From Haloplanus salinarum (GTDB taxonomy: Archaea; Halobacteriota; Halobacteria; Halobacteriales; Haloferacaceae): a DNA stretch of 64,000 bases. Below, piece by piece: positions 1-64,000 of this stretch. The notes below the pieces were generated by a model. The model had not been told where the DNA came from. It saw only the letters and a list, made by a program, of their open reading frames with translations, and made no database searches. Numbering within the stretch: the stretch's first letter is position 1; each line of letters starts with the position of its first letter. The translations under genes were made by a program, and so were the position numbers. The stretch is from positions 2,236,987 to 2,300,986 of the forward strand of contig NZ_CP101823.1 in NCBI RefSeq assembly GCF_024498175.1. The letters are read 5' to 3'.

Positions 1-1
1 C

Positions 2-1465
2 GACTATGAGAGTATCACTTCGCTGCTCGACGACGACCCCGAGCGTGCTCACGACGACGAGGTCATAACAGCCCTCGCCATGTCGAAGGTGAACGGGACG
101 AAACTCTGGTCGCAGTTTGCACCAGAGATGTCGGAGTACGAGACCATTGACTACAACGCCTACCAGAAACTCGTTGCGTCGAGAGCGGACGAGCTCAAAC
201 AGGAGGAAGAAAGCGACACCACGTTCGAGGAAACGACACCGGACGCGCCACCCGAGCCAGAGAGCAACCCGCCAAATTGGGAGACTGTAGCAGAAGCCGC
301 TGAAGAGATGTTCGACGAACGGTCACGGCACCTCGCAGACGCATTTATGACCGTTCCAGGTCGCATGCTCTTCAGCAAGGTCACGGACTGTCCTATCGTA
401 ATAGGTGTCGGTGCGCCTTCATCCGGGAAGTCAACTATCGCGGAAACGTTCGGAGGAATCAACTTCGTCAACAGTTATGGGAAGGTGACACCGAACGCCT
501 GGATTAGCCATAACGCCGACGCCGAGAAGGGTGAGTATGACCTGTTGCCGCGTATCAAACAGCGGGTCATGCTGGCCACCGAAATTAGTACGTGGTTCAC
601 TGGCGACAACGTCGAGGAGTACATGCGCGTACTGGCCGCCGTCGCTGACGGGAACGGTGACAGCAAGACCACCGGTGCACATGGCACGACGCGCTACGAG
701 GCCGACTATGCCGGAGAGTATCGCTTCGGCCTCATCGGTGCAACCGTCTACCCGACCAAGCGAGCGTGGATAGAGATGGGACACGCCGGGTCACGATTCC
801 TGTTCCATCCGCTCCCCAAAGAGGACGACCTCGGAACGCTCGTCGAACAACTGAACGACGGGAACTATGCTGAGCGGAAGCAGGAACTGCAGGAGATGAT
901 TACGCAGTGGTGGCGAGGATTCTATCACCAGTACGACGGCGAAATCGCTGAAGACGAGCGTCCGTCACTCACCGACGAGGAGGATATGACGGTCGCATGT
1001 CTGGCCCGCATTATTTCCCGAGGTCGCGCAGTAGACTTCGGTGGCGACCACGGACAGAGTGGCGTCGACATGTCCGAACAAGAGAGCCGTGCCTTCTGGA
1101 TGCTGAAACGGATGCTCCAGATGCGGGCGCTGGCGTACGAACGCGACGAACTCACTCAGGCCGACATGGCGATGGCGGCACGAGTAACGTTCGCATCGAT
1201 TCCGCAGTGGCGCAAACCCATCGTCAAGATGCTGTGTAACCCGGACCATTCAGGTGGCTACAGAGCGGACGACGTTGAGAGTCACACAGGCTATGCCCGC
1301 AGTACGGCACTTGACCGGATGAAAGAGGCTGGCCGCATCGGCATCGCCAATTACCACGAAGAGGAAGGTGACAGCGGGAGGAACGCTGTCGTCACGCTTG
1401 CCGATAAAAAGCTCCAAGGAGTCTTCCAAGACGGCGACCGCGTCCCTTGGCCGTTCGAGGAATAG
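2..1465 (+). CDS. P-loop NTPase-like protein; probably 5'-partial, reading frame open from window edge, first ATG at 80
   Basis: ORF track 80..1465; in-frame codons with no stop back to base 2; Walker A-like GVGAPSSGKST; no confident family assignment. Confidence 0.5.
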   Translation, partial: DYESITSLLDDDPERAHDDEVITALAMSKVNGTKLWSQFAPEMSEYETIDYNAYQKLVASRADELKQEEESDTTFEETTPDAPPEPESNPPNWETVAEAAEEMFDERSRHLADAFMTVPGRMLFSKVTDCPIVIGVGAPSSGKSTIAETFGGINFVNSYGKVTPNAWISHNADAEKGEYDLLPRIKQRVMLATEISTWFTGDNVEEYMRVLAAVADGNGDSKTTGAHGTTRYEADYAGEYRFGLIGATVYPTKRAWIEMGHAGSRFLFHPLPKEDDLGTLVEQLNDGNYAERKQELQEMITQWWRGFYHQYDGEIAEDERPSLTDEEDMTVACLARIISRGRAVDFGGDHGQSGVDMSEQESRAFWMLKRMLQMRALAYERDELTQADMAMAARVTFASIPQWRKPIVKMLCNPDHSGGYRADDVESHTGYARSTALDRMKEAGRIGIANYHEEEGDSGRNAVVTLADKKLQGVFQDGDRVPWPFEE

Positions 1466-1620
1466 GAGCTTTTGCGATTTTCGTCGGACAGAGGGGACCC
1501 CCCTCCCCCCTGGTATAACCCCATTTGGGGTGTCAGTGTGTCCCCACCCACAGTAATTCTAAATCAAGCGGTAGGGGGAGGGAGGGGGTGGCCCTGTCCG
1601 TCGAGAACTGCAAAAGCCTC
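1466..1620. repeat. Nested inverted repeats: outer gcttttgc/gcaaaagc (1469-1476/1611-1618), inner imperfect ~20-nt G/C-tract pair (1491-1513/1571-1596), central mini-palindromes ccccatttgggg and ggggtgtcagtgtgtcccc
   Basis: read directly from sequence; lies immediately 3' of ORF1 stop (1463-1465) with T-rich run 1469-1490. Confidence 0.45.
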
Positions 1621-1861
1621 TGGGTAGGGTGGCTGAGTTCCAGTAGCGATTAGACCGGAGCGCACCTGCTATCAATACCGATAGGTAAACAGCTAATCAC
1701 AGGATAGAGCAGTAATTTCTGATTAAAGATATTTTATACTTCTTCCCACCCTACCACTAAACACGGGAACCCACAGAGCTACTGCTACCGGATTCGGTCC
1801 GGAGCAGAAACCGGTGCTTGGGACACCGGTCCGTGGGCTTCCCGATGGAGGCGAGAAGCCA

Positions 1862-2095
1862 ATGGAATCAACGAACTCGATAGAGGAATCACTGTCGAAC
1901 AGACACCCCGACGCCGAAACCGTCGGTAACCACCTCGTCATCGACAAGACGCAGTGGTGTCCAGGGCCGCATCCTGACCCCCACCGCCGACGAGAGGGCC
2001 AGACCGAGTACCTGGCGCGGTACCTGCGCTGTATCCAGTGTGGGGCCGAGGTACTGAGCGAAGGAGACCTCCCCGAGGAGTGTGATGCGCGATGA
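1862..2095 (+). CDS. small Cys-containing hypothetical protein (start uncertain; ORF 1814..2095)
   Basis: ORF track; CPGPH...CIQCGAE possible metal-binding; AT-rich promoter-like region 1690-1760 upstream. Confidence 0.25.
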   Translation: MESTNSIEESLSNRHPDAETVGNHLVIDKTQWCPGPHPDPHRRREGQTEYLARYLRCIQCGAEVLSEGDLPEECDAR

Positions 2096-2580
2096 AGTTG
2101 TTGGATGCTCAGGTCGACTGGCGCGAAGATGTCGGCAACGACCCTCGGCTGGAGGTGCTCGTCGACGAGATACCCGACCGGTCCGGCCTCCGGTTCGAGC
2201 ACGAGGATGTTCTCTGGGTCGCCATCGACAACGGATACGTGGAGTATTTCTCCTGGTCTGGTGACGGCAACGATGGTGGCTACAGCGGTCGGTCGTTCGA
2301 GATTACTACCGTCGACGGCGAGCAGGTCACGCTCAAAGGGCCGTGGAGTTCCCGTGCCGGATGCGTGAACAAGCGGAGCTTCGGGCCGGTCGTCGATGTG
2401 CGGATGGCGACCGACCCCGACGTGCTCGAACGGGGCTACACGTTCCGGACGGGTACCCTGACGCTCTCGGCGGTGAAGCAGGCCATCGACCTCACCGACG
2501 AGGATGCTCACCTGGAGCGCGTCATCAAGTTCGATTCGAACGAGCCCTACTGGCGTCCCGTTCGGGGAGGTGACGACTGA
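2092..2580 (+). CDS. hypothetical protein, 162 aa
   Basis: ORF track; ATGA overlap with upstream ORF; part of a co-directional overlapping gene array. Confidence 0.45.
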   Translation: MKLLDAQVDWREDVGNDPRLEVLVDEIPDRSGLRFEHEDVLWVAIDNGYVEYFSWSGDGNDGGYSGRSFEITTVDGEQVTLKGPWSSRAGCVNKRSFGPVVDVRMATDPDVLERGYTFRTGTLTLSAVKQAIDLTDEDAHLERVIKFDSNEPYWRPVRGGDD

Positions 2581-2747
2581 TGGCGACGTGTCGGGAACTC
2601 GGGTGCAACCGCGAGGCGACTCACACAGTCGTCGTCAACGCGCCAGGTCGTGGATACGCCGAAGACCCCTGCTGTACCGAGCACGCCGAGAAGGCACGCG
2701 GTCGGGTCTACGTTCGAGACGTGCGACAGCGAGGAGGTGAGGCCTGA
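2580..2747 (+). CDS. small Cys/His-rich putative zinc-binding protein (55 aa, below ORF-track cutoff)
   Basis: manual translation MATCRELGCNREATH...DPCCTEHAEKARG; TGATG overlap with preceding stop and ATGA-type overlap with next start. Confidence 0.35.
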   Translation: MATCRELGCNREATHTVVVNAPGRGYAEDPCCTEHAEKARGRVYVRDVRQRGGEA

Positions 2748-3121
2748 TGTCGTCGGTCCAACCCGACATCGAGCCACGCACCCTCCGGGCCGCCACCGAG
2801 CATATGACAGTCATCGAGGAAGCGCGGTCCCTGTTCTCTGTCACGACCCAGAGCGGCTCCGAGTACACCGTCGACCTCCGTGAGCCCGCGTGTACGTGCC
2901 CGGACTTCGAGTACCGAGACGGCGTCGAGGAGTGCAAGCACATCCGACGGGTTCGCATCGAGGTGGGCCAAGTCGACACCGATGCGCTCGAAACCCGAAT
3001 CGCGGAGACGGCTGACGACCTCGACGCGAACGCCGCCGACCTCGAACAGCAGGCCAAAGAACTCGCGGAGACCGCCGAGGAACTCCGTGATGCGCTGGAC
3101 CGGCTGGAGGAGGTGGCCTAA
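2747..3121 (+). CDS. SWIM-type zinc finger protein
   Basis: CTCPDFEYRDGVEECKHIRRV matches the CxC...CxH SWIM pattern; ORF track. Confidence 0.5.
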   Translation: MSSVQPDIEPRTLRAATEHMTVIEEARSLFSVTTQSGSEYTVDLREPACTCPDFEYRDGVEECKHIRRVRIEVGQVDTDALETRIAETADDLDANAADLEQQAKELAETAEELRDALDRLEEVA

Positions 3122-3522
3122 TGTCGCGCCAACCCCAGGGTTCGACCGGCGGAAACGCCCGTCTACGACCCTCGAACGAAGGGGAACAGTCGAGGGCCAC
3201 GACGGAACACGTCTACCACGGTCGGCGCGACCCGACTGCGCCGGTCGGTCAAGAGTGTACGGTCACCGTCGACGGCGAGCCGTTGGACCTGCGGTACGAC
3301 CTTCTGTCGGCGAGCCCGGCTGGATTCGAGTGGAGCTACGGTGGGAGCGGTCCCGCCCAACTCGCCATCGCGCTTCTGGCCCACGCCTTTGAGGACGAGT
3401 TCGCCGAGCGCCATTACCAGCGATTCAAGCGTGAGGTGGTATCGGAGCTTCCCGAGGAGAGGTGGATACTCCGGAAGCGGAATCTCGATGCGTGGCGTCG
3501 GGAGGTGGTCAGCGATGCTTGA
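3121..3522 (+). CDS. hypothetical protein, 133 aa
   Basis: ORF track; start ATG overlaps the TAA of the previous gene. Confidence 0.45.
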   Translation: MSRQPQGSTGGNARLRPSNEGEQSRATTEHVYHGRRDPTAPVGQECTVTVDGEPLDLRYDLLSASPAGFEWSYGGSGPAQLAIALLAHAFEDEFAERHYQRFKREVVSELPEERWILRKRNLDAWRREVVSDA

Positions 3523-3676
3523 GCGATACCTCCGACTGATGCGCTGGTGGGTGCGCCGCTGGTACGGCGTTGCTCGCTACCTCGGTCGACTTTCTGGTCA
3601 GGAGGAGTACGTCGAGCGAGCCATCGACGTGACGGAGAAGAACTTCGAGCAGATTCTGGAGGGTGACGACGGATGA
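3515..3676 (+). CDS. small Arg/Trp-rich hypothetical protein, 53 aa
   Basis: in-frame ATG at 3515 within ORF 3341..3676; overlaps previous stop by 8 nt. Confidence 0.3.
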   Translation: MLERYLRLMRWWVRRWYGVARYLGRLSGQEEYVERAIDVTEKNFEQILEGDDG

Positions 3677-3975
3677 CCCGTCCCGACCCTGCGGCGGCGA
3701 TGAACGGAGTCGGTACGGGCCACATCTGCGACCGATGCAACCGCCGGATACAGCACGGCGATAAAGCCGGAATGTATGTGACGTGGTACGACGAGGGGGG
3801 ATGGACCCCCCGTAGGATGTGGTGCCTCGACTGCTGTCCCAAAGAGGTCGACCCCGGTACTGAGGGCGCAGACGAAGCGATACTACTCGGGGTGTTCTTC
3901 GCACATCGGCTGGTGTCGGTAACCGTCAGAGACAGGAGTCTTCCGAATCAGGAAGTAAATAATGAGACGGGTTGA
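3673..3975 (+). CDS. Cys-containing hypothetical protein, 100 aa (CDRCNRR...CLDCC)
   Basis: ORF track; ATGA overlap with upstream gene. Confidence 0.4.
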   Translation: MTRPDPAAAMNGVGTGHICDRCNRRIQHGDKAGMYVTWYDEGGWTPRRMWCLDCCPKEVDPGTEGADEAILLGVFFAHRLVSVTVRDRSLPNQEVNNETG

Positions 3976-4192
3976 AACAGGCGACAGTGTTCGGGTCGAC
4001 ATCCCCGACCAGTCGGACCCGGACTACGAGCGGTTCCACGGGCGGTACGGGGAAGTCGTAGATGTGCTGGAAGACGACGTAGGTCGTGAGACGGGCGACC
4101 AGCGTGATTCGCACCTGTTCACCGTCGAGTTCGAGGATGGAACCACCCACGGCTTTCGGTGGCGAGACCTCCGTCCGGCACCAGAGGAGTAA
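3962..4192 (+). CDS. small acidic hypothetical protein, 76 aa
   Basis: ORF track; overlaps neighbours. Confidence 0.4.
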   Translation: MRRVETGDSVRVDIPDQSDPDYERFHGRYGEVVDVLEDDVGRETGDQRDSHLFTVEFEDGTTHGFRWRDLRPAPEE

Positions 4193-4197
4193 CATCC

Positions 4198-4350
4198 ATG
4201 CCGACAGCCCGGAAAGTCGAGGAGACGTGCCCGCGATGCGACGACGATAGCGACGTGTGGATGTTCGAGAAGCCCGAGGGGTCAGTCACGAAGGAGTGCT
4301 ACACCTGCGAGACGTGCGGGTGCGAGTGGTCTGAAATCATCGACTGCTAA
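4198..4350 (+). CDS. zinc-ribbon protein, ~50 aa
   Basis: CPRCDDD...CYTCETCGC four-Cys ribbon; internal ATG of ORF 4159..4350. Confidence 0.45.
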   Translation: MPTARKVEETCPRCDDDSDVWMFEKPEGSVTKECYTCETCGCEWSEIIDC

Positions 4351-4356
4351 TCTTTC

Positions 4357-4617
4357 TCACTCTCTGTCGAGTGCTTCGAGAAGCAGATTGCCGTTCTCAG
4401 TTAATCGGTAAAAGGTTCGTTGGCGACCTTCAGATTCCCGGTCAGCTACCTCAATCATGCCCTCGCTTTCTAATTCACCCAGCACGTCATAGATGTAGCT
4501 CTGAGTGTAGTTGATGTCGTTCTCTTTGTCGCTGGCAATTGCGTAACCAGTGACCGGCTCATTTTCGCGGATGTAGACGAGGACCTGTACCTTGCGCTCA
4601 TCAACCAGTCCCATCAC
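4357..4617 (-). CDS. winged-helix transcriptional regulator (PadR/ArsR-like)
   Basis: 86 aa; pattern VLVYIRENEPVTGYAIA...YIYDVLGELESEGMIE...RTFYRLTENG typical of wHTH regulators; convergent to the small-gene array. Confidence 0.6.
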   Translation of the reverse strand: MMGLVDERKVQVLVYIRENEPVTGYAIASDKENDINYTQSYIYDVLGELESEGMIEVADRESEGRQRTFYRLTENGNLLLEALDRE

Positions 4618-4851
4618 ACGAGAATACCCGAGGGGTCGAAATAGTCGATATAAGCAAAGTGATAGACCGGTCTAATAGTTAGACTTGTTCAGTAGTTTGA
4701 TATTGTATCCGTCGGATGGACGCCGTATGGAAGTGTGTCTCGTGGAGCAAAAGGACTTGAAACGAGTCCCCGAATCCAAACTGGACACAGAAGCGAACTC
4801 TGAACAGCGAGTTGGACGAACAGTTGGAGCGAAAATCGGGGTTACCCCATA

Positions 4852-5613
4852 ATGTCGGAGGATGGAGGAGTGTCTAATGACGAGTCAGGGGGGCCAGCTA
4901 TCCTGAAAACCATAGGTAAGATTGTATCTTGGGCGTTAGGTTTGTTCCTTCTTCTGTTGAGTCTGGGCGGATTTCAGGATTCAATCCCATTCGGATTCTC
5001 CTTGCTACTATTAGGTCTGTTTCTACTACCCCCGGTACGGAACAGATTCGGAAATCTAATCGACTCCAAGTTTTCCCGTTGGATAGTGAGTGGTATCCTT
5101 ATACTTGGATTTGTTACGATGTTGGTGACTGTCCCGCCGACTGAGGTCAGTGAAAATAATGATGCCTCTGAGGGGATTGAGACATCCTCACCTGGCACTT
5201 CCGCACGATGTTGGATTGTAAATCACCGGAGCGAGATTTCTGAAGCAAGTGAGCAACTGAATCAGGGTACTAATGCTCTGGAAGAGGGAGACGGGTCGAG
5301 GGCACTCATGCACTTAGAGAAGTCGTTCAATCAATATGAGACCCTGAATGAATCGGCACATGAGGCCCCTATTAGAAACGATACACGGGAACAACTGCTT
5401 GAAGGGTACTTTCATGCGGCATTTCAGGGTACAGCCGCTACGTATTCCGGTGTTTATGAGTTGCAAGTAAACGATGATGCTGATGCTGCAAACAGGATGG
5501 CTGAGCGACAAGAACGCCACTTCGAGACGGCGGCGCAGAGGCGGGAAGAGCTCAAGGAAAGCCTCGGGGTGAGTCCTTCGACAGATTTGACTGAAATTAG
5601 TGGGAATTGTTGA
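4852..5613 (+). CDS. membrane protein, N-terminal TM helices plus soluble domain; low GC
   Basis: ORF track; hydrophobic segments in first 90 aa; visibly lower GC than flanks. Confidence 0.5.
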   Translation: MSEDGGVSNDESGGPAILKTIGKIVSWALGLFLLLLSLGGFQDSIPFGFSLLLLGLFLLPPVRNRFGNLIDSKFSRWIVSGILILGFVTMLVTVPPTEVSENNDASEGIETSSPGTSARCWIVNHRSEISEASEQLNQGTNALEEGDGSRALMHLEKSFNQYETLNESAHEAPIRNDTREQLLEGYFHAAFQGTAATYSGVYELQVNDDADAANRMAERQERHFETAAQRREELKESLGVSPSTDLTEISGNC

Positions 5614-5701
5614 GTGGTTAAAAATACAAACTGGAGAGGACGGAGACGGGTGTGTCCATCATCTATTTGTAACTTCCCCAGCGGCATATAAGATACTTCG
5701 A

Positions 5702-8700
5702 ATGAGTCAGGCTACGCTCTCCGACCGACCCTACGTCAACGCGAATCTCTTCTCTGGTCACTACCTGGACGAGCGCGTACAAGAACGCGACGAGTGGGAC
5801 TGTGACGATGACGCCCGCGAAGCGATGGATGACCTCCGGACGCTCTATGAGTTGGAGGGCTCGCTGGTCGAGGGGTACGGCGAGGACGCGCTCATAGATA
5901 ACTGGATAGACGAGGTACTGGACGTACTCGGGTTTGGAACGCAAGAGGAAGTGACGCTCCCCAACGGCGGCGGCTTCGTCGACGAACTCCTCTTCGAGAC
6001 GCCGACCGCTCGCCGGGACGCCGCCGAGGTCTACCTCGGAACCGAAGATACGACCGACCTGTTCGAGCGGGGCGTCGGCATCGTCGAGGCCAAGCAGTGG
6101 GACGCCGCGTTCAACATCCAGTTCAGCGAGCAACGTCCCTACCGCAACGCCTCGCACCAGACCAAGCACTACCTGGAGAACACGCCGCCGAACATCCAGT
6201 GGGGCGTACTCACAAACGGACGGAAGTGGCGGCTCTACGGTACGAACGACTACGAGACGCAGACCTACTACGAGGTCGACCTCCCCGAACTACTCGAACG
6301 GGGCGACCTGGGGGCGTTCAAATACTTCTACGTCTTCTTCCGGCCCGACGCCTTCCACGAGTCCGGCGGCACGACGTTCCTCGACGAAGTGTGGTCCGAG
6401 AGCGAGACGGCGTCACAGGAACTCGGGGAGAACCTGCAAGATAACGTCTTCACCGCACTGCGCGTGCTCGGGCGCGGCTTCGTCGAGACCAACGACGACC
6501 TCGACATCGACCCCGACGACGAGGAGGCCTTGGACGAACTGAAAGAGCAATCGCTCGTCTTCCTCTATCGGCTGATGTTCGTCCTCTACGCTGAGGCACG
6601 CGGACTCATCCACCCGGAAGGTCAGTCGGCGCAGGACGAGTACGACCAGAACTTCAGCCTCGACGAACTCCGGCTGGACATCCACGACACCATCGGCGAG
6701 GTCGACGAGGGCTTCGAAGACGAGTTCAGCGACTACTCGACGACGATGTGGAGTCGGCTGGAGGACCTGTTCCGGCTCATCGACCAGGGCGAGGAAGACC
6801 TCGGCATCCCCCCGTACAACGGTGGCCTGTTCGACCACGAGGAACACGACTTCCTGACCGACCACGAGGTGAGCAACCAGTACCTCGCCGAGGTCATCTA
6901 CCGACTGTCGACCACGCAGAACGACGAGGGTCGGTACGTCCTCGCCGATTACGCCGACCTCGACACCCGCCACCTTGGGAGCGTCTACGAGGGCCTACTC
7001 GAACACCAGTTCCGCATCGCGCCCGAGCAGTACGCGGCGGTCGCGGAGGACGGTGGCCAGGTCTGGAAGCCCGCCACCGAAGTCAGCGTTGCCGACGCCG
7101 TCGAGACCGTCCCCGAGGGCGGGCTGTACGTCGTCAACGATGAGGGCGAACGCAAGGCCACGGGTGCCTACTACACGCCCGACTACGTGGTGACCTACAT
7201 CGTCGAGGAGACGGTCGGCCCGCTGGTCGAGGAGATACGTGAAGACCTGATAGACCAAGGGTTCGAGCCGGGCACACAGGAGTACATCGGGCCGTTCTTT
7301 CGGCGTGTGACCGACCTTCGGATTCTCGACCCTGCGATGGGGAGCGGTCACTTCCTGACAAAGGCTACTGGCTACCTGTCCGAGCAAGTGATGGCCGAGG
7401 TCCGCGAGGCTGAAGAGGAGTTCGGGGTGGCGTTCGACGAACAGCACATCCGGCGGGAAATCGCCAAAGAGTGCATCTACGGCGTCGACCTGAACGGGAT
7501 GGCCGTCGAACTGGCGAAGCTGTCGATGTGGCTGGAGACGCTGGCGGCCGACCGTCCGCTCGCCTTCCTCGACCACCACTTCAAGCAGGGTAATTCGCTG
7601 GTCGGGTCGGACATTGAGGATATCGAGGAACTGGAATCAGACGCGAGCAACGACGCTGATTCACAGGCGTCCTTGGCCGAGTTCGGCGCGACACGTGAGG
7701 GAACTATCGAGCGCCTGATGGACATTTACTCGGAGTTCCTCGCCATCGAGAACGAGACGGTCGAGGACGTGCGCGAGATGAAGCGCAAGTACGCCGAAAT
7801 CGAGCAGGACGAACTCCGTAAACGGCTCGTGACGATGGCGAACGTTCACACCGCCGAGCGATTCGGTCTTGATGTTCCCGGTGGTGCATACGAGCGAATG
7901 GCAAAGGCGCTGGAAGATGATGAGGAATGGGCGGGCGTTAAAAACACAGATTGGTTCGAAAGCGCACAGGCAACAGCTGGTGAGCAAGATTTCTTCCACT
8001 GGAAACTGGCCTTCCCCGAAGCCTACTATGATGAAGAGGGGTCATTGAGAAACGATGACGGATTTGACGCGGTAGTCGGAAACCCGCCGTATGTTAAGAT
8101 ACAAAACTTACCAGACACCGATAAAGAATATTACGGAAATGTCTATAATGTAGCCCGGGAACGCTATGACCTTTACAATTTATTCGTTGAAAGAGCGGAG
8201 GCCCTTTCTAATAATCGCGTTGGGTTGATTTTACCAAATAAATTCTTTGAGGCACGCGCGGGTTCGCCGCTCAGGCAACATCTTGAGGACATACAGAGTG
8301 TTGAAAAGATAGCTGATTTTAAACAAAACCAGGTGTTTGATGGGGCAACCACCTATACGTGTCTCCTGTTCTTATCGCAGTCTCATCAATCAACAATAAT
8401 TGACTATGGTGCAGTTTCAGACGACCCAGAAACCAATCTCACAGAAGTTGAGTGGGTAGAGATAGACTTGGATAATGAAGGAGAAAAGTGGAATTTAACT
8501 GGAGAAGAAGAAAAGAAGATACTCAACAAGATTGAAAGTACAGGAATTGGATTTGACGAAATCACCGACCAGATTCTGGTAGGGGTTCAGACCAGTGCTA
8601 ACGATGTTTTCGTCTTGGAAGAGTGTGAGTATGATGGTGATTATGTTGAAGGGTATTCATCAGCAGTAGGTGAGCGTGTCTCCGTTGAGACCAGTATTAC

Positions 8701-9868
8701 GAAACCGTTTGTAACGGATAGTGGGGTTTCTCGCTACACTCCACCGGAAACCGATTCTTGTCTCATCTATCCGTATCTTGATGATGGTACGATAATGCCA
8801 GAGAATGAGCTTGAGAATAGGTATCCCGAATGTTTTGACTACCTCTTGGACAACAAGGAGGACCTCAGCGAACGTGGTAGCGAGAATCAGGTATTCGAGA
8901 CGTGGTACGCTCATTGGTGTCCAAGACATCCTGCAAAGTTTGAACGGCTGAAAATAATGATTTCTCAGGTCGTCAAACAAGGGGAATCGACTTATGATTC
9001 GCAGGGGGATGTCTTCTTTTCCAGTACAGTCTATAGTCCAATCCTTGCGGAGACGTATAGGGATGTTGAGCTTGGATTATTAGGATTATTGAACTCTTCG
9101 CTCGTCTGGTACTATATCACTCAAACAGGAACTGTGCTACGAGGAGGTTACTACCGATACAAAACAGAATACTTAGAACCGGTTGGTATACCAGTTGACA
9201 GTTTTGACAGTAGTATCGAACAACATGTAGAGAATCTAATGGAATATACTGGTGAGCGTGTGAGAATAAACATGAATCTCACTGATTATCTTGGCAACTA
9301 CTCTGACGGACCGGACCTCACAACCGTTGGAAGATATAATCCGCCAGAGGGTGTGGGAGATTCGACGTTAGACGCTACTAACGAGGACTACGAAAATCTT
9401 CGTATCGGTGAAGTCGTCTGCGAAAGGAAGAATGAGACTACCGTCGTCATCCACGCTACGGCGCGCTACAAGCCCGACGACGAGGCCACCCACGAGACCG
9501 ACCAGTGGGGCTACACAGAGACCGAGCCGATGCCAGCAATACGACTGACTGACCTCTCAGAGACCGAGGCCGACCTCGTGGAGGCGTTCGTGCCGGTCGC
9601 CGTCGAGGAGGCCGGTGGGTTCGCAGGATTCCGTGAGACGGCGACGAAGACGAACTCGCTGGTCGACCGACTGGAGGCCATCACGCTCCCCGACCCCGAC
9701 GGCGTGGCCGACGACCTCGAACGGTACCGGGACGCCGTCGAGCGAGCGGAGGAACTCGACAAGAAAATTCAGCGTACCGATGACCTGATTGATGAAATCG
9801 TCTACGACCTCTACGGGCTGACTGACGAGGAAATCGAAATCGTCGAGGAAGCCATCGCGGATGACTGA
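5702..9868 (+). CDS. Type IIL (MmeI-family) restriction-modification enzyme: N-terminal PD-ExK nuclease, gamma-class N6-adenine methyltransferase, C-terminal specificity region
   Basis: FVDELLFE...GIVEAKQ (D..ExK as in MmeI), QWGVLTNGRKWRLY, PYNGGLFDHEEH, GAYYTPDYVV, DPAMGSGHFL (SAM motif I), VVGNPPYV (motif IV); start reset to ATG 5702 (MSQATLSDRPYVNANLF); TATA-like catataag ~15 nt upstream. Confidence 0.8.
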   Translation: MSQATLSDRPYVNANLFSGHYLDERVQERDEWDCDDDAREAMDDLRTLYELEGSLVEGYGEDALIDNWIDEVLDVLGFGTQEEVTLPNGGGFVDELLFETPTARRDAAEVYLGTEDTTDLFERGVGIVEAKQWDAAFNIQFSEQRPYRNASHQTKHYLENTPPNIQWGVLTNGRKWRLYGTNDYETQTYYEVDLPELLERGDLGAFKYFYVFFRPDAFHESGGTTFLDEVWSESETASQELGENLQDNVFTALRVLGRGFVETNDDLDIDPDDEEALDELKEQSLVFLYRLMFVLYAEARGLIHPEGQSAQDEYDQNFSLDELRLDIHDTIGEVDEGFEDEFSDYSTTMWSRLEDLFRLIDQGEEDLGIPPYNGGLFDHEEHDFLTDHEVSNQYLAEVIYRLSTTQNDEGRYVLADYADLDTRHLGSVYEGLLEHQFRIAPEQYAAVAEDGGQVWKPATEVSVADAVETVPEGGLYVVNDEGERKATGAYYTPDYVVTYIVEETVGPLVEEIREDLIDQGFEPGTQEYIGPFFRRVTDLRILDPAMGSGHFLTKATGYLSEQVMAEVREAEEEFGVAFDEQHIRREIAKECIYGVDLNGMAVELAKLSMWLETLAADRPLAFLDHHFKQGNSLVGSDIEDIEELESDASNDADSQASLAEFGATREGTIERLMDIYSEFLAIENETVEDVREMKRKYAEIEQDELRKRLVTMANVHTAERFGLDVPGGAYERMAKALEDDEEWAGVKNTDWFESAQATAGEQDFFHWKLAFPEAYYDEEGSLRNDDGFDAVVGNPPYVKIQNLPDTDKEYYGNVYNVARERYDLYNLFVERAEALSNNRVGLILPNKFFEARAGSPLRQHLEDIQSVEKIADFKQNQVFDGATTYTCLLFLSQSHQSTIIDYGAVSDDPETNLTEVEWVEIDLDNEGEKWNLTGEEEKKILNKIESTGIGFDEITDQILVGVQTSANDVFVLEECEYDGDYVEGYSSAVGERVSVETSITKPFVTDSGVSRYTPPETDSCLIYPYLDDGTIMPENELENRYPECFDYLLDNKEDLSERGSENQVFETWYAHWCPRHPAKFERLKIMISQVVKQGESTYDSQGDVFFSSTVYSPILAETYRDVELGLLGLLNSSLVWYYITQTGTVLRGGYYRYKTEYLEPVGIPVDSFDSSIEQHVENLMEYTGERVRINMNLTDYLGNYSDGPDLTTVGRYNPPEGVGDSTLDATNEDYENLRIGEVVCERKNETTVVIHATARYKPDDEATHETDQWGYTETEPMPAIRLTDLSETEADLVEAFVPVAVEEAGGFAGFRETATKTNSLVDRLEAITLPDPDGVADDLERYRDAVERAEELDKKIQRTDDLIDEIVYDLYGLTDEEIEIVEEAIADD

Positions 9869-10571
9869 GAGCCGACTCGACGAGTTCAACCCTGTCGCCG
9901 AGCGCGTTCGCCAACAGCTTCGCACGTTCCCGCTCAAGTTCAGGGAGTTGGGCGAGGGCGGAAAGCTCAGTCTCATTCTCACCGACGACGAGACCACGGC
10001 CCTCCCTGGACCCTACGTCGGCCAGCAACCGGAGGTATTCACCGAACAGTATCTGATTGAGCCGGTTCTGCACGGCTTGGGGTACACCAATCCTGCATCG
10101 ACCGAGTACGACGGGACCGGTCCGCATTTCGTTCGCAGACCGACGACGTTCCGACACGTCGAAAGCAAACGTCCGGATTATTTGCTGAAACAGGTCGACC
10201 CCACGCTGGTCTGTATCCTCGAAGCCAAGGCCGCGAACAAGGAGCAGAAGACGAGGCGAGCGGCGACCAGCGACATCCGCGAGTATATCGAAGTGAACGC
10301 CTTCTGCAAGTACCTTCGAGAGATGGCGCACGAGCAGATGGTAGCCATCGGCACAGATGGACTCCGGTGGACCCTGTGGCGGTCACACCTACACGAGGAC
10401 ACGCAGGGGCAAGTCTGTCGGGTCGACCTTACGGAGGTGCTTCGAGCCATATCGAGACGGCACGACGTAATCGAGGGACAGACGGACTGGAGTGCAAACG
10501 ATGTACGGAATCGAATCGAGGAGTTCGTCGACCACTTCGCGGCGGCTCGGCTTCCGGGTGTGATTGAGTAG
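9861..10571 (+). CDS. HSDR_N-like (type I R-subunit N-terminal) PD-(D/E)xK domain protein
   Basis: RPDYLLKQVDPTLVCILEAKAANKE matches the pDyvL...viEaK core; ATGA... start overlaps the stop of the RM gene (translational coupling). Confidence 0.5.
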   Translation: MTESRLDEFNPVAERVRQQLRTFPLKFRELGEGGKLSLILTDDETTALPGPYVGQQPEVFTEQYLIEPVLHGLGYTNPASTEYDGTGPHFVRRPTTFRHVESKRPDYLLKQVDPTLVCILEAKAANKEQKTRRAATSDIREYIEVNAFCKYLREMAHEQMVAIGTDGLRWTLWRSHLHEDTQGQVCRVDLTEVLRAISRRHDVIEGQTDWSANDVRNRIEEFVDHFAAARLPGVIE

Positions 10572-10630
10572 CGGCTGAACCGACCGCGCCGAGGATGGGC
10601 TGGCTACGGTGACAGCCTACGCTGTGAACC

Positions 10631-10695
10631 GTGTGTATGTACGTACGTGTGTTGGCGGTACGGAGTCGAGTATTTTGTTGTTTCTGAGAGGACTC
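10631..10695 (+). repeat. copy 1 of a ~60-nt intergenic element (gtgtgtatgtacg...ttggcggtacggagtcgagtattttgttgtttctgagaggactc)
   Basis: about 37/44 identity to copy at 13463-13519 in the same orientation; both ~100-140 nt upstream of + strand start codons. Confidence 0.5.
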
Positions 10696-10831
10696 TGCTA
10701 TCAACCCCGTCTGCTCGTTGTCCGGTGGTTGTCCGAATTGAAGAGTGGTACACGAGCAATAATCCTCTGGCCCCGTTAGCTTAGACTTGAGACTAAGTAC
10801 AGGATAAGTTTTAACACCCTGTGGATAGATA

Positions 10832-11299
10832 GTGGTAGATATGGCGCGAAGCATCAAGCTGGCCGACGAACTGTACCAAGAGCTCGGTCGCTACGGTAAC
10901 CGAGATGAATCGTGGAATGACGTGGTCGCTCGTGTGCTCGCTCACGTCAACGAGGAGGCGGCGCTTGAGGACCGAGACACCCGTGAAACGACGCATAGGG
11001 GAAAGTCGGAGAGTTCCGGAAAATCGGGCCTTGAGAAGTTACCGGATGGGACGGTCGTTCGCCATTCGTATTCCCGTGGCGATTACGGTGGACAGTCAGT
11101 CGAGGCGACCGTTGTGGGTGACCAACTTTCGGTCGAGGGGGATACCCAGGAAACACGAAGTCCAACTGGTGCCGCCAGGGTGGCTGATAAAAAGTTGCGT
11201 GGCGACGACGCACGGGGCGAAGGCTACAACGGCTGGACCTGGTGGACGTATCAGAACGAAAGAGGCGAATGGCGGCCAATTCAGGAGCTTTCGGAGTGA
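10832..11299 (+). CDS. RHH (ribbon-helix-helix) domain fused to a conserved Trp-rich C-terminal domain
   Basis: N-terminus RSIKLADELYQELGRYGN...WNDVVARVL fits the RHH beta-strand/helix pattern; C-terminus GWTWWTYQNERGEWRPIQEL paralogous to the next gene. Confidence 0.5.
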   Translation: MVDMARSIKLADELYQELGRYGNRDESWNDVVARVLAHVNEEAALEDRDTRETTHRGKSESSGKSGLEKLPDGTVVRHSYSRGDYGGQSVEATVVGDQLSVEGDTQETRSPTGAARVADKKLRGDDARGEGYNGWTWWTYQNERGEWRPIQELSE

Positions 11300-11304
11300 T
11301 ACCG

Positions 11305-11643
11305 ATGAAAGAAAAAATGCCGCCACATCTCAATTCGAAGCTCGCACAGTTAGACAACGGTACGACTCTCCGTCACGTTTACAGGCGTGGGGAGTACCGA
11401 GACGAGGAGGTGACCGCCCACGTCAAAGATGAGCGGATTAGCGTACCGGGTGATTCTGGCCCTGACGATTCAGAATTAACGACGCGAACCCCATCCGGTG
11501 CCGCCCGCGAGGCTGACCGATTCCACAGGGGAGCCGACCCTCGGGACGACCCCTACGGCTACAGCGGTTGGGACTGGTGGGAATACAAAAACGAAGACGA
11601 CGAATGGGTACCTATCAGAGAACTTCCCGACTGGAAGTCGTAG
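11305..11643 (+). CDS. paralog of the C-terminal Trp-rich domain of the preceding gene (no RHH)
   Basis: YRRGEY...SPTGAAREAD...GWDWWEYKNEDDEWVPIREL aligns with the upstream protein; start taken at MKEKMPP (internal ATG of ORF 11242..11643). Confidence 0.5.
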   Translation: MKEKMPPHLNSKLAQLDNGTTLRHVYRRGEYRDEEVTAHVKDERISVPGDSGPDDSELTTRTPSGAAREADRFHRGADPRDDPYGYSGWDWWEYKNEDDEWVPIRELPDWKS

Positions 11644-11878
11644 TGCGAAGTGAACGGCTGTAACTGCTTTCCCGTCATGGCTCGATAGAAGTCTCGAATC
11701 GACAGTAATCACCAACTCCGACGTATTAGATTCCTATACGTGATGGTTGGCGATTCTACTTTGGAAGACGCGTTATTGGGTACTACAATAACGGCTGTTC
11801 GAAAATAGACGTAGTCTATCAATTGGACAGCTACTACGTGGGGGAAACGACTAATCCGTATGCTTCCGGAGTACTGAT

Positions 11879-12592
11879 ATGACCAGACGCCAGGACCTCG
11901 ACCGATTCTACTCTCTGCTCGACGACCTGGAGGCGACAGTCGGTGGCAAGAGACGGCTTGGAAACTGTGACGGTCGAATGAACTGGCCCGACCGCGGCAT
12001 TTACTTCTTCTTTCACCCAGACGAAACCCGCGAGTCCAGTGACCAGCTACGAGTAACTCGTATCGGTACCCATGCGGTCTCGGAAGGAAGCAGTACGTCG
12101 CTCTGGGACCGGCTACGAACGCATCGAGGGGCACAACGCGGTACCTACGAAGGCGGCGGCAACCACCGCGGCTCCGTCTTCAGGAAGCGCGTCGGGGAGG
12201 CCCTCATCGAGAAGGATAGCCTCGAAGAGCAGTATCCTGAGTGGGGCGTCGGCTCAAGTGCTGGACGGGAGTTGCGGTTAGATGAACTGGAGATGGAGCG
12301 ACGGGTGAGCGAGTACGTCCGCGATTTACCGTATCTCTGGGTCGACATCGACGACGAACCGAGTCCGAACAGCGACCGCGCCTACATCGAGCGAAACGCG
12401 ATTGCGCTGGTGAGCAACTACGGCAAGGAATCTATCGACTCCCGCCGCGAGGAATGGCTCGGGCACTACAGTCCGGTCACGGACATCGAGCAGTCCGGTC
12501 TGTGGAACATCAACCATGTCGGGGAAGATTACCAACCCGACTTCTTGGAGACCTTGGAGGGCTACACCGACCGGATGCCGGGATTTGATTAA
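11879..12592 (+). CDS. hypothetical protein, possible GIY-YIG-like nuclease fold
   Basis: GIYFFFHPDE...LRVTRIGTH...R...H...E spacing resembles GIY-(10-15)-YIG-R-H-E; weak assignment. Confidence 0.4.
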   Translation: MTRRQDLDRFYSLLDDLEATVGGKRRLGNCDGRMNWPDRGIYFFFHPDETRESSDQLRVTRIGTHAVSEGSSTSLWDRLRTHRGAQRGTYEGGGNHRGSVFRKRVGEALIEKDSLEEQYPEWGVGSSAGRELRLDELEMERRVSEYVRDLPYLWVDIDDEPSPNSDRAYIERNAIALVSNYGKESIDSRREEWLGHYSPVTDIEQSGLWNINHVGEDYQPDFLETLEGYTDRMPGFD

Positions 12593-13014
12593 ATCCGTTC
12601 GTTGTACCACGCCAGCGTCTTCCCATACTGAAGCCCGTCGGTCGGCGTCTCGACCTGTACCGGCGTCTCTTCGAGGAGCGGGAGTAGCTCATCGTAATAG
12701 TCGCGGCCAGCGTGGAAGACCAGCGTGTTACCCGAGGTGAGTAGCCCTTCCTCTCGTAGCTGGTCGTAGACCGTTTGGGTCCACTCGCGTTTCCTGTCGA
12801 CGGACGCCCCGCTCAGCGTCTCGTCGTAAGGTTCGATAGGTGGGCCATCTGGGTCGAGCAGGTGGTGCTTTGCGGAGAGGATGTACCACGCATCGTGATT
12901 CGCCTCGACGTACTCGCGGGCCTTCCTGAAGAACGCGGACTCCATGTAGAGGTCGGCGGGCTTCGCGGCCTGCTCACGCTTGCTCTTGGTACAGCTTACA
13001 AGCCCAATCTCCAT
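12589..13014 (-). CDS. conserved hypothetical protein (MEIGLVSCTKSKR...DAWYILSAKHHLL family)
   Basis: ORF track; convergent and 4-nt overlapping with the previous gene. Confidence 0.5.
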   Translation of the reverse strand: MEIGLVSCTKSKREQAAKPADLYMESAFFRKAREYVEANHDAWYILSAKHHLLDPDGPPIEPYDETLSGASVDRKREWTQTVYDQLREEGLLTSGNTLVFHAGRDYYDELLPLLEETPVQVETPTDGLQYGKTLAWYNERI

Positions 13015-13027
13015 GACAAATGGACTC

Positions 13028-13408
13028 CTAGTCTTCCTCCGGTTCTGCGTGGGCTCTTGCCGCCTGACTCGGAGACAGTTTTGCTACAGCAACGTCCCCT
13101 TCTTTTTCAATGATATTTCCACCCACTTTTTCAGCCTCGTCGACATCAATAAAGTAGATGTCGCCCTCACCTTCATGCTTAACCGTTATTTCTGTTGAGG
13201 GGTCTTCTTCTTTTACTACTGAATATGCTGTAAGCGCAAGACCCGCAGTCCCAACGACTGCACTATAGATTGCTATCGCAGTTCCTACACCAAGCTCTTC
13301 GCCGCTACGTTCCTCCAGGTCAATATGCAGCTCATCCTCTACCCGGTCAATAATATACTCTTGCTCCTCTTCCACTTTCAATTCAATCTCATAATCTCTA
13401 TTTTCCAT
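13028..13408 (-). CDS. small acidic protein with one hydrophobic helix; low GC
   Basis: ORF track; AIAIYSAVVGTAGLALTAYSVV hydrophobic segment. Confidence 0.4.
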   Translation of the reverse strand: MENRDYEIELKVEEEQEYIIDRVEDELHIDLEERSGEELGVGTAIAIYSAVVGTAGLALTAYSVVKEEDPSTEITVKHEGEGDIYFIDVDEAEKVGGNIIEKEGDVAVAKLSPSQAARAHAEPEED

Positions 13409-13462
13409 AGTGACATGTTTAACAAGACTATTTTAAAAAGAACCGGGGCGGCTCCTGAGTGT

Positions 13463-13519
13463 GTATCTACGGGTCTTGGCGGTACGAAGTTGAGTATTCT
13501 ATTGCTTCTGGGAGGACTT
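13463..13519 (+). repeat. copy 2 of the ~60-nt intergenic element
   Basis: gtgtgtatctacgggtcttggcggtacgaagttgagtattctattgcttctgggaggactt; see copy 1. Confidence 0.5.
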
Positions 13520-13608
13520 CGTTCTCAGCAACTGAGTACGAGTCGGAAAATTGTTGCACCGGAATCCTATAGTCCAACAGTCACCAATAGATATCCAGGC
13601 TATCACAC

Positions 13609-14388
13609 ATGACAACCTCTAACCAGGCTATAGAAGAAGAGCTTGACAGGTTAGAAGAGGATGCCGAGGAAATTGAAACTCTTTATACCGATTTTTTCAA
13701 TAATATCCAAACAAGGGCAAGTGAAATAGGCGGTGGTGGATACTATTGGAATACCCCTTCGGAAGAATTGGAGCAGATTCAGCGTGAGGCACTGCAAAAA
13801 TACGAAGTGTGGTACAATACTGCGCTTCCGCTTGTTACAGATTACATTCCGAGCCGAAGGGATGATTTCGAACACCACTATCAAGAGTTCAAAAACCGCC
13901 TACGGTTAGATAAAAAGGCCCGAAGAGATACGCGCAAGGTTCTGAACGCTCAAAACAGTGATTTTGATTCCCAACGAAGTCTACTCCGTTCTATACCCTC
14001 GAAAATTCGTGTAGAGGAACTCAGAGTTCGAAAGCAAATCTCTCGTGATGTTTCGCAGACAGAACATGACAAGGCAAGAGACCTTTATGAGGAGGGTGAG
14101 ATTCGGGCCAGTGGGGTGATTGCCGGTGTTGCTCTGGAAAGATATCTCCTCATGCGTTGCGAAAACGCCGGAGTTGATATTGATTACAATTATGACGATG
14201 GTATTGATGCACTTGCGCAGAAATTATACGAAGGAAATGAAATCAACAAGAGTCCATACCAACATTTGAAACACCTTTCATCAATTCGTGCAGACTGTGC
14301 CCATGCAAATGAGGAAGACCCGGCTGAAAAGGATGTAAAGCGTCTATTGGAGGATACAGAGGACTACATCCGAGGGAGAAGGATATAA
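13609..14388 (+). CDS. hypothetical coiled-coil protein, low GC, Lys/Glu-rich
   Basis: ORF track; strongly AT-biased codon usage relative to the window. Confidence 0.45.
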   Translation: MTTSNQAIEEELDRLEEDAEEIETLYTDFFNNIQTRASEIGGGGYYWNTPSEELEQIQREALQKYEVWYNTALPLVTDYIPSRRDDFEHHYQEFKNRLRLDKKARRDTRKVLNAQNSDFDSQRSLLRSIPSKIRVEELRVRKQISRDVSQTEHDKARDLYEEGEIRASGVIAGVALERYLLMRCENAGVDIDYNYDDGIDALAQKLYEGNEINKSPYQHLKHLSSIRADCAHANEEDPAEKDVKRLLEDTEDYIRGRRI

Positions 14389-14418
14389 TTCACCGATAGC
14401 ATCAATCGAAACTCACTG

Positions 14419-14880
14419 ATGACCACCTACTGCTTCCGCGTGAAGTTCGAGTACGACCCGACAGAACTGTGGCGCGACATCGTAGTTGGCGCGGACCGCA
14501 CGCTCGACGAGTTCCAAACGGTGCTGAACCGTGCGGTCGGCCTCGACCAAGACCACCTCTGGTTCTTCGGCACTGACCAAGACTACTGGCAAAGCCCTGT
14601 GCAGTACAAACGGCCTGAGGAGTTGGCGCAAGCAGTCCCAACGATGGGCGACGAAGACGAGTACAGTGCCGCTGAGACGACAGTGGGCGAAATGATTCAG
14701 GAACTGAGGCTGCAAGAGCGTGACCGTATCTGCTACCTGTTCGACTACGGCGACGAGTGGCGGTTCTACGCCATCCTGAAGGAGGCCGACAACGATGGAC
14801 CCAGCGACAGCGAGCCGGAGGTAGTCAACGAGAAGGGCGACCCCGTCGACCAGTACTCTCCGCCGGGCGAACGACTGTGA
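14419..14880 (+). CDS. plasmid pRiA4b ORF-3-like family protein
   Basis: ICYLFDYGDEWRFYAILKE matches the YxYDFGDxWxH signature of this family. Confidence 0.6.
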   Translation: MTTYCFRVKFEYDPTELWRDIVVGADRTLDEFQTVLNRAVGLDQDHLWFFGTDQDYWQSPVQYKRPEELAQAVPTMGDEDEYSAAETTVGEMIQELRLQERDRICYLFDYGDEWRFYAILKEADNDGPSDSEPEVVNEKGDPVDQYSPPGERL

Positions 14881-15333
14881 CCGGTTTCTCGCCACGTCCC
14901 GGTAGGTGTCATGGTCACTACGTCCGAGGAGCGCTTGTGTATATTCTGTGTATGATTAAGTGTATTTCTCCGTCCAATCTACCATCACCGGAGGAAGGGC
15001 GGAAGCGCGTTTAGTGGTTGCGGAGCACCCCGCGAGTCCGACCCTCGACTCGCTCTGTCGTGTGACTGTCACCCACACATTTATGAATGATGGCTGACGA
15101 CTTCACCGTGGCCGCGGCCCACCTCCCCCCACTCACGACTGGCATCCCAGTTCGAACGCGACATCGTCGTCGTTCAGGGCCGCGGTTGCGTTTTTGACGT
15201 GTTCGACGTCCAGCCCCTTCCGGCGTTCGATTACGTCCGTCCCGGACGGCATCGACGGCGCCGTCGCTGTGTGGGTGAGTTCGATAAAAGAGACCGCGTC
15301 GGGTGACCGCTTTCGGCGGTCAGTCGTGATCAG

Positions 15334-18285
15334 TTAGTCGCGCCGAGTGGCCAGCAGCGCGGCCGCGAGCAGCGCGATGACCGCGACGATGGCGCCGAAG
15401 CCGGGGCCGCCGCCCTCGGTGGGCGTCGGCGTGTCGGTCGGTTCGGCGGTCGCCGTGTCCGTCGGCTCGGGCGTTGCCGTGGCCGTCGGTTCGGGCGTTG
15501 CCGTCTCAGTCGGCGTCGGTTCCGGCGTCTCCGTCGGTTCCGGCGTCGCCGTCTGGACGTTCTGGACGATCTCTACGGTGACGATGTCCGTGTTCTCACC
15601 GTCGTCGGCTTCGAGGTCGTACGTCCCCGTCTGGACGTCCTCGAGCTCGATGGTGGTCGACCACGTGCCGTCGTAGGACCACTCGTCGGTCGTCGACAGC
15701 GCGACCGAGTCGCCCTCGGTCGTCAGCAGTTCGGCCGTGATCGAGTTGTCGTCCGGACGGAGGTTCGTCTGGCCTTCGACGACCATCGTGTCGTCGACTC
15801 CGACCGGGTTGACGCCCGAGGCTTCCATGCCTTCGGGGTAGACGTTCTGGATCGTCGACTGCGCGTCGGCGTACCGGAACGTCGAGGTGACCATCCGGTC
15901 GTCGCTCGCGACTGCTTCAGTCGTGTTGTCCACGATCCGGGCACGGACCTGAGCGCCCGTCAGCGTGCCGTCGCTCGGCACGATGTCGTCGACAACGTCC
16001 GTGTCCGTGTTGCCGTAGTTGCCGTCACGACCCGGGAACAGGACGTGGACGCTGACACTCTGGGAGCCCTGGACGTTGTTGATCGTGACCTCGTCCTCCG
16101 AGAACGTGTTGTCGTCGTCCACGGAGATGTCCGTGGTGTAGGTGTTGCCACGGTCGCCGACGAAGATCACGTCGACGTTACTGGCACCGAACGCGGTGCC
16201 CGAGATGTTGACCGTCGAGTCGGTCGTCGAGACCTGCCCGCCCACGGTCTTGACGTTGGCCGTCAGTTCCGTGTCGGTCACACGCAGGGACATCTGCGTG
16301 CTCGTGTTCGTGTTGAACTCCGAGGTCGTCAGGTCGTCGGTCACGGGCTGGTTGAGTCCGTCGACGTCGAGCGCGCCGAAGCGGTAGGTGCCCGGCTGGC
16401 TCAGGATATCGCTGTCCTCCGAGAGGACGATGTCTTCCTCTTCGAAGGTGTCGTCAGCGTCGACGGTGAGCGTGTCCTCCCCGTCGATCGGGACGTGTTC
16501 GTAGTTGTTGTTCCGGCGGGCGTAGAAGGCGACTTCGTCGATGCCTTCCGAGGCCGTGCCGTTGATGTCGACTTCGCTGCCGACGACGTAGGTGCCGCCG
16601 GGCGACTCGATGGTGAGGTCGCCTTCGTTGACGGTGAGGGTCTGCTCGTCGTCCTCACCCTCCTGATCGGTGTTGCTGCCGATCTCGAAGGGAACCTGAG
16701 TCGAGGCGTTGTACAGCGTGAGGTCGACGTCCGAGTCGTCGAGGTACTGCGTTTCGACCTGACCGACGCCGACACCGGTGTCGTCGTCGATGGTGATGTT
16801 CGCGTACGCGTAGTCGATGGTGCCGGAGACTCCGGTCGAGTCCGCAACCGAGCGGTTGACCGCAGTGTCACCGGAGTTGTTCACGAAGCCGACTTCGCCC
16901 GTGTCGCCAACCTGGCGGAAGATGCGCGCGGCGTTCTCCGCAGTCAGGGTGTCGTCACGGAAGTCGTCGGACTCGATGATGACCGTGTGGGTGTCACCGG
17001 CGTCCGAACCCTGGATCTCGAAGCGGACGTCCTCGCCGCGAGTGACTTCGTCCGAGTCGAGCACGAGGTTCGCGTCGTCGTCACCGGTGACGGTGATGGT
17101 CGTGGACTGGGACGCCTCACCGAAGCCGAGGTCGTCCGTGCCAGCGAGGGAGATCGTGTAGGTGCCGGTACCCGTGTTCGCGAGGTCGATCGGGTAGGCG
17201 ACTTCGTTGTCGGAGATGTCGCCACCGCGATCGCTACCATCATCGGTCGTGTACTCGGTCCCGCGGTCGCCGGCCGACCGGATGGGACTGTTGGACGGGT
17301 TGACGTTGTCGTCGACGACGTCACCGGTCACGTCGAGACCGGAGTCGTCCTCGACGGTCAGTTCGAGGTCCTCGGCGTTCTGGTAGTTCCAGGCGCCGAT
17401 GACCGTCAGGTTACCAGCACCGCTACCGTCGCTACCGGAGCTCGGACTGGTACCTTCCGCGACCGAGCCGCCGGCGATGTCGTTGAGGTTGCTGTTCAGG
17501 ACGTCCAGCGTGGTGACACGCGGCGTCTGGACAGTGACGTTGTTGTTGCCGTTGTCACTGTAGCGACCGGTGGACTGGCTCTGGGGGATGTTCGGCGTTT
17601 CGAGCGGAACACCCTCGTCGTTCCCGGCGACCTTGGTCGGCGTGCCGTCGAAGTTGTCGCCCAGGAAGACGTCGGACTCGCCCTGGAAGATCGTCGCACC
17701 GGGGAAGATGTAGCCTTCACCGTCCGCGGTGTTGAAGTCACCAGTGCCGTCCGCGTTACCGGCCCGGTTGTTGTCACCGCCACCGGAGACGAACGCGAAG
17801 TTGGGGGTTTGCGCGCTAGCAGTGCCCTGAGCATCATCAATCGTGATGGTGTTACCTGTCGAAGTGGCCACGCCGACCGTGTCCACAGTTACCTGAATCT
17901 CGACAGTACCGCTAGCAGTGTTACCGTCGTTCGTAGTATCGTTGAGACCTACTTCAACGGTGCTTGCTCCGGTAGTAGAGCTGTTGTTAATCTCAAGCCC
18001 CGAACTACTGCTGATGGTAGCGCTGTCAAGGCCCTCCACCGTGTATCCGGGAGCTCCATGATCGAAGCTGATGTTGTCTGTACCTCCATCTGTGACGGTT
18101 ACCTCAACGGAAACCGTCTGTGTAGTCGCATCTGCCCCAACAATGACGTCCGATGCGGACGCATTGCTGAGATCAGTTGCCTCTGCAGCAGCCGTCCCCG
18201 AGAGCGCCACGGTACCAGCGAAGACGCTGAATACCATGAGCGCAGCAAGGACGACCGCGCGAGCTTTCTTGTTATAGTCTGTCAT
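15334..18285 (-). CDS. large secreted cell-surface glycoprotein with PGF-CTERM archaeosortase sorting signal
   Basis: N-terminal signal/TM MTDYNKKARAVVLAALMVFSVFAGTVALSGTAAA; D/T/S/G/V-rich body with many N-x-S/T sequons; C-terminus PEPTETPEPTPTET...GGGPGFGAIVAVIALLAAALLATRRD; start trimmed from 18414 to internal ATG. Confidence 0.75.
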   Translation of the reverse strand: MTDYNKKARAVVLAALMVFSVFAGTVALSGTAAAEATDLSNASASDVIVGADATTQTVSVEVTVTDGGTDNISFDHGAPGYTVEGLDSATISSSSGLEINNSSTTGASTVEVGLNDTTNDGNTASGTVEIQVTVDTVGVATSTGNTITIDDAQGTASAQTPNFAFVSGGGDNNRAGNADGTGDFNTADGEGYIFPGATIFQGESDVFLGDNFDGTPTKVAGNDEGVPLETPNIPQSQSTGRYSDNGNNNVTVQTPRVTTLDVLNSNLNDIAGGSVAEGTSPSSGSDGSGAGNLTVIGAWNYQNAEDLELTVEDDSGLDVTGDVVDDNVNPSNSPIRSAGDRGTEYTTDDGSDRGGDISDNEVAYPIDLANTGTGTYTISLAGTDDLGFGEASQSTTITVTGDDDANLVLDSDEVTRGEDVRFEIQGSDAGDTHTVIIESDDFRDDTLTAENAARIFRQVGDTGEVGFVNNSGDTAVNRSVADSTGVSGTIDYAYANITIDDDTGVGVGQVETQYLDDSDVDLTLYNASTQVPFEIGSNTDQEGEDDEQTLTVNEGDLTIESPGGTYVVGSEVDINGTASEGIDEVAFYARRNNNYEHVPIDGEDTLTVDADDTFEEEDIVLSEDSDILSQPGTYRFGALDVDGLNQPVTDDLTTSEFNTNTSTQMSLRVTDTELTANVKTVGGQVSTTDSTVNISGTAFGASNVDVIFVGDRGNTYTTDISVDDDNTFSEDEVTINNVQGSQSVSVHVLFPGRDGNYGNTDTDVVDDIVPSDGTLTGAQVRARIVDNTTEAVASDDRMVTSTFRYADAQSTIQNVYPEGMEASGVNPVGVDDTMVVEGQTNLRPDDNSITAELLTTEGDSVALSTTDEWSYDGTWSTTIELEDVQTGTYDLEADDGENTDIVTVEIVQNVQTATPEPTETPEPTPTETATPEPTATATPEPTDTATAEPTDTPTPTEGGGPGFGAIVAVIALLAAALLATRRD

Positions 18286-18597
18286 TTTTTTGCGTTGTTG
18301 ATCTGCACCGCAGTGACAGTCCGGAGGTCGGTCCTCTTTCGTGCCGGTTCGTGATCTTGCCATCCGGGTGGACAGCGCGACCACTGGTAGGGGTACGGGC
18401 ACTTCTTTATCCAAGTCTGGTATATGTTTTGTGGTATTGTCGTATGTGTCAGACGTTCTCAGAGAAGGGCGAAATCGGGGACGGGACGGCGGTCGGCGCG
18501 GTCGTGATCACCGTTCGTGTTCGACGGACCCGAACCACGAACGGGAGCGCGACGGCGGACCGGACACCATTTATGTCGGGGGAGCGGAGGACGACGT

Positions 18598-19587
18598 ATG
18601 CGACGCCGCGCGTTCCTCGCTTCGGCCGGAATCGCCGCCCTCGCGGGCTGTTCGAACGGCGACGGTCCGAACGACACGACGCCGACCGGGACCGAGACCG
18701 GGACCGAAACCGGGACGGGAAGCGGCTCCGCGGAGTTCGAGTTCCTCGGGGTCGAGGCAGCCGACCAGATCTCGATCAACGTCCCGACCACCTTCGGGTT
18801 CGGCGTTCGTAACGTCGGCTCGGCGGAGGGGACGTTCACCGCGACCCTGGAGACGAGACGGGCCGGCGAGGAGTGGACACAGGCAAGCGAGATCGAGATG
18901 TCCCTCGCTGCCGGCGAGACGGGCGAGTGGCACAGCCCCCGGTTCGCGCTCAACTATCTCGACACCTACGAGTTCCGGCTCCCGGCCGTCGACGAGACGT
19001 GGTCGATCGAGACGATGCCACGACGGCTGGATTTCGGCAACTACTACGCCGTCCCGACGGGGCTGTACATCAACGTCCTCGGCGGATCGTTCGAGGCGGA
19101 GTATCCGACGAGCGACGAAACGACGAACGCCACGGCGACCCCCACCAACGGGACCGCGACGCCCGAACCGACCCCCACCAACGGGACCGCGACGCCCGAA
19201 CCGACCCCCACCAACGGGACCGCGACGCCCGAACCGACCCCCACCAACGGGACCGCGACGCCCGAACCGACCCCGACGCCGAGCACGCCGAGTCCCGACG
19301 AGGGGGATATCTGGGCGGTCATGCGCATCGACGTGCGGAACCGCCTCCAAGAGCCACAGTCCACGCCCGATCCCTCGGAGTTCGTCCTCGAGATCGAGGG
19401 CGAGCGCCGACCACAGCACCAGGAGGTCAGCGACGACCCCTACGACGGCGGGGAGCTGGCGGCCCGAACCGTCGAACGGGGCGACCTCGTGTACGCCGTC
19501 CCCGAGGGGACGCGTGCACGCGACGTCACGTTGTGGTGGGAGTCGTCGCTCCCGGGCGGCGACGTGAGATCGATCTGGACGAAGTAG
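18598..19587 (+). CDS. Tat-signal lipoprotein with Thr/Pro-rich N-glycosylation-sequon repeat linker
   Basis: MRRRAFLASAGIAALAGCS (twin-Arg plus lipobox); 4x TPTNGTATPEP; start moved to internal ATG of ORF 18517..19587. Confidence 0.65.
   Translation: MRRRAFLASAGIAALAGCSNGDGPNDTTPTGTETGTETGTGSGSAEFEFLGVEAADQISINVPTTFGFGVRNVGSAEGTFTATLETRRAGEEWTQASEIEMSLAAGETGEWHSPRFALNYLDTYEFRLPAVDETWSIETMPRRLDFGNYYAVPTGLYINVLGGSFEAEYPTSDETTNATATPTNGTATPEPTPTNGTATPEPTPTNGTATPEPTPTNGTATPEPTPTPSTPSPDEGDIWAVMRIDVRNRLQEPQSTPDPSEFVLEIEGERRPQHQEVSDDPYDGGELAARTVERGDLVYAVPEGTRARDVTLWWESSLPGGDVRSIWTK
19141..19272 (+). repeat. 4 x 33-bp perfect tandem coding repeat (cccaccaacgggaccgcgacgcccgaaccgacc)
   Basis: read directly; encodes PTNGTATPEPT x4 inside the lipoprotein gene. 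Confidence 0.85.
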
Positions 19588-19865
19588 GCGATCAGGGGAG
19601 GGCGGCGACGGCACAGCCGGCCATCGCGACGAGCAACAGCGCGGTCGACAGCGCTTCGACCATGCAGCCGACGGGCGAGAGCACGTGAAAGACGTCACGA
19701 AGGGTGATCTCTATTTGCATTTTCGTATTCCAAACGACGATTGTATCTCGATGTTTTAGAGTTTGACGCTCCAATTCTAACTATTTATTGTATTCGTGGG
19801 CGAAAAACGTTACATACTTCTTCCGATATCGTGGACGTCGCTGTCCGAGTGAGAACGGGAAGGAG

Positions 19866-20017
19866 TGCCCGGGGTGGGCTCCGAACCCACGATCTCCGCA
19901 TATCCCAGGTACGAGGCTCGGCGGGCCTCACGGGATCGGGAGGCTTCCAAGGCGTATCCGCACCGAAGCTCGAATACCCTATGAGTGCGGCGCTATGTCC
20001 AGCTAAGCCACCCGGGC
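19866..20017 (-). tRNA. elongator tRNA-Met (anticodon CAT) with a 78-nt intron at the canonical 37/38 position (5' exon 20017-19980, intron 19979-19902, 3' exon 19901-19866)
   Basis: manual fold: acceptor GCCCGGG/CCCGGGC, D-stem GCTT/TAGC, anticodon stem CCGCA/UGCGG, loop CU-CAU-A|A, variable AGAUC, T-arm GUGGG-UUCGGAG-CCCAC, discriminator A; G1:C72 and no GGG/CCC anticodon stem, so not initiator. Confidence 0.7.
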
Positions 20018-20176
20018 GCACTCACTCGTAGGCAAATCGTCCCCTTGAAGCTTCCCATATCGGTCCACCTCTCGGGGACGGAGTGGCGGCGACTGGTTCG
20101 GGGCGGGAGGGGCGACGACCGCCGCCAGCGACGGACAGCCGGCAGAATTATCATCCGCGGGGGGAACACTCCGTCC

Positions 20177-21148
20177 ATGAGTTTGCCGGAGATCGTCCAG
20201 TCTAGCCTCGACGGCGAGTCCGTGGCGGCTCGGGTCGGACTCGGCGGCGAGGACCTGCTTCTCGTGACGCCGACGCGGACGCTCGTCTACCGGGCCGAGG
20301 GCCTCCTCTCGGACGAGGCGGTCGAGGAGTTCCCGCACGACGCCGAACACGTCGGCGTCTCGGAGGGGCGACGGAAGGCGGAGATCACCCTCGATTACGG
20401 CCTCGACGGCGAGCGGACGTTCTCGGTCCCGACGAAGCAACTCGACCAGGTGATCCACCCGGTGCTCGCGGGCGTGTTGAACGCCCGGGGCGTAACCGAC
20501 ACCGGCGAGACGGTGAAACAGACCTACCGCTTCAGCGAACTCACCATCGTCGTCACGAGCGCGCGATTGGTGCGTCACATCGGCGAGGCCGTCTGGGACG
20601 AGGAGTACGACGAGTACCACTTCGACGACGTGACCGACCTCGATTTCGAGGAGGGGAGCGTCGCCACGTCGGTCGTCATCACCGTCGGCGGGCGACAGGA
20701 GCGGTTCAAGGCGCCGAACGATCAGGCGCGGGCGCTTCGCGAGGGGCTCGTCGAGGCCGTGTGTACGCACCACGGCGTCGACGGCCTCGACGACCTCCGG
20801 GCGGCCACGGCGACCGACGACGAGGAGGACGAGGCCGAGGAGACGGTATCGTTCGGCGAGGGGCCGGCGCCGCTGGGATCGAGCGACGGTGCGAATGTGG
20901 ACGAGGGCGAGGAGAGCGAGGACGAGTCGGCGGCGACGACCGGCGCGGCGGACACCGCACCCGTCGGCGAGGGTAAAGAGAGCGGGTTCGACGACTCCGG
21001 CTTCCAGTCCGCCGGCGTCGTGGACGACCCCGCGGTCGCGCGGGAACTCGCCGAACTCCGCGAGGCGGTGGAGGCCCAGAACGAGCGCCTCGAACGGCAG
21101 GAGCGGACGATCCAGCAGTTGATCGAGGAACTCAGACAGGGCCGGTAG
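20177..21148 (+). CDS. acidic hypothetical protein with C-terminal coiled coil
   Basis: ORF 19985..21148 trimmed to ATG 20177 (upstream part overlaps the tRNA); C-terminus ELRQGR coiled-coil. Confidence 0.5.
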   Translation: MSLPEIVQSSLDGESVAARVGLGGEDLLLVTPTRTLVYRAEGLLSDEAVEEFPHDAEHVGVSEGRRKAEITLDYGLDGERTFSVPTKQLDQVIHPVLAGVLNARGVTDTGETVKQTYRFSELTIVVTSARLVRHIGEAVWDEEYDEYHFDDVTDLDFEEGSVATSVVITVGGRQERFKAPNDQARALREGLVEAVCTHHGVDGLDDLRAATATDDEEDEAEETVSFGEGPAPLGSSDGANVDEGEESEDESAATTGAADTAPVGEGKESGFDDSGFQSAGVVDDPAVARELAELREAVEAQNERLERQERTIQQLIEELRQGR

Positions 21149-21574
21149 CTACTCCCGGCCGAGCACTTTTCGCACGCAGGAGGAGCCGAAGGGGCCGAGT
21201 TCGCCGGCGTCAAGCCGGACGAAGTGGCCGGTCGAGAGCGACGCGCCACAGCGCCGACAGTCGAAGTCGCCCTCGCGCGAGACGACGTCGCGTTCGAAGC
21301 TGACGTAGCCGCCGCGGCGGACGCGGATCCGGCCGTCCTCGCGTTCGAGGATGCCTCGCAGTTCGGCCTCGTCGAGGATCCGCCGCACGAGCGCCGGATC
21401 GGTCGTCACCGTCTCGATCCGGTCGACGGCCGCCGGGAGCGGCAACTGCTCGTGTTCGAGGTTCGCGAGCAGGTCGAGCGCGAGTTCGACGCGCTCCTTC
21501 CGGGGGGTGCGGTCCGACTCGGTCACGACCGCCCGTTCGACGGCCCCCGTCAAGAACGTCCCGACGAAGGACAA
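21149..21574 (-). CDS. conserved hypothetical protein with C-terminal Cys cluster (CRRCGASLSTGHF...SSC)
   Basis: ORF track. Confidence 0.5.
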   Translation of the reverse strand: MSFVGTFLTGAVERAVVTESDRTPRKERVELALDLLANLEHEQLPLPAAVDRIETVTTDPALVRRILDEAELRGILEREDGRIRVRRGGYVSFERDVVSREGDFDCRRCGASLSTGHFVRLDAGELGPFGSSCVRKVLGRE

Positions 21575-21605
21575 CGCGTTTGGGGCGGGACGACGACCGG
21601 AGCGT

Positions 21606-22229
21606 ATGGACCGCCGGATGCGGCTCGTCGCCGGCGCGGGGCTGTGCTCGCTCGTCGCCGTCCTCGCGTGGGCGAGTTCGCCGGCGTGGGCGCTCGGCCG
21701 CCTGGCGTGGGTGGCGGCCGATCCGCTGCGCCTGACGGCCGCGCTCGTCGTCGTCGCCGCCGTCCGGCCGCTGTTCGCGTGGCCGACGACGTTGCTCGCC
21801 GTCGTCGCCGGCTACGGCCTGGGACTCGCTGGGCTTCCCCTCGCGCTCGCGCTCGTAGTCCTGACGAGCCTCCCCCCCTACTGGCTCGCCGGGCGCGGCG
21901 TCCGGGAGGGGCGGCTCACGGCCGCGGGCGAGCGACTGGTCGCGGAGACGGGCGACCTGCGGAGCGTCGTCGGGAGTCGGCTCCTGCCGCTCCCCTCCGA
22001 CGTCGTCTCGGCCGGCGCGGGCGTGGCGGGGGTCGCCCCGGGGACGTTCGCGCTCGGCACCGCGATCGGCGAGGTGCCGTGGGTGGCGGCCGGCGTCCTC
22101 GCGGGCGACTCGTTCGCGACGCTGGAGACGGCGTCGCTGTCGGCGGCGATGGATCCCCGCGTGGTCGTCGGCGCGGCGCTCCTCGCGGCGCTCGCCTTCG
22201 CCGGGCCGGCCTACCGCCTGATCGCCGGC

Positions 22230-22244
<15 letters not shown>
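21606..22244 (+). CDS. DedA/TVP38/SNARE-associated family membrane protein
   Basis: multi-TM; LPPYWLAGRGVREG and overall topology typical of DedA; start at MDRRMRLV (internal ATG). Confidence 0.65.
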
Positions 22245-23744
<1,500 letters not shown>

Positions 23745-23788
23745 GTCCGGAGCGAGGCCGCCGCCGGTTAACTACCTGTTGAATCGGG

Positions 23789-25714
23789 TCAGTGCAGGTC
23801 GAGCGTCAGCCCGAACTCGTCGAGGTAGAACTGCTCGCCGACGCCCTCGTCCGCCAGGTCGTTGAACGCCTGCTTCACGACGTGGGGGTCGTACCCCGCC
23901 TCGCGGACGTCCGCCAGGGTGACGGAGTCGGCGGTCACGTCGTCGACGTACGTCTCGCGGACGTGGTCGACACACGCGGCCACGCGCTCGGCGGTCACCG
24001 GCGGTTCGAACAGCGCGGCGTTGTCCGCGACCACCGGGTCGGTCTCGTCGTAGTAGAGGGTCCCGTCCTGGAGGTCGACCAGACAGAGGCTCAAGCGCCG
24101 GCTGAACCGGCTGCCGCCGTCGCCGTCGCCGCCGGCGACCTGTCGGCGGGCGCGCTCGGACCATCCCGTCGGCGACGCCACCGCGAGGAGGTAGTGGTAG
24201 CCCTCGCGTTCGGCCTCGTAGACGACGGGGTTGACCACGTCGAGCAGTCGGTCGACGTCGGCCGGCGCGGCGTCGAAGCCGGCGCGGACGTGGGCGTCGA
24301 GGTTGCTGATCACCTGCGCCTCGATCACGAGCGTCGGATCGCGCGAGAGGCCGAGGTACCGCTCGTCGGTGACCTCGTACCGCGCACAGCGGTTGTGCGG
24401 ATACCGTTCCGGGTCCTCGTCGTCGGGGAGGAGGTCGAGCAGGCGGGCCCGGTCCGTGCGCCGCTCGCTGCGGTCCTCCCAGTAGCCGTCGGGGACGTCC
24501 CGCGCCCCGTCGGGCGTGTGGACGACCGACGCCTCGTGCATCGAGATGTCGAACCGGCCGAGGTAGTCCATCTCGAACAGCCGGGCCATCGGGGTCGTCA
24601 CCACGTCGTCGCCGCCCTCGGGGTCGTCGTCGCCGACGGCGGCCTCCAGGTCGGCCCGCCGCTCGTCGAGGCGCTCGCTCTCGGCGGCCAACTGCTCGCG
24701 TTCGCGTTCGAGGCGGCGGACCTCCGCCTCGATGCGCTCGTGCTGGGCGTCGAGGTCCGACAGTTCGTCGTCGAGGATGGCCGAGGCCTCCTCCCGGACG
24801 GCCTCGCGGGCGGCCTCCTTCGTCTCCTCCCGGACGGATTCGAGGCTCGACGCCTGTGCCTCCAGGTCGGCCTTGAGTTCCTTCACCTGCTCGACCTGCG
24901 CGGCGAGCTCGGCCATCGCCTCGCCGCTGCGATCGGTGTATCGCTCGATCCGGGTCTCGGCGCTCGCGTCGGCCGAGGGGTCGAGGAGGGCGGCCTCGAG
25001 TTCGCGGAACTCCCCGCGCAGGTCGCCGTCGATCCGTTCGGAGAGGTCGGCGAGGCCGGACTCCAGTTCCTCACTCACGCGCTCGCGCTCGCGCTCGGCC
25101 TCGCCCACCGCGGTGATCGCTTCCTCGATGGTCTCGACCGTGTGGACGAGTCCCTGGGTCTCGACGTAGACGAAGAAGCCCTGTCGGATCTTCTCCCGGC
25201 GCTCCTCGTAGCGCTCGATCAGTCGCTCCATCACGTCGCGCTGGACGTCCGGATCCTCCAGCAGGTCGTCCAGGTCGCTGAGTTGCGTGGCGGTGTACTC
25301 GGTCACGAGTTCGTACACCTCGCCCTCCATCCGGCGGACGCGGGTGGCGATCTGTTCCTCGGAGAGCGCGTCGAACTGTTTGTACCGCTCGAAATCGACG
25401 ACCGCCTGGAGTTCGGCGTCGACGAAATCGCCCGCCATGGCGGGCGGAACGCCGCCGTCGTCGTAGAAACTCGCCGCCACGAAGAGCCTGGCGAGGCGGA
25501 ACTCGCTGCGGATGCGGTCCTCCTCGGCGCCGGTGAAGAAGTCCGGACACTCCGCGGTGAACTCGAAGACGAAATCCTCCTCGTCGGCCTTGAGTTCGTT
25601 GTACCGCTCGATGCGGGCGCGCTCCGACAGCCGTTCGAGCGCGGCCAAGTCCTCGTTCAGCACGCGATCCTTCGTGTGGGTCAGCTCCCTGTATCGCTCC
25701 TTGCAGTTGCTCAT
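23789..25714 (-). CDS. large acidic coiled-coil hypothetical protein, 641 aa
   Basis: ORF track; central ~200 aa heptad-rich E/R/A/L region; C-terminal globular domain (HYLLAVASPTGWSERA). Confidence 0.6.
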   Translation of the reverse strand: MSNCKERYRELTHTKDRVLNEDLAALERLSERARIERYNELKADEEDFVFEFTAECPDFFTGAEEDRIRSEFRLARLFVAASFYDDGGVPPAMAGDFVDAELQAVVDFERYKQFDALSEEQIATRVRRMEGEVYELVTEYTATQLSDLDDLLEDPDVQRDVMERLIERYEERREKIRQGFFVYVETQGLVHTVETIEEAITAVGEAERERERVSEELESGLADLSERIDGDLRGEFRELEAALLDPSADASAETRIERYTDRSGEAMAELAAQVEQVKELKADLEAQASSLESVREETKEAAREAVREEASAILDDELSDLDAQHERIEAEVRRLEREREQLAAESERLDERRADLEAAVGDDDPEGGDDVVTTPMARLFEMDYLGRFDISMHEASVVHTPDGARDVPDGYWEDRSERRTDRARLLDLLPDDEDPERYPHNRCARYEVTDERYLGLSRDPTLVIEAQVISNLDAHVRAGFDAAPADVDRLLDVVNPVVYEAEREGYHYLLAVASPTGWSERARRQVAGGDGDGGSRFSRRLSLCLVDLQDGTLYYDETDPVVADNAALFEPPVTAERVAACVDHVRETYVDDVTADSVTLADVREAGYDPHVVKQAFNDLADEGVGEQFYLDEFGLTLDLH

Positions 25715-25721
25715 GCGTGGG

Positions 25722-26243
25722 TCAACTCCGCTGGCTCGCCGCGTAGTCCGTCAGTTCGGTCTCGAAGAACTCCGCCAGGAACGACGGCGCGTCCGAGTAG
25801 CCCCTGATCCGGAGCCGCACCGTCGTCCCGTCGTCCGCCTCGTCGAGTTCGTAGGCCGCCGTCGCCCGCCCCTTCTTCGTGTACATCTCGTACTCGTTGT
25901 GCGCCGCCGACTGGAGGACCGCCTTCTTCTTCGAGAGCATGTACTCGACGAACGACTCGACGGCGTCCGGCTCCGCGGGCACGGTGCGTTCGACGGTCCG
26001 CGTCGTCGGCGACACCTCCGCGCCGCTCTCCTCCAGCCGGTAGGCTCGAATCCGCTCCTCGGGGACCTTCGAGATGAGCCGCTCGTAGAGGCTGTCGTGG
26101 TCGACGTCGGCGGCGAGTCGAACCACCCCTTCCGGCCGACGCAACTCGCCTTCGGACCAGTTGTTGAAGAGATACTCGACGCGCTTTCGCTCGGCGTCGT
26201 CCGCGTAGTCGACGACGTAGAGGTACGACGGCTCGTCGGTCAT
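25722..26243 (-). CDS. hypothetical protein, 173 aa; upstream partner of the 641-aa protein with 7-nt spacing
   Basis: ORF track. Confidence 0.55.
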   Translation of the reverse strand: MTDEPSYLYVVDYADDAERKRVEYLFNNWSEGELRRPEGVVRLAADVDHDSLYERLISKVPEERIRAYRLEESGAEVSPTTRTVERTVPAEPDAVESFVEYMLSKKKAVLQSAAHNEYEMYTKKGRATAAYELDEADDGTTVRLRIRGYSDAPSFLAEFFETELTDYAASQRS

Positions 26244-26459
26244 CGACGGGACGCGACGATGGGGGGATCACCACACGCCCTTCCAACGCGCGGGCTCTCG
26301 ACGGGGTCACTCACTGTCGGTCACGCTCGTTCGAACGTGTCGGACCCGAACCATTAAAGTGTTTCTCCGAGTGGGTTTCGATAGATAGTCTCCACTATGG
26401 AGAAACGATGTTGCTCCTGATGGGAGAAAAGTTTAAGTCAATAGATATGGACATTCATC

Positions 26460-26765
26460 GTGAACGTCGAGGGAACACGATACATGGCACCTGTGCACTG
26501 GCTGTCCGCCGGCGTACTCGCACTCAACGTCGTCATCGGCGTCGCGCTCGTGTTGGGCGTCTTCATGTTCATGGAGCGTCGCATCCAACTGGGCGCGTTC
26601 GGGGGCCTCTTCGCGGGGGCGGCCGTCATCTACGTCGAGGCGACGATAGGGGAGCAGCTACTCCGAGTTAGTGTCGGCGAGATGAAAATTCTCGTCCTCG
26701 CGGCGGCGTTCGGCGCAGTACTGGGCGTCGTCGGAACGGTCTTGACGGTCAAGCCGGAGCTATGA
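26460..26765 (+). CDS. small membrane protein
   Basis: ORF track; three hydrophobic helices. Confidence 0.4.
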   Translation: MNVEGTRYMAPVHWLSAGVLALNVVIGVALVLGVFMFMERRIQLGAFGGLFAGAAVIYVEATIGEQLLRVSVGEMKILVLAAAFGAVLGVVGTVLTVKPEL

Positions 26766-26837
26766 GCGACCGTCGCGCCGGCTAGGGGGCATCGTGCGGA
26801 GAAAGTATCATGACGGTACCACAACGAAACACGAATC

Positions 26838-27527
26838 ATGGAAGTTCGAAGCTGGGTCAAAGAGAAGTTCGGCACCACCGATCAGACGCTGTTGAGCACC
26901 GAGGTCTACTCCGACAAGGACCTTCGGCGTGACAAGATCAAGCTGGAGCGCCAGCGCAACCGCATCGAGGGGGAGATCGAGGAGCATCGGACCAAGTACA
27001 AGAAGCTGGTGAAGGAGGCCGCCGGCGAGGACGAAATGCGAAAGCAGGTGCTGGCGAAGAAGGCGAAAAACCAGAAGAAGCAGTACCAGCTCAAACAGAA
27101 GAAGTACCAGAAGACCTCGATGAAGTACGGGACGCTCCTCTCCATCGAGGGGGCCCGGGAGCTACTGGCGGAACAGGGGAGCAACACGAGCCCGGATCTC
27201 GCCATCGACGACGTGATGGACCAGGATCTCCAAGTCGACGAGTTCGAAGCCAAGATGGAGGAGAAGATGGTCGAGTTCGACATGGAGGTCGACATGATGG
27301 ACCGCATCCAGGGGAGCCTGGATTTCAACTTCACCTCCAGCGACATGTCGATGGACTCCGACGACGACGTCATGGGCACCATCGAGGACCTCGAGGAGGA
27401 CCAACTCGACGAGGAGGAGATCGACATCGAGGACGACACCAGCGTCTCGGCCAGCGCCGAGGCGTCGGTCGACGTCCAGGCGGAGGAGATCGACATCGAG
27501 GACGACATGAGCGAACACGGGCTCTGA
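26838..27527 (+). CDS. ESCRT-III/Snf7-like candidate: basic N-terminal helical half, acidic C-terminal half
   Basis: N-terminal K/R-rich predicted helices (residues ~25-95), C-terminal D/E-rich half with duplicated EEIDIEDD motif; immediately upstream of a Vps4-like ATPase. Confidence 0.5.
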   Translation: MEVRSWVKEKFGTTDQTLLSTEVYSDKDLRRDKIKLERQRNRIEGEIEEHRTKYKKLVKEAAGEDEMRKQVLAKKAKNQKKQYQLKQKKYQKTSMKYGTLLSIEGARELLAEQGSNTSPDLAIDDVMDQDLQVDEFEAKMEEKMVEFDMEVDMMDRIQGSLDFNFTSSDMSMDSDDDVMGTIEDLEEDQLDEEEIDIEDDTSVSASAEASVDVQAEEIDIEDDMSEHGL

Positions 27528-27540
27528 TCGCCCGCCGACC

Positions 27541-28707
27541 ATGGACGAGAGCATCCAGCGGGACATCCTCCAGGACCGGTACGAGAAGTACCGCACGAAG
27601 GCGGACGAACTCAGATCACAGGGAGACGCCGAGGAGGCGGCGGCGTACTACGAGCGGTGTGCCGACGCGATGGCGGATCTGGCCGAGACCGAATCCAACG
27701 AGTCGCTGGCCAAGAAACGCCGGAACCTCGCGCAGAACCTCTCGACCGTCGCGGAGAAACTCCGGGAGTCGGGGACCGTCGAGGCGGACGTCGCGGACGG
27801 TCGGGACGGTGTCCCATCCGGCGACCGGGACGCGGCCGCCGACGCCGGGGAACCGACGGCGGACGCGGACCCGGACGCGGACGCGGACGCGGCGGCGGTC
27901 GCGGAGGCCAGCGAATACCTGGAGTCCCCGCCGGATCTCGACTTCGAGGACGTGGGGGGGATGCACGACCTGAAGCGGACGCTCCGGGACAAGGTGATCG
28001 ACCCGCTGGAGCGGTCGGAGCTGTACGCGGAGTACGATCTCGGCGTGGTCAACGGCGTCATGCTGTACGGCCCCCCGGGAACCGGGAAGACGCACATCAC
28101 GCGGGCGCTGGCGGGTAAACTCGGCTACAACTTCGTCGACGTCGAACCCAACGACATCACGAGTTCGCTGGTGGGCGAGGCGGCGGACAACGTCGCCGAA
28201 CTCTACGACGTCGCCCGCGACAACCAGCCCTGCCTGGTCTTCGTCGACGAGGTGGACGCGCTGATGCCGTCCCGCAGCGGCGGGTCACAGAAGACCCAGA
28301 GCGAGCGCCAGATGGTCAACCAGTTCCTCACGGAGTTGACCGAGTGTCGGGGCGAGGACGTCATCACGGTGACGGCGACCAACATCCCCGACGAGGTGGA
28401 CGGCGCGGCGACGAGCCGGTTCCAGGAGCGGATCGAGGTCCCGCCGCCGGACGCCGAGGCCCGCGAGGCCATCCTCCGGGTCCACCTCCGGGACCGGCCG
28501 GCGCTCCCGGACGAGATCGACTGGGATCGGATCCGGCGGCTGAGCGAGGGGTACTCGGGGCGCGACCTGGAGGTCGTCGCCGACGACGCCGCCCGCAGGG
28601 CGCTCCAGGAGGCGGTCGACGCCGACGAGATCCAGCATATCCGTCAGGAGCACGTCGAGACGGCACTCGAGGAGACCGAACCGAGCCTCGACCACTGGGA
28701 CGGCTAG
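27541..28707 (+). CDS. Vps4/katanin-clade AAA+ ATPase with N-terminal MIT-like domain
   Basis: Walker A GPPGTGKT, Walker B LVFVDEVDAL, SRFQERIEVPPPDAEAREAIL matches Vps4 RRFExRIYIPLPD; N-terminal three-helix EEAAAYYERCADAMADL MIT-like region; no PAN-type coiled-coil or HbYX. Confidence 0.8.
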   Translation: MDESIQRDILQDRYEKYRTKADELRSQGDAEEAAAYYERCADAMADLAETESNESLAKKRRNLAQNLSTVAEKLRESGTVEADVADGRDGVPSGDRDAAADAGEPTADADPDADADAAAVAEASEYLESPPDLDFEDVGGMHDLKRTLRDKVIDPLERSELYAEYDLGVVNGVMLYGPPGTGKTHITRALAGKLGYNFVDVEPNDITSSLVGEAADNVAELYDVARDNQPCLVFVDEVDALMPSRSGGSQKTQSERQMVNQFLTELTECRGEDVITVTATNIPDEVDGAATSRFQERIEVPPPDAEAREAILRVHLRDRPALPDEIDWDRIRRLSEGYSGRDLEVVADDAARRALQEAVDADEIQHIRQEHVETALEETEPSLDHWDG

Positions 28708-28776
28708 CCGGCGGGCGAATGCCGCGGGTCGACAGGCGGCACCTTTTTTGTGGGTAGTCGATCACGGCACAGTCAC

Positions 28777-29496
28777 ATGACAGAGAGACGGTGGGACACG
28801 TGGTGGTCGAACTACTTTCTCGCACTGGGCATCCTCTCGGTCGTCGTCGCCGGCTACCTAGGGTGGACGCTGAGCCAACAACCCCGGATGGGGGGGATGG
28901 GGTCGGTGATCGGGGTCGTACTGGCGCTCTTCGGCGTTACCGCCCTGCTGAACGTGGGGATCGGCCTCTGGATCAGGCGGGGGAGCGCGTACGCGTGGTA
29001 CGTGGGAATGGGGCTGCTCGCCCTGTCGGTGCTCGGATCGCTCGGCGGCGGCGGGGAGGCGATGGGCGGTGTCGCGGTTTCGGGGATCGGACTCGTCCTC
29101 GGCTACCTCGCGCGGGACGACCTCCTCGAATCCAAGACGGTGACCGAGGACGCGTCGTCGACCCCGGCCGAGCCGACGGGAGCGGGCGGCGGTCGGGACC
29201 CCGACCGCCGGCCGAACCGCGAGGGGGAGACGGCGCCGCGGGACCGACCCGCCTCGACGGCCGACGACGCGGCGGGGGCACGACGGAACGCGGGCTCGGC
29301 GTCCGGATCCCCCGAGCCGGCGGCAGAGACAGGAGCGGAGGCGGGGACGGCCCAGTCGATGGACGCGGAACGACCATCCTCGGCAGCGTCGCCGGAGTCC
29401 GGCAGCGAGGACGGGACGAAGTTCTGCCCGTACTGTGGCGAGGAGATTCCGGACCGGGCGGACCACTGTCCGTACTGTTCGTCGTCGATCCCGTAA
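28777..29496 (+). CDS. membrane protein with disordered linker and C-terminal double zinc ribbon
   Basis: TM helices in the first 120 aa; KFCPYCGEEIPDRADHCPYCSSSIP. Confidence 0.6.
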   Translation: MTERRWDTWWSNYFLALGILSVVVAGYLGWTLSQQPRMGGMGSVIGVVLALFGVTALLNVGIGLWIRRGSAYAWYVGMGLLALSVLGSLGGGGEAMGGVAVSGIGLVLGYLARDDLLESKTVTEDASSTPAEPTGAGGGRDPDRRPNREGETAPRDRPASTADDAAGARRNAGSASGSPEPAAETGAEAGTAQSMDAERPSSAASPESGSEDGTKFCPYCGEEIPDRADHCPYCSSSIP

Positions 29497-29965
29497 CCCG
29501 GGGCGACCGGACGCCCAACTCCGTCGAAATCCACCGGGGCAGCCCGCAACAGCCGCCCCGTGTGTTCGCGCTAGCGATGTGATTCGATCCTGATGATCGG
29601 GGTCCCGCTCCTGTCGGCACTGATCGTGGTTGTCGTCGAATCGGCCTCGAACCGGAGGGTGATTGAGATTGTGTTCTTGGAAGAGTCGGTCGAGCGCGTC
29701 AGTGTCGATGTCCTCGTTGATGAGCCACTTGAGGATATCCTCGTCGTGGGCCTTCGCAACCGCCGTGACGACGGCCGTGCTCAGCTCTTCGTCCGCGTCC
29801 GGCTCGTAGTAGAGATCCGCCGTGTCGTCCATACGTGCAATTCGGCACTCGACACCAAACCCGTCGGTACCAGTATATGCTGGCGTAGTGACCCGTCGGG
29901 TGGAGAACGGTGTCGACTGCAGTGGGTTTCGGCGGAGCGCGACTCCACGGAGGGTTACGGCCGCC

Positions 29966-30850
29966 TCAGAGGTCGGCGCCGCAACTGATACACGTGTTCC
30001 ACTCGGGGTCGACCTCCTCGCCGCAGTGTGTACAGAAACGGGTCGCGTCGGGCGACCCGCCACCCCCGTCGCCGGCCGCCGATCCGCCCCCCTGGGAGTG
30101 CGATTGCCGGTCGGTCCGGGCCGGCTCCCCGGCCCGTCGGTCGGCGGTCCCCTGACGGCGTTCCCGCTGGGCACGATCGCCCTGCGGCTGTGATCGGCCG
30201 CCCTGGCCCTGTGGCGGCCGGTCGGCCGCGGCTCGCTCGCCGCCGGCCCGACCGCCGTCGGCGCCGGCCTCGGGTTCGGCGGAGGCGGTGATGTCCGACC
30301 GGTTGACGACGCTGTCCTCGACCTGCGTGCGCTGATCCTTGACGGTCTTGCTCTGGTCGACGCGGGTCGTGCTCTGGTCGATGGTGTCGACGTTGGTGGT
30401 GCTTTGATCGACGTGAGTCTGCTGGTTCTTCCGGTCGACCATGTCGCCCTGCACGTTCGTCACCTGGTCGGGCCCCTTCTCGACTTCCTTTTTTGTTTCG
30501 AGGTACTCCTTGCCGGCCTTGGCGACGGTTTCCTTGGCCGCCTGTCGTTTCTTCTTCGCCATGATCGTGTAGTCGTACAGCCCGAGCAACATGACGACGA
30601 GGATGGCGAACGCGGAGGCGCCCAGCGCCGACCCGCTGAGGTTCCCGACCGCCAGCGCCAACCCGACGAGCAGGAGGATGATCGCCCCGATCCGCAGGAA
30701 GCCACTGAACTTCGAGAGGTTGTCCGGCGCGTCGATGTCCGGATGGTCCCCCGCGACCGCCGCCCCGTACAGTACGACCGACAGTGTTTGCGCGACTACC
30801 ATACTGCCAGCCTGCGAATCGACCGACTTTAATCTTGGCCCGAGCGACAT
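29966..30850 (-). CDS. membrane protein with STT-VD repeat module and C-terminal zinc ribbon (start uncertain)
   Basis: two TM helices; VDQSTTNVDTIDQSTTRVDQSKTVKDQRTQVEDSVVNRSD; FCTHCGEEVDPEWNTCISCGADL; ORF 29966..30967 trimmed to MSLGPRL. Confidence 0.55.
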   Translation of the reverse strand: MSLGPRLKSVDSQAGSMVVAQTLSVVLYGAAVAGDHPDIDAPDNLSKFSGFLRIGAIILLLVGLALAVGNLSGSALGASAFAILVVMLLGLYDYTIMAKKKRQAAKETVAKAGKEYLETKKEVEKGPDQVTNVQGDMVDRKNQQTHVDQSTTNVDTIDQSTTRVDQSKTVKDQRTQVEDSVVNRSDITASAEPEAGADGGRAGGERAAADRPPQGQGGRSQPQGDRAQRERRQGTADRRAGEPARTDRQSHSQGGGSAAGDGGGGSPDATRFCTHCGEEVDPEWNTCISCGADL

Positions 30851-31064
30851 GTTCGAATACAGGGAGGTATCGTCGACACCGTCGGCGCCCGGACCCCGAC
30901 CGGGCTTTCGTCGGGTGGCTGTCGGTGAGAGGCGACCGGACGGGACGGGCACGGGCGGACGGGGCAACCTTTATTCCCATCCTCGTATCATGTTTTCCGA
31001 TAACGAGGTTCTCGGGGCGTCCCCGGTGGGGGTGGGCGCGGCCGTGAGCCACGGGAGACAACCA

Positions 31065-32903
31065 ATGCCTTCGACATGCCCGAACTGCGACGGACGTGTG
31101 CCATCGGACGGCGACTTCTGTCCGAACTGCGGGGAGTCGCTGTCGACGAACTGTCCCGGCTGTGGGGAGTCGCTACCGATCGACGCCCAGTTCTGTGCCA
31201 ACTGCGGCCAGGACCTCACCAGCTCCACCGGCCAGCGGGGATCGGGGAACGCCGCGGGAGGCGGCAGTTGGCGACTGGGCGACGACGAGTTCGCCAAGCG
31301 CGTCGACGGCGCCGCCCTCGACGGCGACGGACTGCTCGCCACGCTCAGCCGGCGAAAGGACGTCGAAATCGAGGCCGGTAATCGGGCGCTCCTGCTCGAG
31401 AACGGGAAGCTCGTCGAGACGCTCGAGGCCGGCAAACACAAGCTCGACAGCCTCGGCAAGCGGATCCGAGAGCTCAGATCCAGCCACAACCTCACAGTCG
31501 TACTGGTCCAGGAGGGGCGGACCACCGTCGCCCGCTCGTTCGACGACATCCGGACGGCCAGCGACTACCTCGTCGACGTCACGGTCGAACTCGACGTGGG
31601 GATGCACGACCCACAGACGTTCTTCCGTTCGATGATGGCCGACCGGGACGTGCTGACGACCGGCACGTTCAACCAGTTGCTCGGGCGGGCGATCCGGAAC
31701 GCCCTGGAGGCGACCATCTCGGAGTACGACCACCAGGAACTCTACGGGAGCAAGGAGGTCAAGCGTCGCGTCGCTCGCGAAATCGAGGAGCAGTGTCGCT
31801 CGGTCCTCGAGAGCAACGGGCTCGAACTCGTCGAACTGGTCTCCTTCGACTACGACGACGACCGGGGCGAGATCCGTCAGGGCCGCAAGGACGTCGACAT
31901 CCGCGAGGAGAAAGAGGAGATCAAGGACCGCGAGAGCGAGCTGGACCGGCGGGGGCGCGAACGGCAGACCGAGGACAAGGTCCACGGGGAGAAACAGCGC
32001 GTCCGGAAGGAGTCCGCCGAGATGAGTGCCGACCACACGCTCGACAAACAGGAGGTCGAGCAACAGCAGGAGATCGACGACAAACGGCGCCGGCACGGCC
32101 ACAAGGCCGAACGGGAGGACGTCGAACACGAGGAGGACGTGCGGACCTACCGGACCGAATCCGAGGTCGAGCGCGAGGACATCCGCCACGAGCAGGAGAT
32201 GAAAGAGCGGGAGCAGGAACACGAACAGGACGTCTCCGAAATCGAGGATCTGGTCGACCTCAAGCGGAAGAAAGACGAGCAGAAACTCGACAAGCAGGAG
32301 CGCAAACAGGAGATGGAGATGCAGAAAGAGAGCCACGAGGTGGACGTCGAGAAGGAGCGCCTCGAGGCTCGCGACGACGTGGACGCCCAGACCCTCGCCA
32401 GCATGGAGGATACGGACGAGGAGATGATCGACCTGGCGAAGATGGACAAGGCGGAGAACCTGAACGCCGACCAGCTCGACTCGCTGGGCGCCCAGAAGAG
32501 CGACGAACTGGCGAAGGCCCGTCAGGAGGCAAACAGCGCCGAGAAGGAGCGCGAACGGGTCGAGGACCAGAAGCAGTTCCGCGAGGAGATGCAGGACATG
32601 ATGGAGGGATCGATGGATCGCATGGAGCGAACCACCGACAAGGCGATGGACAGCATGGGCGGCGCGGCGGAGGCGGCCGCCGAGGACACCTCGGACAACG
32701 TCATCGTCAGCGGCGAGGGCGGCGACTCGTCGGGCGGGGACACGACCATCGTCCAGGGCGGTCCCGGCGGGGGTGGCGACGGCACCACCGCCGAATCCGA
32801 CGGCGGAGCCGACGAGCCCGAGAAGATCATCGTCTGTCCGAGCTGTGGCTCCGAGGAACCGTACGCCAACGACTTCTGTATGGGGTGTGGACAGGAGTTC
32901 TGA
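31065..32903 (+). CDS. SPFH/band-7 (flotillin-like) protein flanked by N-terminal tandem zinc ribbons and a C-terminal zinc ribbon, with a long EA-rich coiled coil
   Basis: CPNCDGRV...FCPNCGESL..CPGCGESL...FCANCGQDL; SPFH-like core (KDVEIEAGNRALLLENGKLVETLEAGKHKLD...VVLVQEGRTTVARSFDDIRTASDYLVDVTVELDV...); C-terminus CPSCGSEEPYANDFCMGCGQEF. Confidence 0.7.
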   Translation: MPSTCPNCDGRVPSDGDFCPNCGESLSTNCPGCGESLPIDAQFCANCGQDLTSSTGQRGSGNAAGGGSWRLGDDEFAKRVDGAALDGDGLLATLSRRKDVEIEAGNRALLLENGKLVETLEAGKHKLDSLGKRIRELRSSHNLTVVLVQEGRTTVARSFDDIRTASDYLVDVTVELDVGMHDPQTFFRSMMADRDVLTTGTFNQLLGRAIRNALEATISEYDHQELYGSKEVKRRVAREIEEQCRSVLESNGLELVELVSFDYDDDRGEIRQGRKDVDIREEKEEIKDRESELDRRGRERQTEDKVHGEKQRVRKESAEMSADHTLDKQEVEQQQEIDDKRRRHGHKAEREDVEHEEDVRTYRTESEVEREDIRHEQEMKEREQEHEQDVSEIEDLVDLKRKKDEQKLDKQERKQEMEMQKESHEVDVEKERLEARDDVDAQTLASMEDTDEEMIDLAKMDKAENLNADQLDSLGAQKSDELAKARQEANSAEKERERVEDQKQFREEMQDMMEGSMDRMERTTDKAMDSMGGAAEAAAEDTSDNVIVSGEGGDSSGGDTTIVQGGPGGGGDGTTAESDGGADEPEKIIVCPSCGSEEPYANDFCMGCGQEF

Positions 32904-32909
32904 CCGGCG

Positions 32910-33065
32910 TCAGTCCTCGGTGATGAAGAAGGCGACCATCGTATCCTCCCAGCGGGAGAACTGCACGTCCGTCACGTCGTGGTGGTCGAGGTAGGCGTTG
33001 ATCTGGGACTCCATCTCCTCGATGCTCGTGGATTCGTACTGGAACTCCAGCACCTGCACTTGCAT
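32910..33065 (-). CDS. small acidic protein, 51 aa
   Basis: C-terminal part of artefactual ORF 32910..34943; MQVQVLEFQYESTSIEEMESQINAYLDHHDVTDVQFSRWEDTMVAFFITED. Confidence 0.3.
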   Translation of the reverse strand: MQVQVLEFQYESTSIEEMESQINAYLDHHDVTDVQFSRWEDTMVAFFITED

Positions 33066-33220
33066 GTCCGCCCGTCCGGACGAGCGGGGTATATGCCTTC
33101 GGGCCGGCGTCACACCGACGCCACGGCGGACGTTCCGTGACACAGGGTCACGACGGTCGTCGGGTGAAGCGTCACCGACGACGGGCCCCGGTTCGGCCAC
33201 CGGCCACGGCACGCGGGCGG

Positions 33221-35521
33221 TCACTCCCCGTCGTACAGGTCCGCGAGCGCGTCGCGCAGGTAGACGATGTCGTCGTAGCGGTCGGCCTTTTCCTTCGCCA
33301 GCGCCGTCAGTACCACGTCGTCGAGCGCGGCGGGGACGTCGGCCACCTCGCTGGGCGGCCTCGGTCGGTCGTCCAGTACCGCGCGCACGACTCTCGTGCG
33401 CTCGCCCTCGAACGGCGGCCGGCCGGTGAACAGCTCGTAGAACACCGCCCCCAGCTGGTAGACGTCGGTGAGGTCGTCGACCGACCCGTAGGACTCGTCG
33501 AACTGCTCCGGCGCGGCGTAGTGGGGCGACACCCCCTCGACGCTCGCCGAGTGATCGAGCAGGTGTTTCGACAGCCCCCAGTCGGCCACCTTCGGGACGT
33601 CCCAGGCCCCGTCGACGGACCGAAAGAGGACGTTCTCGGGTTTCAGATCGAGGTGGGCGACGCCGCGTCGGTGGGCGTGGCGCACGCCCTTCGTCACCGC
33701 GAGGGCCGTCCACAGCGACTGCTGGACGTCCATCGTCCCCGCCCGGTCGCCGAGGTGGCCGCCGTCCATGTACTCCATGGCGATCCACGGGAGGGGTTCG
33801 GCCCCGTAGTCGACGACGCCGACCACGTGGTCGTGGTCGTCGAGTTTGTCCCACGTTTCGGCCTCGGCCAGCATCCGCTCGACGGTGTCGGTGTGGAGCG
33901 TCCCCGAGAGGCGTGGCTTCTTGACGGCCAGCGTGACGGTGCCGTCCGGGGTCGGTGCCGTCGCCCGGACGACGTCGGCGTTCCCGCCGCTTCCGATGAT
34001 GCCCGCCTCCGTGAGCGCGTCGTACGCGACCGAGACGTCGGGTGCGCGCGGGATCTCCGTGGGCGGTCCCCCCGGCGGTCGGTTCCCGGTCGACGGCCCG
34101 TCCGCCGGCCGTTCGACGGGGTCGTCGCCGGGGGCCGGCGCGTCGGCCGCGGTGCCGAGCGAGACGTCCGCGAACCCATCGGTCGCCTCGTCGGGCGTCA
34201 CCGGGGTCGATCCCGCGTCGGGTGACGGTCCGGAGTCGGCGTCGGCCACGTCGCTCCGTTCGGATCGTGGCGACGGTGTGGACCCGGAGTCGTCCGCGGT
34301 ATCGGAGTGTCGGGACGGGGACGCGGAGCGACCGCGGCGCGGCGACGCGGGGCCGGGACCGTCGAACGCGGACGTCGTCCCGTCCGATCCGCCGGACCCG
34401 TCGCCGGAGCGGCGCAGCCACCACCAGCCACCGCCCAGTCCGGCGGCGAGCAGGCCCGCGGCCGGCAGGACGACCCCGCCGTCGCCGCCCGCCGCGTCGT
34501 TTTCGGGGTCGCCCCCGTCCGACGAGTCGCCACCCGCCGGGGCCGCCGTGGACGTCGCGGTGGGGGTCGGCGTCGCGGTGGGCGTCGGGGTCGTGGGCTC
34601 GCCGGCGACCGCAAGCAGGAAGTCGTCGGCCGCCGTCACGTAGACGGTCCCGTCGGCCACCGCCGGGGAGGACGTGATGTCGTTCGAGTGGCCGTCGTAC
34701 GCCCACAGCCGGTCGCCCGTCTCGGCGTCGAACCCGTACAGCGTGTCGCCATCCGCGAGGTAGACCGCGCCGTCGGCCACGGCTGGCGAGGAGCGCCGGT
34801 CGCCGGGGTCGGCCGACCATCGCTCCTGGCCCGACGCCGCGTCCAATGCGTACAACGCCGTCCCGGCCGCGAAAACGGTCCCGTCGGCTACCGCCGGCGA
34901 TGCGAACCCCCAAGCGTCGTCGGCGTCGGCCGTGAACCGCCACCGCTCGGAGCCGTCGTCGGCCGACAGCGCGTAGACGGCCCCGTCGGTGCTGCCGACG
35001 TAGACGGTGCCGTCGACGACTGCCGGCGAGGAACGCACCTCCCCGTCAGTCTCGAACGTCCACGCCGGCCGTCCCGAGTCGGTCGGGAGAGCGTAGACGC
35101 TCCCGTCGTTGCTCCCGACGTAGACGGTGCCGTCGACGACCGCCGGCGAGGAGAAGACCTTCCCGCCCGTCCGGTACCGCCACCGTTCGGACCCGTCGGC
35201 GACGGGGAGTGCACGGACGTAGCGGTCGTTGCTCCCGACGTAGACGGTTCCGTCGACCACCGCGGGCGACGACGTCGGGCGGTTGTCGTCGGCAAACACC
35301 TGGCCGCTCGGGCCCGCCGAGGCCCACGTTCGGTCGACGTCGGCGACCGGCCCGGAGACGGCCGGCGCGTGTCCGGTGTTCGCGGCGTCGCGGTGGTGTT
35401 GGGGCCACGACTCCTCCGAATCGGACTGGGCCGCCGCGAGTCCGGTCGCCCCGTCGACGGCCGAGTATCCGGCCGCGGCGCCCGCGGCCGCCCGCAGGAA
35501 CTCCCGTCTCCTCGGCGCCAT
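33221..35521 (-). CDS. transmembrane receptor Ser/Thr protein kinase with extracellular PQQ-repeat beta-propeller
   Basis: Tat-like RRREFLRAAAGAAAG signal; repeated AVVDGTVYVGSNDGSVYAL PQQ blades; Pro/Thr linker; one TM; C-terminal Hanks kinase motifs HLDLKPENVL, VADWGLSK, YAAPEQ. Confidence 0.8.
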   Translation of the reverse strand: MAPRRREFLRAAAGAAAGYSAVDGATGLAAAQSDSEESWPQHHRDAANTGHAPAVSGPVADVDRTWASAGPSGQVFADDNRPTSSPAVVDGTVYVGSNDRYVRALPVADGSERWRYRTGGKVFSSPAVVDGTVYVGSNDGSVYALPTDSGRPAWTFETDGEVRSSPAVVDGTVYVGSTDGAVYALSADDGSERWRFTADADDAWGFASPAVADGTVFAAGTALYALDAASGQERWSADPGDRRSSPAVADGAVYLADGDTLYGFDAETGDRLWAYDGHSNDITSSPAVADGTVYVTAADDFLLAVAGEPTTPTPTATPTPTATSTAAPAGGDSSDGGDPENDAAGGDGGVVLPAAGLLAAGLGGGWWWLRRSGDGSGGSDGTTSAFDGPGPASPRRGRSASPSRHSDTADDSGSTPSPRSERSDVADADSGPSPDAGSTPVTPDEATDGFADVSLGTAADAPAPGDDPVERPADGPSTGNRPPGGPPTEIPRAPDVSVAYDALTEAGIIGSGGNADVVRATAPTPDGTVTLAVKKPRLSGTLHTDTVERMLAEAETWDKLDDHDHVVGVVDYGAEPLPWIAMEYMDGGHLGDRAGTMDVQQSLWTALAVTKGVRHAHRRGVAHLDLKPENVLFRSVDGAWDVPKVADWGLSKHLLDHSASVEGVSPHYAAPEQFDESYGSVDDLTDVYQLGAVFYELFTGRPPFEGERTRVVRAVLDDRPRPPSEVADVPAALDDVVLTALAKEKADRYDDIVYLRDALADLYDGE

Positions 35522-35666
35522 ACGGTACGAACGTGCTCTAGGACCCTCATAACGGTTTTCCCGCGGTGTGACGGAGTCGATCGTCCGAACGGGGTGGACG
35601 GGGTCGAGGGCCGACCCCCCCGGGCCGGCCCCAGATTTATGTATCGGGTGGAATATCTCGGATCGT

Positions 35667-37220
35667 ATGAGTTGTCAGGCACCGGGGATGCTCGGGGACG
35701 ACGGTCCGGTCGACGATCGGGTCGCCAGGACCGAAGTGTTGGCTCGGGCGTTCGCCGACGCGGCAGGGGAGTTTTTCGAACGGCGGAAACAGTACGAGGA
35801 CGCCATCGAGGAGGCCGAATCCGAGAAAGATCGGATGAAAATGATCGGAATCGGAGGAGTCGGCGTCGGGGTCCTCCTCCTCGTGGTCGGCGTCGCCGGC
35901 GGGAACGGGGCGTCGCTTCCGCTGATCGGGATCGGACTGCTGGTCGCCGCTGCGGGCGGCGCGTACGCGTACACACAGTACCAGGCGGCCGAGGAACGGA
36001 TCGAGGAGAACCGCCGGAACCTCCGGGAGAACGAACCCGACGGGGAGGTGTCGTTCGTCTCGCAGGTGACGGTCCCGTTCTATCTGGTCCCGTACCAGGA
36101 GCGGTTCATGATCTTCGACGGCCTCGATCAGGCCCCCGAAACGCGACTGGAGCTCGCGAACATCGACGGCGACGCACTGACGAGCGAGGCCGAGCGGTAC
36201 GGGGAGATGATCGACACCTTCGAGGAGACGCTCGGCGGTGAGTCGGTCGTCTCGCCGGAGTTCGCCGAGCAGTTCGCGCCGGACGTGGCGGAACACGGAC
36301 GGCTCGAACGGCCGTTGCTCGATCGGATCGACGCGATGACCGACGTCGCGTCGTCCGTCTCCCACGACGTGGTCGACGTGAACGTCCACGCGAACGACGC
36401 GAAAAGCGAGAGCATCCGGACCTTCGCCGAGCGCGGGGCGTTCCGGGAGGGGAGCGACCTGCCGAGCGTGCCGACCCGGCGGTCGGCGGCCGAGAGCGAG
36501 GCGGCGGTCGACGAGATCCGCGGCGTCGAACAGGAGGCAGTGAGCGGCGACCTGCTCTCGCAGGCCCGCGAACAGCGGACGTTCGTCAACGAGACGGCGA
36601 CCGAGTTCGCCGAGCGACTCCAGACGAACGAGGAGGCGGTGAACGACCACTACGGCGCCTACGCCGAGTCGGCGGAGACGGCCGTCCACCGCCACGTCTG
36701 TGCGGAGTGTCTCGCGGAACGCATCGAGGACATCGACGGTCGCCTCGATCTGGTGTCCGAGATCCTCAGTTCGGAGACGGGGAGCCTGGGTGCGGCGCTG
36801 AGCGACCGCGACCTCGACGAGGGGTACGACGGCAAGTTCACCGAGAAGATCCGCAACGACATCCAGCGGGAGATTCCCGAACTCTCGGAGACGCTCAAGC
36901 GGGCGTACAACACCCTGCCGGAGCTGGGCGCCGGCGGCGGACACTGTGAGGTCCACGGCGAGGTGCAGACGACGCCGGTCCCCGACGGCGGCGCCATCTT
37001 CGGCGAAACCTGGCGGAGCCTCTACTACGCGTTCCGCGAACCGATCATGGAGAGCGCCGACGACCTCGAACGCGACGCCGAGGAGGTCAGACAGAACAAA
37101 GAGCAGAAGATGATCGACATGACACAGTACGAACAGATCAAGGAGCGGGCCGAGCGCGACTACCACCAGGTCAGGTCGGATTACGAGGCCGCGAAGACGG
37201 TCCAACGGAGGCTCCGCTAA
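35667..37220 (+). CDS. membrane-anchored coiled-coil protein, first gene of a six-gene operon
   Basis: TM segment IGIGGVGVGVLLLVVGVAG...LIGIGLLVAAAGGAY; TATA-like tttatg ~27 nt upstream of ATG 35667. Confidence 0.6.
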   Translation: MSCQAPGMLGDDGPVDDRVARTEVLARAFADAAGEFFERRKQYEDAIEEAESEKDRMKMIGIGGVGVGVLLLVVGVAGGNGASLPLIGIGLLVAAAGGAYAYTQYQAAEERIEENRRNLRENEPDGEVSFVSQVTVPFYLVPYQERFMIFDGLDQAPETRLELANIDGDALTSEAERYGEMIDTFEETLGGESVVSPEFAEQFAPDVAEHGRLERPLLDRIDAMTDVASSVSHDVVDVNVHANDAKSESIRTFAERGAFREGSDLPSVPTRRSAAESEAAVDEIRGVEQEAVSGDLLSQAREQRTFVNETATEFAERLQTNEEAVNDHYGAYAESAETAVHRHVCAECLAERIEDIDGRLDLVSEILSSETGSLGAALSDRDLDEGYDGKFTEKIRNDIQREIPELSETLKRAYNTLPELGAGGGHCEVHGEVQTTPVPDGGAIFGETWRSLYYAFREPIMESADDLERDAEEVRQNKEQKMIDMTQYEQIKERAERDYHQVRSDYEAAKTVQRRLR

Positions 37221-38209
37221 TGGCCGAGCGCGACAGGGTTCGGATCACGAATCCGGGCGACGTCGGGGACGCCGCGGCCAGGGGCATCAAGAGTCAGATC
37301 TCCAAGCTCAACAGTTCGATCGAACAGACAAACCGGGAGATTCAGAACCTCGAGAAGCGCATCGGGGAACTGGAGCAGAGTTTCGCGCGGATCGAACAGA
37401 CGAAGGCAGCGGCCCGGGCGGAGGCGATGGAGGACCTGGTCGACGATCTCAAAGAACAGGTCGACGAGAAGCGCGCGGAGTTCCAGCGGCGCCGACGCGA
37501 CGTGCTGGAGGATTACCGCGACAGCATCCGGCGGCTGAAGGACCGGTTCGTCGGGACCATCTCCGGCAACCGCGAGCAGTTCGATCAGGTGGAGTCTGAA
37601 CTCGCCGATATCGAGGAGCGTCGAGGGGAGACGGCGGCGGCCGCGGGCCGGTTGAGCGACGGGGCAGCCCGGGAGTACGATCGGCGTCTCGACGCGGTGA
37701 TCGAGAGCCGGAACGGCTTCCTGTCGGCGATCAACGACTTCCTCGACGACCGCGAGACGACGGCGGAGACCATCGACTCGCTCCAGACGCCGCTGCCCGG
37801 CGTCTCGGGAGTGACGACCGTCGAGGTGCCGTTCTGGGTGGTCGGCATCGAGCGCGACGGCCGGGAGGAGGTCCGGGTGTTGCCGGTACTGGCACGCGGG
37901 AGCGGCGACGCGTCGGCGACGCGCGCCCAGCCGTACGTGAACTACCTCCGGGAGCATCCGACCCACAGCTACGGCGACATGGCCGACGCGGTGTCGGAGT
38001 ACGTCCGGCGAGACGAGGTCCGGGACCGGCTGGCCAAACAGGACGGCGAGTTCGCCGACCCGGACGTCCTCCGGCGGCGCGACGAGACGCTCGATCGGTT
38101 CGTCGACGCGCTGGCGGAGTACCAGCTGGACGGAGACGACCGATCCGGGGAGGCGTCCGGGAGGGCGACCGACGCGGCGGAGCAAACGGAGGTGGCGGCG
38201 GATGACTGA
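37220..38209 (+). CDS. coiled-coil protein (operon gene 2)
   Basis: start ATG overlaps stop TAA of gene 1; N-terminal heptad-rich region. Confidence 0.6.
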   Translation: MAERDRVRITNPGDVGDAAARGIKSQISKLNSSIEQTNREIQNLEKRIGELEQSFARIEQTKAAARAEAMEDLVDDLKEQVDEKRAEFQRRRRDVLEDYRDSIRRLKDRFVGTISGNREQFDQVESELADIEERRGETAAAAGRLSDGAAREYDRRLDAVIESRNGFLSAINDFLDDRETTAETIDSLQTPLPGVSGVTTVEVPFWVVGIERDGREEVRVLPVLARGSGDASATRAQPYVNYLREHPTHSYGDMADAVSEYVRRDEVRDRLAKQDGEFADPDVLRRRDETLDRFVDALAEYQLDGDDRSGEASGRATDAAEQTEVAADD

Positions 38210-39353
38210 GGAGGCGAAGGGCGCGATCACCTCGGAGAAGATCGAGACGGATAACACGAACTTCGCGACGGTCAGAGCCGACCAGACCTGCGAGGAGGTG
38301 CTCGTCCCGCGGGAGAACGCGTACCGACAGCTCAACTGGCAGATCACCTTCGAGAAGGGCTCGGTCTACAAGCCACAGGAGGACGTGGGCATCTACGCCG
38401 ACGAGGTCGACTGCAAGTACGGCGTCCAGATCCGGGGGGACGTGTTCGGCCGGAGCGCGGTCGGGCTCGAACACGGCGGCGCGGCCCACTCCGGCGCCGA
38501 CCGTGCGGACGGGGAGACGCCGGTCGTCGGTGCGCGGGTCATCGGGTCGGTGCTCTCGGATGGACAGGTCGACATCACGGAACCCGCGTCGCGGATGGAC
38601 GACTGGGAGCCACGCCCGGTCCGGGTGTACGGCGACGTGGTCGGCGATCACGTGACGGTCGAGGCGCCGACGGTCGTCTACGGGACGGTGAGCGCCGAGA
38701 CGACCCTGCGGGCGAACGCCCCGCTGGTCGTGGTCGGCGACGTGCGCTCGGAGGGGATCATCGAGGCGTCGGACCTGTTCGCGTTCTCGGTGAGCGCTCG
38801 GGACGACGTGACCCTCGGCCACAACGTCGCGGTGATCAACCCGGAGCTCCGCTCGGACGAGGGGAGCCTGACCATCGCGGACCGGGTGGGCGTCCTCACC
38901 CCCGACCTCCTGGAGCGGATTCACGAGGGGAACGACGTCGACGCGGTCGGGCCGTGGGTGTTCGACGTCGACGCCGTCTGGGAGGGGTCGGTCCTGGTGC
39001 CCCCCGACGTCTCGGATCACGGGCAGGGCCAGGTCACCAGCCGCGCCTGGCGGACCGTCGAGGAACCGACGGAGTCGCGGTCGAAGGCGCGCCGGCTCTT
39101 CGAGTCGATGATCGAGCGGACGCGCAAACGGCCGCCGGACTTAGAGGAGTTCCGGTACGCCGGCGTCGGGTCGGCCGCCGGCGGGACGGAGATCACCGTC
39201 GAGGGCGACATGGTCGTCGGGGAACAGGAGAAACGCGTCGACGAGAGCACGACCGCGGTCGACCGGAGCACGGAGGTCCACGACGAGAGCACGACCGTCG
39301 AGGACAGCGTCGTCAACCGGTCTGACCTGAGCGACGGCGACGGGGAGGACTGA
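38202..39353 (+). CDS. bactofilin-like beta-helix protein with C-terminal STT-VD repeat tail (operon gene 3)
   Basis: recurrent VxGDV motifs (GVQIRGDVFG, GARVIGSVLSDGQVDI, VRVYGDVVGDHVTV, LVVVGDVRSEGIIE) with ~17-18 aa period; tail VVGEQEKRVDESTTAVDRSTEVHDESTTVEDSVVNRSD; 8-nt overlap with gene 2. Confidence 0.5.
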   Translation: MTEEAKGAITSEKIETDNTNFATVRADQTCEEVLVPRENAYRQLNWQITFEKGSVYKPQEDVGIYADEVDCKYGVQIRGDVFGRSAVGLEHGGAAHSGADRADGETPVVGARVIGSVLSDGQVDITEPASRMDDWEPRPVRVYGDVVGDHVTVEAPTVVYGTVSAETTLRANAPLVVVGDVRSEGIIEASDLFAFSVSARDDVTLGHNVAVINPELRSDEGSLTIADRVGVLTPDLLERIHEGNDVDAVGPWVFDVDAVWEGSVLVPPDVSDHGQGQVTSRAWRTVEEPTESRSKARRLFESMIERTRKRPPDLEEFRYAGVGSAAGGTEITVEGDMVVGEQEKRVDESTTAVDRSTEVHDESTTVEDSVVNRSDLSDGDGED

Positions 39354-39355
39354 CC

Positions 39356-39946
39356 GTGCCCTACTGTGATCGACACAACGAGGTGTACAGCGGCCCGGAA
39401 TGTCCGGCCTGCGCGGACGAGGGCGGGGACACGGCACCCGCCGAGGACGGGCCGGGCGCGGGCGGGGACGCCGGCGCGGCCGGGGGCATCGACGACCTGG
39501 TCGACGAGGCCGTCTCGGCCGCGACGGACGCCGTCGACGACGCGGACGACGTGGTCGTCGGGGAGCAGTCGAAACGCGTCGACAGGAGCACAACCGTCGT
39601 CGACGACAGCACCGAGGTCCACGACCGGAGCACGACCGTCTCGGACAGCGTCGTCAGCGACTCGGAGATCGACGCCGGCGACGGCGCCGGCGAGGGGACG
39701 ACCGTCGTCGACGACAGCGTCGTCAGCGACTCCACGGTCGGCGGCGGGGGGGAGACCGAAGTCGAGGACAGCGTCCTCGACGACGCGACCGTCGGGGACG
39801 AACACGTCGAGTCGGCGGTCGGCGACGTCGGCGGTGGGTCGGACCCCGATCCGGCGACCGACGACGACGCGGCGTTCTGCATCTACTGTGGCACCGAGAT
39901 TCCGGCGACCGCGGGGTTCTGTCCGGCCTGCGGGGAGGAACAGTGA
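39356..39946 (+). CDS. double-zinc-ribbon protein with STT-VD repeat module (operon gene 4)
   Basis: N-terminus CDRHNEVYSGPECPAC; VVVGEQSKRVDRSTTVVDDSTEVHDRSTTVSDSVVSDS; C-terminus FCIYCGTEIPATAGFCPACGEEQ; 2-nt gap after gene 3. Confidence 0.6.
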   Translation: MPYCDRHNEVYSGPECPACADEGGDTAPAEDGPGAGGDAGAAGGIDDLVDEAVSAATDAVDDADDVVVGEQSKRVDRSTTVVDDSTEVHDRSTTVSDSVVSDSEIDAGDGAGEGTTVVDDSVVSDSTVGGGGETEVEDSVLDDATVGDEHVESAVGDVGGGSDPDPATDDDAAFCIYCGTEIPATAGFCPACGEEQ

Positions 39947-39980
39947 GGGACGTCCACAAGACACTTACGCGGCCTCGGAG

Positions 39981-40811
39981 ATGGCGAACCAACGGACGCG
40001 ACGGAGGGAGGTCCGCATGAACGACATCGTCAGCGAACTCCGGACACAGGCACTCGAATCGACGTACGGCGAAGACCGCCGGGACGCCCTAGAGCGACTG
40101 GCCGACCGGTACGACGAGGCCGGCGAGGCCGAGCGTCGGGAGATCCGACAGACGCTCGCCGACGTGGCGCGGGACGCCACCCACAAGGAGGAGCGCGAAC
40201 TGGCGCGCGAGCGCCTCGACGACCTCTACGAACGCGACTCGGCGGCCGCGGGGACGGTCGTCGGCACCTACTGCTGGCTGGCCACCGAGGCGGACTACTC
40301 GGGGGAGCGCGAGGCCGCCCTCGACCGCCTGCGGCGGATCGGCCGGTCGGGGGTGTCGGCCGACCTCCGGGACCGGATCGCCGACACCTTCGAGACGGTG
40401 ACGGCGGAGGCGACCTACAGCGCCGAACGCGAACAGGCTCGTCGAGGGCTATCGGAACTGCCCGACGGTGGCGACGCGGACGCGGACGCGGGCGGTGGCG
40501 GTGGCGGGGCGGGCGCGTCCGAGAGCGGCGACGCCTACCTCGCCGTCTCGCTCACCGAACACCTCGTGGCCGCCCGGACCGAGGGCGCCGACGCGTGTCT
40601 CGGCCGCGCGGAGGAACTCCACGACTTCGTCGACCGCCATCCCGTCGACGACGACGCCTACGGGGAGGTCCGCGACGACCTGTCGTCGCTGGTCGACCAG
40701 TTGAGCGTCGTCGCCGACGGGCAGTCGTCGCTCGGCGAGGAGCGCCGGACGCAGGTCGAACGGGTGGCCGATCGGACCAAGCGACTCTACCTCCGAAGCG
40801 GCGACGACTGA
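39981..40811 (+). CDS. alpha-helical HEAT-like repeat protein (operon gene 5; alternative start 40017)
   Basis: three ~40-aa repeats YGEDRRDALERLADRY / YSGEREAALDRLRRIG / YSAEREQARRGLSEL. Confidence 0.5.
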   Translation: MANQRTRRREVRMNDIVSELRTQALESTYGEDRRDALERLADRYDEAGEAERREIRQTLADVARDATHKEERELARERLDDLYERDSAAAGTVVGTYCWLATEADYSGEREAALDRLRRIGRSGVSADLRDRIADTFETVTAEATYSAEREQARRGLSELPDGGDADADAGGGGGGAGASESGDAYLAVSLTEHLVAARTEGADACLGRAEELHDFVDRHPVDDDAYGEVRDDLSSLVDQLSVVADGQSSLGEERRTQVERVADRTKRLYLRSGDD

Positions 40812-40853
40812 CCGACCGGCACGTCTTTCAGCGCCGCCCGGGAACGAGCTGTC

Positions 40854-42206
40854 ATGTCGAACGGTTCGGATGAGGGCGTCAGCGTCGGCGTGCTGTCGCT
40901 CCACAACAGCAAGGAGACGAAGGCGATTCTGAACGCGGTCGAGGACCTCGGCCACGATCCGGTGTGGCTCCGACAGGAGAACACGACCGTGACCATCGAG
41001 GACAGCACGGTCACGGTCGAACCGGACGTCGACGTGGTCGCGAACCGGCTTCTCCTCTCGACGACGGGCGATCCCGCGGAGTTGCTGGGGCTGGCGACGA
41101 CGTTCGAGCGGATCCGGCCGATGCTGAACGAGCCGGACGCGGTGTTGACCGCGATCCACAAGTTCGCGACGGCGGCGACGCTCGCCGACTGGAACGTACA
41201 GGTGCCCGACGCCTTCCTGGCGCTGTCGAACGAGGGACTCAACGAGGGGCGGGAACGGTTCGGCGACGTGGCCGTCTACAAGACCGCCATCGGCACCCAC
41301 GGCGGCGGGACCTGGAAGGTCGACCTGACGGAGCCGGTCAATCCGCGGGTGGGCAACCGCCAGGCGTTCCTCCAGGAACTCGTGGAGCGCGACGAGAGCG
41401 AACACCGCGACCTGCGGGTGTACGTCGTCGACGACGAGATCGTCGGCGCGATGTACCGTTACGCGCCGGAGGGTGACTGGCGGACCAACGTCGCCCTGGG
41501 CGGGGCCGTGGCCGACGCCAGCGACGACCTCCCGGAGACGGCCGCGGAGACGGCGCTGTACACGACCGAGGTGATGGGACTCGACTACGCCGGCGTCGAC
41601 CTCATCGAGGGCGAGGACGGCTGGTTCGTCCTCGAGATCAATCCCACGGCGGGGTTCAAGGGTCTGTACGAGGCGACGGGGGTCAGTCCGGCGCCCCACA
41701 TCGCGAAACTGGCCATCGAGCGCGCCGGGGGGACGGTCGACGAGGAGCGCGTCCGACACCTCGCGGCGACGCTCGACGACTCGACGCCGGCGTGCAAGCC
41801 ACGGACCCTCCCGCCGGAACAGGAGGATCTCCCGCTCATCGGCTACATCGAGGAGGTGATCGTCAGCGGGACGAGCGGGTCGACGCAGGTGATGGCCAAA
41901 TCCGACACCGGGGCGACGCGGACCAGCATCGACACGGGGTTGGCCGCCGACATCGGCGCGGGACCGATCAAGAGCATGACGCGGGTCCGATCGGGGAGCG
42001 TCAAGTCGGGGAAGGCCCGGCCGGTCGTCGACCTGGTCGTCGGTATCGGGGGCACCCAACACACCGTCACGGCGAGCGTCGAGGATCGGAGCCACATGGA
42101 CTACCCCGTGTTGCTCGGCCGGGACGTGCTGGAGCGGTACCGCGTCGACGTGCGACGCCGCGCCGACGGCGAGGAGCGCGACGGGAGCGAGGTGCTGGAG
42201 GAGTAG
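40854..42206 (+). CDS. RimK-family ATP-grasp ligase fused to C-terminal retropepsin-like aspartic protease domain
   Basis: ATP-grasp motifs (VAVYKTAIGTHGGGTWKV, GLDYAGVDLIEGEDGWFVLEINPTAG); C-terminus VMAKSDTGATRTSID...VLLGRDVLERYRVDV matches the retropepsin-like domain of RimK-associated proteases. Confidence 0.7.
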   Translation: MSNGSDEGVSVGVLSLHNSKETKAILNAVEDLGHDPVWLRQENTTVTIEDSTVTVEPDVDVVANRLLLSTTGDPAELLGLATTFERIRPMLNEPDAVLTAIHKFATAATLADWNVQVPDAFLALSNEGLNEGRERFGDVAVYKTAIGTHGGGTWKVDLTEPVNPRVGNRQAFLQELVERDESEHRDLRVYVVDDEIVGAMYRYAPEGDWRTNVALGGAVADASDDLPETAAETALYTTEVMGLDYAGVDLIEGEDGWFVLEINPTAGFKGLYEATGVSPAPHIAKLAIERAGGTVDEERVRHLAATLDDSTPACKPRTLPPEQEDLPLIGYIEEVIVSGTSGSTQVMAKSDTGATRTSIDTGLAADIGAGPIKSMTRVRSGSVKSGKARPVVDLVVGIGGTQHTVTASVEDRSHMDYPVLLGRDVLERYRVDVRRRADGEERDGSEVLEE

Positions 42207-42239
42207 ATTTTTCAGCCTCGTTCCGGAACCGGTCGGGCG

Positions 42240-43295
42240 ATGACCCCGCTGGAACTGACCGTTCGGCTCGTCGCCGGCGTCCTCCTCATCCTGGCGAACG
42301 GCTTTTTCGTCGCTATCGAGTTCGCGCTCACGCGGGTCCGCCAGTACCCCGAATCCGAGTTCGACACGCCGGCGCTGCGTCGCGCGTGGGAGATGACACA
42401 GGACCTCGAGATCTATCTCACGAGCTGTCAGGTCGGCATCACCGCCTCCAGCATCGCGGTGGGTATCGTCGCCGAACCGGCGCTCGCCGCGCTGTTCGAG
42501 CCGGTCTTCGCGGGGAGTGCTCTGGCCGGCGTGGGGCTCGGCGCGCTGATCGCGTACGCGATCATCAACCTCCTCCATCTGACCCACGGGGAGCAGACGC
42601 CGACGTATCTCGGCGTCGAGCGCTCGAAGTTCGTCTGTCGGTACGGCGCCCGCCCACTCTACTGGTTCGCGTGGCTCATCTCGCCGGTGATGCGGATCGG
42701 CGACGGCGTGGCGAAGGCGACGCTCAAGCTGTTCGGCATCGAGATGACGGGGGCGTGGCTGGAGACCGAAGAGGAGGTGATCGAGTCGCGGGCGGACCTG
42801 CGCAACCGCCTCGGGTCCCTGCTCGCCGAGGGCGACCTCCCCGAGGAGCGCCAGGAGGAGGTGCTCAACGCGCTCGAAGTCGGCGAGACGGCGGTCGAGG
42901 AGGTGATGACCGACGCCGCGGACGTCGTCTCGCTGTCGACGACCGACTCCGTCGCTGAGAACCTGGCGGCGATCAGCGAGACGCCACACACCAGATTCCC
43001 GCTGTTCGGCGAGGACCAGTCCGACTTCCGGGGGATCGTCTACACGCCGTCGATCGTCACCCACATGGACGCCCTCGAAGCGGGGGACCGGACGTTCGAG
43101 GAGATCGCGGCCCCGCCGATGACGGTCACGGCCGACACCAGCCTCAGCGACGCCTTCGACCAGTTCCAGGCCGAGGATCAGGAACTCGCGCTGGTGCTAG
43201 CGGACGGCGAAGTGCGCGGTCTCGTCACCGCGACGGACACGCTAGAGGCCGTGATGGGCGAACTCGAGGACCCGCTGGACCGGGTATACGGCTAG
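42240..43295 (+). CDS. CNNM/CorC/HlyC-family transporter-associated protein (DUF21 + CBS pair)
   Basis: MTPLELTVRLVAGVLLILANGFFVAIEFAL DUF21 start; CBS-like region; 351 aa. Confidence 0.75.
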   Translation: MTPLELTVRLVAGVLLILANGFFVAIEFALTRVRQYPESEFDTPALRRAWEMTQDLEIYLTSCQVGITASSIAVGIVAEPALAALFEPVFAGSALAGVGLGALIAYAIINLLHLTHGEQTPTYLGVERSKFVCRYGARPLYWFAWLISPVMRIGDGVAKATLKLFGIEMTGAWLETEEEVIESRADLRNRLGSLLAEGDLPEERQEEVLNALEVGETAVEEVMTDAADVVSLSTTDSVAENLAAISETPHTRFPLFGEDQSDFRGIVYTPSIVTHMDALEAGDRTFEEIAAPPMTVTADTSLSDAFDQFQAEDQELALVLADGEVRGLVTATDTLEAVMGELEDPLDRVYG

Positions 43296-43900
43296 TCCAC
43301 CACCCGCACTTCCTCGACGGCGTCGGCGACGTCCTCCTCGACCTGCCACAGGTAGAGACTGGCGTAACTGCGGTACGGCGCCCAGCGCTCGGCCCGTTCG
43401 GCCATCGCTTCGCGGCCGATGTCGCCGTACAGCGTCCGCATCCCCTTGCGAACTCCCAGATCTCCGACCGGGAACACGTCGGGACGACCGAGGGAGAACA
43501 TGAGCTGCATCTTCGCGGTCCACGTCCCGACCCCGGTGATGGCTGTGAGTTCGTCGATCACCGCCCGGTCGTCCATCCCCGCGAACGAGTCGAGCGTGTA
43601 GCCACGATCACGGAAGGCCGCCGCGACGTTCGTCACGTACCGCGTCTTCTGCCGGGACAGCCCCGCGTCACGGAGGGTATCCGTCTCCGCGTCGAGTACC
43701 CCCTCGGGGGTCACCTCGACCGCCTCGAAGAGGCGTCGCCGCGTGGCCGCCGCGGACGCCATCGACACCTGCTGGCGGAGGATGGAGACGACGAAGCGGG
43801 CGAAGAAGTCGTCGGCCGGATCGATCGAGAGGTGGCCGTGGCGCTCGATCAGCGGCCGGAAGTCGGGATCGGTCCGGAGGGCGTCGATTGCCTCGTCCAT
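43292..43900 (-). CDS. HhH-GPD superfamily DNA glycosylase (AlkA/3-methyladenine glycosylase II-like)
   Basis: ELTAITGVGTWTAKMQLMFSLGRPDVFPVGDLGV helix-hairpin-helix GPD motif with catalytic Asp. Confidence 0.7.
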   Translation of the reverse strand: MDEAIDALRTDPDFRPLIERHGHLSIDPADDFFARFVVSILRQQVSMASAAATRRRLFEAVEVTPEGVLDAETDTLRDAGLSRQKTRYVTNVAAAFRDRGYTLDSFAGMDDRAVIDELTAITGVGTWTAKMQLMFSLGRPDVFPVGDLGVRKGMRTLYGDIGREAMAERAERWAPYRSYASLYLWQVEEDVADAVEEVRVVD

Positions 43901-43948
43901 ACCGGCGGTGAGCGGGCCACGGTCATAAGCGGCCTGCCGCGAGCGCCG

Positions 43949-44473
43949 TCACGCGGTGTCGTCTCGGACGAGTTCCTTCTTGAACGTATAGCAGAACCGC
44001 TCCATACCGAGTTCGTCCTCGTAGAAACGGTGTGCGTCGCTCCGCCAGAGACCGGATTCGAGCGTGATGCTCTCGCAGTTTCGCTCGCGTGCCCAGTCCT
44101 CGAGGAACGCCATGAGACGGCTGCCGTGGCCCTCGGAACGGCGGTCGGTTCGCGTGACCAGATCGTACACGAACAGGTGGCGCCCGTTGTAGAAGTTCGT
44201 TCGGAGCGCGACGCCCGCGACGGAGACAGCCTCCCCGCGTCGGAAGAGCGCGAACAGGCGGTACCCCTCCTCGTGCATCCTGCGCAGCCGGTCGATGAAC
44301 TGGTCTTCGGACAGGTGTTCGCGGAGTTGACTGAGCACGGGAAACGCGGCACGCCACTCGGCTTCGGTCGTCAGTTCTCGAACGTCGGATGTGCTCACAC
44401 CGCACGGTTCGGGATCCGGTACCAAAACGGTATCCACCCCGTCGCACGGTCGGCGGACGGATCGGAGGGCCAC
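43949..44473 (-). CDS. GNAT family N-acetyltransferase (start may be an internal GTG near 44398)
   Basis: RRGEAVSVAGVA...GHGSRLMAFLEDWARERN acetyl-CoA binding motif A. Confidence 0.6.
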   Translation of the reverse strand: MALRSVRRPCDGVDTVLVPDPEPCGVSTSDVRELTTEAEWRAAFPVLSQLREHLSEDQFIDRLRRMHEEGYRLFALFRRGEAVSVAGVALRTNFYNGRHLFVYDLVTRTDRRSEGHGSRLMAFLEDWARERNCESITLESGLWRSDAHRFYEDELGMERFCYTFKKELVRDDTA

Positions 44474-44540
44474 CCCGCCATCGGTCGCCGGAGGGAGGCT
44501 CGACCACTGCGAGACCGGGTGGACAGTGCCGACGGTCCCG

Positions 44541-45221
44541 TCACGTTCCGGCCGGCGCCAGCGGATCGAAGTCGTCGGGTCGGTCGAACAGGCGGTGCGC
44601 GGCGGCGACGGCCCCCACCGAGAGGAGGAGCGTCGCGAGGATCAGCGGCACCCCGGGGTCGTACCGGAGCGGCGGGTGGTAGCCGAGCGCGTAGTCGAAG
44701 ACGTCGTTCAGGAGGAGGGCGGCGAGGGCGGCCTTCAGCGCCCGGTCGGTCGTCCGGCCGTAGTAGGGGATCACGAGCGCCTCGACGACGAACAGCAGGT
44801 GGGTGAGGACGATGCCCCAGTAGTCCCAGAGGGCGGCGCCGGCGAAGCCGAGATACTGTTCCGGGTGGAGGTTGAGGGCGACGACGGTCCAGAGGCCGTA
44901 CTTGACGAGCCAGACGAACGCGAAGGTGTGGAGGTAGACGAGCGGCGTGTTCGTCGGCGCGTCGGCGACGCGACGGCGGCCGAGGAGCGGCAGGAGCGTC
45001 GAAAGGGAGAGCGTCACGAGTGCGAGCGCGGTGGGGGAGTCGGCGAAAAGCGGGTAGAGGAAGGTGGGGAGGTCCGCGAGGGAGGTCGGCGAGGCATTGA
45101 CGTAGAAGCTGACGCCGACGAGGAAGGCGGCGCCGTTGGCGACCAGGAGCGTCGAGAGGCTGGGCGCGTTACCGAGGTAGTACTCCACGTATCGCCCGGC
45201 GTCGAACGAGACCGAGACCAT
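44541..45221 (-). CDS. polytopic membrane protein (DUF1405-like)
   Basis: ORF 44541..45494 trimmed to MVSVSFDAGRY; 6-7 TM helices. Confidence 0.55.
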   Translation of the reverse strand: MVSVSFDAGRYVEYYLGNAPSLSTLLVANGAAFLVGVSFYVNASPTSLADLPTFLYPLFADSPTALALVTLSLSTLLPLLGRRRVADAPTNTPLVYLHTFAFVWLVKYGLWTVVALNLHPEQYLGFAGAALWDYWGIVLTHLLFVVEALVIPYYGRTTDRALKAALAALLLNDVFDYALGYHPPLRYDPGVPLILATLLLSVGAVAAAHRLFDRPDDFDPLAPAGT

Positions 45222-45311
45222 CGATGGGTTGCAGGGGCGGTCGGTGGTAAAAGCTGTCGCGTCCGGCCGTCGCCGGCGTCGGTTCGACCATTTAAGTAGG
45301 CGCCCCGCGGA

Positions 45312-46322
45312 GTGAGGAGTATGACTGCGGACGCGGCCTTCACGTACGACGGCGGGAAGGTCGCCCCCGGGGAGCGACAGAACCTCCGGTATCGAGTCAG
45401 CGAGACGTATCTCGGCGACCCGGTACGCATCCCGGTCACCGTGATCAACGGGGAGCGGCCGGGGCCGACGCTGTATCTCTCGGCGGCCGCCCACGGCGAC
45501 GAACTCAACGGCATCGCGGTGGTGCGGTCGGTGGCCTACGACTGGGACCTGACGGACCTGGCGGGGACCGTCGTCTGTCTCCCCGTGTTGAACGTCCCCG
45601 GCTTTCTCACCCAGCAGCGGTATCTACCGATCTACGACCGCGACCTGAACCGATCGTTCCCGGGCGATCCGACCTCGACGAGCGCCAAGCGGATGGCCCA
45701 CTCCATCTTCCGGAACTTCGTGGAGCCGTGTGATCTGGGCATCGACTTCCACACCTCGACGCGGGGGCGGACCAACACCCTCCACGTGCGCGCCGACGTG
45801 GACCGCCCGGCGGTGTCTCGGCTGGCACACGCGTTCGGGGCGAGCGTCGTCGTCGACGGCGAGGGGAGCGATGGGACCCTCCGCGGGGAGGCCACGCGCG
45901 CGGGCGTTCCCACGATCACGGTGGAGATGGGCGAGGCCCACCGGTTCGAGCGGTCGCTCATCGACGAGGCCCTCGCGGGCGTCCGAAGCGTCTTCGCCGA
46001 GTACGGTCTCGACGAACGGGGTCGGGTTCGGTGGCCGGGGTGGCGGACGGTGGTGACCGAGAAGACGTGGATCCGGGCCGACGCCGGCGGCATCGTCGAC
46101 ATGCATTACGACCGCGGGGAGGCGGTGCGAGAGGGCGAACGGGTCTGTACGGTCACCGATCCGTTCAAAGCCGACGGGACGCCGATCCGGGCGCCGTTCA
46201 CCGGGGTGTTGCTCGGGGTGCTGGAGAACCCGGTCGTCTACCCCGGCAACCCGATCTGCCACCTGGCCGAACTCGACGATTCGACGGCGCGGATCGTCGA
46301 GCGACGAGCGGCGGATCGATGA
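45312..46322 (+). CDS. succinylglutamate desuccinylase/aspartoacylase (AstE/AspA) family zinc hydrolase
   Basis: YLSAAAHGDELNGIAVV zinc-ligand region; 336 aa. Confidence 0.7.
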   Translation: MRSMTADAAFTYDGGKVAPGERQNLRYRVSETYLGDPVRIPVTVINGERPGPTLYLSAAAHGDELNGIAVVRSVAYDWDLTDLAGTVVCLPVLNVPGFLTQQRYLPIYDRDLNRSFPGDPTSTSAKRMAHSIFRNFVEPCDLGIDFHTSTRGRTNTLHVRADVDRPAVSRLAHAFGASVVVDGEGSDGTLRGEATRAGVPTITVEMGEAHRFERSLIDEALAGVRSVFAEYGLDERGRVRWPGWRTVVTEKTWIRADAGGIVDMHYDRGEAVREGERVCTVTDPFKADGTPIRAPFTGVLLGVLENPVVYPGNPICHLAELDDSTARIVERRAADR

Positions 46323-46420
46323 TCGACGGGATCGGAAGACGGCGGGGAAGCGAGCGAGCGCGTGTGGCGGGCTCCCGTACGTAACTTCTATACCACGCCG
46401 GTCCCGACTCCCGGACGAGC

Positions 46421-46849
46421 ATGAGTCAGTCCTACGATCGGGGCCTCATCGAGGACTTCGGCCGGTGGCGGGAGTTCTCGGCGGGAATGTGGGCCTGGAT
46501 CTTCCACAAGTTCACCGGGTGGGTGCTGGTCGGGTATCTGTTCACCCACGTCGCCGTGCTGAGTACGGCCCTTACGTCGGCGAGCGCCGATCCCGCGACG
46601 GTCGCGGCGAACCAGGACCTCTACACGCAGACGATCCGGACGCTGGAGAGCCTGCTGGTGGTCCGCGTTCTCGAGGTCGGACTGCTGGCGGTGGCGGTGT
46701 TCCACATCCTGAACGGGACGCGCCTCCTCCTGGTCGACCTCGGGATCGGTCTGGAGTCCCAGGATCGGAGCTTCTACGCGTCGCTGATCCTGACCGGCGC
46801 CATCGTCGTCGCGAGCGTCCCCACGTTCCTCGCGGGGGTGTCGCTCTGA
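46421..46849 (+). CDS. sdhC: succinate dehydrogenase membrane anchor/cytochrome b subunit
   Basis: 142 aa, three TM helices, position first in the sdhCDBA cluster. Confidence 0.7.
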
Positions 46850-47229
46850 TGGCCGAGCGCTACTCGTCGTTCCGGAAGGGCGGCCGCCTGTGGCTCTGGC
46901 AGCGCATCACCGCCGCCTTCCTCATCGTGGTCCTCGCCTTCCATTTCTTCCTCCTCCATTTCGTCCACCACGCCGACGAGGTGACCTTCCTGATGAGCGC
47001 CAACCGGATGGAGACGTGGAGCTACTACTCGCTGATGGTCCTCTTTCTGGTGACCGCGACGTTCCACGGCGTCAACGGGGTCTACAACGCCCTGATCAAC
47101 GTGGGGCTGTCGGGGACCAAACGGCAGGTCGTCAAGGGCGTCCTCGTCGTCGCGAGCCTCCTCCTCCTCGTACAGGGCTTCCGAACCGCGAACGCCTGGG
47201 CGGGCATCGACCTCCTCCCGATACTATGA
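46849..47229 (+). CDS. sdhD: succinate dehydrogenase membrane subunit
   Basis: [25 protein letters not shown]; TGATG overlap with sdhC, ATGA overlap with sdhB. Confidence 0.7.
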   Translation: MAERYSSFRKGGRLWLWQRITAAFLIVVLAFHFFLLHFVHHADEVTFLMSANRMETWSYYSLMVLFLVTATFHGVNGVYNALINVGLSGTKRQVVKGVLVVASLLLLVQGFRTANAWAGIDLLPIL

Positions 47230-48119
47230 GCACGCAACGACCCGAGACCGAGACCGAGACGGAGAGCGCGGAAACCGACGCCGAGGCGGCCGAGGGGACG
47301 CCGAAGGAGCGGCGCCTCGACGAGAAGCGCCGCCGCGCCGAGGAACGCGAGCGAAAGCGAGTCGAGGAGGCCGAACGCGTCGCGGCCGACGCGGAGCGAT
47401 ACCACCTGAAGGTGTTCCGCTACGATCCGGAGGTGGCGGGCAAACAGGAGCCACGCTTCGACGACTTCCACGTCCCCTACGAGACGGGAATGACGGTGCT
47501 GGACGCGCTCATCTACGCCCGCGACGAGTTCGACGCCAGTCTCACCTTCCGACACTCCTGTCGGCAGGCGATCTGTGGCTCGGACGCGCTGTTCATCAAC
47601 GGCCGCCAGCGCCTCGGCTGTCAGACCCAGCTCTCTGATCTCGATCAGCCGGTGCGGATCGAACCGCTCCCCCACCAAGAGGTGGTGAAGGATCTGGTCG
47701 TGGACATGGAACATTTCTACGACCAGATGGAGTCGGTCGAGCCGTACTTCCAGACGACCGACCGACCGGACGGCGAACTGGAGGAACAACGCCAGAGCCG
47801 GGAGAACCGCGAGAAGATCAAGACCTCGACCCGGTGTATCTGGTGTGGGGCCTGCATGTCCTCCTGTAACATCGCGGCGGGCGACAACGAGTATCTCGGC
47901 CCGGCGGCGATCAACAAGGCCTACCGCTTTGCCATGGACGAGCGGGAGGGCGAGGAGATGAAACAGCGTCGGCTGGAGATCGTCGAGGAGGAACACGGCG
48001 TCTGGCGGTGTCAGACGCAGTTCTCCTGTACCGAGGTGTGTCCGAAGGATATCCCCCTGACCGAACACATCCAGGAGCTGAAACGCGAGGCAGTCAAGAG
48101 CAACCTGAAGTTTTGGTAA
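47226..48119 (+). CDS. sdhB: succinate dehydrogenase iron-sulfur subunit
   Basis: 2Fe-2S CRQAICGSDA and 4Fe-4S/3Fe-4S CIWCGACMSSC, CTEVCP motifs; start at MSTQRPETE inside ORF 46890..48119. Confidence 0.85.
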   Translation: MSTQRPETETETESAETDAEAAEGTPKERRLDEKRRRAEERERKRVEEAERVAADAERYHLKVFRYDPEVAGKQEPRFDDFHVPYETGMTVLDALIYARDEFDASLTFRHSCRQAICGSDALFINGRQRLGCQTQLSDLDQPVRIEPLPHQEVVKDLVVDMEHFYDQMESVEPYFQTTDRPDGELEEQRQSRENREKIKTSTRCIWCGACMSSCNIAAGDNEYLGPAAINKAYRFAMDEREGEEMKQRRLEIVEEEHGVWRCQTQFSCTEVCPKDIPLTEHIQELKREAVKSNLKFW

Positions 48120-48121
48120 CC

Positions 48122-49951
48122 ATGTACGAATACGACGTCATCGTGGTCGGCGCGGGCGGGGCGGGCCTGCGCGCGGCCATCGCGGCACAGGAAGCGGGCG
48201 CGGACGTGGCGATGGTCACGAAACTCCACCCCGTCCGGAGTCACACGGGCGCAGCGGAAGGCGGGATCAACGCCGCGCTCCGCGAGGGCGACGACTGGGA
48301 GCTCCACGCCTACGACACGATGAAGGGCGCGGACTACCTGGCCGACGCGCCGGCGGCGGAGGCGCTGACCCAAGAGAGCCCCGAGGAGGTCATCCAACTC
48401 GAACACTGGGGGATGGCGTTCTCCCGTGACGACGACGGGCGCGTCTCCCAGCGTCCCTTCGGCGGCCTGTCGTTCCCGCGGACGACCTACGCGGGCGCGG
48501 AGACGGGCCATCACCTCCTGCATACGCTGTACGAGCAGGTGGTGAAACGCGGCATCGACGTCTTCGACGAGTGGTACGTGCTGAACCTCGCCGTCTCGGA
48601 CGAGGAGCGCCCCGAGGACCGGACCTGCCACGGCGTCGTGGCCTACGAGACGGCGACGGGGAACGTGGAGGCCTTCACCGCCCGAGACGGCGTGATCCTC
48701 GCCACCGGCGGCCTGGGCCAGGTGTACGACCACACCACGAACGCGGTGGCCAACACCGGCGACGGAGTGGCGATGGCCTACCGCGCCGGCGTCCCTGCCG
48801 AGGACATGGAGATGATCCAGTTCCACCCGACGACGCTCCCCTCGACGGGCGTCCTGATTTCGGAGGGCGTCCGCGGCGAGGGCGGTATCCTCTACAACGA
48901 CGAGGGCGAGCGGTTCATGTTCGAACACGGGTACGCCAAAAACGACGGCGAACTCGCCTCCCGGGACGTCGTCTCCCGCGCCGAGCTGACCGAGGTCAAC
49001 GAGGGTCGCGGCATCGAGGACGAGTACGTCCACCTCGACATGCGCCACCTCGGCGAGGAGCGCATCCTCGACCGCCTGGAGAACATCCTCCACCTCGCGG
49101 AGGACTTCGAGGGCGTCGACGGGCTGGAGGAACCGATGCCGGTCAAGCCCGGGCAACACTACGCCATGGGCGGTATCGAGACGGACGAGTTCGGGCGGAC
49201 CTGCGTCGACGGGCTCTACGCCGTCGGCGAGTGTGCCTGTGCGAGCGTCCACGGGTCGAACCGTCTGGGCGGGAACGCCCTGCCGGAGTTGATCGTCTTC
49301 GGCAAGCGGGCGGGACGACACGCCGGCGGCGAGGACCTGGGCGACCCACGCATCCCCGTCGGTCGGACCGGCGAGGTCGAACCGGGTGACGTCGAGACGC
49401 CGGTCGAACTCGGCGAGCCCTGGGGCGCGGCCGCCGTCGCCGACGGCGGCGCGGCCGCCGAGGCGGCCGAGGCCGTCGTCGAACGGACGCTCGAACGCGA
49501 GCGCGAGCGGATCGACCGCCTCCTCGAACGCGACGAGGGGACCCAACACGCGGACATCCGCGCGGCGGTCCAGCGGACGATGACCGAGAACGTCAACGTC
49601 TTCCGCGAGGAGAGCGCGCTGAAGGAAGCGCTGGTCGACATCCACGCCGCGCGCCAGCGCTACCGCGACGTCTACGTCGCGGATCCGTCGAGCACCTACA
49701 ACACGGACCTGATCCAGACTATCGAGACGCGCAACCTGCTCGACATCGCCGAGATGATCACCGTGGGCGCGCTCGCCCGCGAGGAGTTCCGTGGTGCTCA
49801 CTGGCGCAAGCAGTACCAGGAGCGCCGCGACGACGAGTGGCTCAAACACACGATGGTCTCGTGGTCGGACGGCTCGCCCGAACTCTGGTACAAGCCGGTC
49901 GTCCTGGAGGGCGAGGCGGGCGCCTACGAGCCGAAAGAGCGGAGCTACTGA
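48122..49951 (+). CDS. sdhA: succinate dehydrogenase flavoprotein subunit
   Basis: YDVIVVGAGGAGLRAA FAD motif, RSHTGAAEGGINAA, HYAMGGI; start at MYEYDV inside ORF 48008..49951. Confidence 0.9.
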   Translation: MYEYDVIVVGAGGAGLRAAIAAQEAGADVAMVTKLHPVRSHTGAAEGGINAALREGDDWELHAYDTMKGADYLADAPAAEALTQESPEEVIQLEHWGMAFSRDDDGRVSQRPFGGLSFPRTTYAGAETGHHLLHTLYEQVVKRGIDVFDEWYVLNLAVSDEERPEDRTCHGVVAYETATGNVEAFTARDGVILATGGLGQVYDHTTNAVANTGDGVAMAYRAGVPAEDMEMIQFHPTTLPSTGVLISEGVRGEGGILYNDEGERFMFEHGYAKNDGELASRDVVSRAELTEVNEGRGIEDEYVHLDMRHLGEERILDRLENILHLAEDFEGVDGLEEPMPVKPGQHYAMGGIETDEFGRTCVDGLYAVGECACASVHGSNRLGGNALPELIVFGKRAGRHAGGEDLGDPRIPVGRTGEVEPGDVETPVELGEPWGAAAVADGGAAAEAAEAVVERTLERERERIDRLLERDEGTQHADIRAAVQRTMTENVNVFREESALKEALVDIHAARQRYRDVYVADPSSTYNTDLIQTIETRNLLDIAEMITVGALAREEFRGAHWRKQYQERRDDEWLKHTMVSWSDGSPELWYKPVVLEGEAGAYEPKERSY

Positions 49952-50133
49952 GAACGGCCCGACGTCGGTCCGACCGGTGGACCGCCACGTCGTGTCAACT
50001 CCCTAATTACATGAGACGATAATTGGCCGGTTGATTTATCCCTCAGCACCCCATTTCTCACATCGACACACGTCGAGGCGTGCCCGCGCGGGAGCTTCTC
50101 CCCCCGGCTCCGGCCCGGCGTGTCAAGACAACC

Positions 50134-50562
50134 ATGAACTTCAAAGAACTACTGACGGAGGATCGGGCGGTTAGTCCGGTCATCGGCGTCATCCTGATGG
50201 TGGCCATCACCGTCATCCTCGCCGCCGTCATCGGCACCTTCGTCCTCGGACTGGGCGACCAGGTCAGCGAGAGCGCACCGCAGGCGAGCATGAGCTTCGA
50301 CTTCAACATCGGTGCTGACTCGGGAGACTACGTCAACATCACCCACGAGGGCGGTGAGACGCTCGACAATTCGAGTATAAGCGTCGACGCGGACAGCACA
50401 CTGACGTACCAATCCACCCCCTCACAGTGGAGCGATACGATTTCCGCAGGAGACACTGGCGTCTTCACGGGAGTCAGTAACGGAGACACCGTCCGCGTCA
50501 TCTGGACCAACCCGGCCGGCGGCTCCACGAACACCATCGCCCGCGCCACCGCACCGCAGTAA
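50134..50562 (+). CDS. pilA: PilA-type adhesion pilin (class III signal peptide, conserved hydrophobic H-domain)
   Basis: MNFKELLTEDRAVSPVIGVILMVAITVILAAVIGTFVLGLGDQV; start trimmed from 50080. Confidence 0.75.
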   Translation: MNFKELLTEDRAVSPVIGVILMVAITVILAAVIGTFVLGLGDQVSESAPQASMSFDFNIGADSGDYVNITHEGGETLDNSSISVDADSTLTYQSTPSQWSDTISAGDTGVFTGVSNGDTVRVIWTNPAGGSTNTIARATAPQ

Positions 50563-50576
50563 CGACCACGCACGGA

Positions 50577-50583
50577 TTTTTTT
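50577..50583 (+). terminator. oligo-T tract (T7) 15 nt after the first pilin stop
   Basis: archaeal terminators are typically oligo-T runs. Confidence 0.4.
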
Positions 50584-50792
50584 CGACGACCGCGACCCCG
50601 GCAGTCGTATCGCCGAACGGATCGGAACCGATTATGACTACGGACGTCACCGATCGACTCTCCAAATATCACACAAAATAACCTAGGGGTGCGTTTATCA
50701 ATGTCGGGCGCCTCCAGAACGGCACACACGTCGAGGCGTGCCCGCGCGGGAGCTTCATCCCCCCTGGCTCCGGCCCGGCGTGTCGAGACATC

Positions 50793-51239
50793 ATGAACTT
50801 CAAAGAACTACTGGCGGAGGATCGGGCGGTCAGCCCGGTCATCGGCGTGATTCTGATGGTCGCGATCACCGTCATCCTCGCCGCCGTCATCGGCACCTTC
50901 GTCCTCGGACTGGGCGACCAGGTCAGCGACAACGCACCGCAAGCCAGCTTCAGTTTCGACTTCTCGGCGACAGGCGATTTCGACGGCGGGACCGACGACT
51001 ACGTGAACATCACCCACGAGGGTGGTGAGACGCTGGACAACAGTACGATCAGCGTCGACGGCGACGGAACCACCACACTCGCGCTCAACGATTCGGGCGG
51101 CTGGGGCGACGGAACGATCCAGGCCGGCGACCAAGCCTCGTACAACGGCGTCGACGCCGGCGAGACGATCCGCGTCGTCTGGACCAACCCCAACGGCGGC
51201 AGCACGAACACCATCGCGCGCTCGACCGCACCGCAGTAA
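50793..51239 (+). CDS. pilA: PilA-type adhesion pilin, tandem paralog
   Basis: identical N-terminal 48 aa (1-2 substitutions) to the upstream pilin; divergent C-terminal domain. Confidence 0.75.
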   Translation: MNFKELLAEDRAVSPVIGVILMVAITVILAAVIGTFVLGLGDQVSDNAPQASFSFDFSATGDFDGGTDDYVNITHEGGETLDNSTISVDGDGTTTLALNDSGGWGDGTIQAGDQASYNGVDAGETIRVVWTNPNGGSTNTIARSTAPQ

Positions 51240-51257
51240 CGCGCCGATCGGCTACCG

Positions 51258-51263
51258 TTTTTT
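51258..51263 (+). terminator. oligo-T tract (T6) after the second pilin stop
   Basis: ccgttttttcgcg. Confidence 0.35.
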
Positions 51264-51315
51264 CGCGACGGATCGGAACCGCCAGTATCAGTACCGACGG
51301 GACCCTACGCCCCGT

Positions 51316-51540
51316 ATGGACACCGACACGTTGCTGACGCGGGACACCCTGCTCGTGATCGCCCTCCTCGTCGTCGGCATCGGCGGGTCGGGGATCGCCC
51401 GCGGACTGCTCGCCGAACGGGGGTACGACGTCCTCGGGTCGGCCGTGTTCGTGCTCGGCTACGGGACGATGGTCGCGCTGCTGTGGTGGGGGTGGCTCAG
51501 GCCGCTCGACATCACCGGGCCGAGCGACCGACGGGAGTAG
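51316..51540 (+). CDS. small membrane protein, 74 aa
   Basis: internal ATG of ORF 51022..51540; two TM helices. Confidence 0.45.
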   Translation: MDTDTLLTRDTLLVIALLVVGIGGSGIARGLLAERGYDVLGSAVFVLGYGTMVALLWWGWLRPLDITGPSDRRE

Positions 51541-51602
51541 GGGGCGACGGCCGTCGGTAAACGGAACTTTAATGCCCGATTCCGGGCGAGTTGTGAGTAG
51601 GA

Positions 51603-51854
51603 ATGCTCCCGTTACAGGTCATCGACAGTTTCCTGCTCAACTACAACGTCGGGCAGGCGCTGTTGCTGTTTTTCATCCTCGCCACGGTCGGGGCGCTGCC
51701 GCTGAAATCGAGGCGGATCATGGCCATCAACGTGACCGTCTTCGGTCTGGTGTTCATCATGACGCCACAGTCGCTGGCGCCGATCCACTACCTGTTCCTC
51801 GGCATCGTCCTGCTGGTCGTCGGGCCGGTGCTGTGGGTGACGGCCGAGCGGTGA
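51603..51854 (+). CDS. small membrane protein, 83 aa
   Basis: ORF track; three hydrophobic helices. Confidence 0.5.
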   Translation: MLPLQVIDSFLLNYNVGQALLLFFILATVGALPLKSRRIMAINVTVFGLVFIMTPQSLAPIHYLFLGIVLLVVGPVLWVTAER

Positions 51855-51894
51855 GGAGCGCGACGTTTAACCGGGCGAGGATGCAACCCGAGGT

Positions 51895-52425
51895 ATGACG
51901 AAACCGGGTGTCCCCGGCGACACACGTACGATCGACCTCCCCTGTGGGGAGACCGTGCCGGTCACGGAGTTCGACCTCGGGATGCGGGAGTTCGAGTGTG
52001 CCTGCGGCGACGCCCACGCCGTCGTGGTGGACGTCCACCCGCCGGAGCGGTTCCTGCCGGAGTTCCTGGTCGAGGTGTTGCGGGAGACGGTCGAGACGAC
52101 CAGCGAGGAGATGCCGGAGTTCGACACCCCCCACCTCCTCGGTGTCGTCCTCGAGGAGTTCCCCGCCCGCGTGGCGACGGCGGACCTGAGCGAGGAGGGC
52201 GACGTGGGCTATGCCCTCCTGTGGGTGACGGACTTCGACGCGCGTCGCCTCCACGAGATCATCGTCGAACTCGTGGTGGAACTGATGGAACACGCGGTCA
52301 GTCATGCCGAGGACGACGCCACGATCGAGGAGTTTGAGCGACGGATGCTCGATTTCGACGTCTCGACGTTCGTCGAGCAGTACCGATCGGAGCGGGACCT
52401 GGACGCCGACGACGTATACGTGTGA
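51895..52425 (+). CDS. acidic hypothetical protein with CxC...CxC motif (CGETVP...CACGDAH)
   Basis: ORF track. Confidence 0.55.
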   Translation: MTKPGVPGDTRTIDLPCGETVPVTEFDLGMREFECACGDAHAVVVDVHPPERFLPEFLVEVLRETVETTSEEMPEFDTPHLLGVVLEEFPARVATADLSEEGDVGYALLWVTDFDARRLHEIIVELVVELMEHAVSHAEDDATIEEFERRMLDFDVSTFVEQYRSERDLDADDVYV

Positions 52426-52497
52426 GTTACGCCGTCTGACAGTCGTCGGACGGTCGTCTCACTGAACACTAAGGCGTTCCCGGCCGTTGTAGGACGT

Positions 52498-52710
52498 ATG
52501 CGCCCCCAGTCGACGCAGTACGAGAAACTCCGGGGCGTGCTCTCCGAGGCCGACGAGCCGTTGACCGCCCGTGAGATCCTGTCGCTCCTGGAGGAGCACG
52601 AGGAGTTCGAGAGCGCCCACCGCGTCGCGACGGTTCTCGGCCGGTGGGCCGAGGAGGGCGACGTAGAGGTCCTCCAGGGCAGTCCGTATCGGTACCGACT
52701 GAACACGTAA
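52498..52710 (+). CDS. small winged-helix-like protein, 70 aa
   Basis: ORF track; LTAREILSLLEE...HRVATVLGRW. Confidence 0.4.
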   Translation: MRPQSTQYEKLRGVLSEADEPLTAREILSLLEEHEEFESAHRVATVLGRWAEEGDVEVLQGSPYRYRLNT

Positions 52711-52912
52711 CGGGTCCCACCTGACGAGCGACCGACCCTCGGGAGCGACCGCTCGGGCGACGCGACGACGGCCGAGTTCGGCGGACACACCGCCGCTCAC
52801 ACCGACACCGTGGGACGGCGGACCGCGCGACCGTCAGTTTCGAAATCCGTAATCCAGTTGCGTATCTCGTACTGTTCCGTCGGGCTTATTACGATGTGCG
52901 GACTCCGATCGG

Positions 52913-55900
52913 ATGATGACCGACGAGGCCACCGTGGCGGACACCTCCGCCACCGAATCCGAGAACCGGACGATACTGTTGATCGGAAGCGGTCCGATCC
53001 AGATCGGACAGGCCGCCGAGTTCGACTACTCCGGCGCGCAGGCCTGCCGAGCCCTGCAGGAGGAGGGCGCTCGGGTCGTCCTCGTCAACTCGAACCCCGC
53101 GACGATCATGACGGACCCGGAGATGGCCGACCGGGTCTACATCGAACCCATCACGACCGAGGCCATCGCGGAGATCATCCGGCAGGAGCAGCCGGACGGC
53201 GTGATCGCCGGCCTCGGCGGGCAGACGGGGCTGAACGTCACCGCCGAACTCGCCGAGGAGGGCGTCCTCGACGAACACGACGTCGATATCATGGGGACCC
53301 CCCTCGACACCATCTACGCGACCGAGGACCGCGACCTCTTCCGCAAGCGCATGGAGAAGATCGGCCAGCCGGTGCCGGCCTCGACGACCATCGTCCTCGA
53401 CGACGACGAGTCGGCCGAGGCGATGAGCGAGGACGCCCTCCGTGACCGGGTCGCGGCCGCCGTCGAGGAGGTCGGCGGCCTCCCCGTCATCGCCCGGACG
53501 ACCTACACGCTCGGCGGGTCCGGATCGGGCGTCGTCGACGACATGGACAAGCTCGTCGAGCGGGTCCGGAAGGGGCTTCGCCTCTCGCGGAACGACGAGG
53601 TGCTCATCACGGAGTCCATCGCGGGCTGGGTCGAACTGGAGTACGAGGTGATGCGCGACGCCGACGACTCGACGATCATCATCTGCAACATGGAGAACAT
53701 CGATCCGATGGGCATCCACACGGGCGAGTCGGTCGTCGTCACACCCTCGCAGGTGATCCCCGACGAGGGCCACCAGGAGATGCGCGACGCCGCGCTCGAA
53801 GTCATCCGCGAACTCGGCATCCAGGGCGGCTGTAACATCCAGTTCGCGTGGCACGACGACGGCACGCCGAGCGGCGAGTACCGCGTCGTCGAGGTGAACC
53901 CCCGCGTCTCCCGCTCCTCGGCGCTGGCCTCGAAGGCGACGGGCTACCCCATCGCCCGCGTCACCGCGAAGGTCGCGCTCGGCAAGCGCCTCCACGAGAT
54001 CGAAAACGAGATCACCGGCGAGACGACGGCGGCGTTCGAACCCGCCATCGACTACGTGGTGACGAAGGTCCCGCGGTGGCCGATCGACAAGTTCGACGAC
54101 GTGGACTTTACGCTCGGCCCGGCGATGAAGTCGACGGGCGAGGCGATGTCCATCGGCCGCACCTTCGAGGAGTCGCTGTTGAAGGCGCTTCGCTCCTCGG
54201 AGTACGACCCGGCGGTCGACTGGATCGACGTGGACGACGAGACCCTCGAACGCGAGTATCTGGAGCGCCCGAGCCCGGACCGGCCCTACGCCATCTTCGA
54301 GGCGTTCGACCGCGGCTACACCGTCGAGGACGTCGTCGGCCTGACCGACATCAAGGAGTGGTACGTCGAGCGGTTCAAGCGCGTCGCCGACTCGGTGGCG
54401 GCCGCCGCCGAGGGCGACTTCACCGAGGCCGCCGTCAAGGGCGTCACCAACGCCGAAATCGCCTCGACGGCCGGCACCGACGTCGGGAGCGTCGAGACGT
54501 CGGTCCCCGGGCGCACCTACAAGCAGGTCGACACCTGCGCCGGCGAGTTCGCGGCCCAGACGCCGTACTACTACTCCTCGCGCAAGCCGGAGTTCGTCAC
54601 CGGGCCGTTCGAGGGCGACGCCGCGGCCGGCGAACTGCGCGTCGACCGCGACGTCGAGAGCGTCGTCGTCGTCGGTGGGGGCCCCATCCGCATCGGCCAG
54701 GGCGTGGAGTTCGACTACTGTTCGGTCCACGCCATCCAGGCGCTTCGCGAGGAGGGAATCGACGCCCACGTCGTCAACAACAACCCCGAGACGGTGTCGA
54801 CGGACTACGACACCTCCGACGGCCTCTTCTTCGAACCCATCACCGCCGAGGAGGTCGCGGACGTGGTCGAGGCCGCCGACGCCGACGGCGTGATGGTACA
54901 GTTCGGCGGACAGACCTCGGTCAACATCGGCCACCCGCTGGAGGCGGAGCTGGAGCGCCGCAGCCTCGACTGTGAGATCCTCGGGACGAGCGTCGACGCC
55001 ATGGACCTCGCGGAGGACCGCGACCGGTTCAACCGCCTGATGGACGAGCGCGGTATCGCCCAGCCGGAGGGGGGCTCCGCCACCAGCGAGAGCGAGGCGA
55101 TCGAACTCGCCAACGACATCGGCTACCCCGTGCTGGTGCGCCCCTCCTACGTCCTGGGCGGGCGCGCGATGGACGTGGTCTACGGCGACGACGAACTGAA
55201 GGAGTACATCGAGGAGGCGGTTCGGGTCTCGCCCGACAAGCCGATCCTCATCGACGACTTCCTCGAGGACGCGGTCGAACTCGACGTCGACGCCGTCGCC
55301 GACGGCGAGGACGTGTTGATCGGCGGCGTGATGGAACACGTCGAGTCGGCGGGCGTCCACTCCGGCGACTCGGCGTGTATGATCCCGCCGCAGGCCGACG
55401 AGGTCCGCGACGTGATGGATCGGGTCCGCGAGGTAACCCTCGAAATCGCCCGCGAACTCGACACCGTGGGGCTGTTGAACGTCCAGCTCGCGGTCAAGGA
55501 CGGCACGGTGTACGTCCTCGAGGCGAACCCGCGGTCCTCGCGGACGGTCCCCTTCGTCTCGAAGGCGACGGGCGTCCCCATCGCCAAGCTCGCGGCGAAG
55601 GTGATGGCCGGCGACGACCTCGCCGACCTCGACGTCGAGGAACGGATCCCCGAGCAGGTGAGCGTCAAGGAGGTCGTCCTGCCGTTCGACCGCCTGGAGG
55701 GGAGCGACCCCCGCTTGGGGCCGGAGATGAAATCGACCGGCGAGGTCATGGGCACGGCCCAGCACTTCGGCAAGGCCTACGAGAAGGCCCAGTCGGCGAC
55801 GGGGAAGGCCATCCCGACCGAGGGGACCGCCGTGGTCGACCTCTCGGCCGAGGAGTTCCCCGCCCCCGACAGCGAGGCCGGTCAGGCCCTGCTCGATGGC

Positions 55901-56149
55901 TTCGGCGACTTCTTCGACGTGCGGGAGTTCGACGACCTCCGCAAGGCCATCCGCACGGGCGAGGTGGACGTGATCGTCTCGCGGAACCGCGAGGCCCTCG
56001 AAGTCGCCGTCGAGGAGGACGTGACCTACTTCTCGACGCACGCCTCCGCGAAGGCCGTACTGGAGGGGCTTCGCCACCACGACGACCCGATGGACGTGCA
56101 GGCAATCTCGGACCGTCCGAAGCGGCGGACGGAGTGGGGCGGCGAGTAG
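52913..56149 (+). CDS. carB: carbamoyl-phosphate synthase large subunit
   Basis: duplicated ATP-grasp halves ([21 protein letters not shown] ... [23 protein letters not shown]), MGS-like C-terminus; 1078 aa. Confidence 0.95.
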   Translation: [1078 protein letters not shown]

Positions 56150-56167
56150 CGGCCTGCGCCGACCCGA

Positions 56168-56989
56168 TCAGTCCAGTTTCCCGAGCGCCTCGAAGAAATC
56201 GGCGGCGGGGCCGGCGACCCGCATCGGCGAGTCGGCCCGCGCGACGCTGACCTCCGCGGGCGGCGCGAGCTCCTGTAACACCCGCCCGTCGCCGACGACG
56301 ACCGCCCGGTCGGCCCCGGAGACGGTCACGCTGACCGTACTGTCCGGGCCGACCACCAGGGGCGGCATCCCGTCGCTCGCACACATCTCGTTGACCACGA
56401 TGGCGTCGACGCCGGGGTGGACCAGCGGCCCGGACTCGCTGAGGTTGTAGGCGGTACTCCCCGTCGGCGTGGCGACGAGGAGTCCGTCGGCGTGCCCGTC
56501 GGAGTACCGCTTCCCGTCGACGCTGACCTCGATGTCGACCCCGCCACCGGGGCCCCGGATCGACCCCTGGACGACCACCTCGTTGGTCGTGGGGGGCGCG
56601 GTCCAGCCGTCGCCGCTGGCGGCCAGTCGCGGCGCCTCGTGGACGGTCAACTCGCCGGCGCGGAACGCGGCCACCTCGTCGAGGACGACGTCGACCGCCT
56701 CCTCGGGGCCGACGGCGTTGAGGAAGCCGACCTCCCCGAGGTTGACGCCGAGGATCGGCGTGCCGTCGGCCCCGCGGGCGGCAAAGAGGAAGGTACCGTC
56801 GCCGCCGATGCTGACCACGAGGTCGCAGTCGTCGAACGCCTCGATGGGCGTCCCCTCGACGTCGAGCGTCTCGGCGGTGGTAGTGTCGACGGCCACCGTC
56901 ACGTCCGCCTCGCGGAGTCGCCGGCGCAATTCGGCGGCGAGAAAGGCCGCCCGGCCGTTGTCCTTCTGTGCGACGAGACCGACGTGCAT
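56168..56989 (-). CDS. nadK: NAD(+) kinase
   Basis: [17 protein letters not shown] motif, NEVVVQ...; start at MHVGLVAQ inside ORF 56168..57061. Confidence 0.85.
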
Positions 56990-57154
56990 ACCCCGGCCTC
57001 GCCCCCGGGAGAAAAAAGCCCACCGGAGACAACATTCATGATACCTCCGTTCGGAGTGCATCCCGATGGCGCAGTACGTGCCGACGACCGTCGGGCCCGG
57101 CCGCGGGGACCGGCGGACGGGTCGTCACCGCCGACGCCGTGGACGTGAGCGTCC

Positions 57155-58282
57155 ATGAGTGGAGACGACGACTGGTTCGAACGGGCCGTCGGCGAGGCCG
57201 ACGACGACGCGGAGGGAGACGAGGAACGCGAGACGACCGAGCCGGATGTCGACCCGTCGGACGACGACTCGGAGCGGCCGGACGCCGAACCCGACACCCC
57301 CGACCCGGACGCGTTCGAGGGGTTCGGGGACGAGTCGGGAGGGTCCGGCGCCGCGGTCGACCCCGATAGCGGGGACGACGACGGATCGCCCTTCGAGGAG
57401 GACTTCGCGAGCGCCTTCCAGAACGCCCCGGACCCGGAGGGTGGGTTCGGTGGCGGCGGTCCGGGGCCGGGTGGCGGTCCGGGCGAGGCCGGGCCGGAGG
57501 CGGACTTCGGCGGTGGTTCGGGGGGCCCCGGCGCCCCCGACGGCGCCTCCGCCGAGGACTTCGACGAGAACGAGTTCGAGTCGGCCATCGAGCGGATCGA
57601 CCTCGGCATCGACGGGCTCGACGACATGATCCTCGGAGGCGTGCCGAAGCGGTCCCTGATTTCGGTCATCGGATCGGCCGGGACCGGGAAGACGACCTTC
57701 GGGCTCCAGTTTCTCAACCGGGCACTGGCCGACGGGAAGCGCGGGGTCTACGTGACCCTAGAGGAGAGCACCGACCGCATCTACGACACCGCCGAGGAGA
57801 AGGGCTGGTCGTTCGTCGAGTACGCCGACGAGGAGCGACTCGCGATCGTTCACCTCGACCCGGTCGAGATGGCGAACAGCCTGTCGAGCATCCGGAACGA
57901 CCTGCCCGACCTGGTCAAGGCGTTCGGCGCGGACCGCCTCGTCCTCGACTCGGTGTCGCTGCTGGAGATGATGTACGACCACCCCTCCGACCGCCGGAGC
58001 GAGGTGTACCAGTTCACCCGCTCGCTCAAGGAGGCGGGGGTGACGACGCTCGTGACCAGCGAGGCCAGCGGCGACAACCCGTACAGCTCCCGCTACGGGA
58101 TCATCGAATATCTCGCGGACGCGGTGTTCGTCCTGCAGTACGTCCGCCCGTCCGACTTCCAGGAGACGCGACTGGCCGTCGAGATCCAGAAGATCCGGGA
58201 CGCGAACCACTCTCGGGAGACCAAACCCTACGAGATCACCAACGAGGGGCTCAGCGTCTACCGGCAGGCGAACATCTTCTAG
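57155..58282 (+). CDS. KaiC/RadA-like RecA-superfamily ATPase with acidic disordered N-terminus
   Basis: GIDGLDDMILGGVPKRSLISVIGSAGTGKTTFGLQF Walker A; VLDSVS Walker B-like. Confidence 0.75.
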   Translation: MSGDDDWFERAVGEADDDAEGDEERETTEPDVDPSDDDSERPDAEPDTPDPDAFEGFGDESGGSGAAVDPDSGDDDGSPFEEDFASAFQNAPDPEGGFGGGGPGPGGGPGEAGPEADFGGGSGGPGAPDGASAEDFDENEFESAIERIDLGIDGLDDMILGGVPKRSLISVIGSAGTGKTTFGLQFLNRALADGKRGVYVTLEESTDRIYDTAEEKGWSFVEYADEERLAIVHLDPVEMANSLSSIRNDLPDLVKAFGADRLVLDSVSLLEMMYDHPSDRRSEVYQFTRSLKEAGVTTLVTSEASGDNPYSSRYGIIEYLADAVFVLQYVRPSDFQETRLAVEIQKIRDANHSRETKPYEITNEGLSVYRQANIF

Positions 58283-58944
58283 TCGTCGGCGGACGCGGGC
58301 GCCTCGCGGGCGACGGGGTCGAAGCCGTCGAAGTGGACGAACTCCTCGGTCGAGCGGCGGAACTTCCGGGGCCGTTCGAGGTCGGCGGCCTCCTCGGCGG
58401 GGTGGCCGAGGGTGACGAGCATGACGGGTTCGTAGTCGGCGGGGACGTCGAACTCGTCGTGGAGGGCCGCAGCGTCGTAGCCGCCCATCGGACAGGACGC
58501 GATACCGCGGTCCCACGCGGCGTGCATGAGGGCCATGGCCGCGAGGGTACAGCTCTGGACGGTCCAGACGCGACGCGTCTCCGCGTCGGCGTCGGCGAGG
58601 CCGTCGACGGTGTCGAGACGGGCCTCGGCGGCGTCCTCGTTCGGGAGGTAGCCTTTCTCCAGCAGGTCCGCCGTGACGCGCTCGGCGTGGTCGCTCGGAT
58701 CGAGGGTGCCGAGGACGACCACCGCGGCCGCCGCGTCGGTGACGTGTTCCTGGCCGTAGGCGACCGACTGCAGGCGTTCGAGGTCCTCGCCCTGGACGAC
58801 GAGGAACTCCCACGGCTGGAGGTTGAACGAGGAGGGGGCGAACCGTACGTCCTCGAAGAGATCGACGAGCGTGTCGTCGTCGATATCCGTGTCGGCGTAC
58901 TGGTGAACGGACCGGCGGGTGTGAATGAGGTCGTCGAACTCCAT
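58279..58944 (-). CDS. nitroreductase family protein
   Basis: DLIHTRRSVHQY...NLQPWEFLVV motif; start at MEFDDL inside ORF 58279..59016. Confidence 0.7.
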   Translation of the reverse strand: MEFDDLIHTRRSVHQYADTDIDDDTLVDLFEDVRFAPSSFNLQPWEFLVVQGEDLERLQSVAYGQEHVTDAAAAVVVLGTLDPSDHAERVTADLLEKGYLPNEDAAEARLDTVDGLADADAETRRVWTVQSCTLAAMALMHAAWDRGIASCPMGGYDAAALHDEFDVPADYEPVMLVTLGHPAEEAADLERPRKFRRSTEEFVHFDGFDPVAREAPASADD

Positions 58945-59023
58945 CACCGAGCGAAGGGGCCGGACGGACATGAACCGGCGGAAGGCGGCCGTACTCGCCG
59001 GGTGTGGGGTGGTCACATCCGCA

Positions 59024-59437
59024 CTACCGGACCACGGTCACGGGCGTCGGCGACCGTCGGACGACCGCCTCGGCGACGCTCCCGAGGAGGACCCGTGAGA
59101 TGCCCTCGCGGCCGTGGCTCCCGAGGGCCACGTGATCGAAGGCGTCCTCCCCGGCCACGTCGACGATGACGCGGGCGGGACCGCCGACCTCGATTCGGGT
59201 GGCGAGCGGACCGTCGGCGCGTTCACGGGCCGCGTCGAGCTGTTCCTGTGCGTGTTCGCGCGCCCGTTCGTACCACGTCTCCGAACTCCCGGGGAACCGC
59301 CCCCCGAACCCGGCGGTCACCGGGTCGATGACGTAGAGGAGGGTGTAGTCCGCGTCGGGCCACTCGTCCAGCACGAACCGGAGCGTCGCCTCGGACTGGG
59401 GCGTCCCGTCGAAGGGGACGAGGACGTGCGATGGCAT
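59024..59437 (-). CDS. universal stress protein (UspA family)
   Basis: HVLVPFDGTPQSE...VALGSHGREGISRVLLGSVAEAVVRRSPTPVTVV. Confidence 0.8.
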   Translation of the reverse strand: MPSHVLVPFDGTPQSEATLRFVLDEWPDADYTLLYVIDPVTAGFGGRFPGSSETWYERAREHAQEQLDAARERADGPLATRIEVGGPARVIVDVAGEDAFDHVALGSHGREGISRVLLGSVAEAVVRRSPTPVTVVR

Positions 59438-59533
59438 ATCCCGACCTACGCGGGAGGGATACAAAAGTACCGCCGGCCAGGGGCGTCGACGATGGGCGAC
59501 CGGGCCCAAGAGCGGGGGTGGGACGTCCCCGGA

Positions 59534-61489
59534 CTACGGGTCGGCGCCGGTGGGCGTCGCCGACGCGTCGGGACGGCCGTCCGTCCCGGTGCCGTCGACC
59601 ACGAAGGTCGTGAGGAGATCCTCGAGTTCGCCGGCCTGCGTGGCGACCGAGGACACGCTCTCGCTGATCTCGTCCATCGACGCGGTCTGTTCCTCGACCG
59701 CGGCGGAGACGCTCTCGGCCTCGGCGGCGGATCCGTCGCTGATCTCCGTGACCTCGTCGATCATCGATACGACTTCCTCGATGCTCGCCGCCTGGCTGTC
59801 GGTCGTCTCGCTGATCTCCCGAACCCCGTCGTCGGTGCGTTCCGCGTTCGACGCGACCCGCTCGAACACCTCGACGACGTCGGTGACGGCCTCGATCTCC
59901 CGTTCCATCAGGTCGCTGGCCCGCTCGACTTGGGAGACGACGTCGTCCGTCCGCGACTGCGTCGCCGCGATGCGATCCCGAATGTCGCCCGCGGAGTCCT
60001 GGGTCTCTTCGGCCAGCTGCTTCACCTCGTTGGCGACGACGTCGAACCCCTCGGCCGAACCGCTACCGCCGTTGCCGCCGTCGCCGGCGCCGGCGCGCGC
60101 GGCCTCGATGTTGGCGTTCAGTGCGAGCAGGTTCGTCTGCTCGGCGATGTCGGAGATGACGTCGGTGATCTCGGCGATGGCGTCCATCTGGGTTTCCAAC
60201 TCGTCGACGGTCTCGACCGTCGTGTCGATGGAGGCCTGCACGCTCCGTGCGTCCTCGAGCATCTCGTCGGCCAGCTCCCGCCCGTCGGCGGCGATGGTCG
60301 TCGTCTCGTCGGACACCTGCGCGACCTCCTGTGCCGACGCGGCGACCTCCTCGATGGCGGCCGAGAAGTCGGACACCTCGCCGGAGGCCTCGTCGAGCAT
60401 CCGCCGTTGGTCGTCCGTCCCGGTCGCGATCTCCTGGATCGAGTCGCTCACCTCCTGGCTGGCCTCCGCGACCTGCCGGGTCGCCGAGTCAGCCTCGGAC
60501 GTCTGGGTTTCGACCGCGGCGGCGAACGACTGGATCCGGGTGACCGTCCCCTCGATCTCCCCCGTCATGTCGTTGAGCGCGTGGCCGATCTCGGCCATCG
60601 CCTCGCTCTGGCTCTCGGGGTCGACCCGGACCGTGAGGTCACCGTCGGCGGCCCGCGACATCGCGTCGCGGTACTCCTCGGCTTTCTCCTGTAGGTGTGC
60701 GTTCAGCTCCTCCACCTCCTCGCGTTGCCGTTCGGCCTCGGTTTTCAGTTGCTCCGCCTCGGCTTTCTCGCGTTCGATCTCCGCCTGCCGCTCCTCGAGG
60801 TCGTCGATCTGCGTCGCCCGTTCCCGTGCCCGTTGCAGTTCCCGTTGTGCCTTCTTCCGGGACCGCTCGATCGAACTGAGATGGATCGTCAGCGCGCCCG
60901 CGAGGACGGCGACGAACCCGCCGTGGATCACGCCCCACACCCACGGGTTCAGCTGTGCCGCGGTGTGGTTGTAGACCCGCGACGGGTCGATCATGCCGAA
61001 GAGACCGTGCGTGACGACGACGTACGTGATCCCGACCCCGAACGGCAGCCAGTCCTCGTAGATGGCCGCGATCCCGATGGCGACGAAGAAATGGAAGTGT
61101 GCCTCGATGTAGCCGCCGCTCACGTGCACCAGCGTCCCCGAACAGAACGCGAGCCCGGTCACCGCGAGCACCGTCCGCAGCCGGCGGCCGAGCTGCGGCA
61201 CCGCCGCTGCGCCGGCGAAGGCGACGATGATCCCGGTCTCCAGCAGGAGGGTTTCGAGCGGAATCGCCGGGAGCGTGGCCCCCGTCACCGGCTCGGTCCC
61301 TTCGAGCATCCCGAGCCCAAACAGCACCGGAACGTGCACCAGGACGGTGACGATGAAGTACTTGTGGCGGCGTGCCCACACGTCGTCCGGGATCGTACTC
61401 CCGGTCGGTATGTACGCCAGTAAGCCATCCAACGATCGGTCGACGTCGACCTCGGTTTTTTGTTCCCCCGATGATAGCTCCCCGGTCAT
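59534..61489 (-). CDS. methyl-accepting chemotaxis protein (Htr transducer) with polytopic N-terminal membrane domain
   Basis: highly conserved signalling domain [14 protein letters not shown]...[17 protein letters not shown]; HAMP-like and coiled-coil regions; 6 N-terminal TM helices. Confidence 0.85.
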
Positions 61490-61712
61490 ATGAGCCGACT
61501 ACCGCATCGGACAGTATAACATGTAGGCCCCGAGTATCATCGGAGAGAACGACGCAACCGGCCGATATTCGGGGAAGCCCTCCGACCGGGCGGCACCCCC
61601 GAGTCGAGGGGGGCGACCCCGACGCAGGCCCGTGATCGGACGCCGCCACGACGGGCCGGCGGCCGGCGTCGCACACACAGCCCTTATCACCTGTCGACGT
61701 TTACCTCACGTC

Positions 61713-62384
61713 ATGGACTCGGCGGTACTACTCGATCTCCTCGGCAACGAGAACCGCCGGCGGATCCTGCGACTGCTGTCGCGGAAGCCCTGCTATGTCA
61801 CCGAGATCAGCGAATACCTCGGGGTGAGCCCGAAGGCCGTCATCGATCACCTCCGGAAACTGGAGGAGGCGGGCCTGATCGAGAGCCACACCGACGACAA
61901 GCGGCGGAAATACTTCCACATCTCCCGGAACCTCCGCCTGGAGGTGAGCGTCTCGCCGTACGGGTTCGGCGCCAAGAGCGCGTACCCCGCGAGCCCGAGC
62001 CTCGATATGGACGGCCACTGTCGGCACGTCTCGCTGGACGCGCCGGGCGAGGCCGAGGACGACGTGCAGGAACTCGCGACCGCCTTCGAGCGGTTACAGA
62101 CCCTAGAGAACGAACTCTCGCTGGCCCAGCGGTGGGTGTACGGCCGGATCACGGAGGTGTTGGAGCGGCTGGACGACCACCTGGGCGTCGACGCCGACAA
62201 CCGCTTTCACGCCGAGGTGCTGGCGGCCGTGGCGACGGGTGCCCGGACCACCGACGAGGTCGTCGACGCCGTCGACGCCCCGACGGACGCCGTCCGGGGC
62301 GCGCTCAACACGCTCGCCGACCGGGGGGTCCTGGCCCGACGGAGCGACGAGTGGCAGGTCGCGCGCTCGTACGGTAGCGAGTGA
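61713..62384 (+). CDS. winged-helix (ArsR/TrmB-like) transcriptional regulator with C-terminal helical domain
   Basis: GNENRRRILRLLSRKPCYVTEISEYLGVSPKAVIDHLRKLEEAGLIES; start at MDSAVLL inside ORF 61632..62384. Confidence 0.65.
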   Translation: MDSAVLLDLLGNENRRRILRLLSRKPCYVTEISEYLGVSPKAVIDHLRKLEEAGLIESHTDDKRRKYFHISRNLRLEVSVSPYGFGAKSAYPASPSLDMDGHCRHVSLDAPGEAEDDVQELATAFERLQTLENELSLAQRWVYGRITEVLERLDDHLGVDADNRFHAEVLAAVATGARTTDEVVDAVDAPTDAVRGALNTLADRGVLARRSDEWQVARSYGSE

Positions 62385-62438
62385 CGTCGTTTCACGGTCG
62401 CTCGCAGCATCGCGTACGATCGGCGGTACAAACGAGAC

Positions 62439-62876
62439 CTATATCTCCCGGGTCAGGCCCGCCCGGAGATCGCGGCCGAAGTAGTGCCCCAAGAGGGCCG
62501 CGATCAGCCCGGCGGTCGTGCCGACACCCGCGACCTGGAGCCCGTAGTCCGCGACGACGGGCAGGAGGGCGGTGTCGAACGCCGACACGACGAACCCGAT
62601 TCCGGCCGTGAGCGCGCCCGCGAGGCCGGCTTCGACGTATCGGTGGTCGGAGACGACGAACGCGAGGACGAACCCGGCGAGCGCGATGCCGAGGAAACGC
62701 CCGACCGAGCCGATCAGCGGGACGCTCCCGCCGGCGACGAGGCCGACGAGCGAGAGGACGACCGCGAGGAGGAACGGACGGAGGGCGAAGATCCTGGCCA
62801 GTCGACGGCGGAGGCCGGCGAGGCGGCCGGTCGAGGCCTCGGCGTCGTCGGTGCGGCGGAACTCGGGGCGACGCAT
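62439..62876 (-). CDS. small polytopic membrane protein
   Basis: internal ATG of ORF 62439..63077; four hydrophobic helices. Confidence 0.45.
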   Translation of the reverse strand: MRRPEFRRTDDAEASTGRLAGLRRRLARIFALRPFLLAVVLSLVGLVAGGSVPLIGSVGRFLGIALAGFVLAFVVSDHRYVEAGLAGALTAGIGFVVSAFDTALLPVVADYGLQVAGVGTTAGLIAALLGHYFGRDLRAGLTREI

Positions 62877-62955
62877 ACGCCGACTCGGGGGGCGAGCGGC
62901 AAGTGACTTGCGCCCAACGAATGGATTCAAGTCCGCCCGGGCGGTACCGCGCTGT

Positions 62956-64000
62956 ATGAACCCAGGGGATCGCGTCCGCGTCGAACGCGGAAGCGTCGCA
63001 AACGAGGGCGTCCTCATGCCCTCGACGACGGCCGACCACCTCGTCGTGAAACTGCCGGGCGGGTACAACGTCGGCATCGACCGCGAGGCGGCGGCGGTCG
63101 AGGTGCTCGAACGCGACGTCTACGACGTCGATGGCGCGGGCGAGGGTGCGGGTGCGTCGACCGTCGAGTTCGACGACGACCTGCCGACCGTCTCGCTCAT
63201 CTCGACCGGCGGCACCATCGCGTCGACGGTCGACTACCGGACGGGCGCGGTGACCGCCCAGTTCGACGCCGAGGACGTCCTCCGGGCGGTGCCGGACCTA
63301 GCGGGGCGGGCCAACTACCGCGGCCGGGTCGTCGCCAACATCCTCTCGGAGAACATGACACCCGACGTGTGGCGGGAGCTCGCCCGGGCCGTCCACGAGG
63401 AGATCGAGGCGGGCGCCGACGGGGTCGTCGTCATGCACGGCACCGACACGATGCAGTACACCGCGTCCGCGCTGTCCTTCATGCTGGAGACGCCGGTCCC
63501 CGTCGTCTTCACCGGGAGCCAGCGCTCCGCGGATCGTCCCTCCAGCGACAACGTGATGAACGCGGTCTGTGCCGTGGAGGCGGCCACGAGCGACCGCGCC
63601 GAAGTGCTGGTCTGTATGCACGGATCGTCGAGCGACGACGCCTGTGCCCTCCACCGGGCGACCCGGGTCCGCAAGAACCACACCTCGCGGCGCGACGCCT
63701 TCGAGACGGTCGGCGCGGAGCCCATCGGCCGCGTCGACTACGACACGGAGACCGTCGAGTTCCGCCGGGACGGCCCGGAACGGGGCGAGACCGACCTCGC
63801 CATCGCCCCCGACCTGGAGACGAGCGTCGAACTCGTCAAGTTCACGCCGGGGATGAACCCCGCGGCCCTCGACCACCTCGACGACGCCGACGGCGTCGTC
63901 ATCGAGGGGACTGGACTGGGACACGTCGCCACGGACTGGATCGACCGGATCGAGGAACTGGTCGACGGGGGCACGATCGTCGCCATGACCAGCCAGTGTC
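62956..64000 (+). CDS. gatD: Glu-tRNA(Gln) amidotransferase subunit D (asparaginase-like), 3'-partial at window end
   Basis: LISTGGTIAS, VVVMHGTDTM, VVFTGSQRS asparaginase motifs after an N-terminal GatD-specific extension; no stop before window end. Confidence 0.8.
   Translation, partial: MNPGDRVRVERGSVANEGVLMPSTTADHLVVKLPGGYNVGIDREAAAVEVLERDVYDVDGAGEGAGASTVEFDDDLPTVSLISTGGTIASTVDYRTGAVTAQFDAEDVLRAVPDLAGRANYRGRVVANILSENMTPDVWRELARAVHEEIEAGADGVVVMHGTDTMQYTASALSFMLETPVPVVFTGSQRSADRPSSDNVMNAVCAVEAATSDRAEVLVCMHGSSSDDACALHRATRVRKNHTSRRDAFETVGAEPIGRVDYDTETVEFRRDGPERGETDLAIAPDLETSVELVKFTPGMNPAALDHLDDADGVVIEGTGLGHVATDWIDRIEELVDGGTIVAMTSQC

Follow-up and report, generated by a model that had tools for sequence, protein, structure and literature searches.

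The window analyzed here, a stretch of 64,000 nucleotides of the Haloplanus salinarum genome, carries two overlapping genes on the forward strand. The product of the first (5702–9868) is assigned with high confidence, from its motifs and domain matches, as a single-chain Type IIG restriction-modification enzyme of an abundant, Eco57I-like haloarchaeal family. The second (9861–10571) encodes a protein of 236 residues, hereafter the partner, which its conserved residues and predicted fold mark with high confidence as a complete, catalytically intact and free-standing PD-(D/E)xK nuclease module that shares its structural class with the nuclease domain of the enzyme. The large enzyme itself is ordinary. 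The pairing of the two proteins is a modestly novel variant. From comparison with known systems, our best guess, a tentative one, is that the partner may serve as an optional trans-acting cleavage subunit of the enzyme.

The long open reading frame (ORF) spans positions 5600–9868. The ATG at 5702, which gives an enzyme of 1388 residues, is taken as the true start because the N-terminus M1-S-Q-A-T is kept in all 26 aligned homologues. The stop codon of the enzyme and the start codon of the partner overlap, and the sequence reads as an overlap of eight nucleotides (ATGACTGA, 9861–9868, + strand), not the four of an ATGA junction that the first-pass annotation had given. Both ORFs, every motif quoted in that annotation and the coupling of the two genes by overlapping stop and start codons are present as it described them. 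The partner is, with high confidence, co-transcribed and translationally coupled with the enzyme. A T-rich stretch about 100 nucleotides past the partner stop (GAGTATTTTGTTGTTTCTGAG, 10660–10700, + strand) is possibly the archaeal terminator of this bicistronic unit. Upstream of the enzyme lies an ORF of 253 residues (4852–5613) that is conserved in none of the related loci. The right-hand 40 kb of the window contain housekeeping genes.

The Type IIG enzyme and its family

A nuclease motif, methyltransferase motifs I and IV and a recognition domain are found within one chain, which is the arrangement that defines Type IIG. The N-terminal PD-(D/E)xK nuclease domain (residues 1–215; 5702–6346, + strand, as for all features below) contains the segments FVDELLF with D94 (5975–5995; D94 at 5981–5983), VEAKQ with E129 and K131 (6083–6097; E129 at 6086–6088 and K131 at 6092–6094) and QWGVLTNGRKWRLY (6197–6238). 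D94, E129 and K131 are unchanged in 77 of 77 family ORFs. Together with the Pfam matches (Eco57I, 2.9e-35; N6_Mtase; MmeI_Mtase, 9e-10; TaqI_C, 3e-6) and the PADLOC match (REase_MTase_IIG, 1e-71), this bears out the earlier description of a restriction-modification enzyme in one chain whose PD-ExK motif is intact. In the comparison with D70, E80 and K82 of MmeI, the Pfam MmeI_N profile (positions 26–138) aligns with residues 92–198, which include the three catalytic residues; it scores 22.3 bits there, short of its cut-off of 27, and reaches E < 1e-3 in 20 of 26 family members. A profile search with the enzyme N-terminus retrieved no relevant match among the PDB sequences, and an AlphaFold model of the N-terminal 300 residues, built on a 10-sequence alignment, came out at too low a confidence to be used (pLDDT 39, pTM 0.37).

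The nuclease domain is followed by a putative helical spacer (residues 216–470; 6347–7111), which is highly conserved in the family, gives a weak match to Pfam MmeI_hel (residues 286–308) and includes the motif NGGLF (6818–6832). The next domain (residues 471–900; 7112–8401) is a gamma-class N6-adenine methyltransferase, as indicated by the Pfam Eco57I profile and the family-profile matches, with the motifs GAYYTPDYVV (7163–7192), DPAMGSGHFL (7328–7357) and NPPY (8081–8092). An insertion of about 120–150 residues separates motif I from NPPY, and the 171 positions of the Eco57I profile are stretched over residues 590–879. The target-recognition domain (residues 901–1180; 8402–9241) is of the TaqI_C type (match at residues 1079–1160) and highly variable, being 17–35% identical between loci, whereas the other parts of the enzyme are 60–94% identical. 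The C-terminal domain (residues 1181–1388; 9242–9865), which ends with DLYGLTDEEIEIVEE (9806–9850), is conserved throughout the family and is the remnant left upstream of the partner in two other loci (L004 and L016).

More than 1400 homologous clusters of the enzyme were found, and the best 120 listed are approximately 50–90% identical and mostly 1290–1480 residues long. The enzyme was correctly described as some 470 residues longer than MmeI (chain 5hr4, 919 residues), but this length is no peculiarity: close members listed fall at about 1290–1480 residues, with a few shorter entries, and about 1400 residues is an ordinary length in this very large haloarchaeal family.

The label of MmeI-family enzyme, on the other hand, is not supported. 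Membership of that family is defined by an E-value below 1e-20 to MmeI and by similarity to MmeI from end to end, its recognition domain included (PMC2731913). The family profile matches MmeI (5hr4_C) with an E-value of 0.056 and 14 bits, confined to the methyltransferase motifs, and the recognition domain is TaqI_C (26 of 26 family members) and not MmeI_TRD (1 of 26). Both similarity tests thus come out negative, and strict membership is ruled out. Only positions 14–90 of the 259 of MmeI_Mtase are matched by the enzyme, and MmeI_hel and MmeI_N stay under their cut-offs. The profile matches DrdV (7lo5) at 4.5e-4, and a search with the single enzyme sequence matched neither MmeI nor DrdV. The same profile matches CamA (3e-49), BseCI (3e-39), BrxX (4e-15) and BpuSI (4e-8), as well as the TaqI methyltransferase.

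What the enzyme has in common with MmeI and DrdV is the order of its domains, the motifs NGGLF and T-N-G..W, the MmeI_Mtase match and the sub-threshold MmeI_N match. Protection of a lone strand, as in MmeI and DrdV, is likely. The differences from MmeI are the negligible similarity beyond the methyltransferase motifs, the type of recognition domain and the spacing from D to ExK, which is 34 residues in the enzyme and 9 in MmeI. Compared with BpuSI (878 residues), the enzyme is about 500 residues longer and has the long methyltransferase insertion and the conserved C-terminal domain of about 200 residues. It also differs from the BpuSI/Eco57I type in being haloarchaeal, very acidic and attached to a free nuclease-domain gene, and whereas Eco57I has a companion methylase, none was found in the island of the enzyme.

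The partner protein and its linkage to the enzyme

The putative catalytic residues of the partner are E58 (10032–10034), D106 in RPDYLLK (10170–10190; D106 at 10176–10178), and E121 and K123 in ILEAKAAN (10215–10238; E121 at 10221–10223 and K123 at 10227–10229), followed by GTDGLRW (10350–10370). These four residues do not vary in any of 20 loci, and the dN/dS of the partner is about 0.05 (mostly 0.03–0.07). Scans against Pfam, NCBIfam and PADLOC, including HSDR_N and HSDR_N_2, returned zero matches, and the best hit of the partner profile among PDB sequences has an E-value of only 0.73 (HsdR, 3h1t), so the partner would constitute an undescribed family inside the PD-(D/E)xK fold. It differs from the HsdR N-terminal nuclease proteins in being undetected by their models and in having no motor domain. 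The predicted fold is nevertheless of the HsdR_N/MmeI_N-like PD-(D/E)xK type and resembles the nuclease domains of DrdV, HsdR and BpuSI, with DrdV as the best structural match. In an hhalign comparison the enzyme N-terminus aligns with the partner profile at an E-value of 2e-4, and the ExK and T(N/D)G..W motifs of the two coincide. The entire partner also aligns with the first 200 or so residues of Salinibacter Eco57I-type enzymes (1092–1206 residues), and a halovirus Type IIG enzyme matches it at the N-terminus; by these alignments, other Type IIG enzymes begin with the partner module in fused form. The family comprises 121 clusters of constant length, and its named members are solely haloarchaeal. 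The partner is a bare nuclease module in which no sensor or DNA-reading domain is recognisable. Its pI of 5.7, compared with 4.2 for the nuclease domain of the enzyme, makes it much less acidic, which is compatible with direct contact with DNA.

Partner genes were collected from 24 genome- or plasmid-derived loci. The enzyme lies immediately upstream in nine of them, with an overlap of 4 or 8 nucleotides, and four more loci hold enzyme remnants or an adjacent copy. Overlaps of these two lengths occur in at least 15 independent loci: besides the window, eight nucleotides are shared in L001, L002, L019, L024–26 and L078, and four in L005, L006, L009, L065, L071, L007, L013 and L099. The overlap is kept across partners that are only about 50% identical, and the clades of partner and enzyme are congruent. 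Given the invariance of both nuclease motifs (77/77 and 20/20) and the recurrence of the arrangement in many independent loci, neither the motifs nor the overlap can be due to chance. Two further genes hold the same position directly after a family enzyme. One, in L078, is the HsdR_N-like gene of 237 residues behind the overlap listed above, and the other, in L105, encodes 363 residues and matches HSDR_N_2 at 1.4e-10; both are unrelated to the partner.

The linkage is not obligatory. The pair had been called unusual, with a check of its co-occurrence proposed, and the pair does recur with its overlap, but only about 13% of the enzymes have the partner (approximately 7 of some 55 metagenomic loci in which the sequence continues far enough past the enzyme gene). 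The presence of the partner varies even between very close relatives of the enzyme, and one locus with the same island backbone (L022) is devoid of it. Together, these data indicate that the enzyme works without the partner, which is therefore an accessory and not a basic part of it. The catalytic residues of the enzyme are intact with or without the partner, and a comparison of alignment columns between partner-linked and partner-less enzymes gave three weak ones, none in the nuclease domain and nothing meaningful. Conversely, in at least nine of the 24 loci (L008, L010, L011, L012, L015, L101, L102, L103 and L104), no gene for the enzyme lies less than 10 kb from the partner. These solitary partners keep intact catalytic residues, are under purifying selection (dN/dS 0.07) and have other defence genes next to them, BREX, DUF262 and OLD among them. 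The ORFs upstream of two of them (L008 and L010) were rejected as likely antisense artefacts, given their composition and the conserved ORFs that overlap them in the other orientation. The neighbours of the partner vary across loci and include BREX-1, DUF262 with a helicase, OLD, CBASS and McrB-like ATPases.

Possible roles of the partner

The enzyme is predicted with high confidence to read an asymmetric site through its variable TaqI_C-type domain, to mark the DNA of the host by its gamma-class methyltransferase and to cut nearby unmarked DNA with its N-terminal nuclease domain. The mark is probably set on one strand, as a companion methylase was not found in the island. In the mechanism tentatively proposed here, the partner would provide a second nuclease domain in trans, docking onto a conserved part of the DNA-bound enzyme and cutting the second strand, so that cleavage would become less dependent on a second occupied site. 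It would bring no sequence specificity, and because most family enzymes lack it, it would be an optional booster and not a core subunit. In favour of this role are the profile alignment of the partner with the enzyme N-terminus, the selection on its catalytic residues, the recurrent overlap with congruent clades, the two other HsdR_N-like genes at the same position and the lower acidity. Against it are the many enzymes and the L022 island that have no partner, the solitary partners under purifying selection and the lack of any enzyme position that tells partner-linked from partner-less genes.

The small subunits of BspD6I, BtsI and BsrDI, all heterodimeric Type IIS endonucleases, act in this way, cleaving the second strand in trans; they are obligatory, and the large subunits lack a methyltransferase. 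MmeI and DrdV, for their part, are homo-oligomers with no separate nuclease protein. The heterodimeric make-up of BsrDI and BtsI is described in PMC1950550. In DrdV, according to a cryo-EM preprint, a double-strand break requires two nuclease domains from different enzyme molecules paired on one DNA (10.1101/2021.01.06.425610), and MmeI requires two bound sites (PMC2731913), a need that arises from the pairing of nuclease domains of different molecules. The present system shares with the heterodimeric enzymes the adjacent genes for a large recognising protein and a small nuclease. It differs from them in that the partner is optional, being present at few enzyme loci and often solitary, and in that the large protein is a restriction-modification fusion. 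No account of a Type IIG enzyme accompanied by a separate nuclease-domain protein turned up in the literature searches. Enzyme and partner might form the first two-component Type IIG/IIL enzyme, in which a DNA-bound fusion recruits a free-standing nuclease to finish the break, a proposal that is held with considerable doubt.

Alternatively, the partner could be an autonomous HsdR_N-class nuclease for defence or housekeeping, for example modification-dependent or structure-specific, which cooperates physically with no enzyme and merely shares defence islands, often an operon, with Type IIG genes. The intact solitary copies, the diversity of neighbourhoods, the roughly 87% of family enzymes that have no partner and the lack of visible co-adaptation in the enzyme all agree with such independence. 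It accounts poorly for an overlap with one enzyme family that persists at about 50% partner identity, for the agreeing clades, for the two other HsdR_N-like lineages that independently occupy the same position and for the absence of any recognisable sensor or DNA-reading domain; autonomy is rated only slightly less probable than a trans-acting cleavage subunit. Modulation of restriction is another conceivable role. As a free domain of the same fold as the pairing domain of the enzyme, the partner could compete for the nuclease-nuclease interface and dampen self-cleavage after replication or after the acquisition of a new specificity (restriction alleviation). Its optional presence would suit that role, and so would the frequent swaps of recognition domain in the family, each of which carries a risk of transient self-restriction. 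A pure blocker, however, has no need of the invariant catalytic E, D, E and K, and the literature searches found no precedent, which leaves modulation improbable.

The remaining explanations are weaker still. With 236 residues, a PD-ExK core and an adjacent methyltransferase gene, the partner looks like a Type IIP R gene, that is, an orthodox sequence-specific endonuclease cognate to the methyltransferase of the enzyme, or a specificity subunit, and the role of specificity adjunct had been considered in the first-pass annotation. This is effectively refuted by the discordance between partners and recognition domains: partners that are 98% identical (L005 and L065) adjoin recognition domains that are 25% identical, and among the window, L001 and L002 the figures are 82–84% and 21–25%. 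A site-specific nuclease could survive neither this discordance nor the occurrence of the partner without any adjacent methylase, so both roles have very little chance of being correct. The large protein has a similarly slight chance of being a BREX (PglX) or DISARM (DrmMI) methyltransferase whose remaining genes lie outside the window, which cuts the left edge of the island. PADLOC does match DrmMI (3e-97) and PglX (2e-29), and NCBIfam BREX methyltransferase models match in part. These matches are limited to the shared methyltransferase core (residues 470–852 for DrmMI), the NCBIfam scores (101, 88 and 56 bits) are far below their cut-offs (500, 400 and 900) and the nuclease domain of the enzyme is intact. 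A scan that covered 20 larger ORFs of the window, in the island and further right, and 16 neighbouring genes at seven partner-bearing loci gave no BREX or DISARM gene (BrxC, PglZ, DrmA/B/C, helicase, DUF1998 or PLD). Moreover, the haloarchaeal BREX PglX is a separate gene, as in L102, where an unlinked partner adjoins a BREX-1 cluster. The identity of PglX or DrmMI is rejected on these scores and contexts, in agreement with the earlier view that a PglX role was less likely. Least credible of all is the view of the partner as a broken Type IIG gene in decay, for which HVO_A0006 of Haloferax volcanii is the model. HVO_A0006 is a protein of 219 residues with a PD-X14-EAK motif, homologous only to Type IIG N-termini (PMC4389544). 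Transposases lie on either side of it, and it gives no methylome phenotype (PMC4389544, PMC5867850). It is a rare piece of a gene that has been split (HVO_A0237), and its relatives are bacterial and MmeI-like (PMC5867850). The partner is likewise free-standing, of the 220-residue class and haloarchaeal, and has the same D-X14-ExK spacing. However, its 121 clusters of constant length with invariant motifs, its fixed gene position downstream of an intact enzyme with its own nuclease domain and its low dN/dS speak of purifying selection and contradict decay.

Implications for restriction in haloarchaea

Type IIG/IIL enzymes have one catalytic site per chain, and a double-strand break consequently takes several DNA-bound molecules. 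This need both shields the host and limits the restriction of foreign DNA with few sites. If the partner is indeed a cleavage subunit, it would ease the need for two sites and several enzyme molecules, by which enzymes of the MmeI/DrdV type are limited, and an optional nuclease module acting in trans would be a new way to tune host safety against restriction. The same slot would then have recruited HsdR_N-like proteins from three or more unrelated lineages, those of the partner, of the L078 type and of the L105 type, and the partner module might serve other nuclease-less systems based on methyltransferases, such as the BREX cluster of L102. If the partner is autonomous instead, it would simply be a new small family of defence-island nucleases. 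A trans-acting module would be experimentally tractable in Haloferax or Halorubrum genetics, and it would assign a role to a conserved and unannotated haloarchaeal family and possibly to many orphan proteins annotated as "HsdR N-terminal domain".

The enzyme and its family

The long open reading frame covers positions 5600 to 9868, and its ATG at 5702 gives the predicted Type IIG restriction-modification enzyme of 1388 residues (5702-9868, plus strand). This ATG is taken as the real start because every aligned homologue retains the N-terminal MSQAT... Each motif cited for the enzyme in the first-pass annotation was confirmed in the sequence, and the nuclease motif PD-ExK is indeed intact, with D94, E129 and K131 showing no variation in 77/77 ORFs of the family. 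In Pfam, the enzyme matches Eco57I (2.9e-35), N6_Mtase, part of MmeI_Mtase and TaqI_C, with MmeI_N (22 bits) and HSDR_N (20 bits) below the cut-off. The PADLOC models REase_MTase_IIG (1e-71) and DrmMI (3e-97) are also matched, the latter in the methyltransferase core only. Since the NCBIfam BREX models score far under their cut-offs, the DrmMI match is confined to the core and no BREX or DISARM gene turned up among the 20 larger ORFs scanned in the window or among 16 neighbouring genes scanned in seven partner-bearing loci, PglX and DrmMI are ruled out, as had been anticipated for PglX.

The assignment to the MmeI family does not hold. Its published criteria are E < 1e-20 and whole-length similarity (PMC2731913), and a 26-member enzyme profile compared with solved structures matches CamA (3e-49), BseCI (3e-39), BrxX (4e-15) and TaqI (2e-10), then more weakly BpuSI (4e-8), DrdV (4.5e-4) and MmeI (0.056). 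TaqI_C is present in 26/26 of these members, MmeI_N in 20/26 and MmeI_TRD in 1/26. The architecture is nevertheless like that of the MmeI family, and the lone-strand logic is probably shared too, because the island around the enzyme yielded no companion methylase.

The family is very large and haloarchaeal, with more than 1400 matching clusters, named by NCBI 'Eco57I restriction-modification methylase domain-containing protein'. The best 120 of these clusters show ~50-90% identity and are mostly 1290-1480 residues long; therefore the 470 extra residues, a genuine length difference, are the family norm and not a peculiarity. The first ~800 and last ~200 residues are conserved and residues 900-1180 vary freely, a pattern that, as read from the alignments, marks recognition-domain swapping. 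Surveys find haloarchaeal genomes with more than one Type IIG gene each (PMC10609329). The large gene itself is unremarkable, one of an abundant and already known kind.

The surrounding island

The haloarchaeal traits of the window include strongly acidic proteins, ~69% GC and a 1026-residue surface or secreted protein anchored by a PGF-CTERM archaeal sorting signal (15334-18414, minus strand). The latter is encoded where the GC content shifts, on the right flank of a low-GC island (1 to ~15000; 49-63% GC versus ~69% for the chromosome) that is packed with genes of mobile-element or defence type. Housekeeping genes (carbamoyl-phosphate synthase, succinate dehydrogenase, phosphoglycerate mutase, chemotaxis transducer) fill the right-hand 40 kb. 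No tRNA or integrase was seen in positions 1-15000, which probably represent an integrated mobile or defence island with its left end cut by the window.

The island encodes a P-loop protein (80-1465) with 36% identity to a gene upstream of the enzyme in the compared locus L001, a SWIM-finger protein (2747-3121), a DUF6166 protein (3121-3522) and a PRiA4_ORF3 protein (14419-14880). Two small tandem paralogues (10832-11299 and 11242-11643) carry a C-terminal G-W-x-W-W...E-W-x-P-I motif and a sub-threshold Pfam match (17 bits) to RAMA, the restriction-enzyme/adenine-methylase-associated domain; both have conserved counterparts behind a partner-less enzyme in locus L038. The candidate defence gene PDC-M57B (11879-12592, plus strand; PADLOC 6e-77) and a DUF6884 gene (12589-13014, minus strand; 2.9e-40) are convergent with a 4-nt overlap. 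The same pair adjoins the enzyme in locus L022, where the island backbone is the same as in the window and the partner is absent.

The partner and its linkage to the enzyme

The second ORF (9861-10571, plus strand) encodes 236 residues with the motif PD(105-106)-X14-E121-A-K123. The two genes do overlap, by 8 nt (ATGACTGA) and not by the ATGA previously proposed, which is the sole factual correction. No Pfam, NCBIfam or PADLOC model matches the partner. At 90% identity its homologues fall into 121 clusters, all organism-named members being haloarchaeal, and when 1.84 billion representatives were searched exhaustively with a profile, only 89 proteins emerged. Among these are Eco57I-type enzymes of 1092-1206 residues in which the whole partner aligns to the initial ~200 residues (one cluster includes a Salinibacter ruber protein). 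The 1174-residue Type IIG enzymes of haloviruses HRTV-26 (Halorubrum virus gp38; 4908-8432 of locus L106) and Hardycor2 align likewise at their N-termini. The partner thus amounts to an entire Type IIG nuclease module made as a separate protein.

The halovirus N-terminal domain shares 25% identity with the partner over 83% of the length of the partner, and is closer to the partner than is the N-terminus of the window enzyme. Profile-profile comparison with the latter places helix E/D, ExK and T-(N/D)-G..W in register (E 2e-4). E58, D106, E121, K123 and GTDG..RW are invariant in the partner, and its pI is ~5.7 versus 4.2 for the enzyme nuclease domain. dN/dS values are mostly 0.03-0.07, including one locus pair without a linked enzyme; this selection profile rules out a decaying fragment of the kind of HVO_A0006 (PMC4389544, PMC5867850).

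The pairing recurs elsewhere, but in a minority of enzyme loci. Among 24 genome or plasmid loci with a partner, nine have the enzyme directly upstream, overlapping by 4 or 8 nt (L001, L002, L003, L005, L006, L007, L009, L013, L099); the L006 enzyme carries a frameshift and that of L013 is cut short at its N-terminus. Enzyme remnants or a nearby copy occur in four (L004, L016, L014, L105), no enzyme lies within 10 kb in nine (L008, L010, L011, L012, L015, L101, L102, L103, L104), and two are distant homologues (30% identity) in other contexts. The neighbours of enzyme-less partners include BREX-1, a DUF262 protein with a helicase, and an OLD nuclease. The solitary partners of Halobacterium salinarum (L102, 658-1404) and of a Haloarcula halophila plasmid (L103) adjoin a BREX-1 cluster (BrxE/A/B/C, PglX) and a helicase plus DUF262 (GmrSD-like) gene. 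Behind the partner of L005 come, at 11261-14730, a CBASS cyclase and an E1-E2/JAB gene.

From the enzyme side, only 6 of ~55 metagenomic loci in which the downstream sequence extends for 750 nt or more carry the partner; the carriers are dispersed across the enzyme tree, and closely related enzymes may or may not be accompanied by it. One further locus, L078, encodes a divergent analogue, an HsdR_N-like nuclease of 237 residues (5443-6156) directly after the enzyme with the same 8-nt overlap. On a Halobaculum plasmid (L105, 3248-4339), an HsdR_N-like nuclease of 363 residues (HSDR_N_2, 1.4e-10) follows the enzyme after a 93-nt gap; it is unrelated to that of L078 and to the partner, and constitutes a third lineage. 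The slot after the enzyme seems to have been filled repeatedly by HsdR_N-like genes. In six metagenomic loci (L029, L030, L045, L081, L082, L084) the enzyme gene is directly followed by an ORF of ~184 residues that looks like a putative TATA-box-binding protein. If so, these Type IIG genes may be carried by elements equipped with a transcription factor of their own.

Possible roles of the partner

A specificity adjunct had been suggested. Partners 98% identical (L005/L065) stand beside recognition domains only 25% identical, and partners 82-84% identical (window/L001/L002) beside domains just 21-25% identical. The partner is therefore neither a cognate site-specific endonuclease nor a specificity subunit. 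Between L005 and L071 the sequence does not differ from the recognition domain to the partner inclusive, but nuclease-domain identity is only 71%; together with that of L065, these enzyme genes are mosaics, which points to frequent recombination within the gene.

Domain composition, fold, conservation, coupling and distribution are established, and the mechanism is inferred from them and from better-known enzymes. In DrdV, a single bound DNA is broken in both strands by paired nuclease domains that other enzyme molecules contribute (10.1101/2021.01.06.425610), and MmeI-type enzymes require two occupied sites (PMC2731913). In the heterodimers BspD6I, BtsI and BsrDI, the small subunit supplies the second active site for the large nicking subunit (PMC1950550 for BtsI and BsrDI). 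A free, catalytically competent partner domain, co-translated with the enzyme, could provide a second active site for its cleavage. This reading is the leading one but tentative: the partner brings no specificity, is tied to the enzyme family and has its slot taken elsewhere by other HsdR_N-like lineages; on the other hand, it is optional and survives alone, and no co-adaptation to it is visible in the enzyme family ORFs compared. That the partner is an autonomous nuclease is nearly as probable, and a modulatory role is improbable.

The free nuclease modules coupled to these enzymes make up a small family not described before, and the pairing is a modestly novel variant of Type IIG organisation.

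What the first reader, a model, noticed from the sequence alone, without database searches (positions are those of the whole stretch)
8050..9450. AT-rich segment inside the RM gene coincides with the predicted target-recognition region
The stretch encoding roughly residues 780-1250 drops to ~40% GC by eye (many aat/aaa/tta/ata codons), against >60% in the N-terminal nuclease/MTase part of the same ORF. In MmeI-family enzymes the specificity determinant is C-terminal, so this looks like a TRD acquired by recombination from a low-GC donor, i.e. a specificity swap.
Basis: seen in the sequence. Interest (0 to 1): 0.5.

Follow-up and report, generated by a model that had tools for sequence, protein, structure and literature searches.

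The report
AT-rich swappable specificity cassette in RM gene
A haloarchaeal restriction-modification gene carries an AT-rich middle module, the DNA-recognition part, that has been exchanged between alleles by recombination; this is a known way of changing specificity, and the AT-richness is a standing feature of that module across the whole gene family, not the mark of one low-GC donor.

Summary
Inside the 1388-aa type IIG RM gene (5702-9868, +), third-codon-position GC falls from 0.83 to 0.43 between nt 7859 and 9412 (LLR 122, against at most 9.8 in shuffles). Codon adaptation falls from 0.67/0.62 to 0.26.

The block is wider than a TRD. It starts about 75 codons before the NPPY motif, covers the second half of the methyltransferase fold plus a TaqI/CamA-like recognition domain, and stops 150 codons before the stop codon.

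The swap reading is supported:
- Relatives 88-97% identical upstream and 80-89% identical downstream are only 17-43% identical in the TRD core of the block.
- The closest cassettes (62% and 51%) sit in backbones only 41-42% identical.
- Another pair of alleles shows the reverse: the same cassette in two different backbones.

The "low-GC donor" reading is not supported:
- The same GC3 step occurs in 62 of 66 family loci, from haloarchaea to Methanothrix and Chloroflexi.
- It is a property of the block, not of how conserved each site is.
- The cassette protein is halophile-acidic.
- Its silent sites do not drift towards backbone GC.

The enzyme is not an MmeI-family member. Verdict: an ordinary TRD-cassette exchange in a new family. 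Why the cassette stays AT-rich is unresolved.

The parts
5702..9868 (+). Intact type IIG restriction-modification gene (1388 aa; ATG at 5702, and homologues start at the same MSQATL)
   Evidence: ORF list and translation. Pfam Eco57I 122 bits, MmeI_Mtase 38.5, TaqI_C 27.8. PADLOC REase_MTase_IIG E 1e-71. The exact protein is on record in GCA_048595615.1 CP184342.1.
5702..7858 (+). Conserved, host-like backbone A: N-terminal PD-ExK nuclease (aa 92-198; D94 nt 5981-5983, E129 nt 6086-6088, K131 nt 6092-6094), helical spacer, and the AdoMet-binding half of the methyltransferase (DPAMGSG nt 7328-7348)
   Evidence: GC3 0.84, CAI 0.67. D94, E129 and K131 are invariant in 20 homologues. Sub-threshold MmeI_N, MmeI_hel and HSDR_N hits. 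88-97% aa and 0.82-0.93 nt identity to many alleles.
7859..9412 (+). AT-rich variable cassette (aa 720-1237): methyltransferase motifs IV-VIII plus the target-recognition domain. This is the exchanged module.
   Evidence: GC3 0.43, CAI 0.26, changepoint LLR 122. Alleles with a near-identical backbone are 17-43% aa identical over aa 881-1237 and about 0.4 nt identical across aa 800-1200. Only P0001/L082 shares the cassette, at 82-86%.
8081..8092 (+). NPPY catalytic motif IV (aa 794-797), lying inside the cassette. In most family members the GC3 step falls at this point.
   Evidence: Motif position. Family changepoints map to aa 770-810. Family mean GC3 runs 0.74 -> 0.49 -> 0.43 across aa 751-811.
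8063..9199 (+). Region homologous to the motif IV-to-TRD part of the gamma-class adenine methyltransferases CamA and M.BseCI. It includes the Pfam TaqI_C match (aa 1079-1160, nt 8936-9181).
   Evidence: phmmer against PDB: aa 788-1163 match CamA residues 159-531, E 9e-18. Foldseek top hits are CamA, BseCI, PglX and TaqI. TaqI_C 27.8-29.8 bits against a cut-off of 26.5.
7844..8100 (+). Left junction zone. The protein is still conserved (FFHW...GNPPY) but the DNA ancestry has already switched.
   Evidence: GC3 changepoint support 7844-7868. Nt identity to backbone relatives falls from 0.75-0.88 to 0.62-0.81 and then to about 0.4. Protein identity falls from 0.89 to 0.19 across aa 721-820.
9300..9445 (+). 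Right junction zone
   Evidence: GC3 changepoint support 9403-9445. Nt identity to backbone relatives returns from 0.4-0.6 to 0.8-0.9 at aa 1201-1281.
9413..9868 (+). Conserved, GC-rich C-terminal tail (aa 1238-1388), predicted as beta-hairpins plus long helices, with no Pfam family. It serves as the 3' homology anchor for cassette exchange.
   Evidence: GC3 0.79, CAI 0.62. 80-89% identity in alleles that carry unrelated cassettes. No Pfam hit at E<=1. Model pLDDT mostly 85-97.

Best explanation
The ORF is an intact haloarchaeal type IIG restriction-modification enzyme built from three modules. The first is a conserved N-terminal module: PD-ExK nuclease, helical spacer and the AdoMet-binding half of a gamma-class N6-adenine methyltransferase. 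The second is a hypervariable middle cassette holding methyltransferase motifs IV-VIII and a TaqI/CamA-like target-recognition domain. The third is a conserved 150-aa C-terminal tail. The two conserved modules act as homology arms. Homologous recombination between alleles of this very abundant gene family replaces the whole middle cassette. Because one recognition domain serves both activities in a type IIG enzyme, this changes the sequence that is both methylated and cut in a single step. The cassette in this window (nt 7859-9412) arrived that way. Its nearest relatives sit in very different backbones, and near-identical backbones carry unrelated cassettes. The event is not recent, since silent sites differ by about 0.3-0.4 from the only relative that shares the cassette. 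The AT-richness is not a fingerprint of a particular low-GC donor. It is a standing, block-wide property of the cassette pool throughout the family, like the other variable, AT-rich cargo genes of the same mobile island. Shown: the compositional step, the mosaic ancestry, cassette transfer between backbones in the family, the family-wide GC3 step, and the domain content. Inferred: homologous recombination as the mechanism, the change of specificity, and the enzymatic activity. The cause of the persistent AT-richness is unresolved. My leading idea is that a segment with no homologous partner escapes GC-biased gene conversion or homogenisation and sits near the AT-biased mutational equilibrium. 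Steady turnover from an AT-rich accessory pool is about equally likely.
For: Compositional step. Domain content. Mosaic ancestry of this gene: 14 or more alleles are 88-97% identical in aa 1-719 and 80-89% in aa 1238-1388 but 17-43% in aa 881-1237. The identity breakpoints coincide with the GC3 changepoints. Nt identity is 0.82-0.93 in the flanks against about 0.4 in the cassette. The next-closest cassettes (62%, 51%) lie in backbones 41-42% identical. Family-wide shuffling: across 6441 pairs the identity correlation A~B is -0.16, and 478 of 565 pairs with A>=88% have B<35%. In the reciprocal pair L088/L089 the cassette is 0.85-0.95 nt identical while the backbones are 0.68-0.80. Some cross-phylum pairs have B>A. 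Standing AT-richness: GC3(A)-GC3(B) is above 0 in 62 of 66 loci, Wilcoxon 6.5e-12. Changepoints map to aa 770-810 and 1160-1250 in most loci, including Methanothrix, Chloroflexi and Balneolaceae. It is a block effect, not a site effect: non-conserved columns in A have GC3 0.80 and conserved columns in B have 0.46. The cassette has pI 4.2, D+E 0.19 and K+R 0.075, halophile-like, whereas TRDs of the non-halophile homologues sampled (one of them from a saline Balneolaceae bin) have pI 5.4-8.3. Silent S<->W differences are symmetric in cassettes (36:48 and 34:41) but strongly skewed in backbones (115:54 and 22:137). In the island, the low-GC3 ORFs are the ones with no counterpart in a syntenic element.
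Against: No relative was found with a near-identical backbone at the DNA level (silent-site identity is only 0.5-0.9), so the actual recombination event cannot be dated or its parents named. The single relative sharing the cassette (P0001) also has a similar backbone, so for this exact cassette the evidence for movement is phylogenetic incongruence at 50-62% identity, not a caught-in-the-act transfer. Recognition sequence and enzymatic activity are untested. Two-sequence comparisons cannot polarise silent changes, so slow amelioration from an even more AT-rich ancestor (GC4 about 0.2-0.33) is not strictly excluded.
Confidence: 0.8

Rival explanations
1. One reading: a one-off, fairly recent acquisition of the TRD from a foreign low-GC organism. 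On this view the GC dip is the un-ameliorated signature of that donor.
For: GC3 of 0.43 and CAI of 0.26 are far from the host values of 0.85 and 0.69. The ancestry of the block differs from that of the flanks. Low-GC halophile lineages do carry family members, for example L019 (flank GC 0.43), L024 (0.40) and the low-GC allele L008.
Against: The same step occurs in 62 of 66 loci, including hosts of 36-45% GC where the cassette is even lower than the host. In high-GC haloarchaeal loci cassette GC3 mostly clusters between 0.42 and 0.57 and does not spread between donor and host values. Across all loci with A>=0.75 the median is 0.52 and the 90th percentile 0.73. The cassette protein is halophile-acidic. 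Its nearest relatives are haloarchaeal alleles of the same family. It differs at 28-39% of silent sites from its only close relative, yet both copies are still at 0.39-0.45.
Confidence: 0.1
2. No exchange took place. The middle of the gene simply diverged in place under diversifying selection, and relaxed codon selection let silent sites decay towards AT.
For: TRDs are classic targets of diversifying selection. The cassette is the least conserved part of the protein.
Against: GC3 depends on the block, not on how conserved each site is. The same cassette occurs in different backbones with higher nt identity than the backbones themselves. Cassette and backbone similarities are uncorrelated. This cassette's relatives lie in backbones 41-42% identical. 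Identity changes in sharp steps at fixed positions.
Confidence: 0.05
3. Cause of the composition, version A: the cassette is AT-rich because divergent cassettes never pair with a homologous partner. They therefore escape GC-biased gene conversion and homogenisation, which keep the frequently recombining backbones GC-rich, and they sit near the AT-biased mutational equilibrium.
For: The effect is block-wise and its edges coincide with the edges of homology. B is below A in hosts of all GC contents. B tracks flank GC with a slope of about 1 but an offset of about -0.2. Silent changes are symmetric in cassettes and skewed in backbones. Backbones are 85-93% nt identical across genera, which implies frequent exchange. 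A link between recombination and GC3 in prokaryotes is described in PMC4450053.
Against: GC-biased conversion has not been demonstrated in haloarchaea. In polyploid haloarchaea, conversion between genome copies should act on cassettes as well. No polarised substitution data were obtained here.
Confidence: 0.3
4. Cause of the composition, version B: cassettes turn over quickly from a shared AT-rich accessory pool carried on mobile elements and low-GC halophiles. They are replaced before they can ameliorate.
For: The cassette behaves like the other unique, AT-rich cargo ORFs of the same island, which have GC3 0.39-0.47 and no counterpart in the syntenic element L084. Copies of the family occur on plasmids and next to integrases. 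Cassettes cross backbone clades and even phyla.
Against: This cassette has been resident through about 0.3-0.4 silent differences without gaining GC. Cassette GC3 rises with host GC, so there is no single universal pool. No AT-rich reservoir genome was found carrying this cassette.
Confidence: 0.3

Closest known systems
Allelic substitution or movement of target-recognition domains in type IIG and type I RM genes (Campylobacter jejuni, Streptococcus thermophilus, Helicobacter pylori; PMC2853133, PMC3077401, PMC3983042)
   Same: Conserved flanks, a non-homologous recognition segment between close alleles, and specificity change by recombination in place of point mutation.
   Different: This case is in Halobacteria, in an Eco57I/TaqI_C-type enzyme. 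The exchanged unit also carries methyltransferase motifs IV-VIII. A conserved 150-aa tail forms the 3' arm. The cassette is marked by a sharp, family-wide GC3 step that I did not find described in those papers.
MmeI family (type IIL) RM enzymes (PMC4833311, PMC2731914)
   Same: A single polypeptide in the order nuclease, helical spacer, gamma-class methyltransferase, TRD, C-terminal domain. One TRD serves both cleavage and methylation. The MmeI_Mtase Pfam model is passed (38.5 bits against 27).
   Different: MmeI_N and MmeI_hel fall below threshold, and MmeI_TRD and MmeI_C give no hit. MmeI is not among the top 50 structural matches. The TRD is of the TaqI/CamA type.
Gamma-class N6-adenine methyltransferases CamA, M.BseCI and M.TaqI (PDB 7lni, 7qw5, 1g38)
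   Same: The cassette region aa 788-1166 aligns by sequence (E 1e-17) and by fold (Foldseek E 5e-24; TM normalised to the target 0.6) to their motif IV-to-TRD part.
   Different: Those are stand-alone methyltransferases with no nuclease, spacer or C-terminal tail. Identity is only 18-22%, so no specificity can be inferred.
Type I HsdS TRD reassortment (review PMC3874165)
   Same: Variable TRDs bounded by conserved regions that serve as crossover sites, and new specificities produced by reassortment.
   Different: There is one TRD here, not two, and it is fused to the catalytic polypeptide. Part of the catalytic fold travels with it.
BREX PglX / DISARM DrmMI methyltransferases
   Same: Partial profile and fold similarity in the methyltransferase core.
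   Different: NCBIfam scores are far below the cut-offs (101 against 500). None of the six neighbouring ORFs scanned matches a BREX or DISARM component. An N-terminal PD-ExK nuclease is present.

Membership tests
Type IIG RM enzyme (fused REase-MTase) | N6-adenine methyltransferase motifs I and IV in the same polypeptide as a nuclease | tested here: met
   DPAMGSG at aa 543 and NPPY at aa 794. Eco57I 122 bits and N6_Mtase 48 bits. PADLOC REase_MTase_IIG E 1e-71 to 1e-47, with one profile spanning aa 11-802.
Type IIG RM enzyme (fused REase-MTase) | PD-(D/E)XK nuclease domain with catalytic residues | tested here: inconclusive
   D94, E129 and K131 are invariant in 20 homologues. MmeI_N at 22-24 bits and HSDR_N at 20-21 bits are both below their gathering thresholds. 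The N-terminal 479 aa were not modelled.
Type IIG RM enzyme (fused REase-MTase) | Site-specific cleavage and methylation activity | not testable with these tools
   Needs a methylome or biochemistry.
MmeI family (type IIL) | MmeI_N, MmeI_hel, MmeI_TRD and MmeI_C domains at or above Pfam thresholds | tested here: not met
   MmeI_N 22.3-23.8 and MmeI_hel 18.5-23.0 against a threshold of 27. No MmeI_TRD or MmeI_C hit even at E<=1.
MmeI family (type IIL) | MmeI-type methyltransferase domain | tested here: met
   MmeI_Mtase 38.5 bits against 27, but over aa 532-617 only.
MmeI family (type IIL) | MmeI-like fold of the MTase-TRD-C region | tested here: not met
   The top 50 Foldseek PDB hits are CamA, M.BseCI, PglX/BrxX and M.TaqI. 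MmeI is not among them.
TaqI-like C-terminal specificity domain (PF12950) | Profile match above the gathering score, and a TaqI/CamA-like fold | tested here: met
   27.8-29.8 bits against 26.5, which is marginal. The fold and sequence matches to CamA, BseCI and TaqI cover the TRD.
TRD cassette exchange between alleles | Close alleles share flanks but have a non-homologous recognition segment | tested here: met
TRD cassette exchange between alleles | The same cassette found in different backbones | tested here: met
   Shown in the family: L088/L089 have cassette nt identity 0.85-0.95 against backbone 0.68-0.80. For this window's cassette the evidence is at 62% and 51% aa, in backbones 41-42% identical.
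BREX PglX | NCBIfam BREX MTaseX score above the cut-off, and BREX neighbours | tested here: not met
   100.8 bits against a cut-off of 500. The neighbours lack PglZ, BrxC and BrxL.
DISARM DrmMI | DrmMI together with drmA, drmB and drmC neighbours | tested here: not met
   The DrmMI profile hits aa 470-852 only (325 bits). None of the scanned neighbours matches a DISARM component.

The most novel reading that the evidence does not exclude
The hypervariable cassette has its own compositional equilibrium at silent sites, about 0.4 GC3 inside genes and genomes that are at 0.85. This would arise because a segment with no homologous partner is shielded from the GC-raising process that acts on its recombining flanks: GC-biased gene conversion or homogenisation. 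If so, this very large family, with a sharp intragenic step at fixed positions across archaeal and bacterial phyla, is a natural within-gene experiment for measuring biased conversion against mutation bias in prokaryotes. The GC3 step would also be a general marker of exchange-module boundaries in RM genes.
Probability: 0.3. Interest if true: 0.6.

Novelty: new member of a known kind. Interest (0 to 1): 0.35.

Why it matters
The finding documents, at sequence level, how the most abundant type IIG family of Halobacteria diversifies its specificity. The exchangeable unit runs from just before NPPY to about 150 aa before the C-terminus. These are practical boundaries for engineering specificity swaps and for annotating alleles. 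It also corrects a common inference: an intragenic low-GC block in a high-GC host is not by itself evidence of a low-GC donor. Here it is a family-wide property of the variable module. If the persistence of AT-richness proves to be a true equilibrium, the family offers a clean internal control, with flanks and cassette in the same gene, for studying what maintains high GC in prokaryotes.

Tried and rejected
- A TRD-only search of the 5.8-billion protein set returned only short haloarchaeal fragments at 66% identity or less. It did not even re-list P0001, so it could not identify a donor.
- The viral contig scan gave only distant relatives (33% or less), so there is no evidence that viruses carry the haloarchaeal clade.
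- The plasmid tblastn gave haloarchaeal plasmid alleles at 39.5% or less in the cassette, so there is no donor there.
- The repeat search found no direct or inverted repeats at the cassette borders. This argues against site-specific inversion or shufflon mechanisms and against silent cassette arrays.
- Rfam and tRNA scans were empty.
- The site-level explanation, that relaxed selection at variable residues lowers GC3, was rejected. GC3 is 0.80 at non-conserved columns of the backbone and 0.46 at conserved columns of the cassette.
- The amino-acid-composition explanation was rejected. The effect is largest at third positions and GC2 is unchanged.
- A two-sequence test of amelioration is suggestive but not decisive, because changes cannot be polarised and backbone and cassette may have different histories.
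- Literature searches found TRD allelic diversity and general low GC of RM genes. They found no description of a block-wise GC3 step at the TRD module. That search was limited to open-access text.

Full report
**Observation**

The window carries one long ORF on the + strand, 5600/5702-9868. Homologues begin at the ATG at 5702 (MSQATL), which gives a 1388-aa, strongly acidic protein.

In 300-nt windows GC is 0.58-0.67 over 5850-7950. It drops to 0.41-0.46 from about 7950 to 9449 and returns to 0.58-0.68. The drop is concentrated at third codon positions:

| Segment | GC1 | GC2 | GC3 | CAI |
|---|---|---|---|---|
| 5702-7858 | 0.68 | 0.35 | 0.84 | 0.67 |
| 7859-9412 | 0.55 | 0.36 | 0.43 | 0.26 |
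| 9413-9868 | 0.70 | 0.38 | 0.79 | 0.62 |

(GC values; CAI.)

A two-changepoint likelihood fit on GC3 puts the block at aa 720-1237, which is nt 7859-9412. Support intervals are 7844-7868 and 9403-9445. LLR is 122, against at most 9.8 in 100 codon shuffles. The CAI reference is a set of 21 long ORFs from the rest of the window, which score 0.69 +/- 0.11 with GC3 0.85 +/- 0.10.

**What the gene is**

- Pfam gives Eco57I (aa 590-879, 122 bits), N6_Mtase, MmeI_Mtase (aa 532-617, 38.5 bits) and TaqI_C (aa 1079-1160, 27.8 bits).
- MmeI_N, MmeI_hel and HSDR_N fall below their thresholds. MmeI_TRD and MmeI_C give no hit even at E<=1.
- Motif I (DPAMGSG) is at aa 543 and motif IV (NPPY) at aa 794.
- D94, E129 and K131, a PD-ExK signature, are invariant in 20 homologues.
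- PADLOC type IIG profiles match at E 1e-71 to 1e-47.
- BREX PglX models score far below their cut-offs. No BREX or DISARM partner genes are nearby.
- By sequence, aa 788-1166 align to residues 159-531 of CamA and to M.BseCI.
- An AlphaFold model of aa 480-1388 (pLDDT 85.5, pTM 0.71) finds CamA, M.BseCI, PglX/BrxX and M.TaqI as best folds. MmeI is not in the top 50.

The enzyme is thus a type IIG RM protein with an Eco57I-type gamma-class methyltransferase and a TaqI/CamA-like recognition domain. It has the MmeI-like domain order but fails the MmeI-family membership test.

The AT-rich block is not only the TRD. It starts about 75 codons before NPPY, contains methyltransferase motifs IV-VIII and the recognition domain, and ends 150 codons before the stop. 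The last 150 aa are conserved, GC-rich and match no Pfam family.

**Is the block of different ancestry?**

Yes.

The family is very large in Halobacteria, with 1420 hits at E<1e-10 among the scored candidates. Segment-wise identities to the query show many alleles that are 88-97% identical in aa 1-719 and 80-89% in aa 1238-1388, but 36-66% in aa 720-880 and 17-43% in aa 881-1237. Only P0001 shares the cassette, at 82-86%.

Mean identity to 14 backbone-close alleles falls from 0.89 (aa 721-740) to 0.19 (aa 801-820). It climbs back from 0.36 to 0.75-0.95 over aa 1181-1300. These steps coincide with the GC3 changepoints.

At the DNA level, codon-aligned nucleotide identity to six such alleles is 0.82-0.93 in the flanks and about 0.4 in the cassette, which is what unrelated sequence gives (loci).

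A metagenome scan with the cassette alone found its next relatives at 62% (L102) and 51% (L103, L104). These sit in backbones only 41-42% identical in aa 1-480. The two parts of the gene therefore have clearly different phylogenetic affinities, although all relatives are haloarchaeal-type alleles of the same family.

**Family-wide shuffling**

Among 114 full-length proteins (6441 pairs), identity in the backbone and in the cassette is uncorrelated (Spearman -0.16). Of 565 pairs with at least 88% backbone identity, 478 have under 35% cassette identity. Some pairs have a cassette more similar than the backbone, and this also occurs across phyla in the genome loci.

For one such pair I fetched DNA. 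Between L088 and L089 the cassette (aa 801-1250) is 0.85-0.95 identical at nucleotide level, with 0.75-0.88 identity at silent third positions. The backbones are 0.68-0.80 and 0.4-0.65. The switches fall at NPPY and at about aa 1250. This is a direct case of one cassette sitting in two backbones, with the same module boundaries as in the window.

No repeats flank the cassette in the window. General homologous recombination in the conserved arms is therefore the likely mechanism, and site-specific inversion is unlikely. This step is inferred.

**Is the low GC the signature of a low-GC donor?**

The evidence says no.

1. For 66 true homologues with DNA, GC3 of the backbone exceeds GC3 of the cassette in 62 (mean difference 0.19, Wilcoxon 6.5e-12). 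The difference is at least 0.2 in 28 of them. Examples (A/B/C):
   - Halobellus salinus: 0.94/0.43/0.90
   - Halovenus salina: 0.87/0.46/0.90
   - Natronomonas sp.: 0.81/0.42/0.84
   - Methanothrix: 0.82/0.46/0.88
   - Anaerolineae: 0.81/0.49/0.73
   - Chloroflexota: 0.77/0.48/0.81
   - Low-GC hosts, where the cassette is lower still: 0.37/0.27 and 0.34/0.25
2. Independent changepoint fits in each locus map the step to query aa 770-810 and 1160-1250 in most loci. About 40 of 72 have LLR above 40.
3. In 16 high-GC haloarchaeal alleles, GC3 is 0.80 even at non-conserved backbone columns and 0.46 even at conserved cassette columns. The effect therefore belongs to the block, not to site-level constraint.
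4. The cassette protein is as acidic as the rest of the enzyme (D+E 0.19, K+R 0.075, pI 4.2). Cassettes of the non-halophile homologues sampled (one from a saline Balneolaceae bin) have pI 5.4-8.3. The module has therefore long lived in salt-in halophiles.
5. Against its only close relative (L082) the cassette differs at 39% of four-fold sites, yet both copies are at GC4 0.39-0.45.
6. In both cassette-sharing pairs, silent strong/weak differences are symmetric in the cassette (36:48 and 34:41). They are heavily skewed in the backbones (115:54 and 22:137; Fisher 1.4e-4 and 4e-7).

The cassette does not follow the GC of its flanks. These two-sequence tests cannot polarise changes, so slow amelioration from an even more AT-rich ancestor is not strictly excluded. 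Even so, cassette GC3 in the high-GC haloarchaeal loci mostly lies between 0.42 and 0.57. Across all loci with A>=0.75 the median is 0.52 and the 90th percentile 0.73. This points to a steady state.

**Context**

The exact protein is on record in GCA_048595615.1 (CP184342.1, a 3.45-Mb chromosome). The first 15 kb of the window are lower in GC than the rest and look like a mobile defence island.

A metagenomic contig (L084) shares homologues at 73-86% identity of two small ORFs, plus the DUF6166, DUF8139, PadR, RM, GIY-YIG (PADLOC PDC-M57B) and DUF6884 genes. The window's low-GC3 ORFs (4852-5613, 13028-13408, 13609-14388; GC3 0.39-0.47) and ORF 10841-11299 (GC3 0.62) have no counterpart in any of about 100 fetched loci.

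The RM cassette thus behaves like an accessory gene inside a gene: the conserved element backbone is GC-rich and the variable cargo is AT-rich.

**Mechanism and open point**

The best-supported account is modular cassette exchange by homologous recombination. The crossovers lie in the conserved arms:
- left arm, about nt 7844-8100, ending in the GNPPY block;
- right arm, about nt 9300-9445, continuing into the conserved tail.

One exchange re-targets both methylation and cleavage, because type IIG enzymes use a single recognition domain for both. That last point rests on established knowledge of the class (PMC2731914, PMC4833311), not on a test made here.

Why the cassette pool stays AT-rich is unresolved. 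Two explanations fit about equally well:
- Escape from GC-biased conversion or homogenisation, which acts on the frequently recombining arms (compare PMC4450053).
- Continuous turnover from an AT-rich accessory pool.

Selection for rare codons seems less likely, because it would not be confined to one module.

**Comparison with what is known**

Allelic replacement of TRDs in type IIG and type I genes is well described (PMC2853133, PMC3077401, PMC3983042, PMC3874165). Halobacteria are known to be rich in type IIG genes (PMC10609329). This is a new family-level example of that known process.

Four details may be new:
- the exchange unit includes half of the catalytic fold;
- a conserved C-terminal tail serves as the 3' arm;
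- a sharp GC3 step occurs at fixed positions in most of the family, across phyla;
- the cassettes show apparent compositional stasis.

I found no description of the GC3 step in the open-access literature searched. That search was limited.

**Verdict**

Novelty: a new member of a known kind. Interest 0.35, with a 0.3 chance that the compositional stasis reflects a real region-specific equilibrium that would merit more attention.

Noticed in passing
window 4852-5613 (+): A 253-aa ORF lies 89 nt upstream of the RM gene. It has GC3 0.47 and CAI 0.25, the same composition as the cassette. It has no Pfam, NCBIfam or PADLOC family and no homologue in any of about 100 related loci. In other loci the equivalent position holds different small genes (174, 189 and 176 aa in L084, L087 and L088).
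   Followed up: partly
window 9861-10571 (+): A 236-aa ORF overlaps the RM stop codon by 8 nt, so it may be translationally coupled. It matches no family. The same arrangement is conserved directly downstream of the RM gene in L014 (82% identity) and L027 (51%), but is absent from most loci.
   Followed up: partly
window 11879-12592 (+) and 12589-13014 (-): A GIY-YIG_3 protein matches the PADLOC candidate defence family PDC-M57B at E 6e-77. Next to it, convergent, is a DUF6884 gene. The pair recurs downstream of the RM gene in L084 (82% and 79% identity) and L086, so it is a possible conserved partner module of the island.
   Followed up: partly
window 10632-10703 and 13456-13527: A 72-nt direct repeat (78% identity) lies in two intergenic regions, each upstream of an island ORF (10841-11299 and 13609-14388). 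It may be a shared promoter or regulatory element, or the scar of a mobile insertion.
   Followed up: no
window 13028-13408 (-) and 13609-14388 (+): Two more ORFs have GC3 of 0.39-0.40 and CAI of 0.25 (the latter measured for 13609-14388). Neither has a family or a homologue in the related loci. Together with 4852-5613 they show that the unique cargo of this island is AT-rich while its conserved genes are at GC3 0.7-0.8.
   Followed up: partly
window 1-15000; L081 1-10000: The first 15 kb of the window (GC 0.45-0.64, against 0.65-0.77 for most of the rest) look like an integrated mobile defence island. It holds small ORFs, DUF6166, DUF8139 and PadR, and further upstream in the chromosome a HamA-like nuclease and an HATPase_c_3 protein. 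No tRNA was found in the window. No integrase family is recorded among the called genes around the RM gene, and the ends of the island were not determined.
   Followed up: partly
L084 9516-12718 (-): In the syntenic metagenomic element a second Eco57I-type methyltransferase (633 aa) and a 433-aa partner are inserted between the type IIG gene and the GIY-YIG gene. This shows that the slot is a hotspot for RM cargo.
   Followed up: no
L008 (Halovalidus salilacus), L016, L018, L028, L029: Some alleles are AT-rich over the whole gene (L008: 0.48/0.33/0.41 in a host of flank GC 0.61). Others are AT-rich from NPPY to the stop codon, with a C tail at 0.41-0.45. The right-hand module boundary therefore varies, and low-GC whole-gene lineages coexist with the mosaic ones.
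   Followed up: no
L034, L037, L039 (Methanothrix), L045, L080 (Chloroflexi): In hosts whose flanks are only 41-54% GC, the conserved modules still have GC3 of about 0.8 and the cassette 0.46-0.49. Here the backbone, not the cassette, looks compositionally foreign.
   Followed up: no

Follow-up and report, generated by a model that had tools for sequence, protein, structure and literature searches.

Two direct copies of a short intergenic tract

Why does a low-GC island of Haloplanus salinarum hold two direct copies of a short intergenic sequence, in the variable stretch just 3′ of its type IIG restriction-modification (RM) gene? A preliminary description of this locus had proposed that two direct copies of a ~60-nt element bracket a block of orphan genes, and had suggested that they are either a shared regulatory motif or small RNA, or the terminal direct repeats of an inserted cassette. 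We analyzed the locus within a window of 64 kb, which is the whole stretch of DNA considered here and to which all positions refer. The features discussed below are listed in Table 1.

Table 1 Features of the RM-proximal part of the island and the basis on which each was defined.
Feature	Position (nt)	Strand	Basis or remark
Type IIG (MmeI/Eco57I-like) RM gene	5600–9868	+	NCBI start 5702
236-aa gene	9861–10571	+	ATG overlaps RM stop (ATGACTGA)
Copy A of ~70-nt element	10631–10703	+	Gapped alignment; intergenic
31-nt core of copy A (GGCGGTACGGAGTCGAGTATTTTGTTGTTTC)	10654–10684	+	Three-copy comparison
RHH/RAMA gene proximal promoter and likely operator	10780–10840	+	Imperfect palindrome CTTAGACTTGAGACTAAG (10780–10797), then GATAAGTTTTAAC
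RHH (VapB-like, weak match) + RAMA-like 152-aa gene	10841–11299	+	Pfam scan
112-aa gene paralogous to the C-terminal domain encoded by the RHH/RAMA gene before it	11305–11643	+	46% identity, E 1e-26; repeat family D2
PDC-M57 candidate defense module	11843–13029		GIY-YIG 11879–12592 (+), DUF6884 12589–13014 (−)
126-aa acidic gene	13028–13408	−	TATA-like TTTTTAAAAT between its start and copy B
Copy B of ~70-nt element	13459–13527	+	Gapped alignment; intergenic
31-nt core of copy B	13478–13508	+	Three-copy comparison
Proximal promoter (CGGAATCCTATAGTCC...) and 259-aa DUF4145-like gene (13609–14388)	13560–14388	+	Homologous to L019 (78%)
PRiA4_ORF3-family 153-aa gene	14419–14880	+	Last gene before GC climbs to chromosomal level

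The repeat search returned a single direct-repeat family for the element (D1, at 10632–10703 and 13456–13527), 72 nt long and 78% identical when aligned without gaps. When a 4-nt indel is allowed (an extra TACG in copy A), the 5′ part GTGTGTAT..TACG is common to both copies. The degenerate consensus has exactly two matches in the window (10652–10694 and 13476–13518) and none in 100 dinucleotide shuffles, and blastn-short aligns the copies with 86% identity over 43 nt (E 1.7e-5). The two direct copies that had been described are, on these grounds, real. The longest run of identical nucleotides that they share is 11 nt. The edges of the similarity are sharp, with flanks on both sides scoring no better than shuffles; we thus rejected the idea that copy A is the remnant, with longer degenerate homology, of the whole region upstream of the 259-aa gene.

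Copy A follows the 236-aa gene, 60 nt past its stop, and is separated by 138 nt from the ATG at 10841 with which the RHH/RAMA gene begins (by 129 nt from an alternative GTG at 10832). Copy B is located where the 126-aa and 259-aa DUF4145-like genes diverge, in an intergenic region of 200 nt, and its end is 82 nt upstream of the 259-aa ATG. With respect to the + strand gene that follows, the two copies are oriented alike. A position some 100–140 nt upstream of a + strand start, as originally given for both, roughly describes copy A, while the distance for copy B is somewhat shorter.

The genes between the copies

The block between the copies is of mixed descent, and the term orphan genes proved wrong for most of it. 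The RHH/RAMA gene, which has at least 70 homologues, is the first of a two-gene module that is also found 3′ of other RM/helicase systems. This pair occurs without the element in L022–L028, where the element is missing upstream of the RHH homologues, and the possibility that the element belongs to the RHH module was rejected for this reason. The promoter region of the RHH/RAMA gene is separate from copy A and downstream of it, and inspection by eye shows related sequence in front of the L022 and L023 homologues. The GIY-YIG and DUF6884 genes match, as a pair, the PADLOC candidate system PDC-M57; the same unit is found in L034 with 80% identity and identical boundaries, again without the element. 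The one orphan is the 126-aa gene, for which no match was found in a search that covered viral contigs and plasmids only. Judged from its sequence, the bracketed block is a mosaic of a RAMA-domain gene pair, a PDC-M57 pair and one orphan, and not a single cassette.

To the left of copy A, the 236-aa gene has no Pfam match, and a PDY...ILEAK motif, read by eye only, suggests that its product may be a PD-(D/E)XK nuclease. This gene is missing from L019, L029 and L034 and has homologues in defense islands on haloarchaeal plasmids. Viral contigs yielded no relatives of the 259-aa, 236-aa or 126-aa proteins, and we found nothing relevant in the literature on PDC-M57 and on Haloplanus salinarum.

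Relatives of the locus

The most informative relative is L019, a metagenomic sequence in which the RM gene, a single copy of the element and the 259-aa gene follow one another, and in which ~3.6 kb present in the window is missing. There, the 3′ end of the RM gene (85% identical to 9373–9865) is followed by 91 nt that contain the one copy (nhmmer E 1.2e-5) and then by a 259-aa gene that is 78% identical to that of the window. The L019 copy is nearer to copy B than to copy A in every segment, so that copy B is the orthologous copy and copy A the extra one. Copies A and B also have in common a 5′ extension and a 3′ part, both missing in L019, as would fit duplication in the lineage of H. salinarum or in its donor.

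The sole part kept in all three known copies (A, B and L019) is a 31-nt core with pairwise identities of 76–86%. In these three sequences, the identity of the core equals or exceeds that of the adjacent coding DNA (78–85%) and is clearly higher than that of the remaining intergenic region. This hints at constraint on the core, although a comparison of three sequences is statistically not decisive.

The indel that separates L019 from the window does not begin at copy A. On the left it is bounded by the stop codon of the RM gene (9866–9868), ~760 nt to the left of copy A, and it takes in the 236-aa gene as well. L019 is thus no clean empty (pre-insertion) site, and at least two events are needed to relate the two arrangements. 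In L018, where an 86%-identical homologue is encoded by a gene that is 81% identical at the DNA level, blastn homology begins only at 13532, just past the element and within 5 nt of its right edge (13527). By eye, the element region in L018 is weakly similar, degenerate at best. The tract as a whole is therefore not strongly constrained across orthologues.

The RM relatives show how variable this position is. The window, L019, L029 and L034 present four different gene contents that start at the RM stop codon or at most 15 nt away, with homology to the window ending at 9865, 9868 and 9853 in the three relatives. This pattern marks the position as a recombination hot spot. That the element generally accompanies the RM gene at its 3′ end was ruled out, as it does not follow this gene in L029, L030 or L034. 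No donor molecule and no intermediate arrangement were found.

Searches for further copies

The element is rare. Within H. salinarum the search covered the 64-kb window, in which nhmmer --max with a two-copy profile found no third copy (the next match, with E 0.4, lies inside an ORF), and no element was found after the last gene (PRiA4_ORF3) or before the RM gene. A scan of 185,579 species-representative genomes with the query TGGCGGTACGNNGTNGAGTAT revealed no true copy; its eight matches are all in unrelated bacteria and all lack the 3′ block. The metagenome scan with the three-copy consensus gave two chance matches, inside low-GC coding DNA. Viral contigs gave no matches to the element, and plasmids and phages did not contain it, the sole match there being to the start of the RHH gene. 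Many dispersed copies upstream of unrelated genes, named beforehand together with a lack of indel polymorphism as what would speak against the proposal, were thus present in none of the collections scanned. As these scans gave chance matches only, the element is no dispersed promoter motif, MITE or known RNA. An IS was rejected together with the first two of these, and the ends of the element carry no inverted repeat of the kind seen in MITEs and IS elements.

A proposed scar of local recombination

We hold, with about even confidence, that the repeat pair is the scar of local recombination. According to this reading, the element would be a lineage-restricted non-coding tract of ~70 nt that belongs originally to the distal part of the sequence upstream of the 259-aa DUF4145-like gene; copy B and the L019 copy hold this position, and so, judged by eye alone, does a degenerate form in L018. 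Copy A would be a secondary copy, left by recombination after the operon of the RM and 236-aa genes. Enclosed by the two copies, the RHH/RAMA pair, the PDC-M57 pair and the orphan gene would form a mosaic of modules that move separately and that may have piled up in a hypervariable cargo slot directly 3′ of the type IIG RM gene of an integrated low-GC element. The most likely origin would be homologous recombination between two diverged island variants that shared this short tract alone, either by a single-crossover (Campbell-type) event or by unequal exchange, as either of these would duplicate the tract directly at the edges of the acquired DNA. What the sequences show directly is the repeat and its rarity, the relative with one copy, the mosaic block and the lack of a structural or coding signal; we infer both this mechanism and the direction of change, i.e., gain rather than loss. 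The repeats would then be what recombination left behind and could themselves later serve to delete the block, and the element would be no functional RNA, transposon end or general promoter motif.

The arrangement can be compared with att repeats, whether produced by Campbell-type homologous "pop-in" or by an integrase. The likeness is considerable: direct copies stand at the edges of accessory DNA, the relative L019 has a single copy without the intervening genes, and exchange between the two copies would delete the block. The likeness is limited in other respects. A near-identical core would be expected of att repeats, whereas the copies here show 78% identity over 72 nt and 86% over 43 nt; neither an integrase nor a tRNA gene is seen; and the insert is a mosaic of modules that are mobile on their own. 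As for an empty site, L019 has the same right flank (the 259-aa gene), while on the left its copy directly follows the RM stop and the 236-aa gene is missing.

A possible cis-regulatory element

It could be argued that the core is instead a shared cis-regulatory element, either an upstream site for a transcription factor (e.g. the RHH/RAMA protein or the PadR/F-93-like protein, encoded at 4357–4614, of the island) or a weak second promoter, with TATTYT as TATA box and a transcription start close to where the element ends on its 3′ side. Common control of the DUF4145 gene and the RAMA module would follow. We consider this unlikely, even though several observations fit it. The conservation of the core is not matched in the adjacent non-coding DNA, both copies face the downstream + strand gene, and the AT-richest part, GTATTYT, lies ~25 nt from the 3′ edge of the element, as would be expected between a TATA box and a start. 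In addition, the 259-aa family tends to have a long conserved upstream region, as in L013 and L014, which share ~170 nt there, of a different sequence. Nonetheless, each of the two genes has its own family-conserved proximal TATA region ~30–40 nt before the ATG, downstream of the element, with TATA-like sequences at 10809–10814 and ~13569–13578, and the promoters of the neighboring genes match a TATA box better than TATTYT does. The distances from element to ATG are unequal (see above), neither the RHH homologues examined nor 259-aa homologues of ≤70% identity are preceded by the element, even the 86%-identical homologue L018 has it in degenerate form at best, and no further copy is found in the island. 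The regulatory half of the preliminary description (shared promoter, 5′-UTR motif or small RNA) was not supported, given the differing distances, the missing element at these homologues, the lack of an Rfam match and the lack of a conserved or unusually stable fold. Some probability, albeit small, is left for a cis-regulatory role of the 31-nt core itself.

In standing upstream of genes of an RM cluster that encodes an RHH-type DNA-binding protein, the element resembles the operators of RM controller proteins (C-boxes) and similar regulon motifs. It differs from them in being non-palindromic, in its variable distance to the promoter and in not being consistently conserved upstream of homologous genes, and the RHH gene has its own palindromic operator-like site (Table 1).

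Cassette ends, att sites and integrons

The proposal that the copies are terminal direct repeats of an inserted cassette fared better in part. The scarcity of the element and the L019 indel with its single copy agree with it; what disagrees is the edge of the indel at the RM stop, the occurrence of the mosaic modules elsewhere without the element, the 78% identity and the lack of a recombinase among the genes scanned. The same evidence bears on a more specific form of the proposal, in which the element is an att-like or attC-like target of a recombinase that inserts and excises defense cassettes, a copy bounding each insertion. We regard such a target as quite improbable. In its favor, accessory DNA is bordered here by direct repeats, a single copy without the block is seen in L019, the right edge of the element falls at most 5 nt from the start of L018 homology, and the slot is hypervariable. 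However, the identical core never exceeds 11 nt, no attC-type hairpin is formed, the modules of the block join other sequences elsewhere at other junctions, there is no element downstream of PRiA4_ORF3 or upstream of the RM gene, and the L019 indel has its left edge away from copy A. No integrase or recombinase domain was found in the 14 Pfam-scanned ORFs of 80–14880 or in the precomputed Pfam annotation of called genes at ~1879–22592, a range that does not include the left end of the island, which is outside the window. A tRNA-derived att site was rejected, as the window has no tRNA gene.

Integrons have been reported in Archaea, and, like attC sites, the element is ~60–70 nt long and recurs, pointing the same way, between sets of accessory genes. 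The differences are, however, substantial: here no IntI or attI was found, no imperfect-palindrome hairpin is present and there are two copies only. Integron cassettes are mostly single promoterless ORFs in one orientation, whereas here five genes occupy both strands, at least two of them (RHH/RAMA and 126-aa) with TATA-like upstream sequences.

It is also conceivable, although in our estimate rather unlikely, that the core GGCGGTACGRAGTYGAGTATTYTRTTG is a functional DNA site, either a recombination site for cassette exchange 3′ of the RM gene or an operator that couples unrelated defense modules, and that the duplication was kept for that purpose. If the core were a real recombination or regulatory site, it would offer a handle on the exchange or co-regulation of archaeal defense cargo.

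RNA and coding readings

A small non-coding RNA or hairpin on the + strand would have the stem CGGAGUC/GACUCUG in copy A and ACGAAGUU/GACUUCGU in copy B, with a 23-nt loop. By eye this hairpin is attractive, as one compensatory change (G:C to A:U) keeps the stem between the copies and two further changes give G·U wobbles that are tolerated on the + strand only. It was nonetheless rejected, and an RNA of this kind is very unlikely, since the stem partner is lost in L019 and the fold is thermodynamically undistinctive. Minimum free energies were no better than those of shuffles (z +1.3, +1.3, −0.15 and −0.44), and no stable fold beyond shuffles was found as DNA or RNA on either strand (z −0.6 to +1.3). 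On the + strand the RNAalifold consensus was weak (−5.1 kcal/mol, covariation term positive) and selected a different, G·U-rich helix; on the − strand it had no pairs. Rfam gave no match at the gathering threshold for the whole window and nothing relevant at E up to 10 for both copy regions. A terminator was rejected as well, as short T runs occur in copy A alone and not in copy B or L019, and the terminator scan found nothing there.

That the element is part of a small coding ORF (frame ..GGTESSILLFLRGL.. in copy A, 10609–10779; ..GGTKLSILLLLGGL.. in copy B) deserves almost no credence and was rejected: although A, B and L019 all have one and the same frame open across the element, in which by eye several of the A/B differences are synonymous or conservative, and although in copy B this frame runs to a TGA overlapping the start codon of the 259-aa gene (ATGA at 13609–13612), a start codon common to the copies is missing (the in-frame GTGs of A occur neither in B nor in L019), the peptides are unrelated beyond ~17 residues, A–B scores are similar in all six frames, as expected for DNA-level similarity, and a search of 1.84 billion representative proteins gave as sole match a spurious tandem-repeat protein.

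Assembly of a defense island

The finding mainly documents how one haloarchaeal defense island may have been assembled, with the type IIG RM gene as a fixed anchor and the RAMA pair, PDC-M57 and the DUF4145 gene stacked behind it. To this extent, the locus resembles the cargo hot spots of defense islands, in which systems are shuffled between fixed anchors. The RM gene is common to four relatives whose contents differ wholly past its stop, provirus-like upstream genes are also shared by L029 and L034, and the cargo of the window is defensive or defense-associated (RAMA, PDC-M57, DUF4145). The short duplicated tract would mark one junction in the island, and the element looks like a local scar of gene shuffling and not like a new regulatory RNA or mobile element. 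The locus may serve as a worked example of mosaic island evolution, and the direct-repeat pair can be flagged as able, in principle, to delete the block. To our knowledge, descriptions of such hot spots normally do not include a duplicated 70-nt tract inside the cargo region; the tract duplicated here differs from them as a local detail of one lineage.

The repeated element and its genomic setting

The preliminary description reported two direct copies of one short sequence, and this repeat is genuine: its consensus matches the window exactly twice and never matches in 100 dinucleotide shuffles. Our repeat search of the window returned one direct-repeat family with two 72-nt copies (10632-10703 and 13456-13527), which are 78% identical in an ungapped alignment. 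When a 4-nt indel is allowed (an extra TACG in copy A), the common 5′ part, GTGTGTAT up to TACG, aligns as well, and this gapped alignment gives the element bounds listed below. A 43-nt core is 86% identical between the copies (blastn-short, E 1.7e-5), and the similarity has sharp edges, with local alignments of the flanking sequence scoring no better than shuffles. At its 5′ edge, copy A has a perfect alternating pyrimidine-purine tract, longer than in copy B through duplication of TACG. Sequences of this type can form Z-DNA and are prone to recombination, properties that may matter in a high-salt cytoplasm.

A third copy was not found in the 64-kb window (nhmmer --max, two-copy profile), where the next-best match (E 0.4) lies within an ORF. 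Searching one genome per species (185,579 species) with the 5′ core gave 8 matches, all in unrelated bacteria and none with the 3′ block. Metagenomes, scanned with a consensus built from three copies (A, B and that of the metagenomic contig L019), gave 2 matches, both within low-GC coding sequence, and viral contigs, plasmids and phages yielded no copy. A dispersed element was rejected, as none of these collections, nor the rest of the window, holds a true further copy.

The window is part of the Haloplanus salinarum chromosome (CP184342.1), and a second assembly contains the region as well. Low GC content marks positions 1-15000 as an island, with 44-64% GC per 1-kb window (mostly 52-60%) versus ~61-77% elsewhere in the window. 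Neither a tRNA gene nor an integrase was seen in the window, and the left end of the island falls outside it. Upstream of the restriction-modification (RM) gene, the island carries small provirus-/plasmid-like genes (DUF6166, DUF8139 and a PadR/F-93 winged-helix regulator), which are also found in the metagenomic relatives L029 and L034.

The genes between the copies had been called orphans. The GIY-YIG/DUF6884 pair, however, matches both components of PDC-M57, a PADLOC candidate defence system (E 6e-77 and 1.5e-31). Known families or defence modules thus account for most of these genes. The exception is the 126-aa gene, without a match in viral contigs or plasmids, the sole collections searched for it.

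Features of the island, in window positions
Feature	Position	Strand	Remark
PadR/F-93 winged-helix regulator gene	4357-4614	-	
MmeI/Eco57I-like type IIG RM gene	5600/5702-9868		
236-aa gene	9861-10571		ATG overlaps RM stop, sequence ATGACTGA
Alternating pyrimidine-purine tract	10630-10652		23 nt, CGTGTGTATGTACGTACGTGTGT
Copy A	10631-10703	+	31-nt core 10654-10684
Imperfect palindrome	10780-10797		CTTAGACTTGAGACTAAG
RHH + RAMA-like gene	10841-11299		
C-terminal-domain paralogue of RHH/RAMA gene	11305-11643		46% identity
67-nt non-coding tract	11742-11808		
GIY-YIG gene	11879-12592		
DUF6884 gene	12589-13014	-	convergent with GIY-YIG gene
126-aa gene	13028-13408	-	
Copy B	13459-13527	+	31-nt core 13478-13508
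259-aa gene	13609-14388		homologues named DUF4145-containing in some sources
PRiA4_ORF3 gene	14419-14880		
GTGTAT-rich stretch	14930-14975		TTGTGTATATTCTGTGTATGATTAAGTGTATTTCT

Comparison with relatives

The closest informative arrangement is that of L019, which has the 3′ end of the RM gene, one element copy and then the 259-aa gene. Window 9373-9865 aligns at 85% identity with L019 671-1164, the following 91 nt of L019 hold the single element copy (nhmmer E 1.2e-5), and its 259-aa gene stretch is 78% identical to window 13560-14387. As L019 thus joins the RM gene to the 259-aa gene via 91 nt, window 9866-13559 is an indel of ~3.6-3.7 kb relative to it. The L019 copy is nearer to B than to A in every segment, and, judged by these identities, it is copy B that represents the orthologous tract upstream of the 259-aa gene, with copy A as the extra one. 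A and B have parts in common that are absent from L019, which suggests that a B-like sequence gave rise to A after the split from the L019 lineage, or that A came from a closer donor.

Identity between element copies by segment
Segment	A-B	A-L019	B-L019
5′ extension	74%	45%	58%
31-nt core	84%	76%	86%
3′ part	57%	26%	44%

In L018, whose 259-aa protein is 86% identical, homology to the window begins at 13532, and the sequence at the element position is weakly similar to it by eye. The 259-aa homologues of at most 70% identity, in Haloarcula japonica (L013), Halorussus (L014), L016 and L017, lack the element. About 170 nt upstream of these homologues are common to Haloarcula japonica (L013 7833-8000) and Halorussus (L014 7822-8000), are unrelated to the element and could form the alternative hairpins GCGATTG..CAATCGT and GAGCA..TGCTC. 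The homologue lies near a tRNA-Tyr or tRNA-Phe gene in L013, L014 and L016, with phage-type integrases also nearby in L014 and L016, and this neighbourhood points to integrated elements.

On the 3′ side of other RM/helicase systems, as in Halorubrum lacusprofundi pHLAC01 (L022) and the metagenomic contigs L023-L028, the RHH gene recurs with its 112-aa partner as a conserved two-gene module. The upstream regions of these homologues lack the element and share with the window, by eye, only the proximal palindrome and TATA region (10780-10840). Homologues of the 236-aa gene are found in other defence islands on haloarchaeal plasmids, again without the element. L029 and L030 (RM protein 90% identical in amino acids) are homologous to the window up to the RM stop (9868) and wholly different beyond, while L034 (75%) diverges within ~15 nt of that stop (9853). 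Other cargo follows in L034, and after it a PDC-M57 module (12962-14148, corresponding to window 11843-13029), which is 80% identical, has the same boundaries and lacks the element. The pair behaves as a discrete 1.19-kb module in both contexts; in L034 its GIY-YIG gene is called as two ORFs (125 and 99 aa) and may be a frameshift or pseudogene. Positions 9853-9868, at the RM stop codon, are a recurrent recombination breakpoint, where homology ends at 9865 (L019), 9868 (L029/L030) or 9853 (L034), and the downstream cargo differs in each. Four relatives show four different contents 3′ of the RM stop, and the best description of this region is a hypervariable cargo slot.

The suggestion that the copies are terminal repeats of an inserted cassette should be considered in this light, and it holds in part. 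Many dispersed copies and no indel would have spoken against it; the L019 indel exists, and the searched collections lack dispersed copies. A single cassette with terminal repeats nonetheless does not hold, for four reasons: the bracketed DNA is a mosaic of three or more units, two of which, the RHH pair and PDC-M57, are also seen in other settings; the L019 indel begins on the left at the RM stop codon, ~760 nt before copy A, and takes in the 236-aa gene; neither the Pfam-scanned genes nor the precomputed gene annotation up to ~22.6 kb yielded a recombinase; and the copies share only 78% identity.

Origin of the repeat and alternative explanations

We see about an even chance that the element belongs natively to the distal upstream region of the 259-aa gene, and that copy A came from the addition of modules by recombination. 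Defence modules would have been added between the RM operon and the 259-aa gene, generating copy A, most likely by homologous recombination between two diverged island variants that had only this short tract in common. Whether by a single crossover (Campbell-type) or an unequal exchange, the acquired DNA would end up with the common tract on each side in direct repeat. Recombination in haloarchaea is efficient even when sequences have diverged, and these organisms integrate circular DNA by single crossover. What the analysis shows is that the element is rare, that a relative has one copy, that the block is a mosaic and that structural or coding signal is lacking; the recombination route, and whether DNA was gained or lost, we infer. 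The element would then be an instance of a known feature type, a junction in a mosaic genomic island marked by leftover direct repeats, confined to one lineage and with no evident independent function.

A cis-regulatory core is an unlikely alternative, although the best of those considered. Conservation of the 31-nt core (76-86% among the three copies, versus 78-85% for adjacent coding DNA) favours function, which with three sequences is suggestive only. Both downstream genes, however, have their own proximal TATA-like regions ~30-40 nt before the ATG, TTTTAA in the case of the RHH gene and CCTATAG in that of the 259-aa gene. Relative to these regions the element is more distal, at a spacing that differs between the two genes, and GTATTYT, its stretch richest in AT, makes a less convincing TATA box than the neighbouring genes have; the proposed shared promoter or 5′-UTR motif is thus not borne out. 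A site-specific recombination site is less probable still, given the 78% identity of the copies and the lack of a recombinase in the scanned genes, and we hold it equally doubtful that the 31-nt core truly serves defence cargo as a site of recombination or co-regulation.

The small RNA also proposed earlier is very improbable. By eye, a stem of 7-8 bp closing a 23-nt loop can be drawn for copies A and B, with a single compensatory change between them, but the 3′ partner of the stem is lost in L019. RNAalifold gave a weak G.U-rich alternative on the + strand (-5.1 kcal/mol, positive covariation term) and no structure on the - strand. RNA and DNA folds of the element are no more stable than shuffles, and Rfam holds no match at the gathering threshold or at E up to 10. 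A small ORF can practically be dismissed: one frame is open across all three copies, but it has no conserved start, its peptides are unrelated outside ~17 residues, all six frames score alike between copies, and the sole match of the element peptide among 1.84 billion representative proteins is a spurious tandem-repeat protein. In copy B this frame lies in a long + strand ORF (13325-13612), whose TGA overlaps the 259-aa ATG (ATGA, 13609-13612), which is probably a coincidence, as conserved start and coding signature are lacking.

Additional sequence features

Right behind the last island gene, near the GC-content boundary of the island, the GTGTAT-rich stretch bears a loose likeness to parts of the element (GTGTGTAT, GAGTATTCT), which is not significant by nhmmer. 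The imperfect palindrome directly precedes the TATA-like TTTTAA of the RHH/RAMA gene; sequences related to it (ACTTAGTTACTAAG, CCTTAGTAACCAAG) are found upstream of the homologues in L022 and L023, and it is probably an autoregulatory operator of the RHH protein. The 67-nt non-coding tract is 78% identical to L023 9699-9764. In the window it separates the RAMA paralogue from the PDC-M57 module, and in L023 it has another neighbourhood; it may be a second small mosaic piece or a junction remnant.
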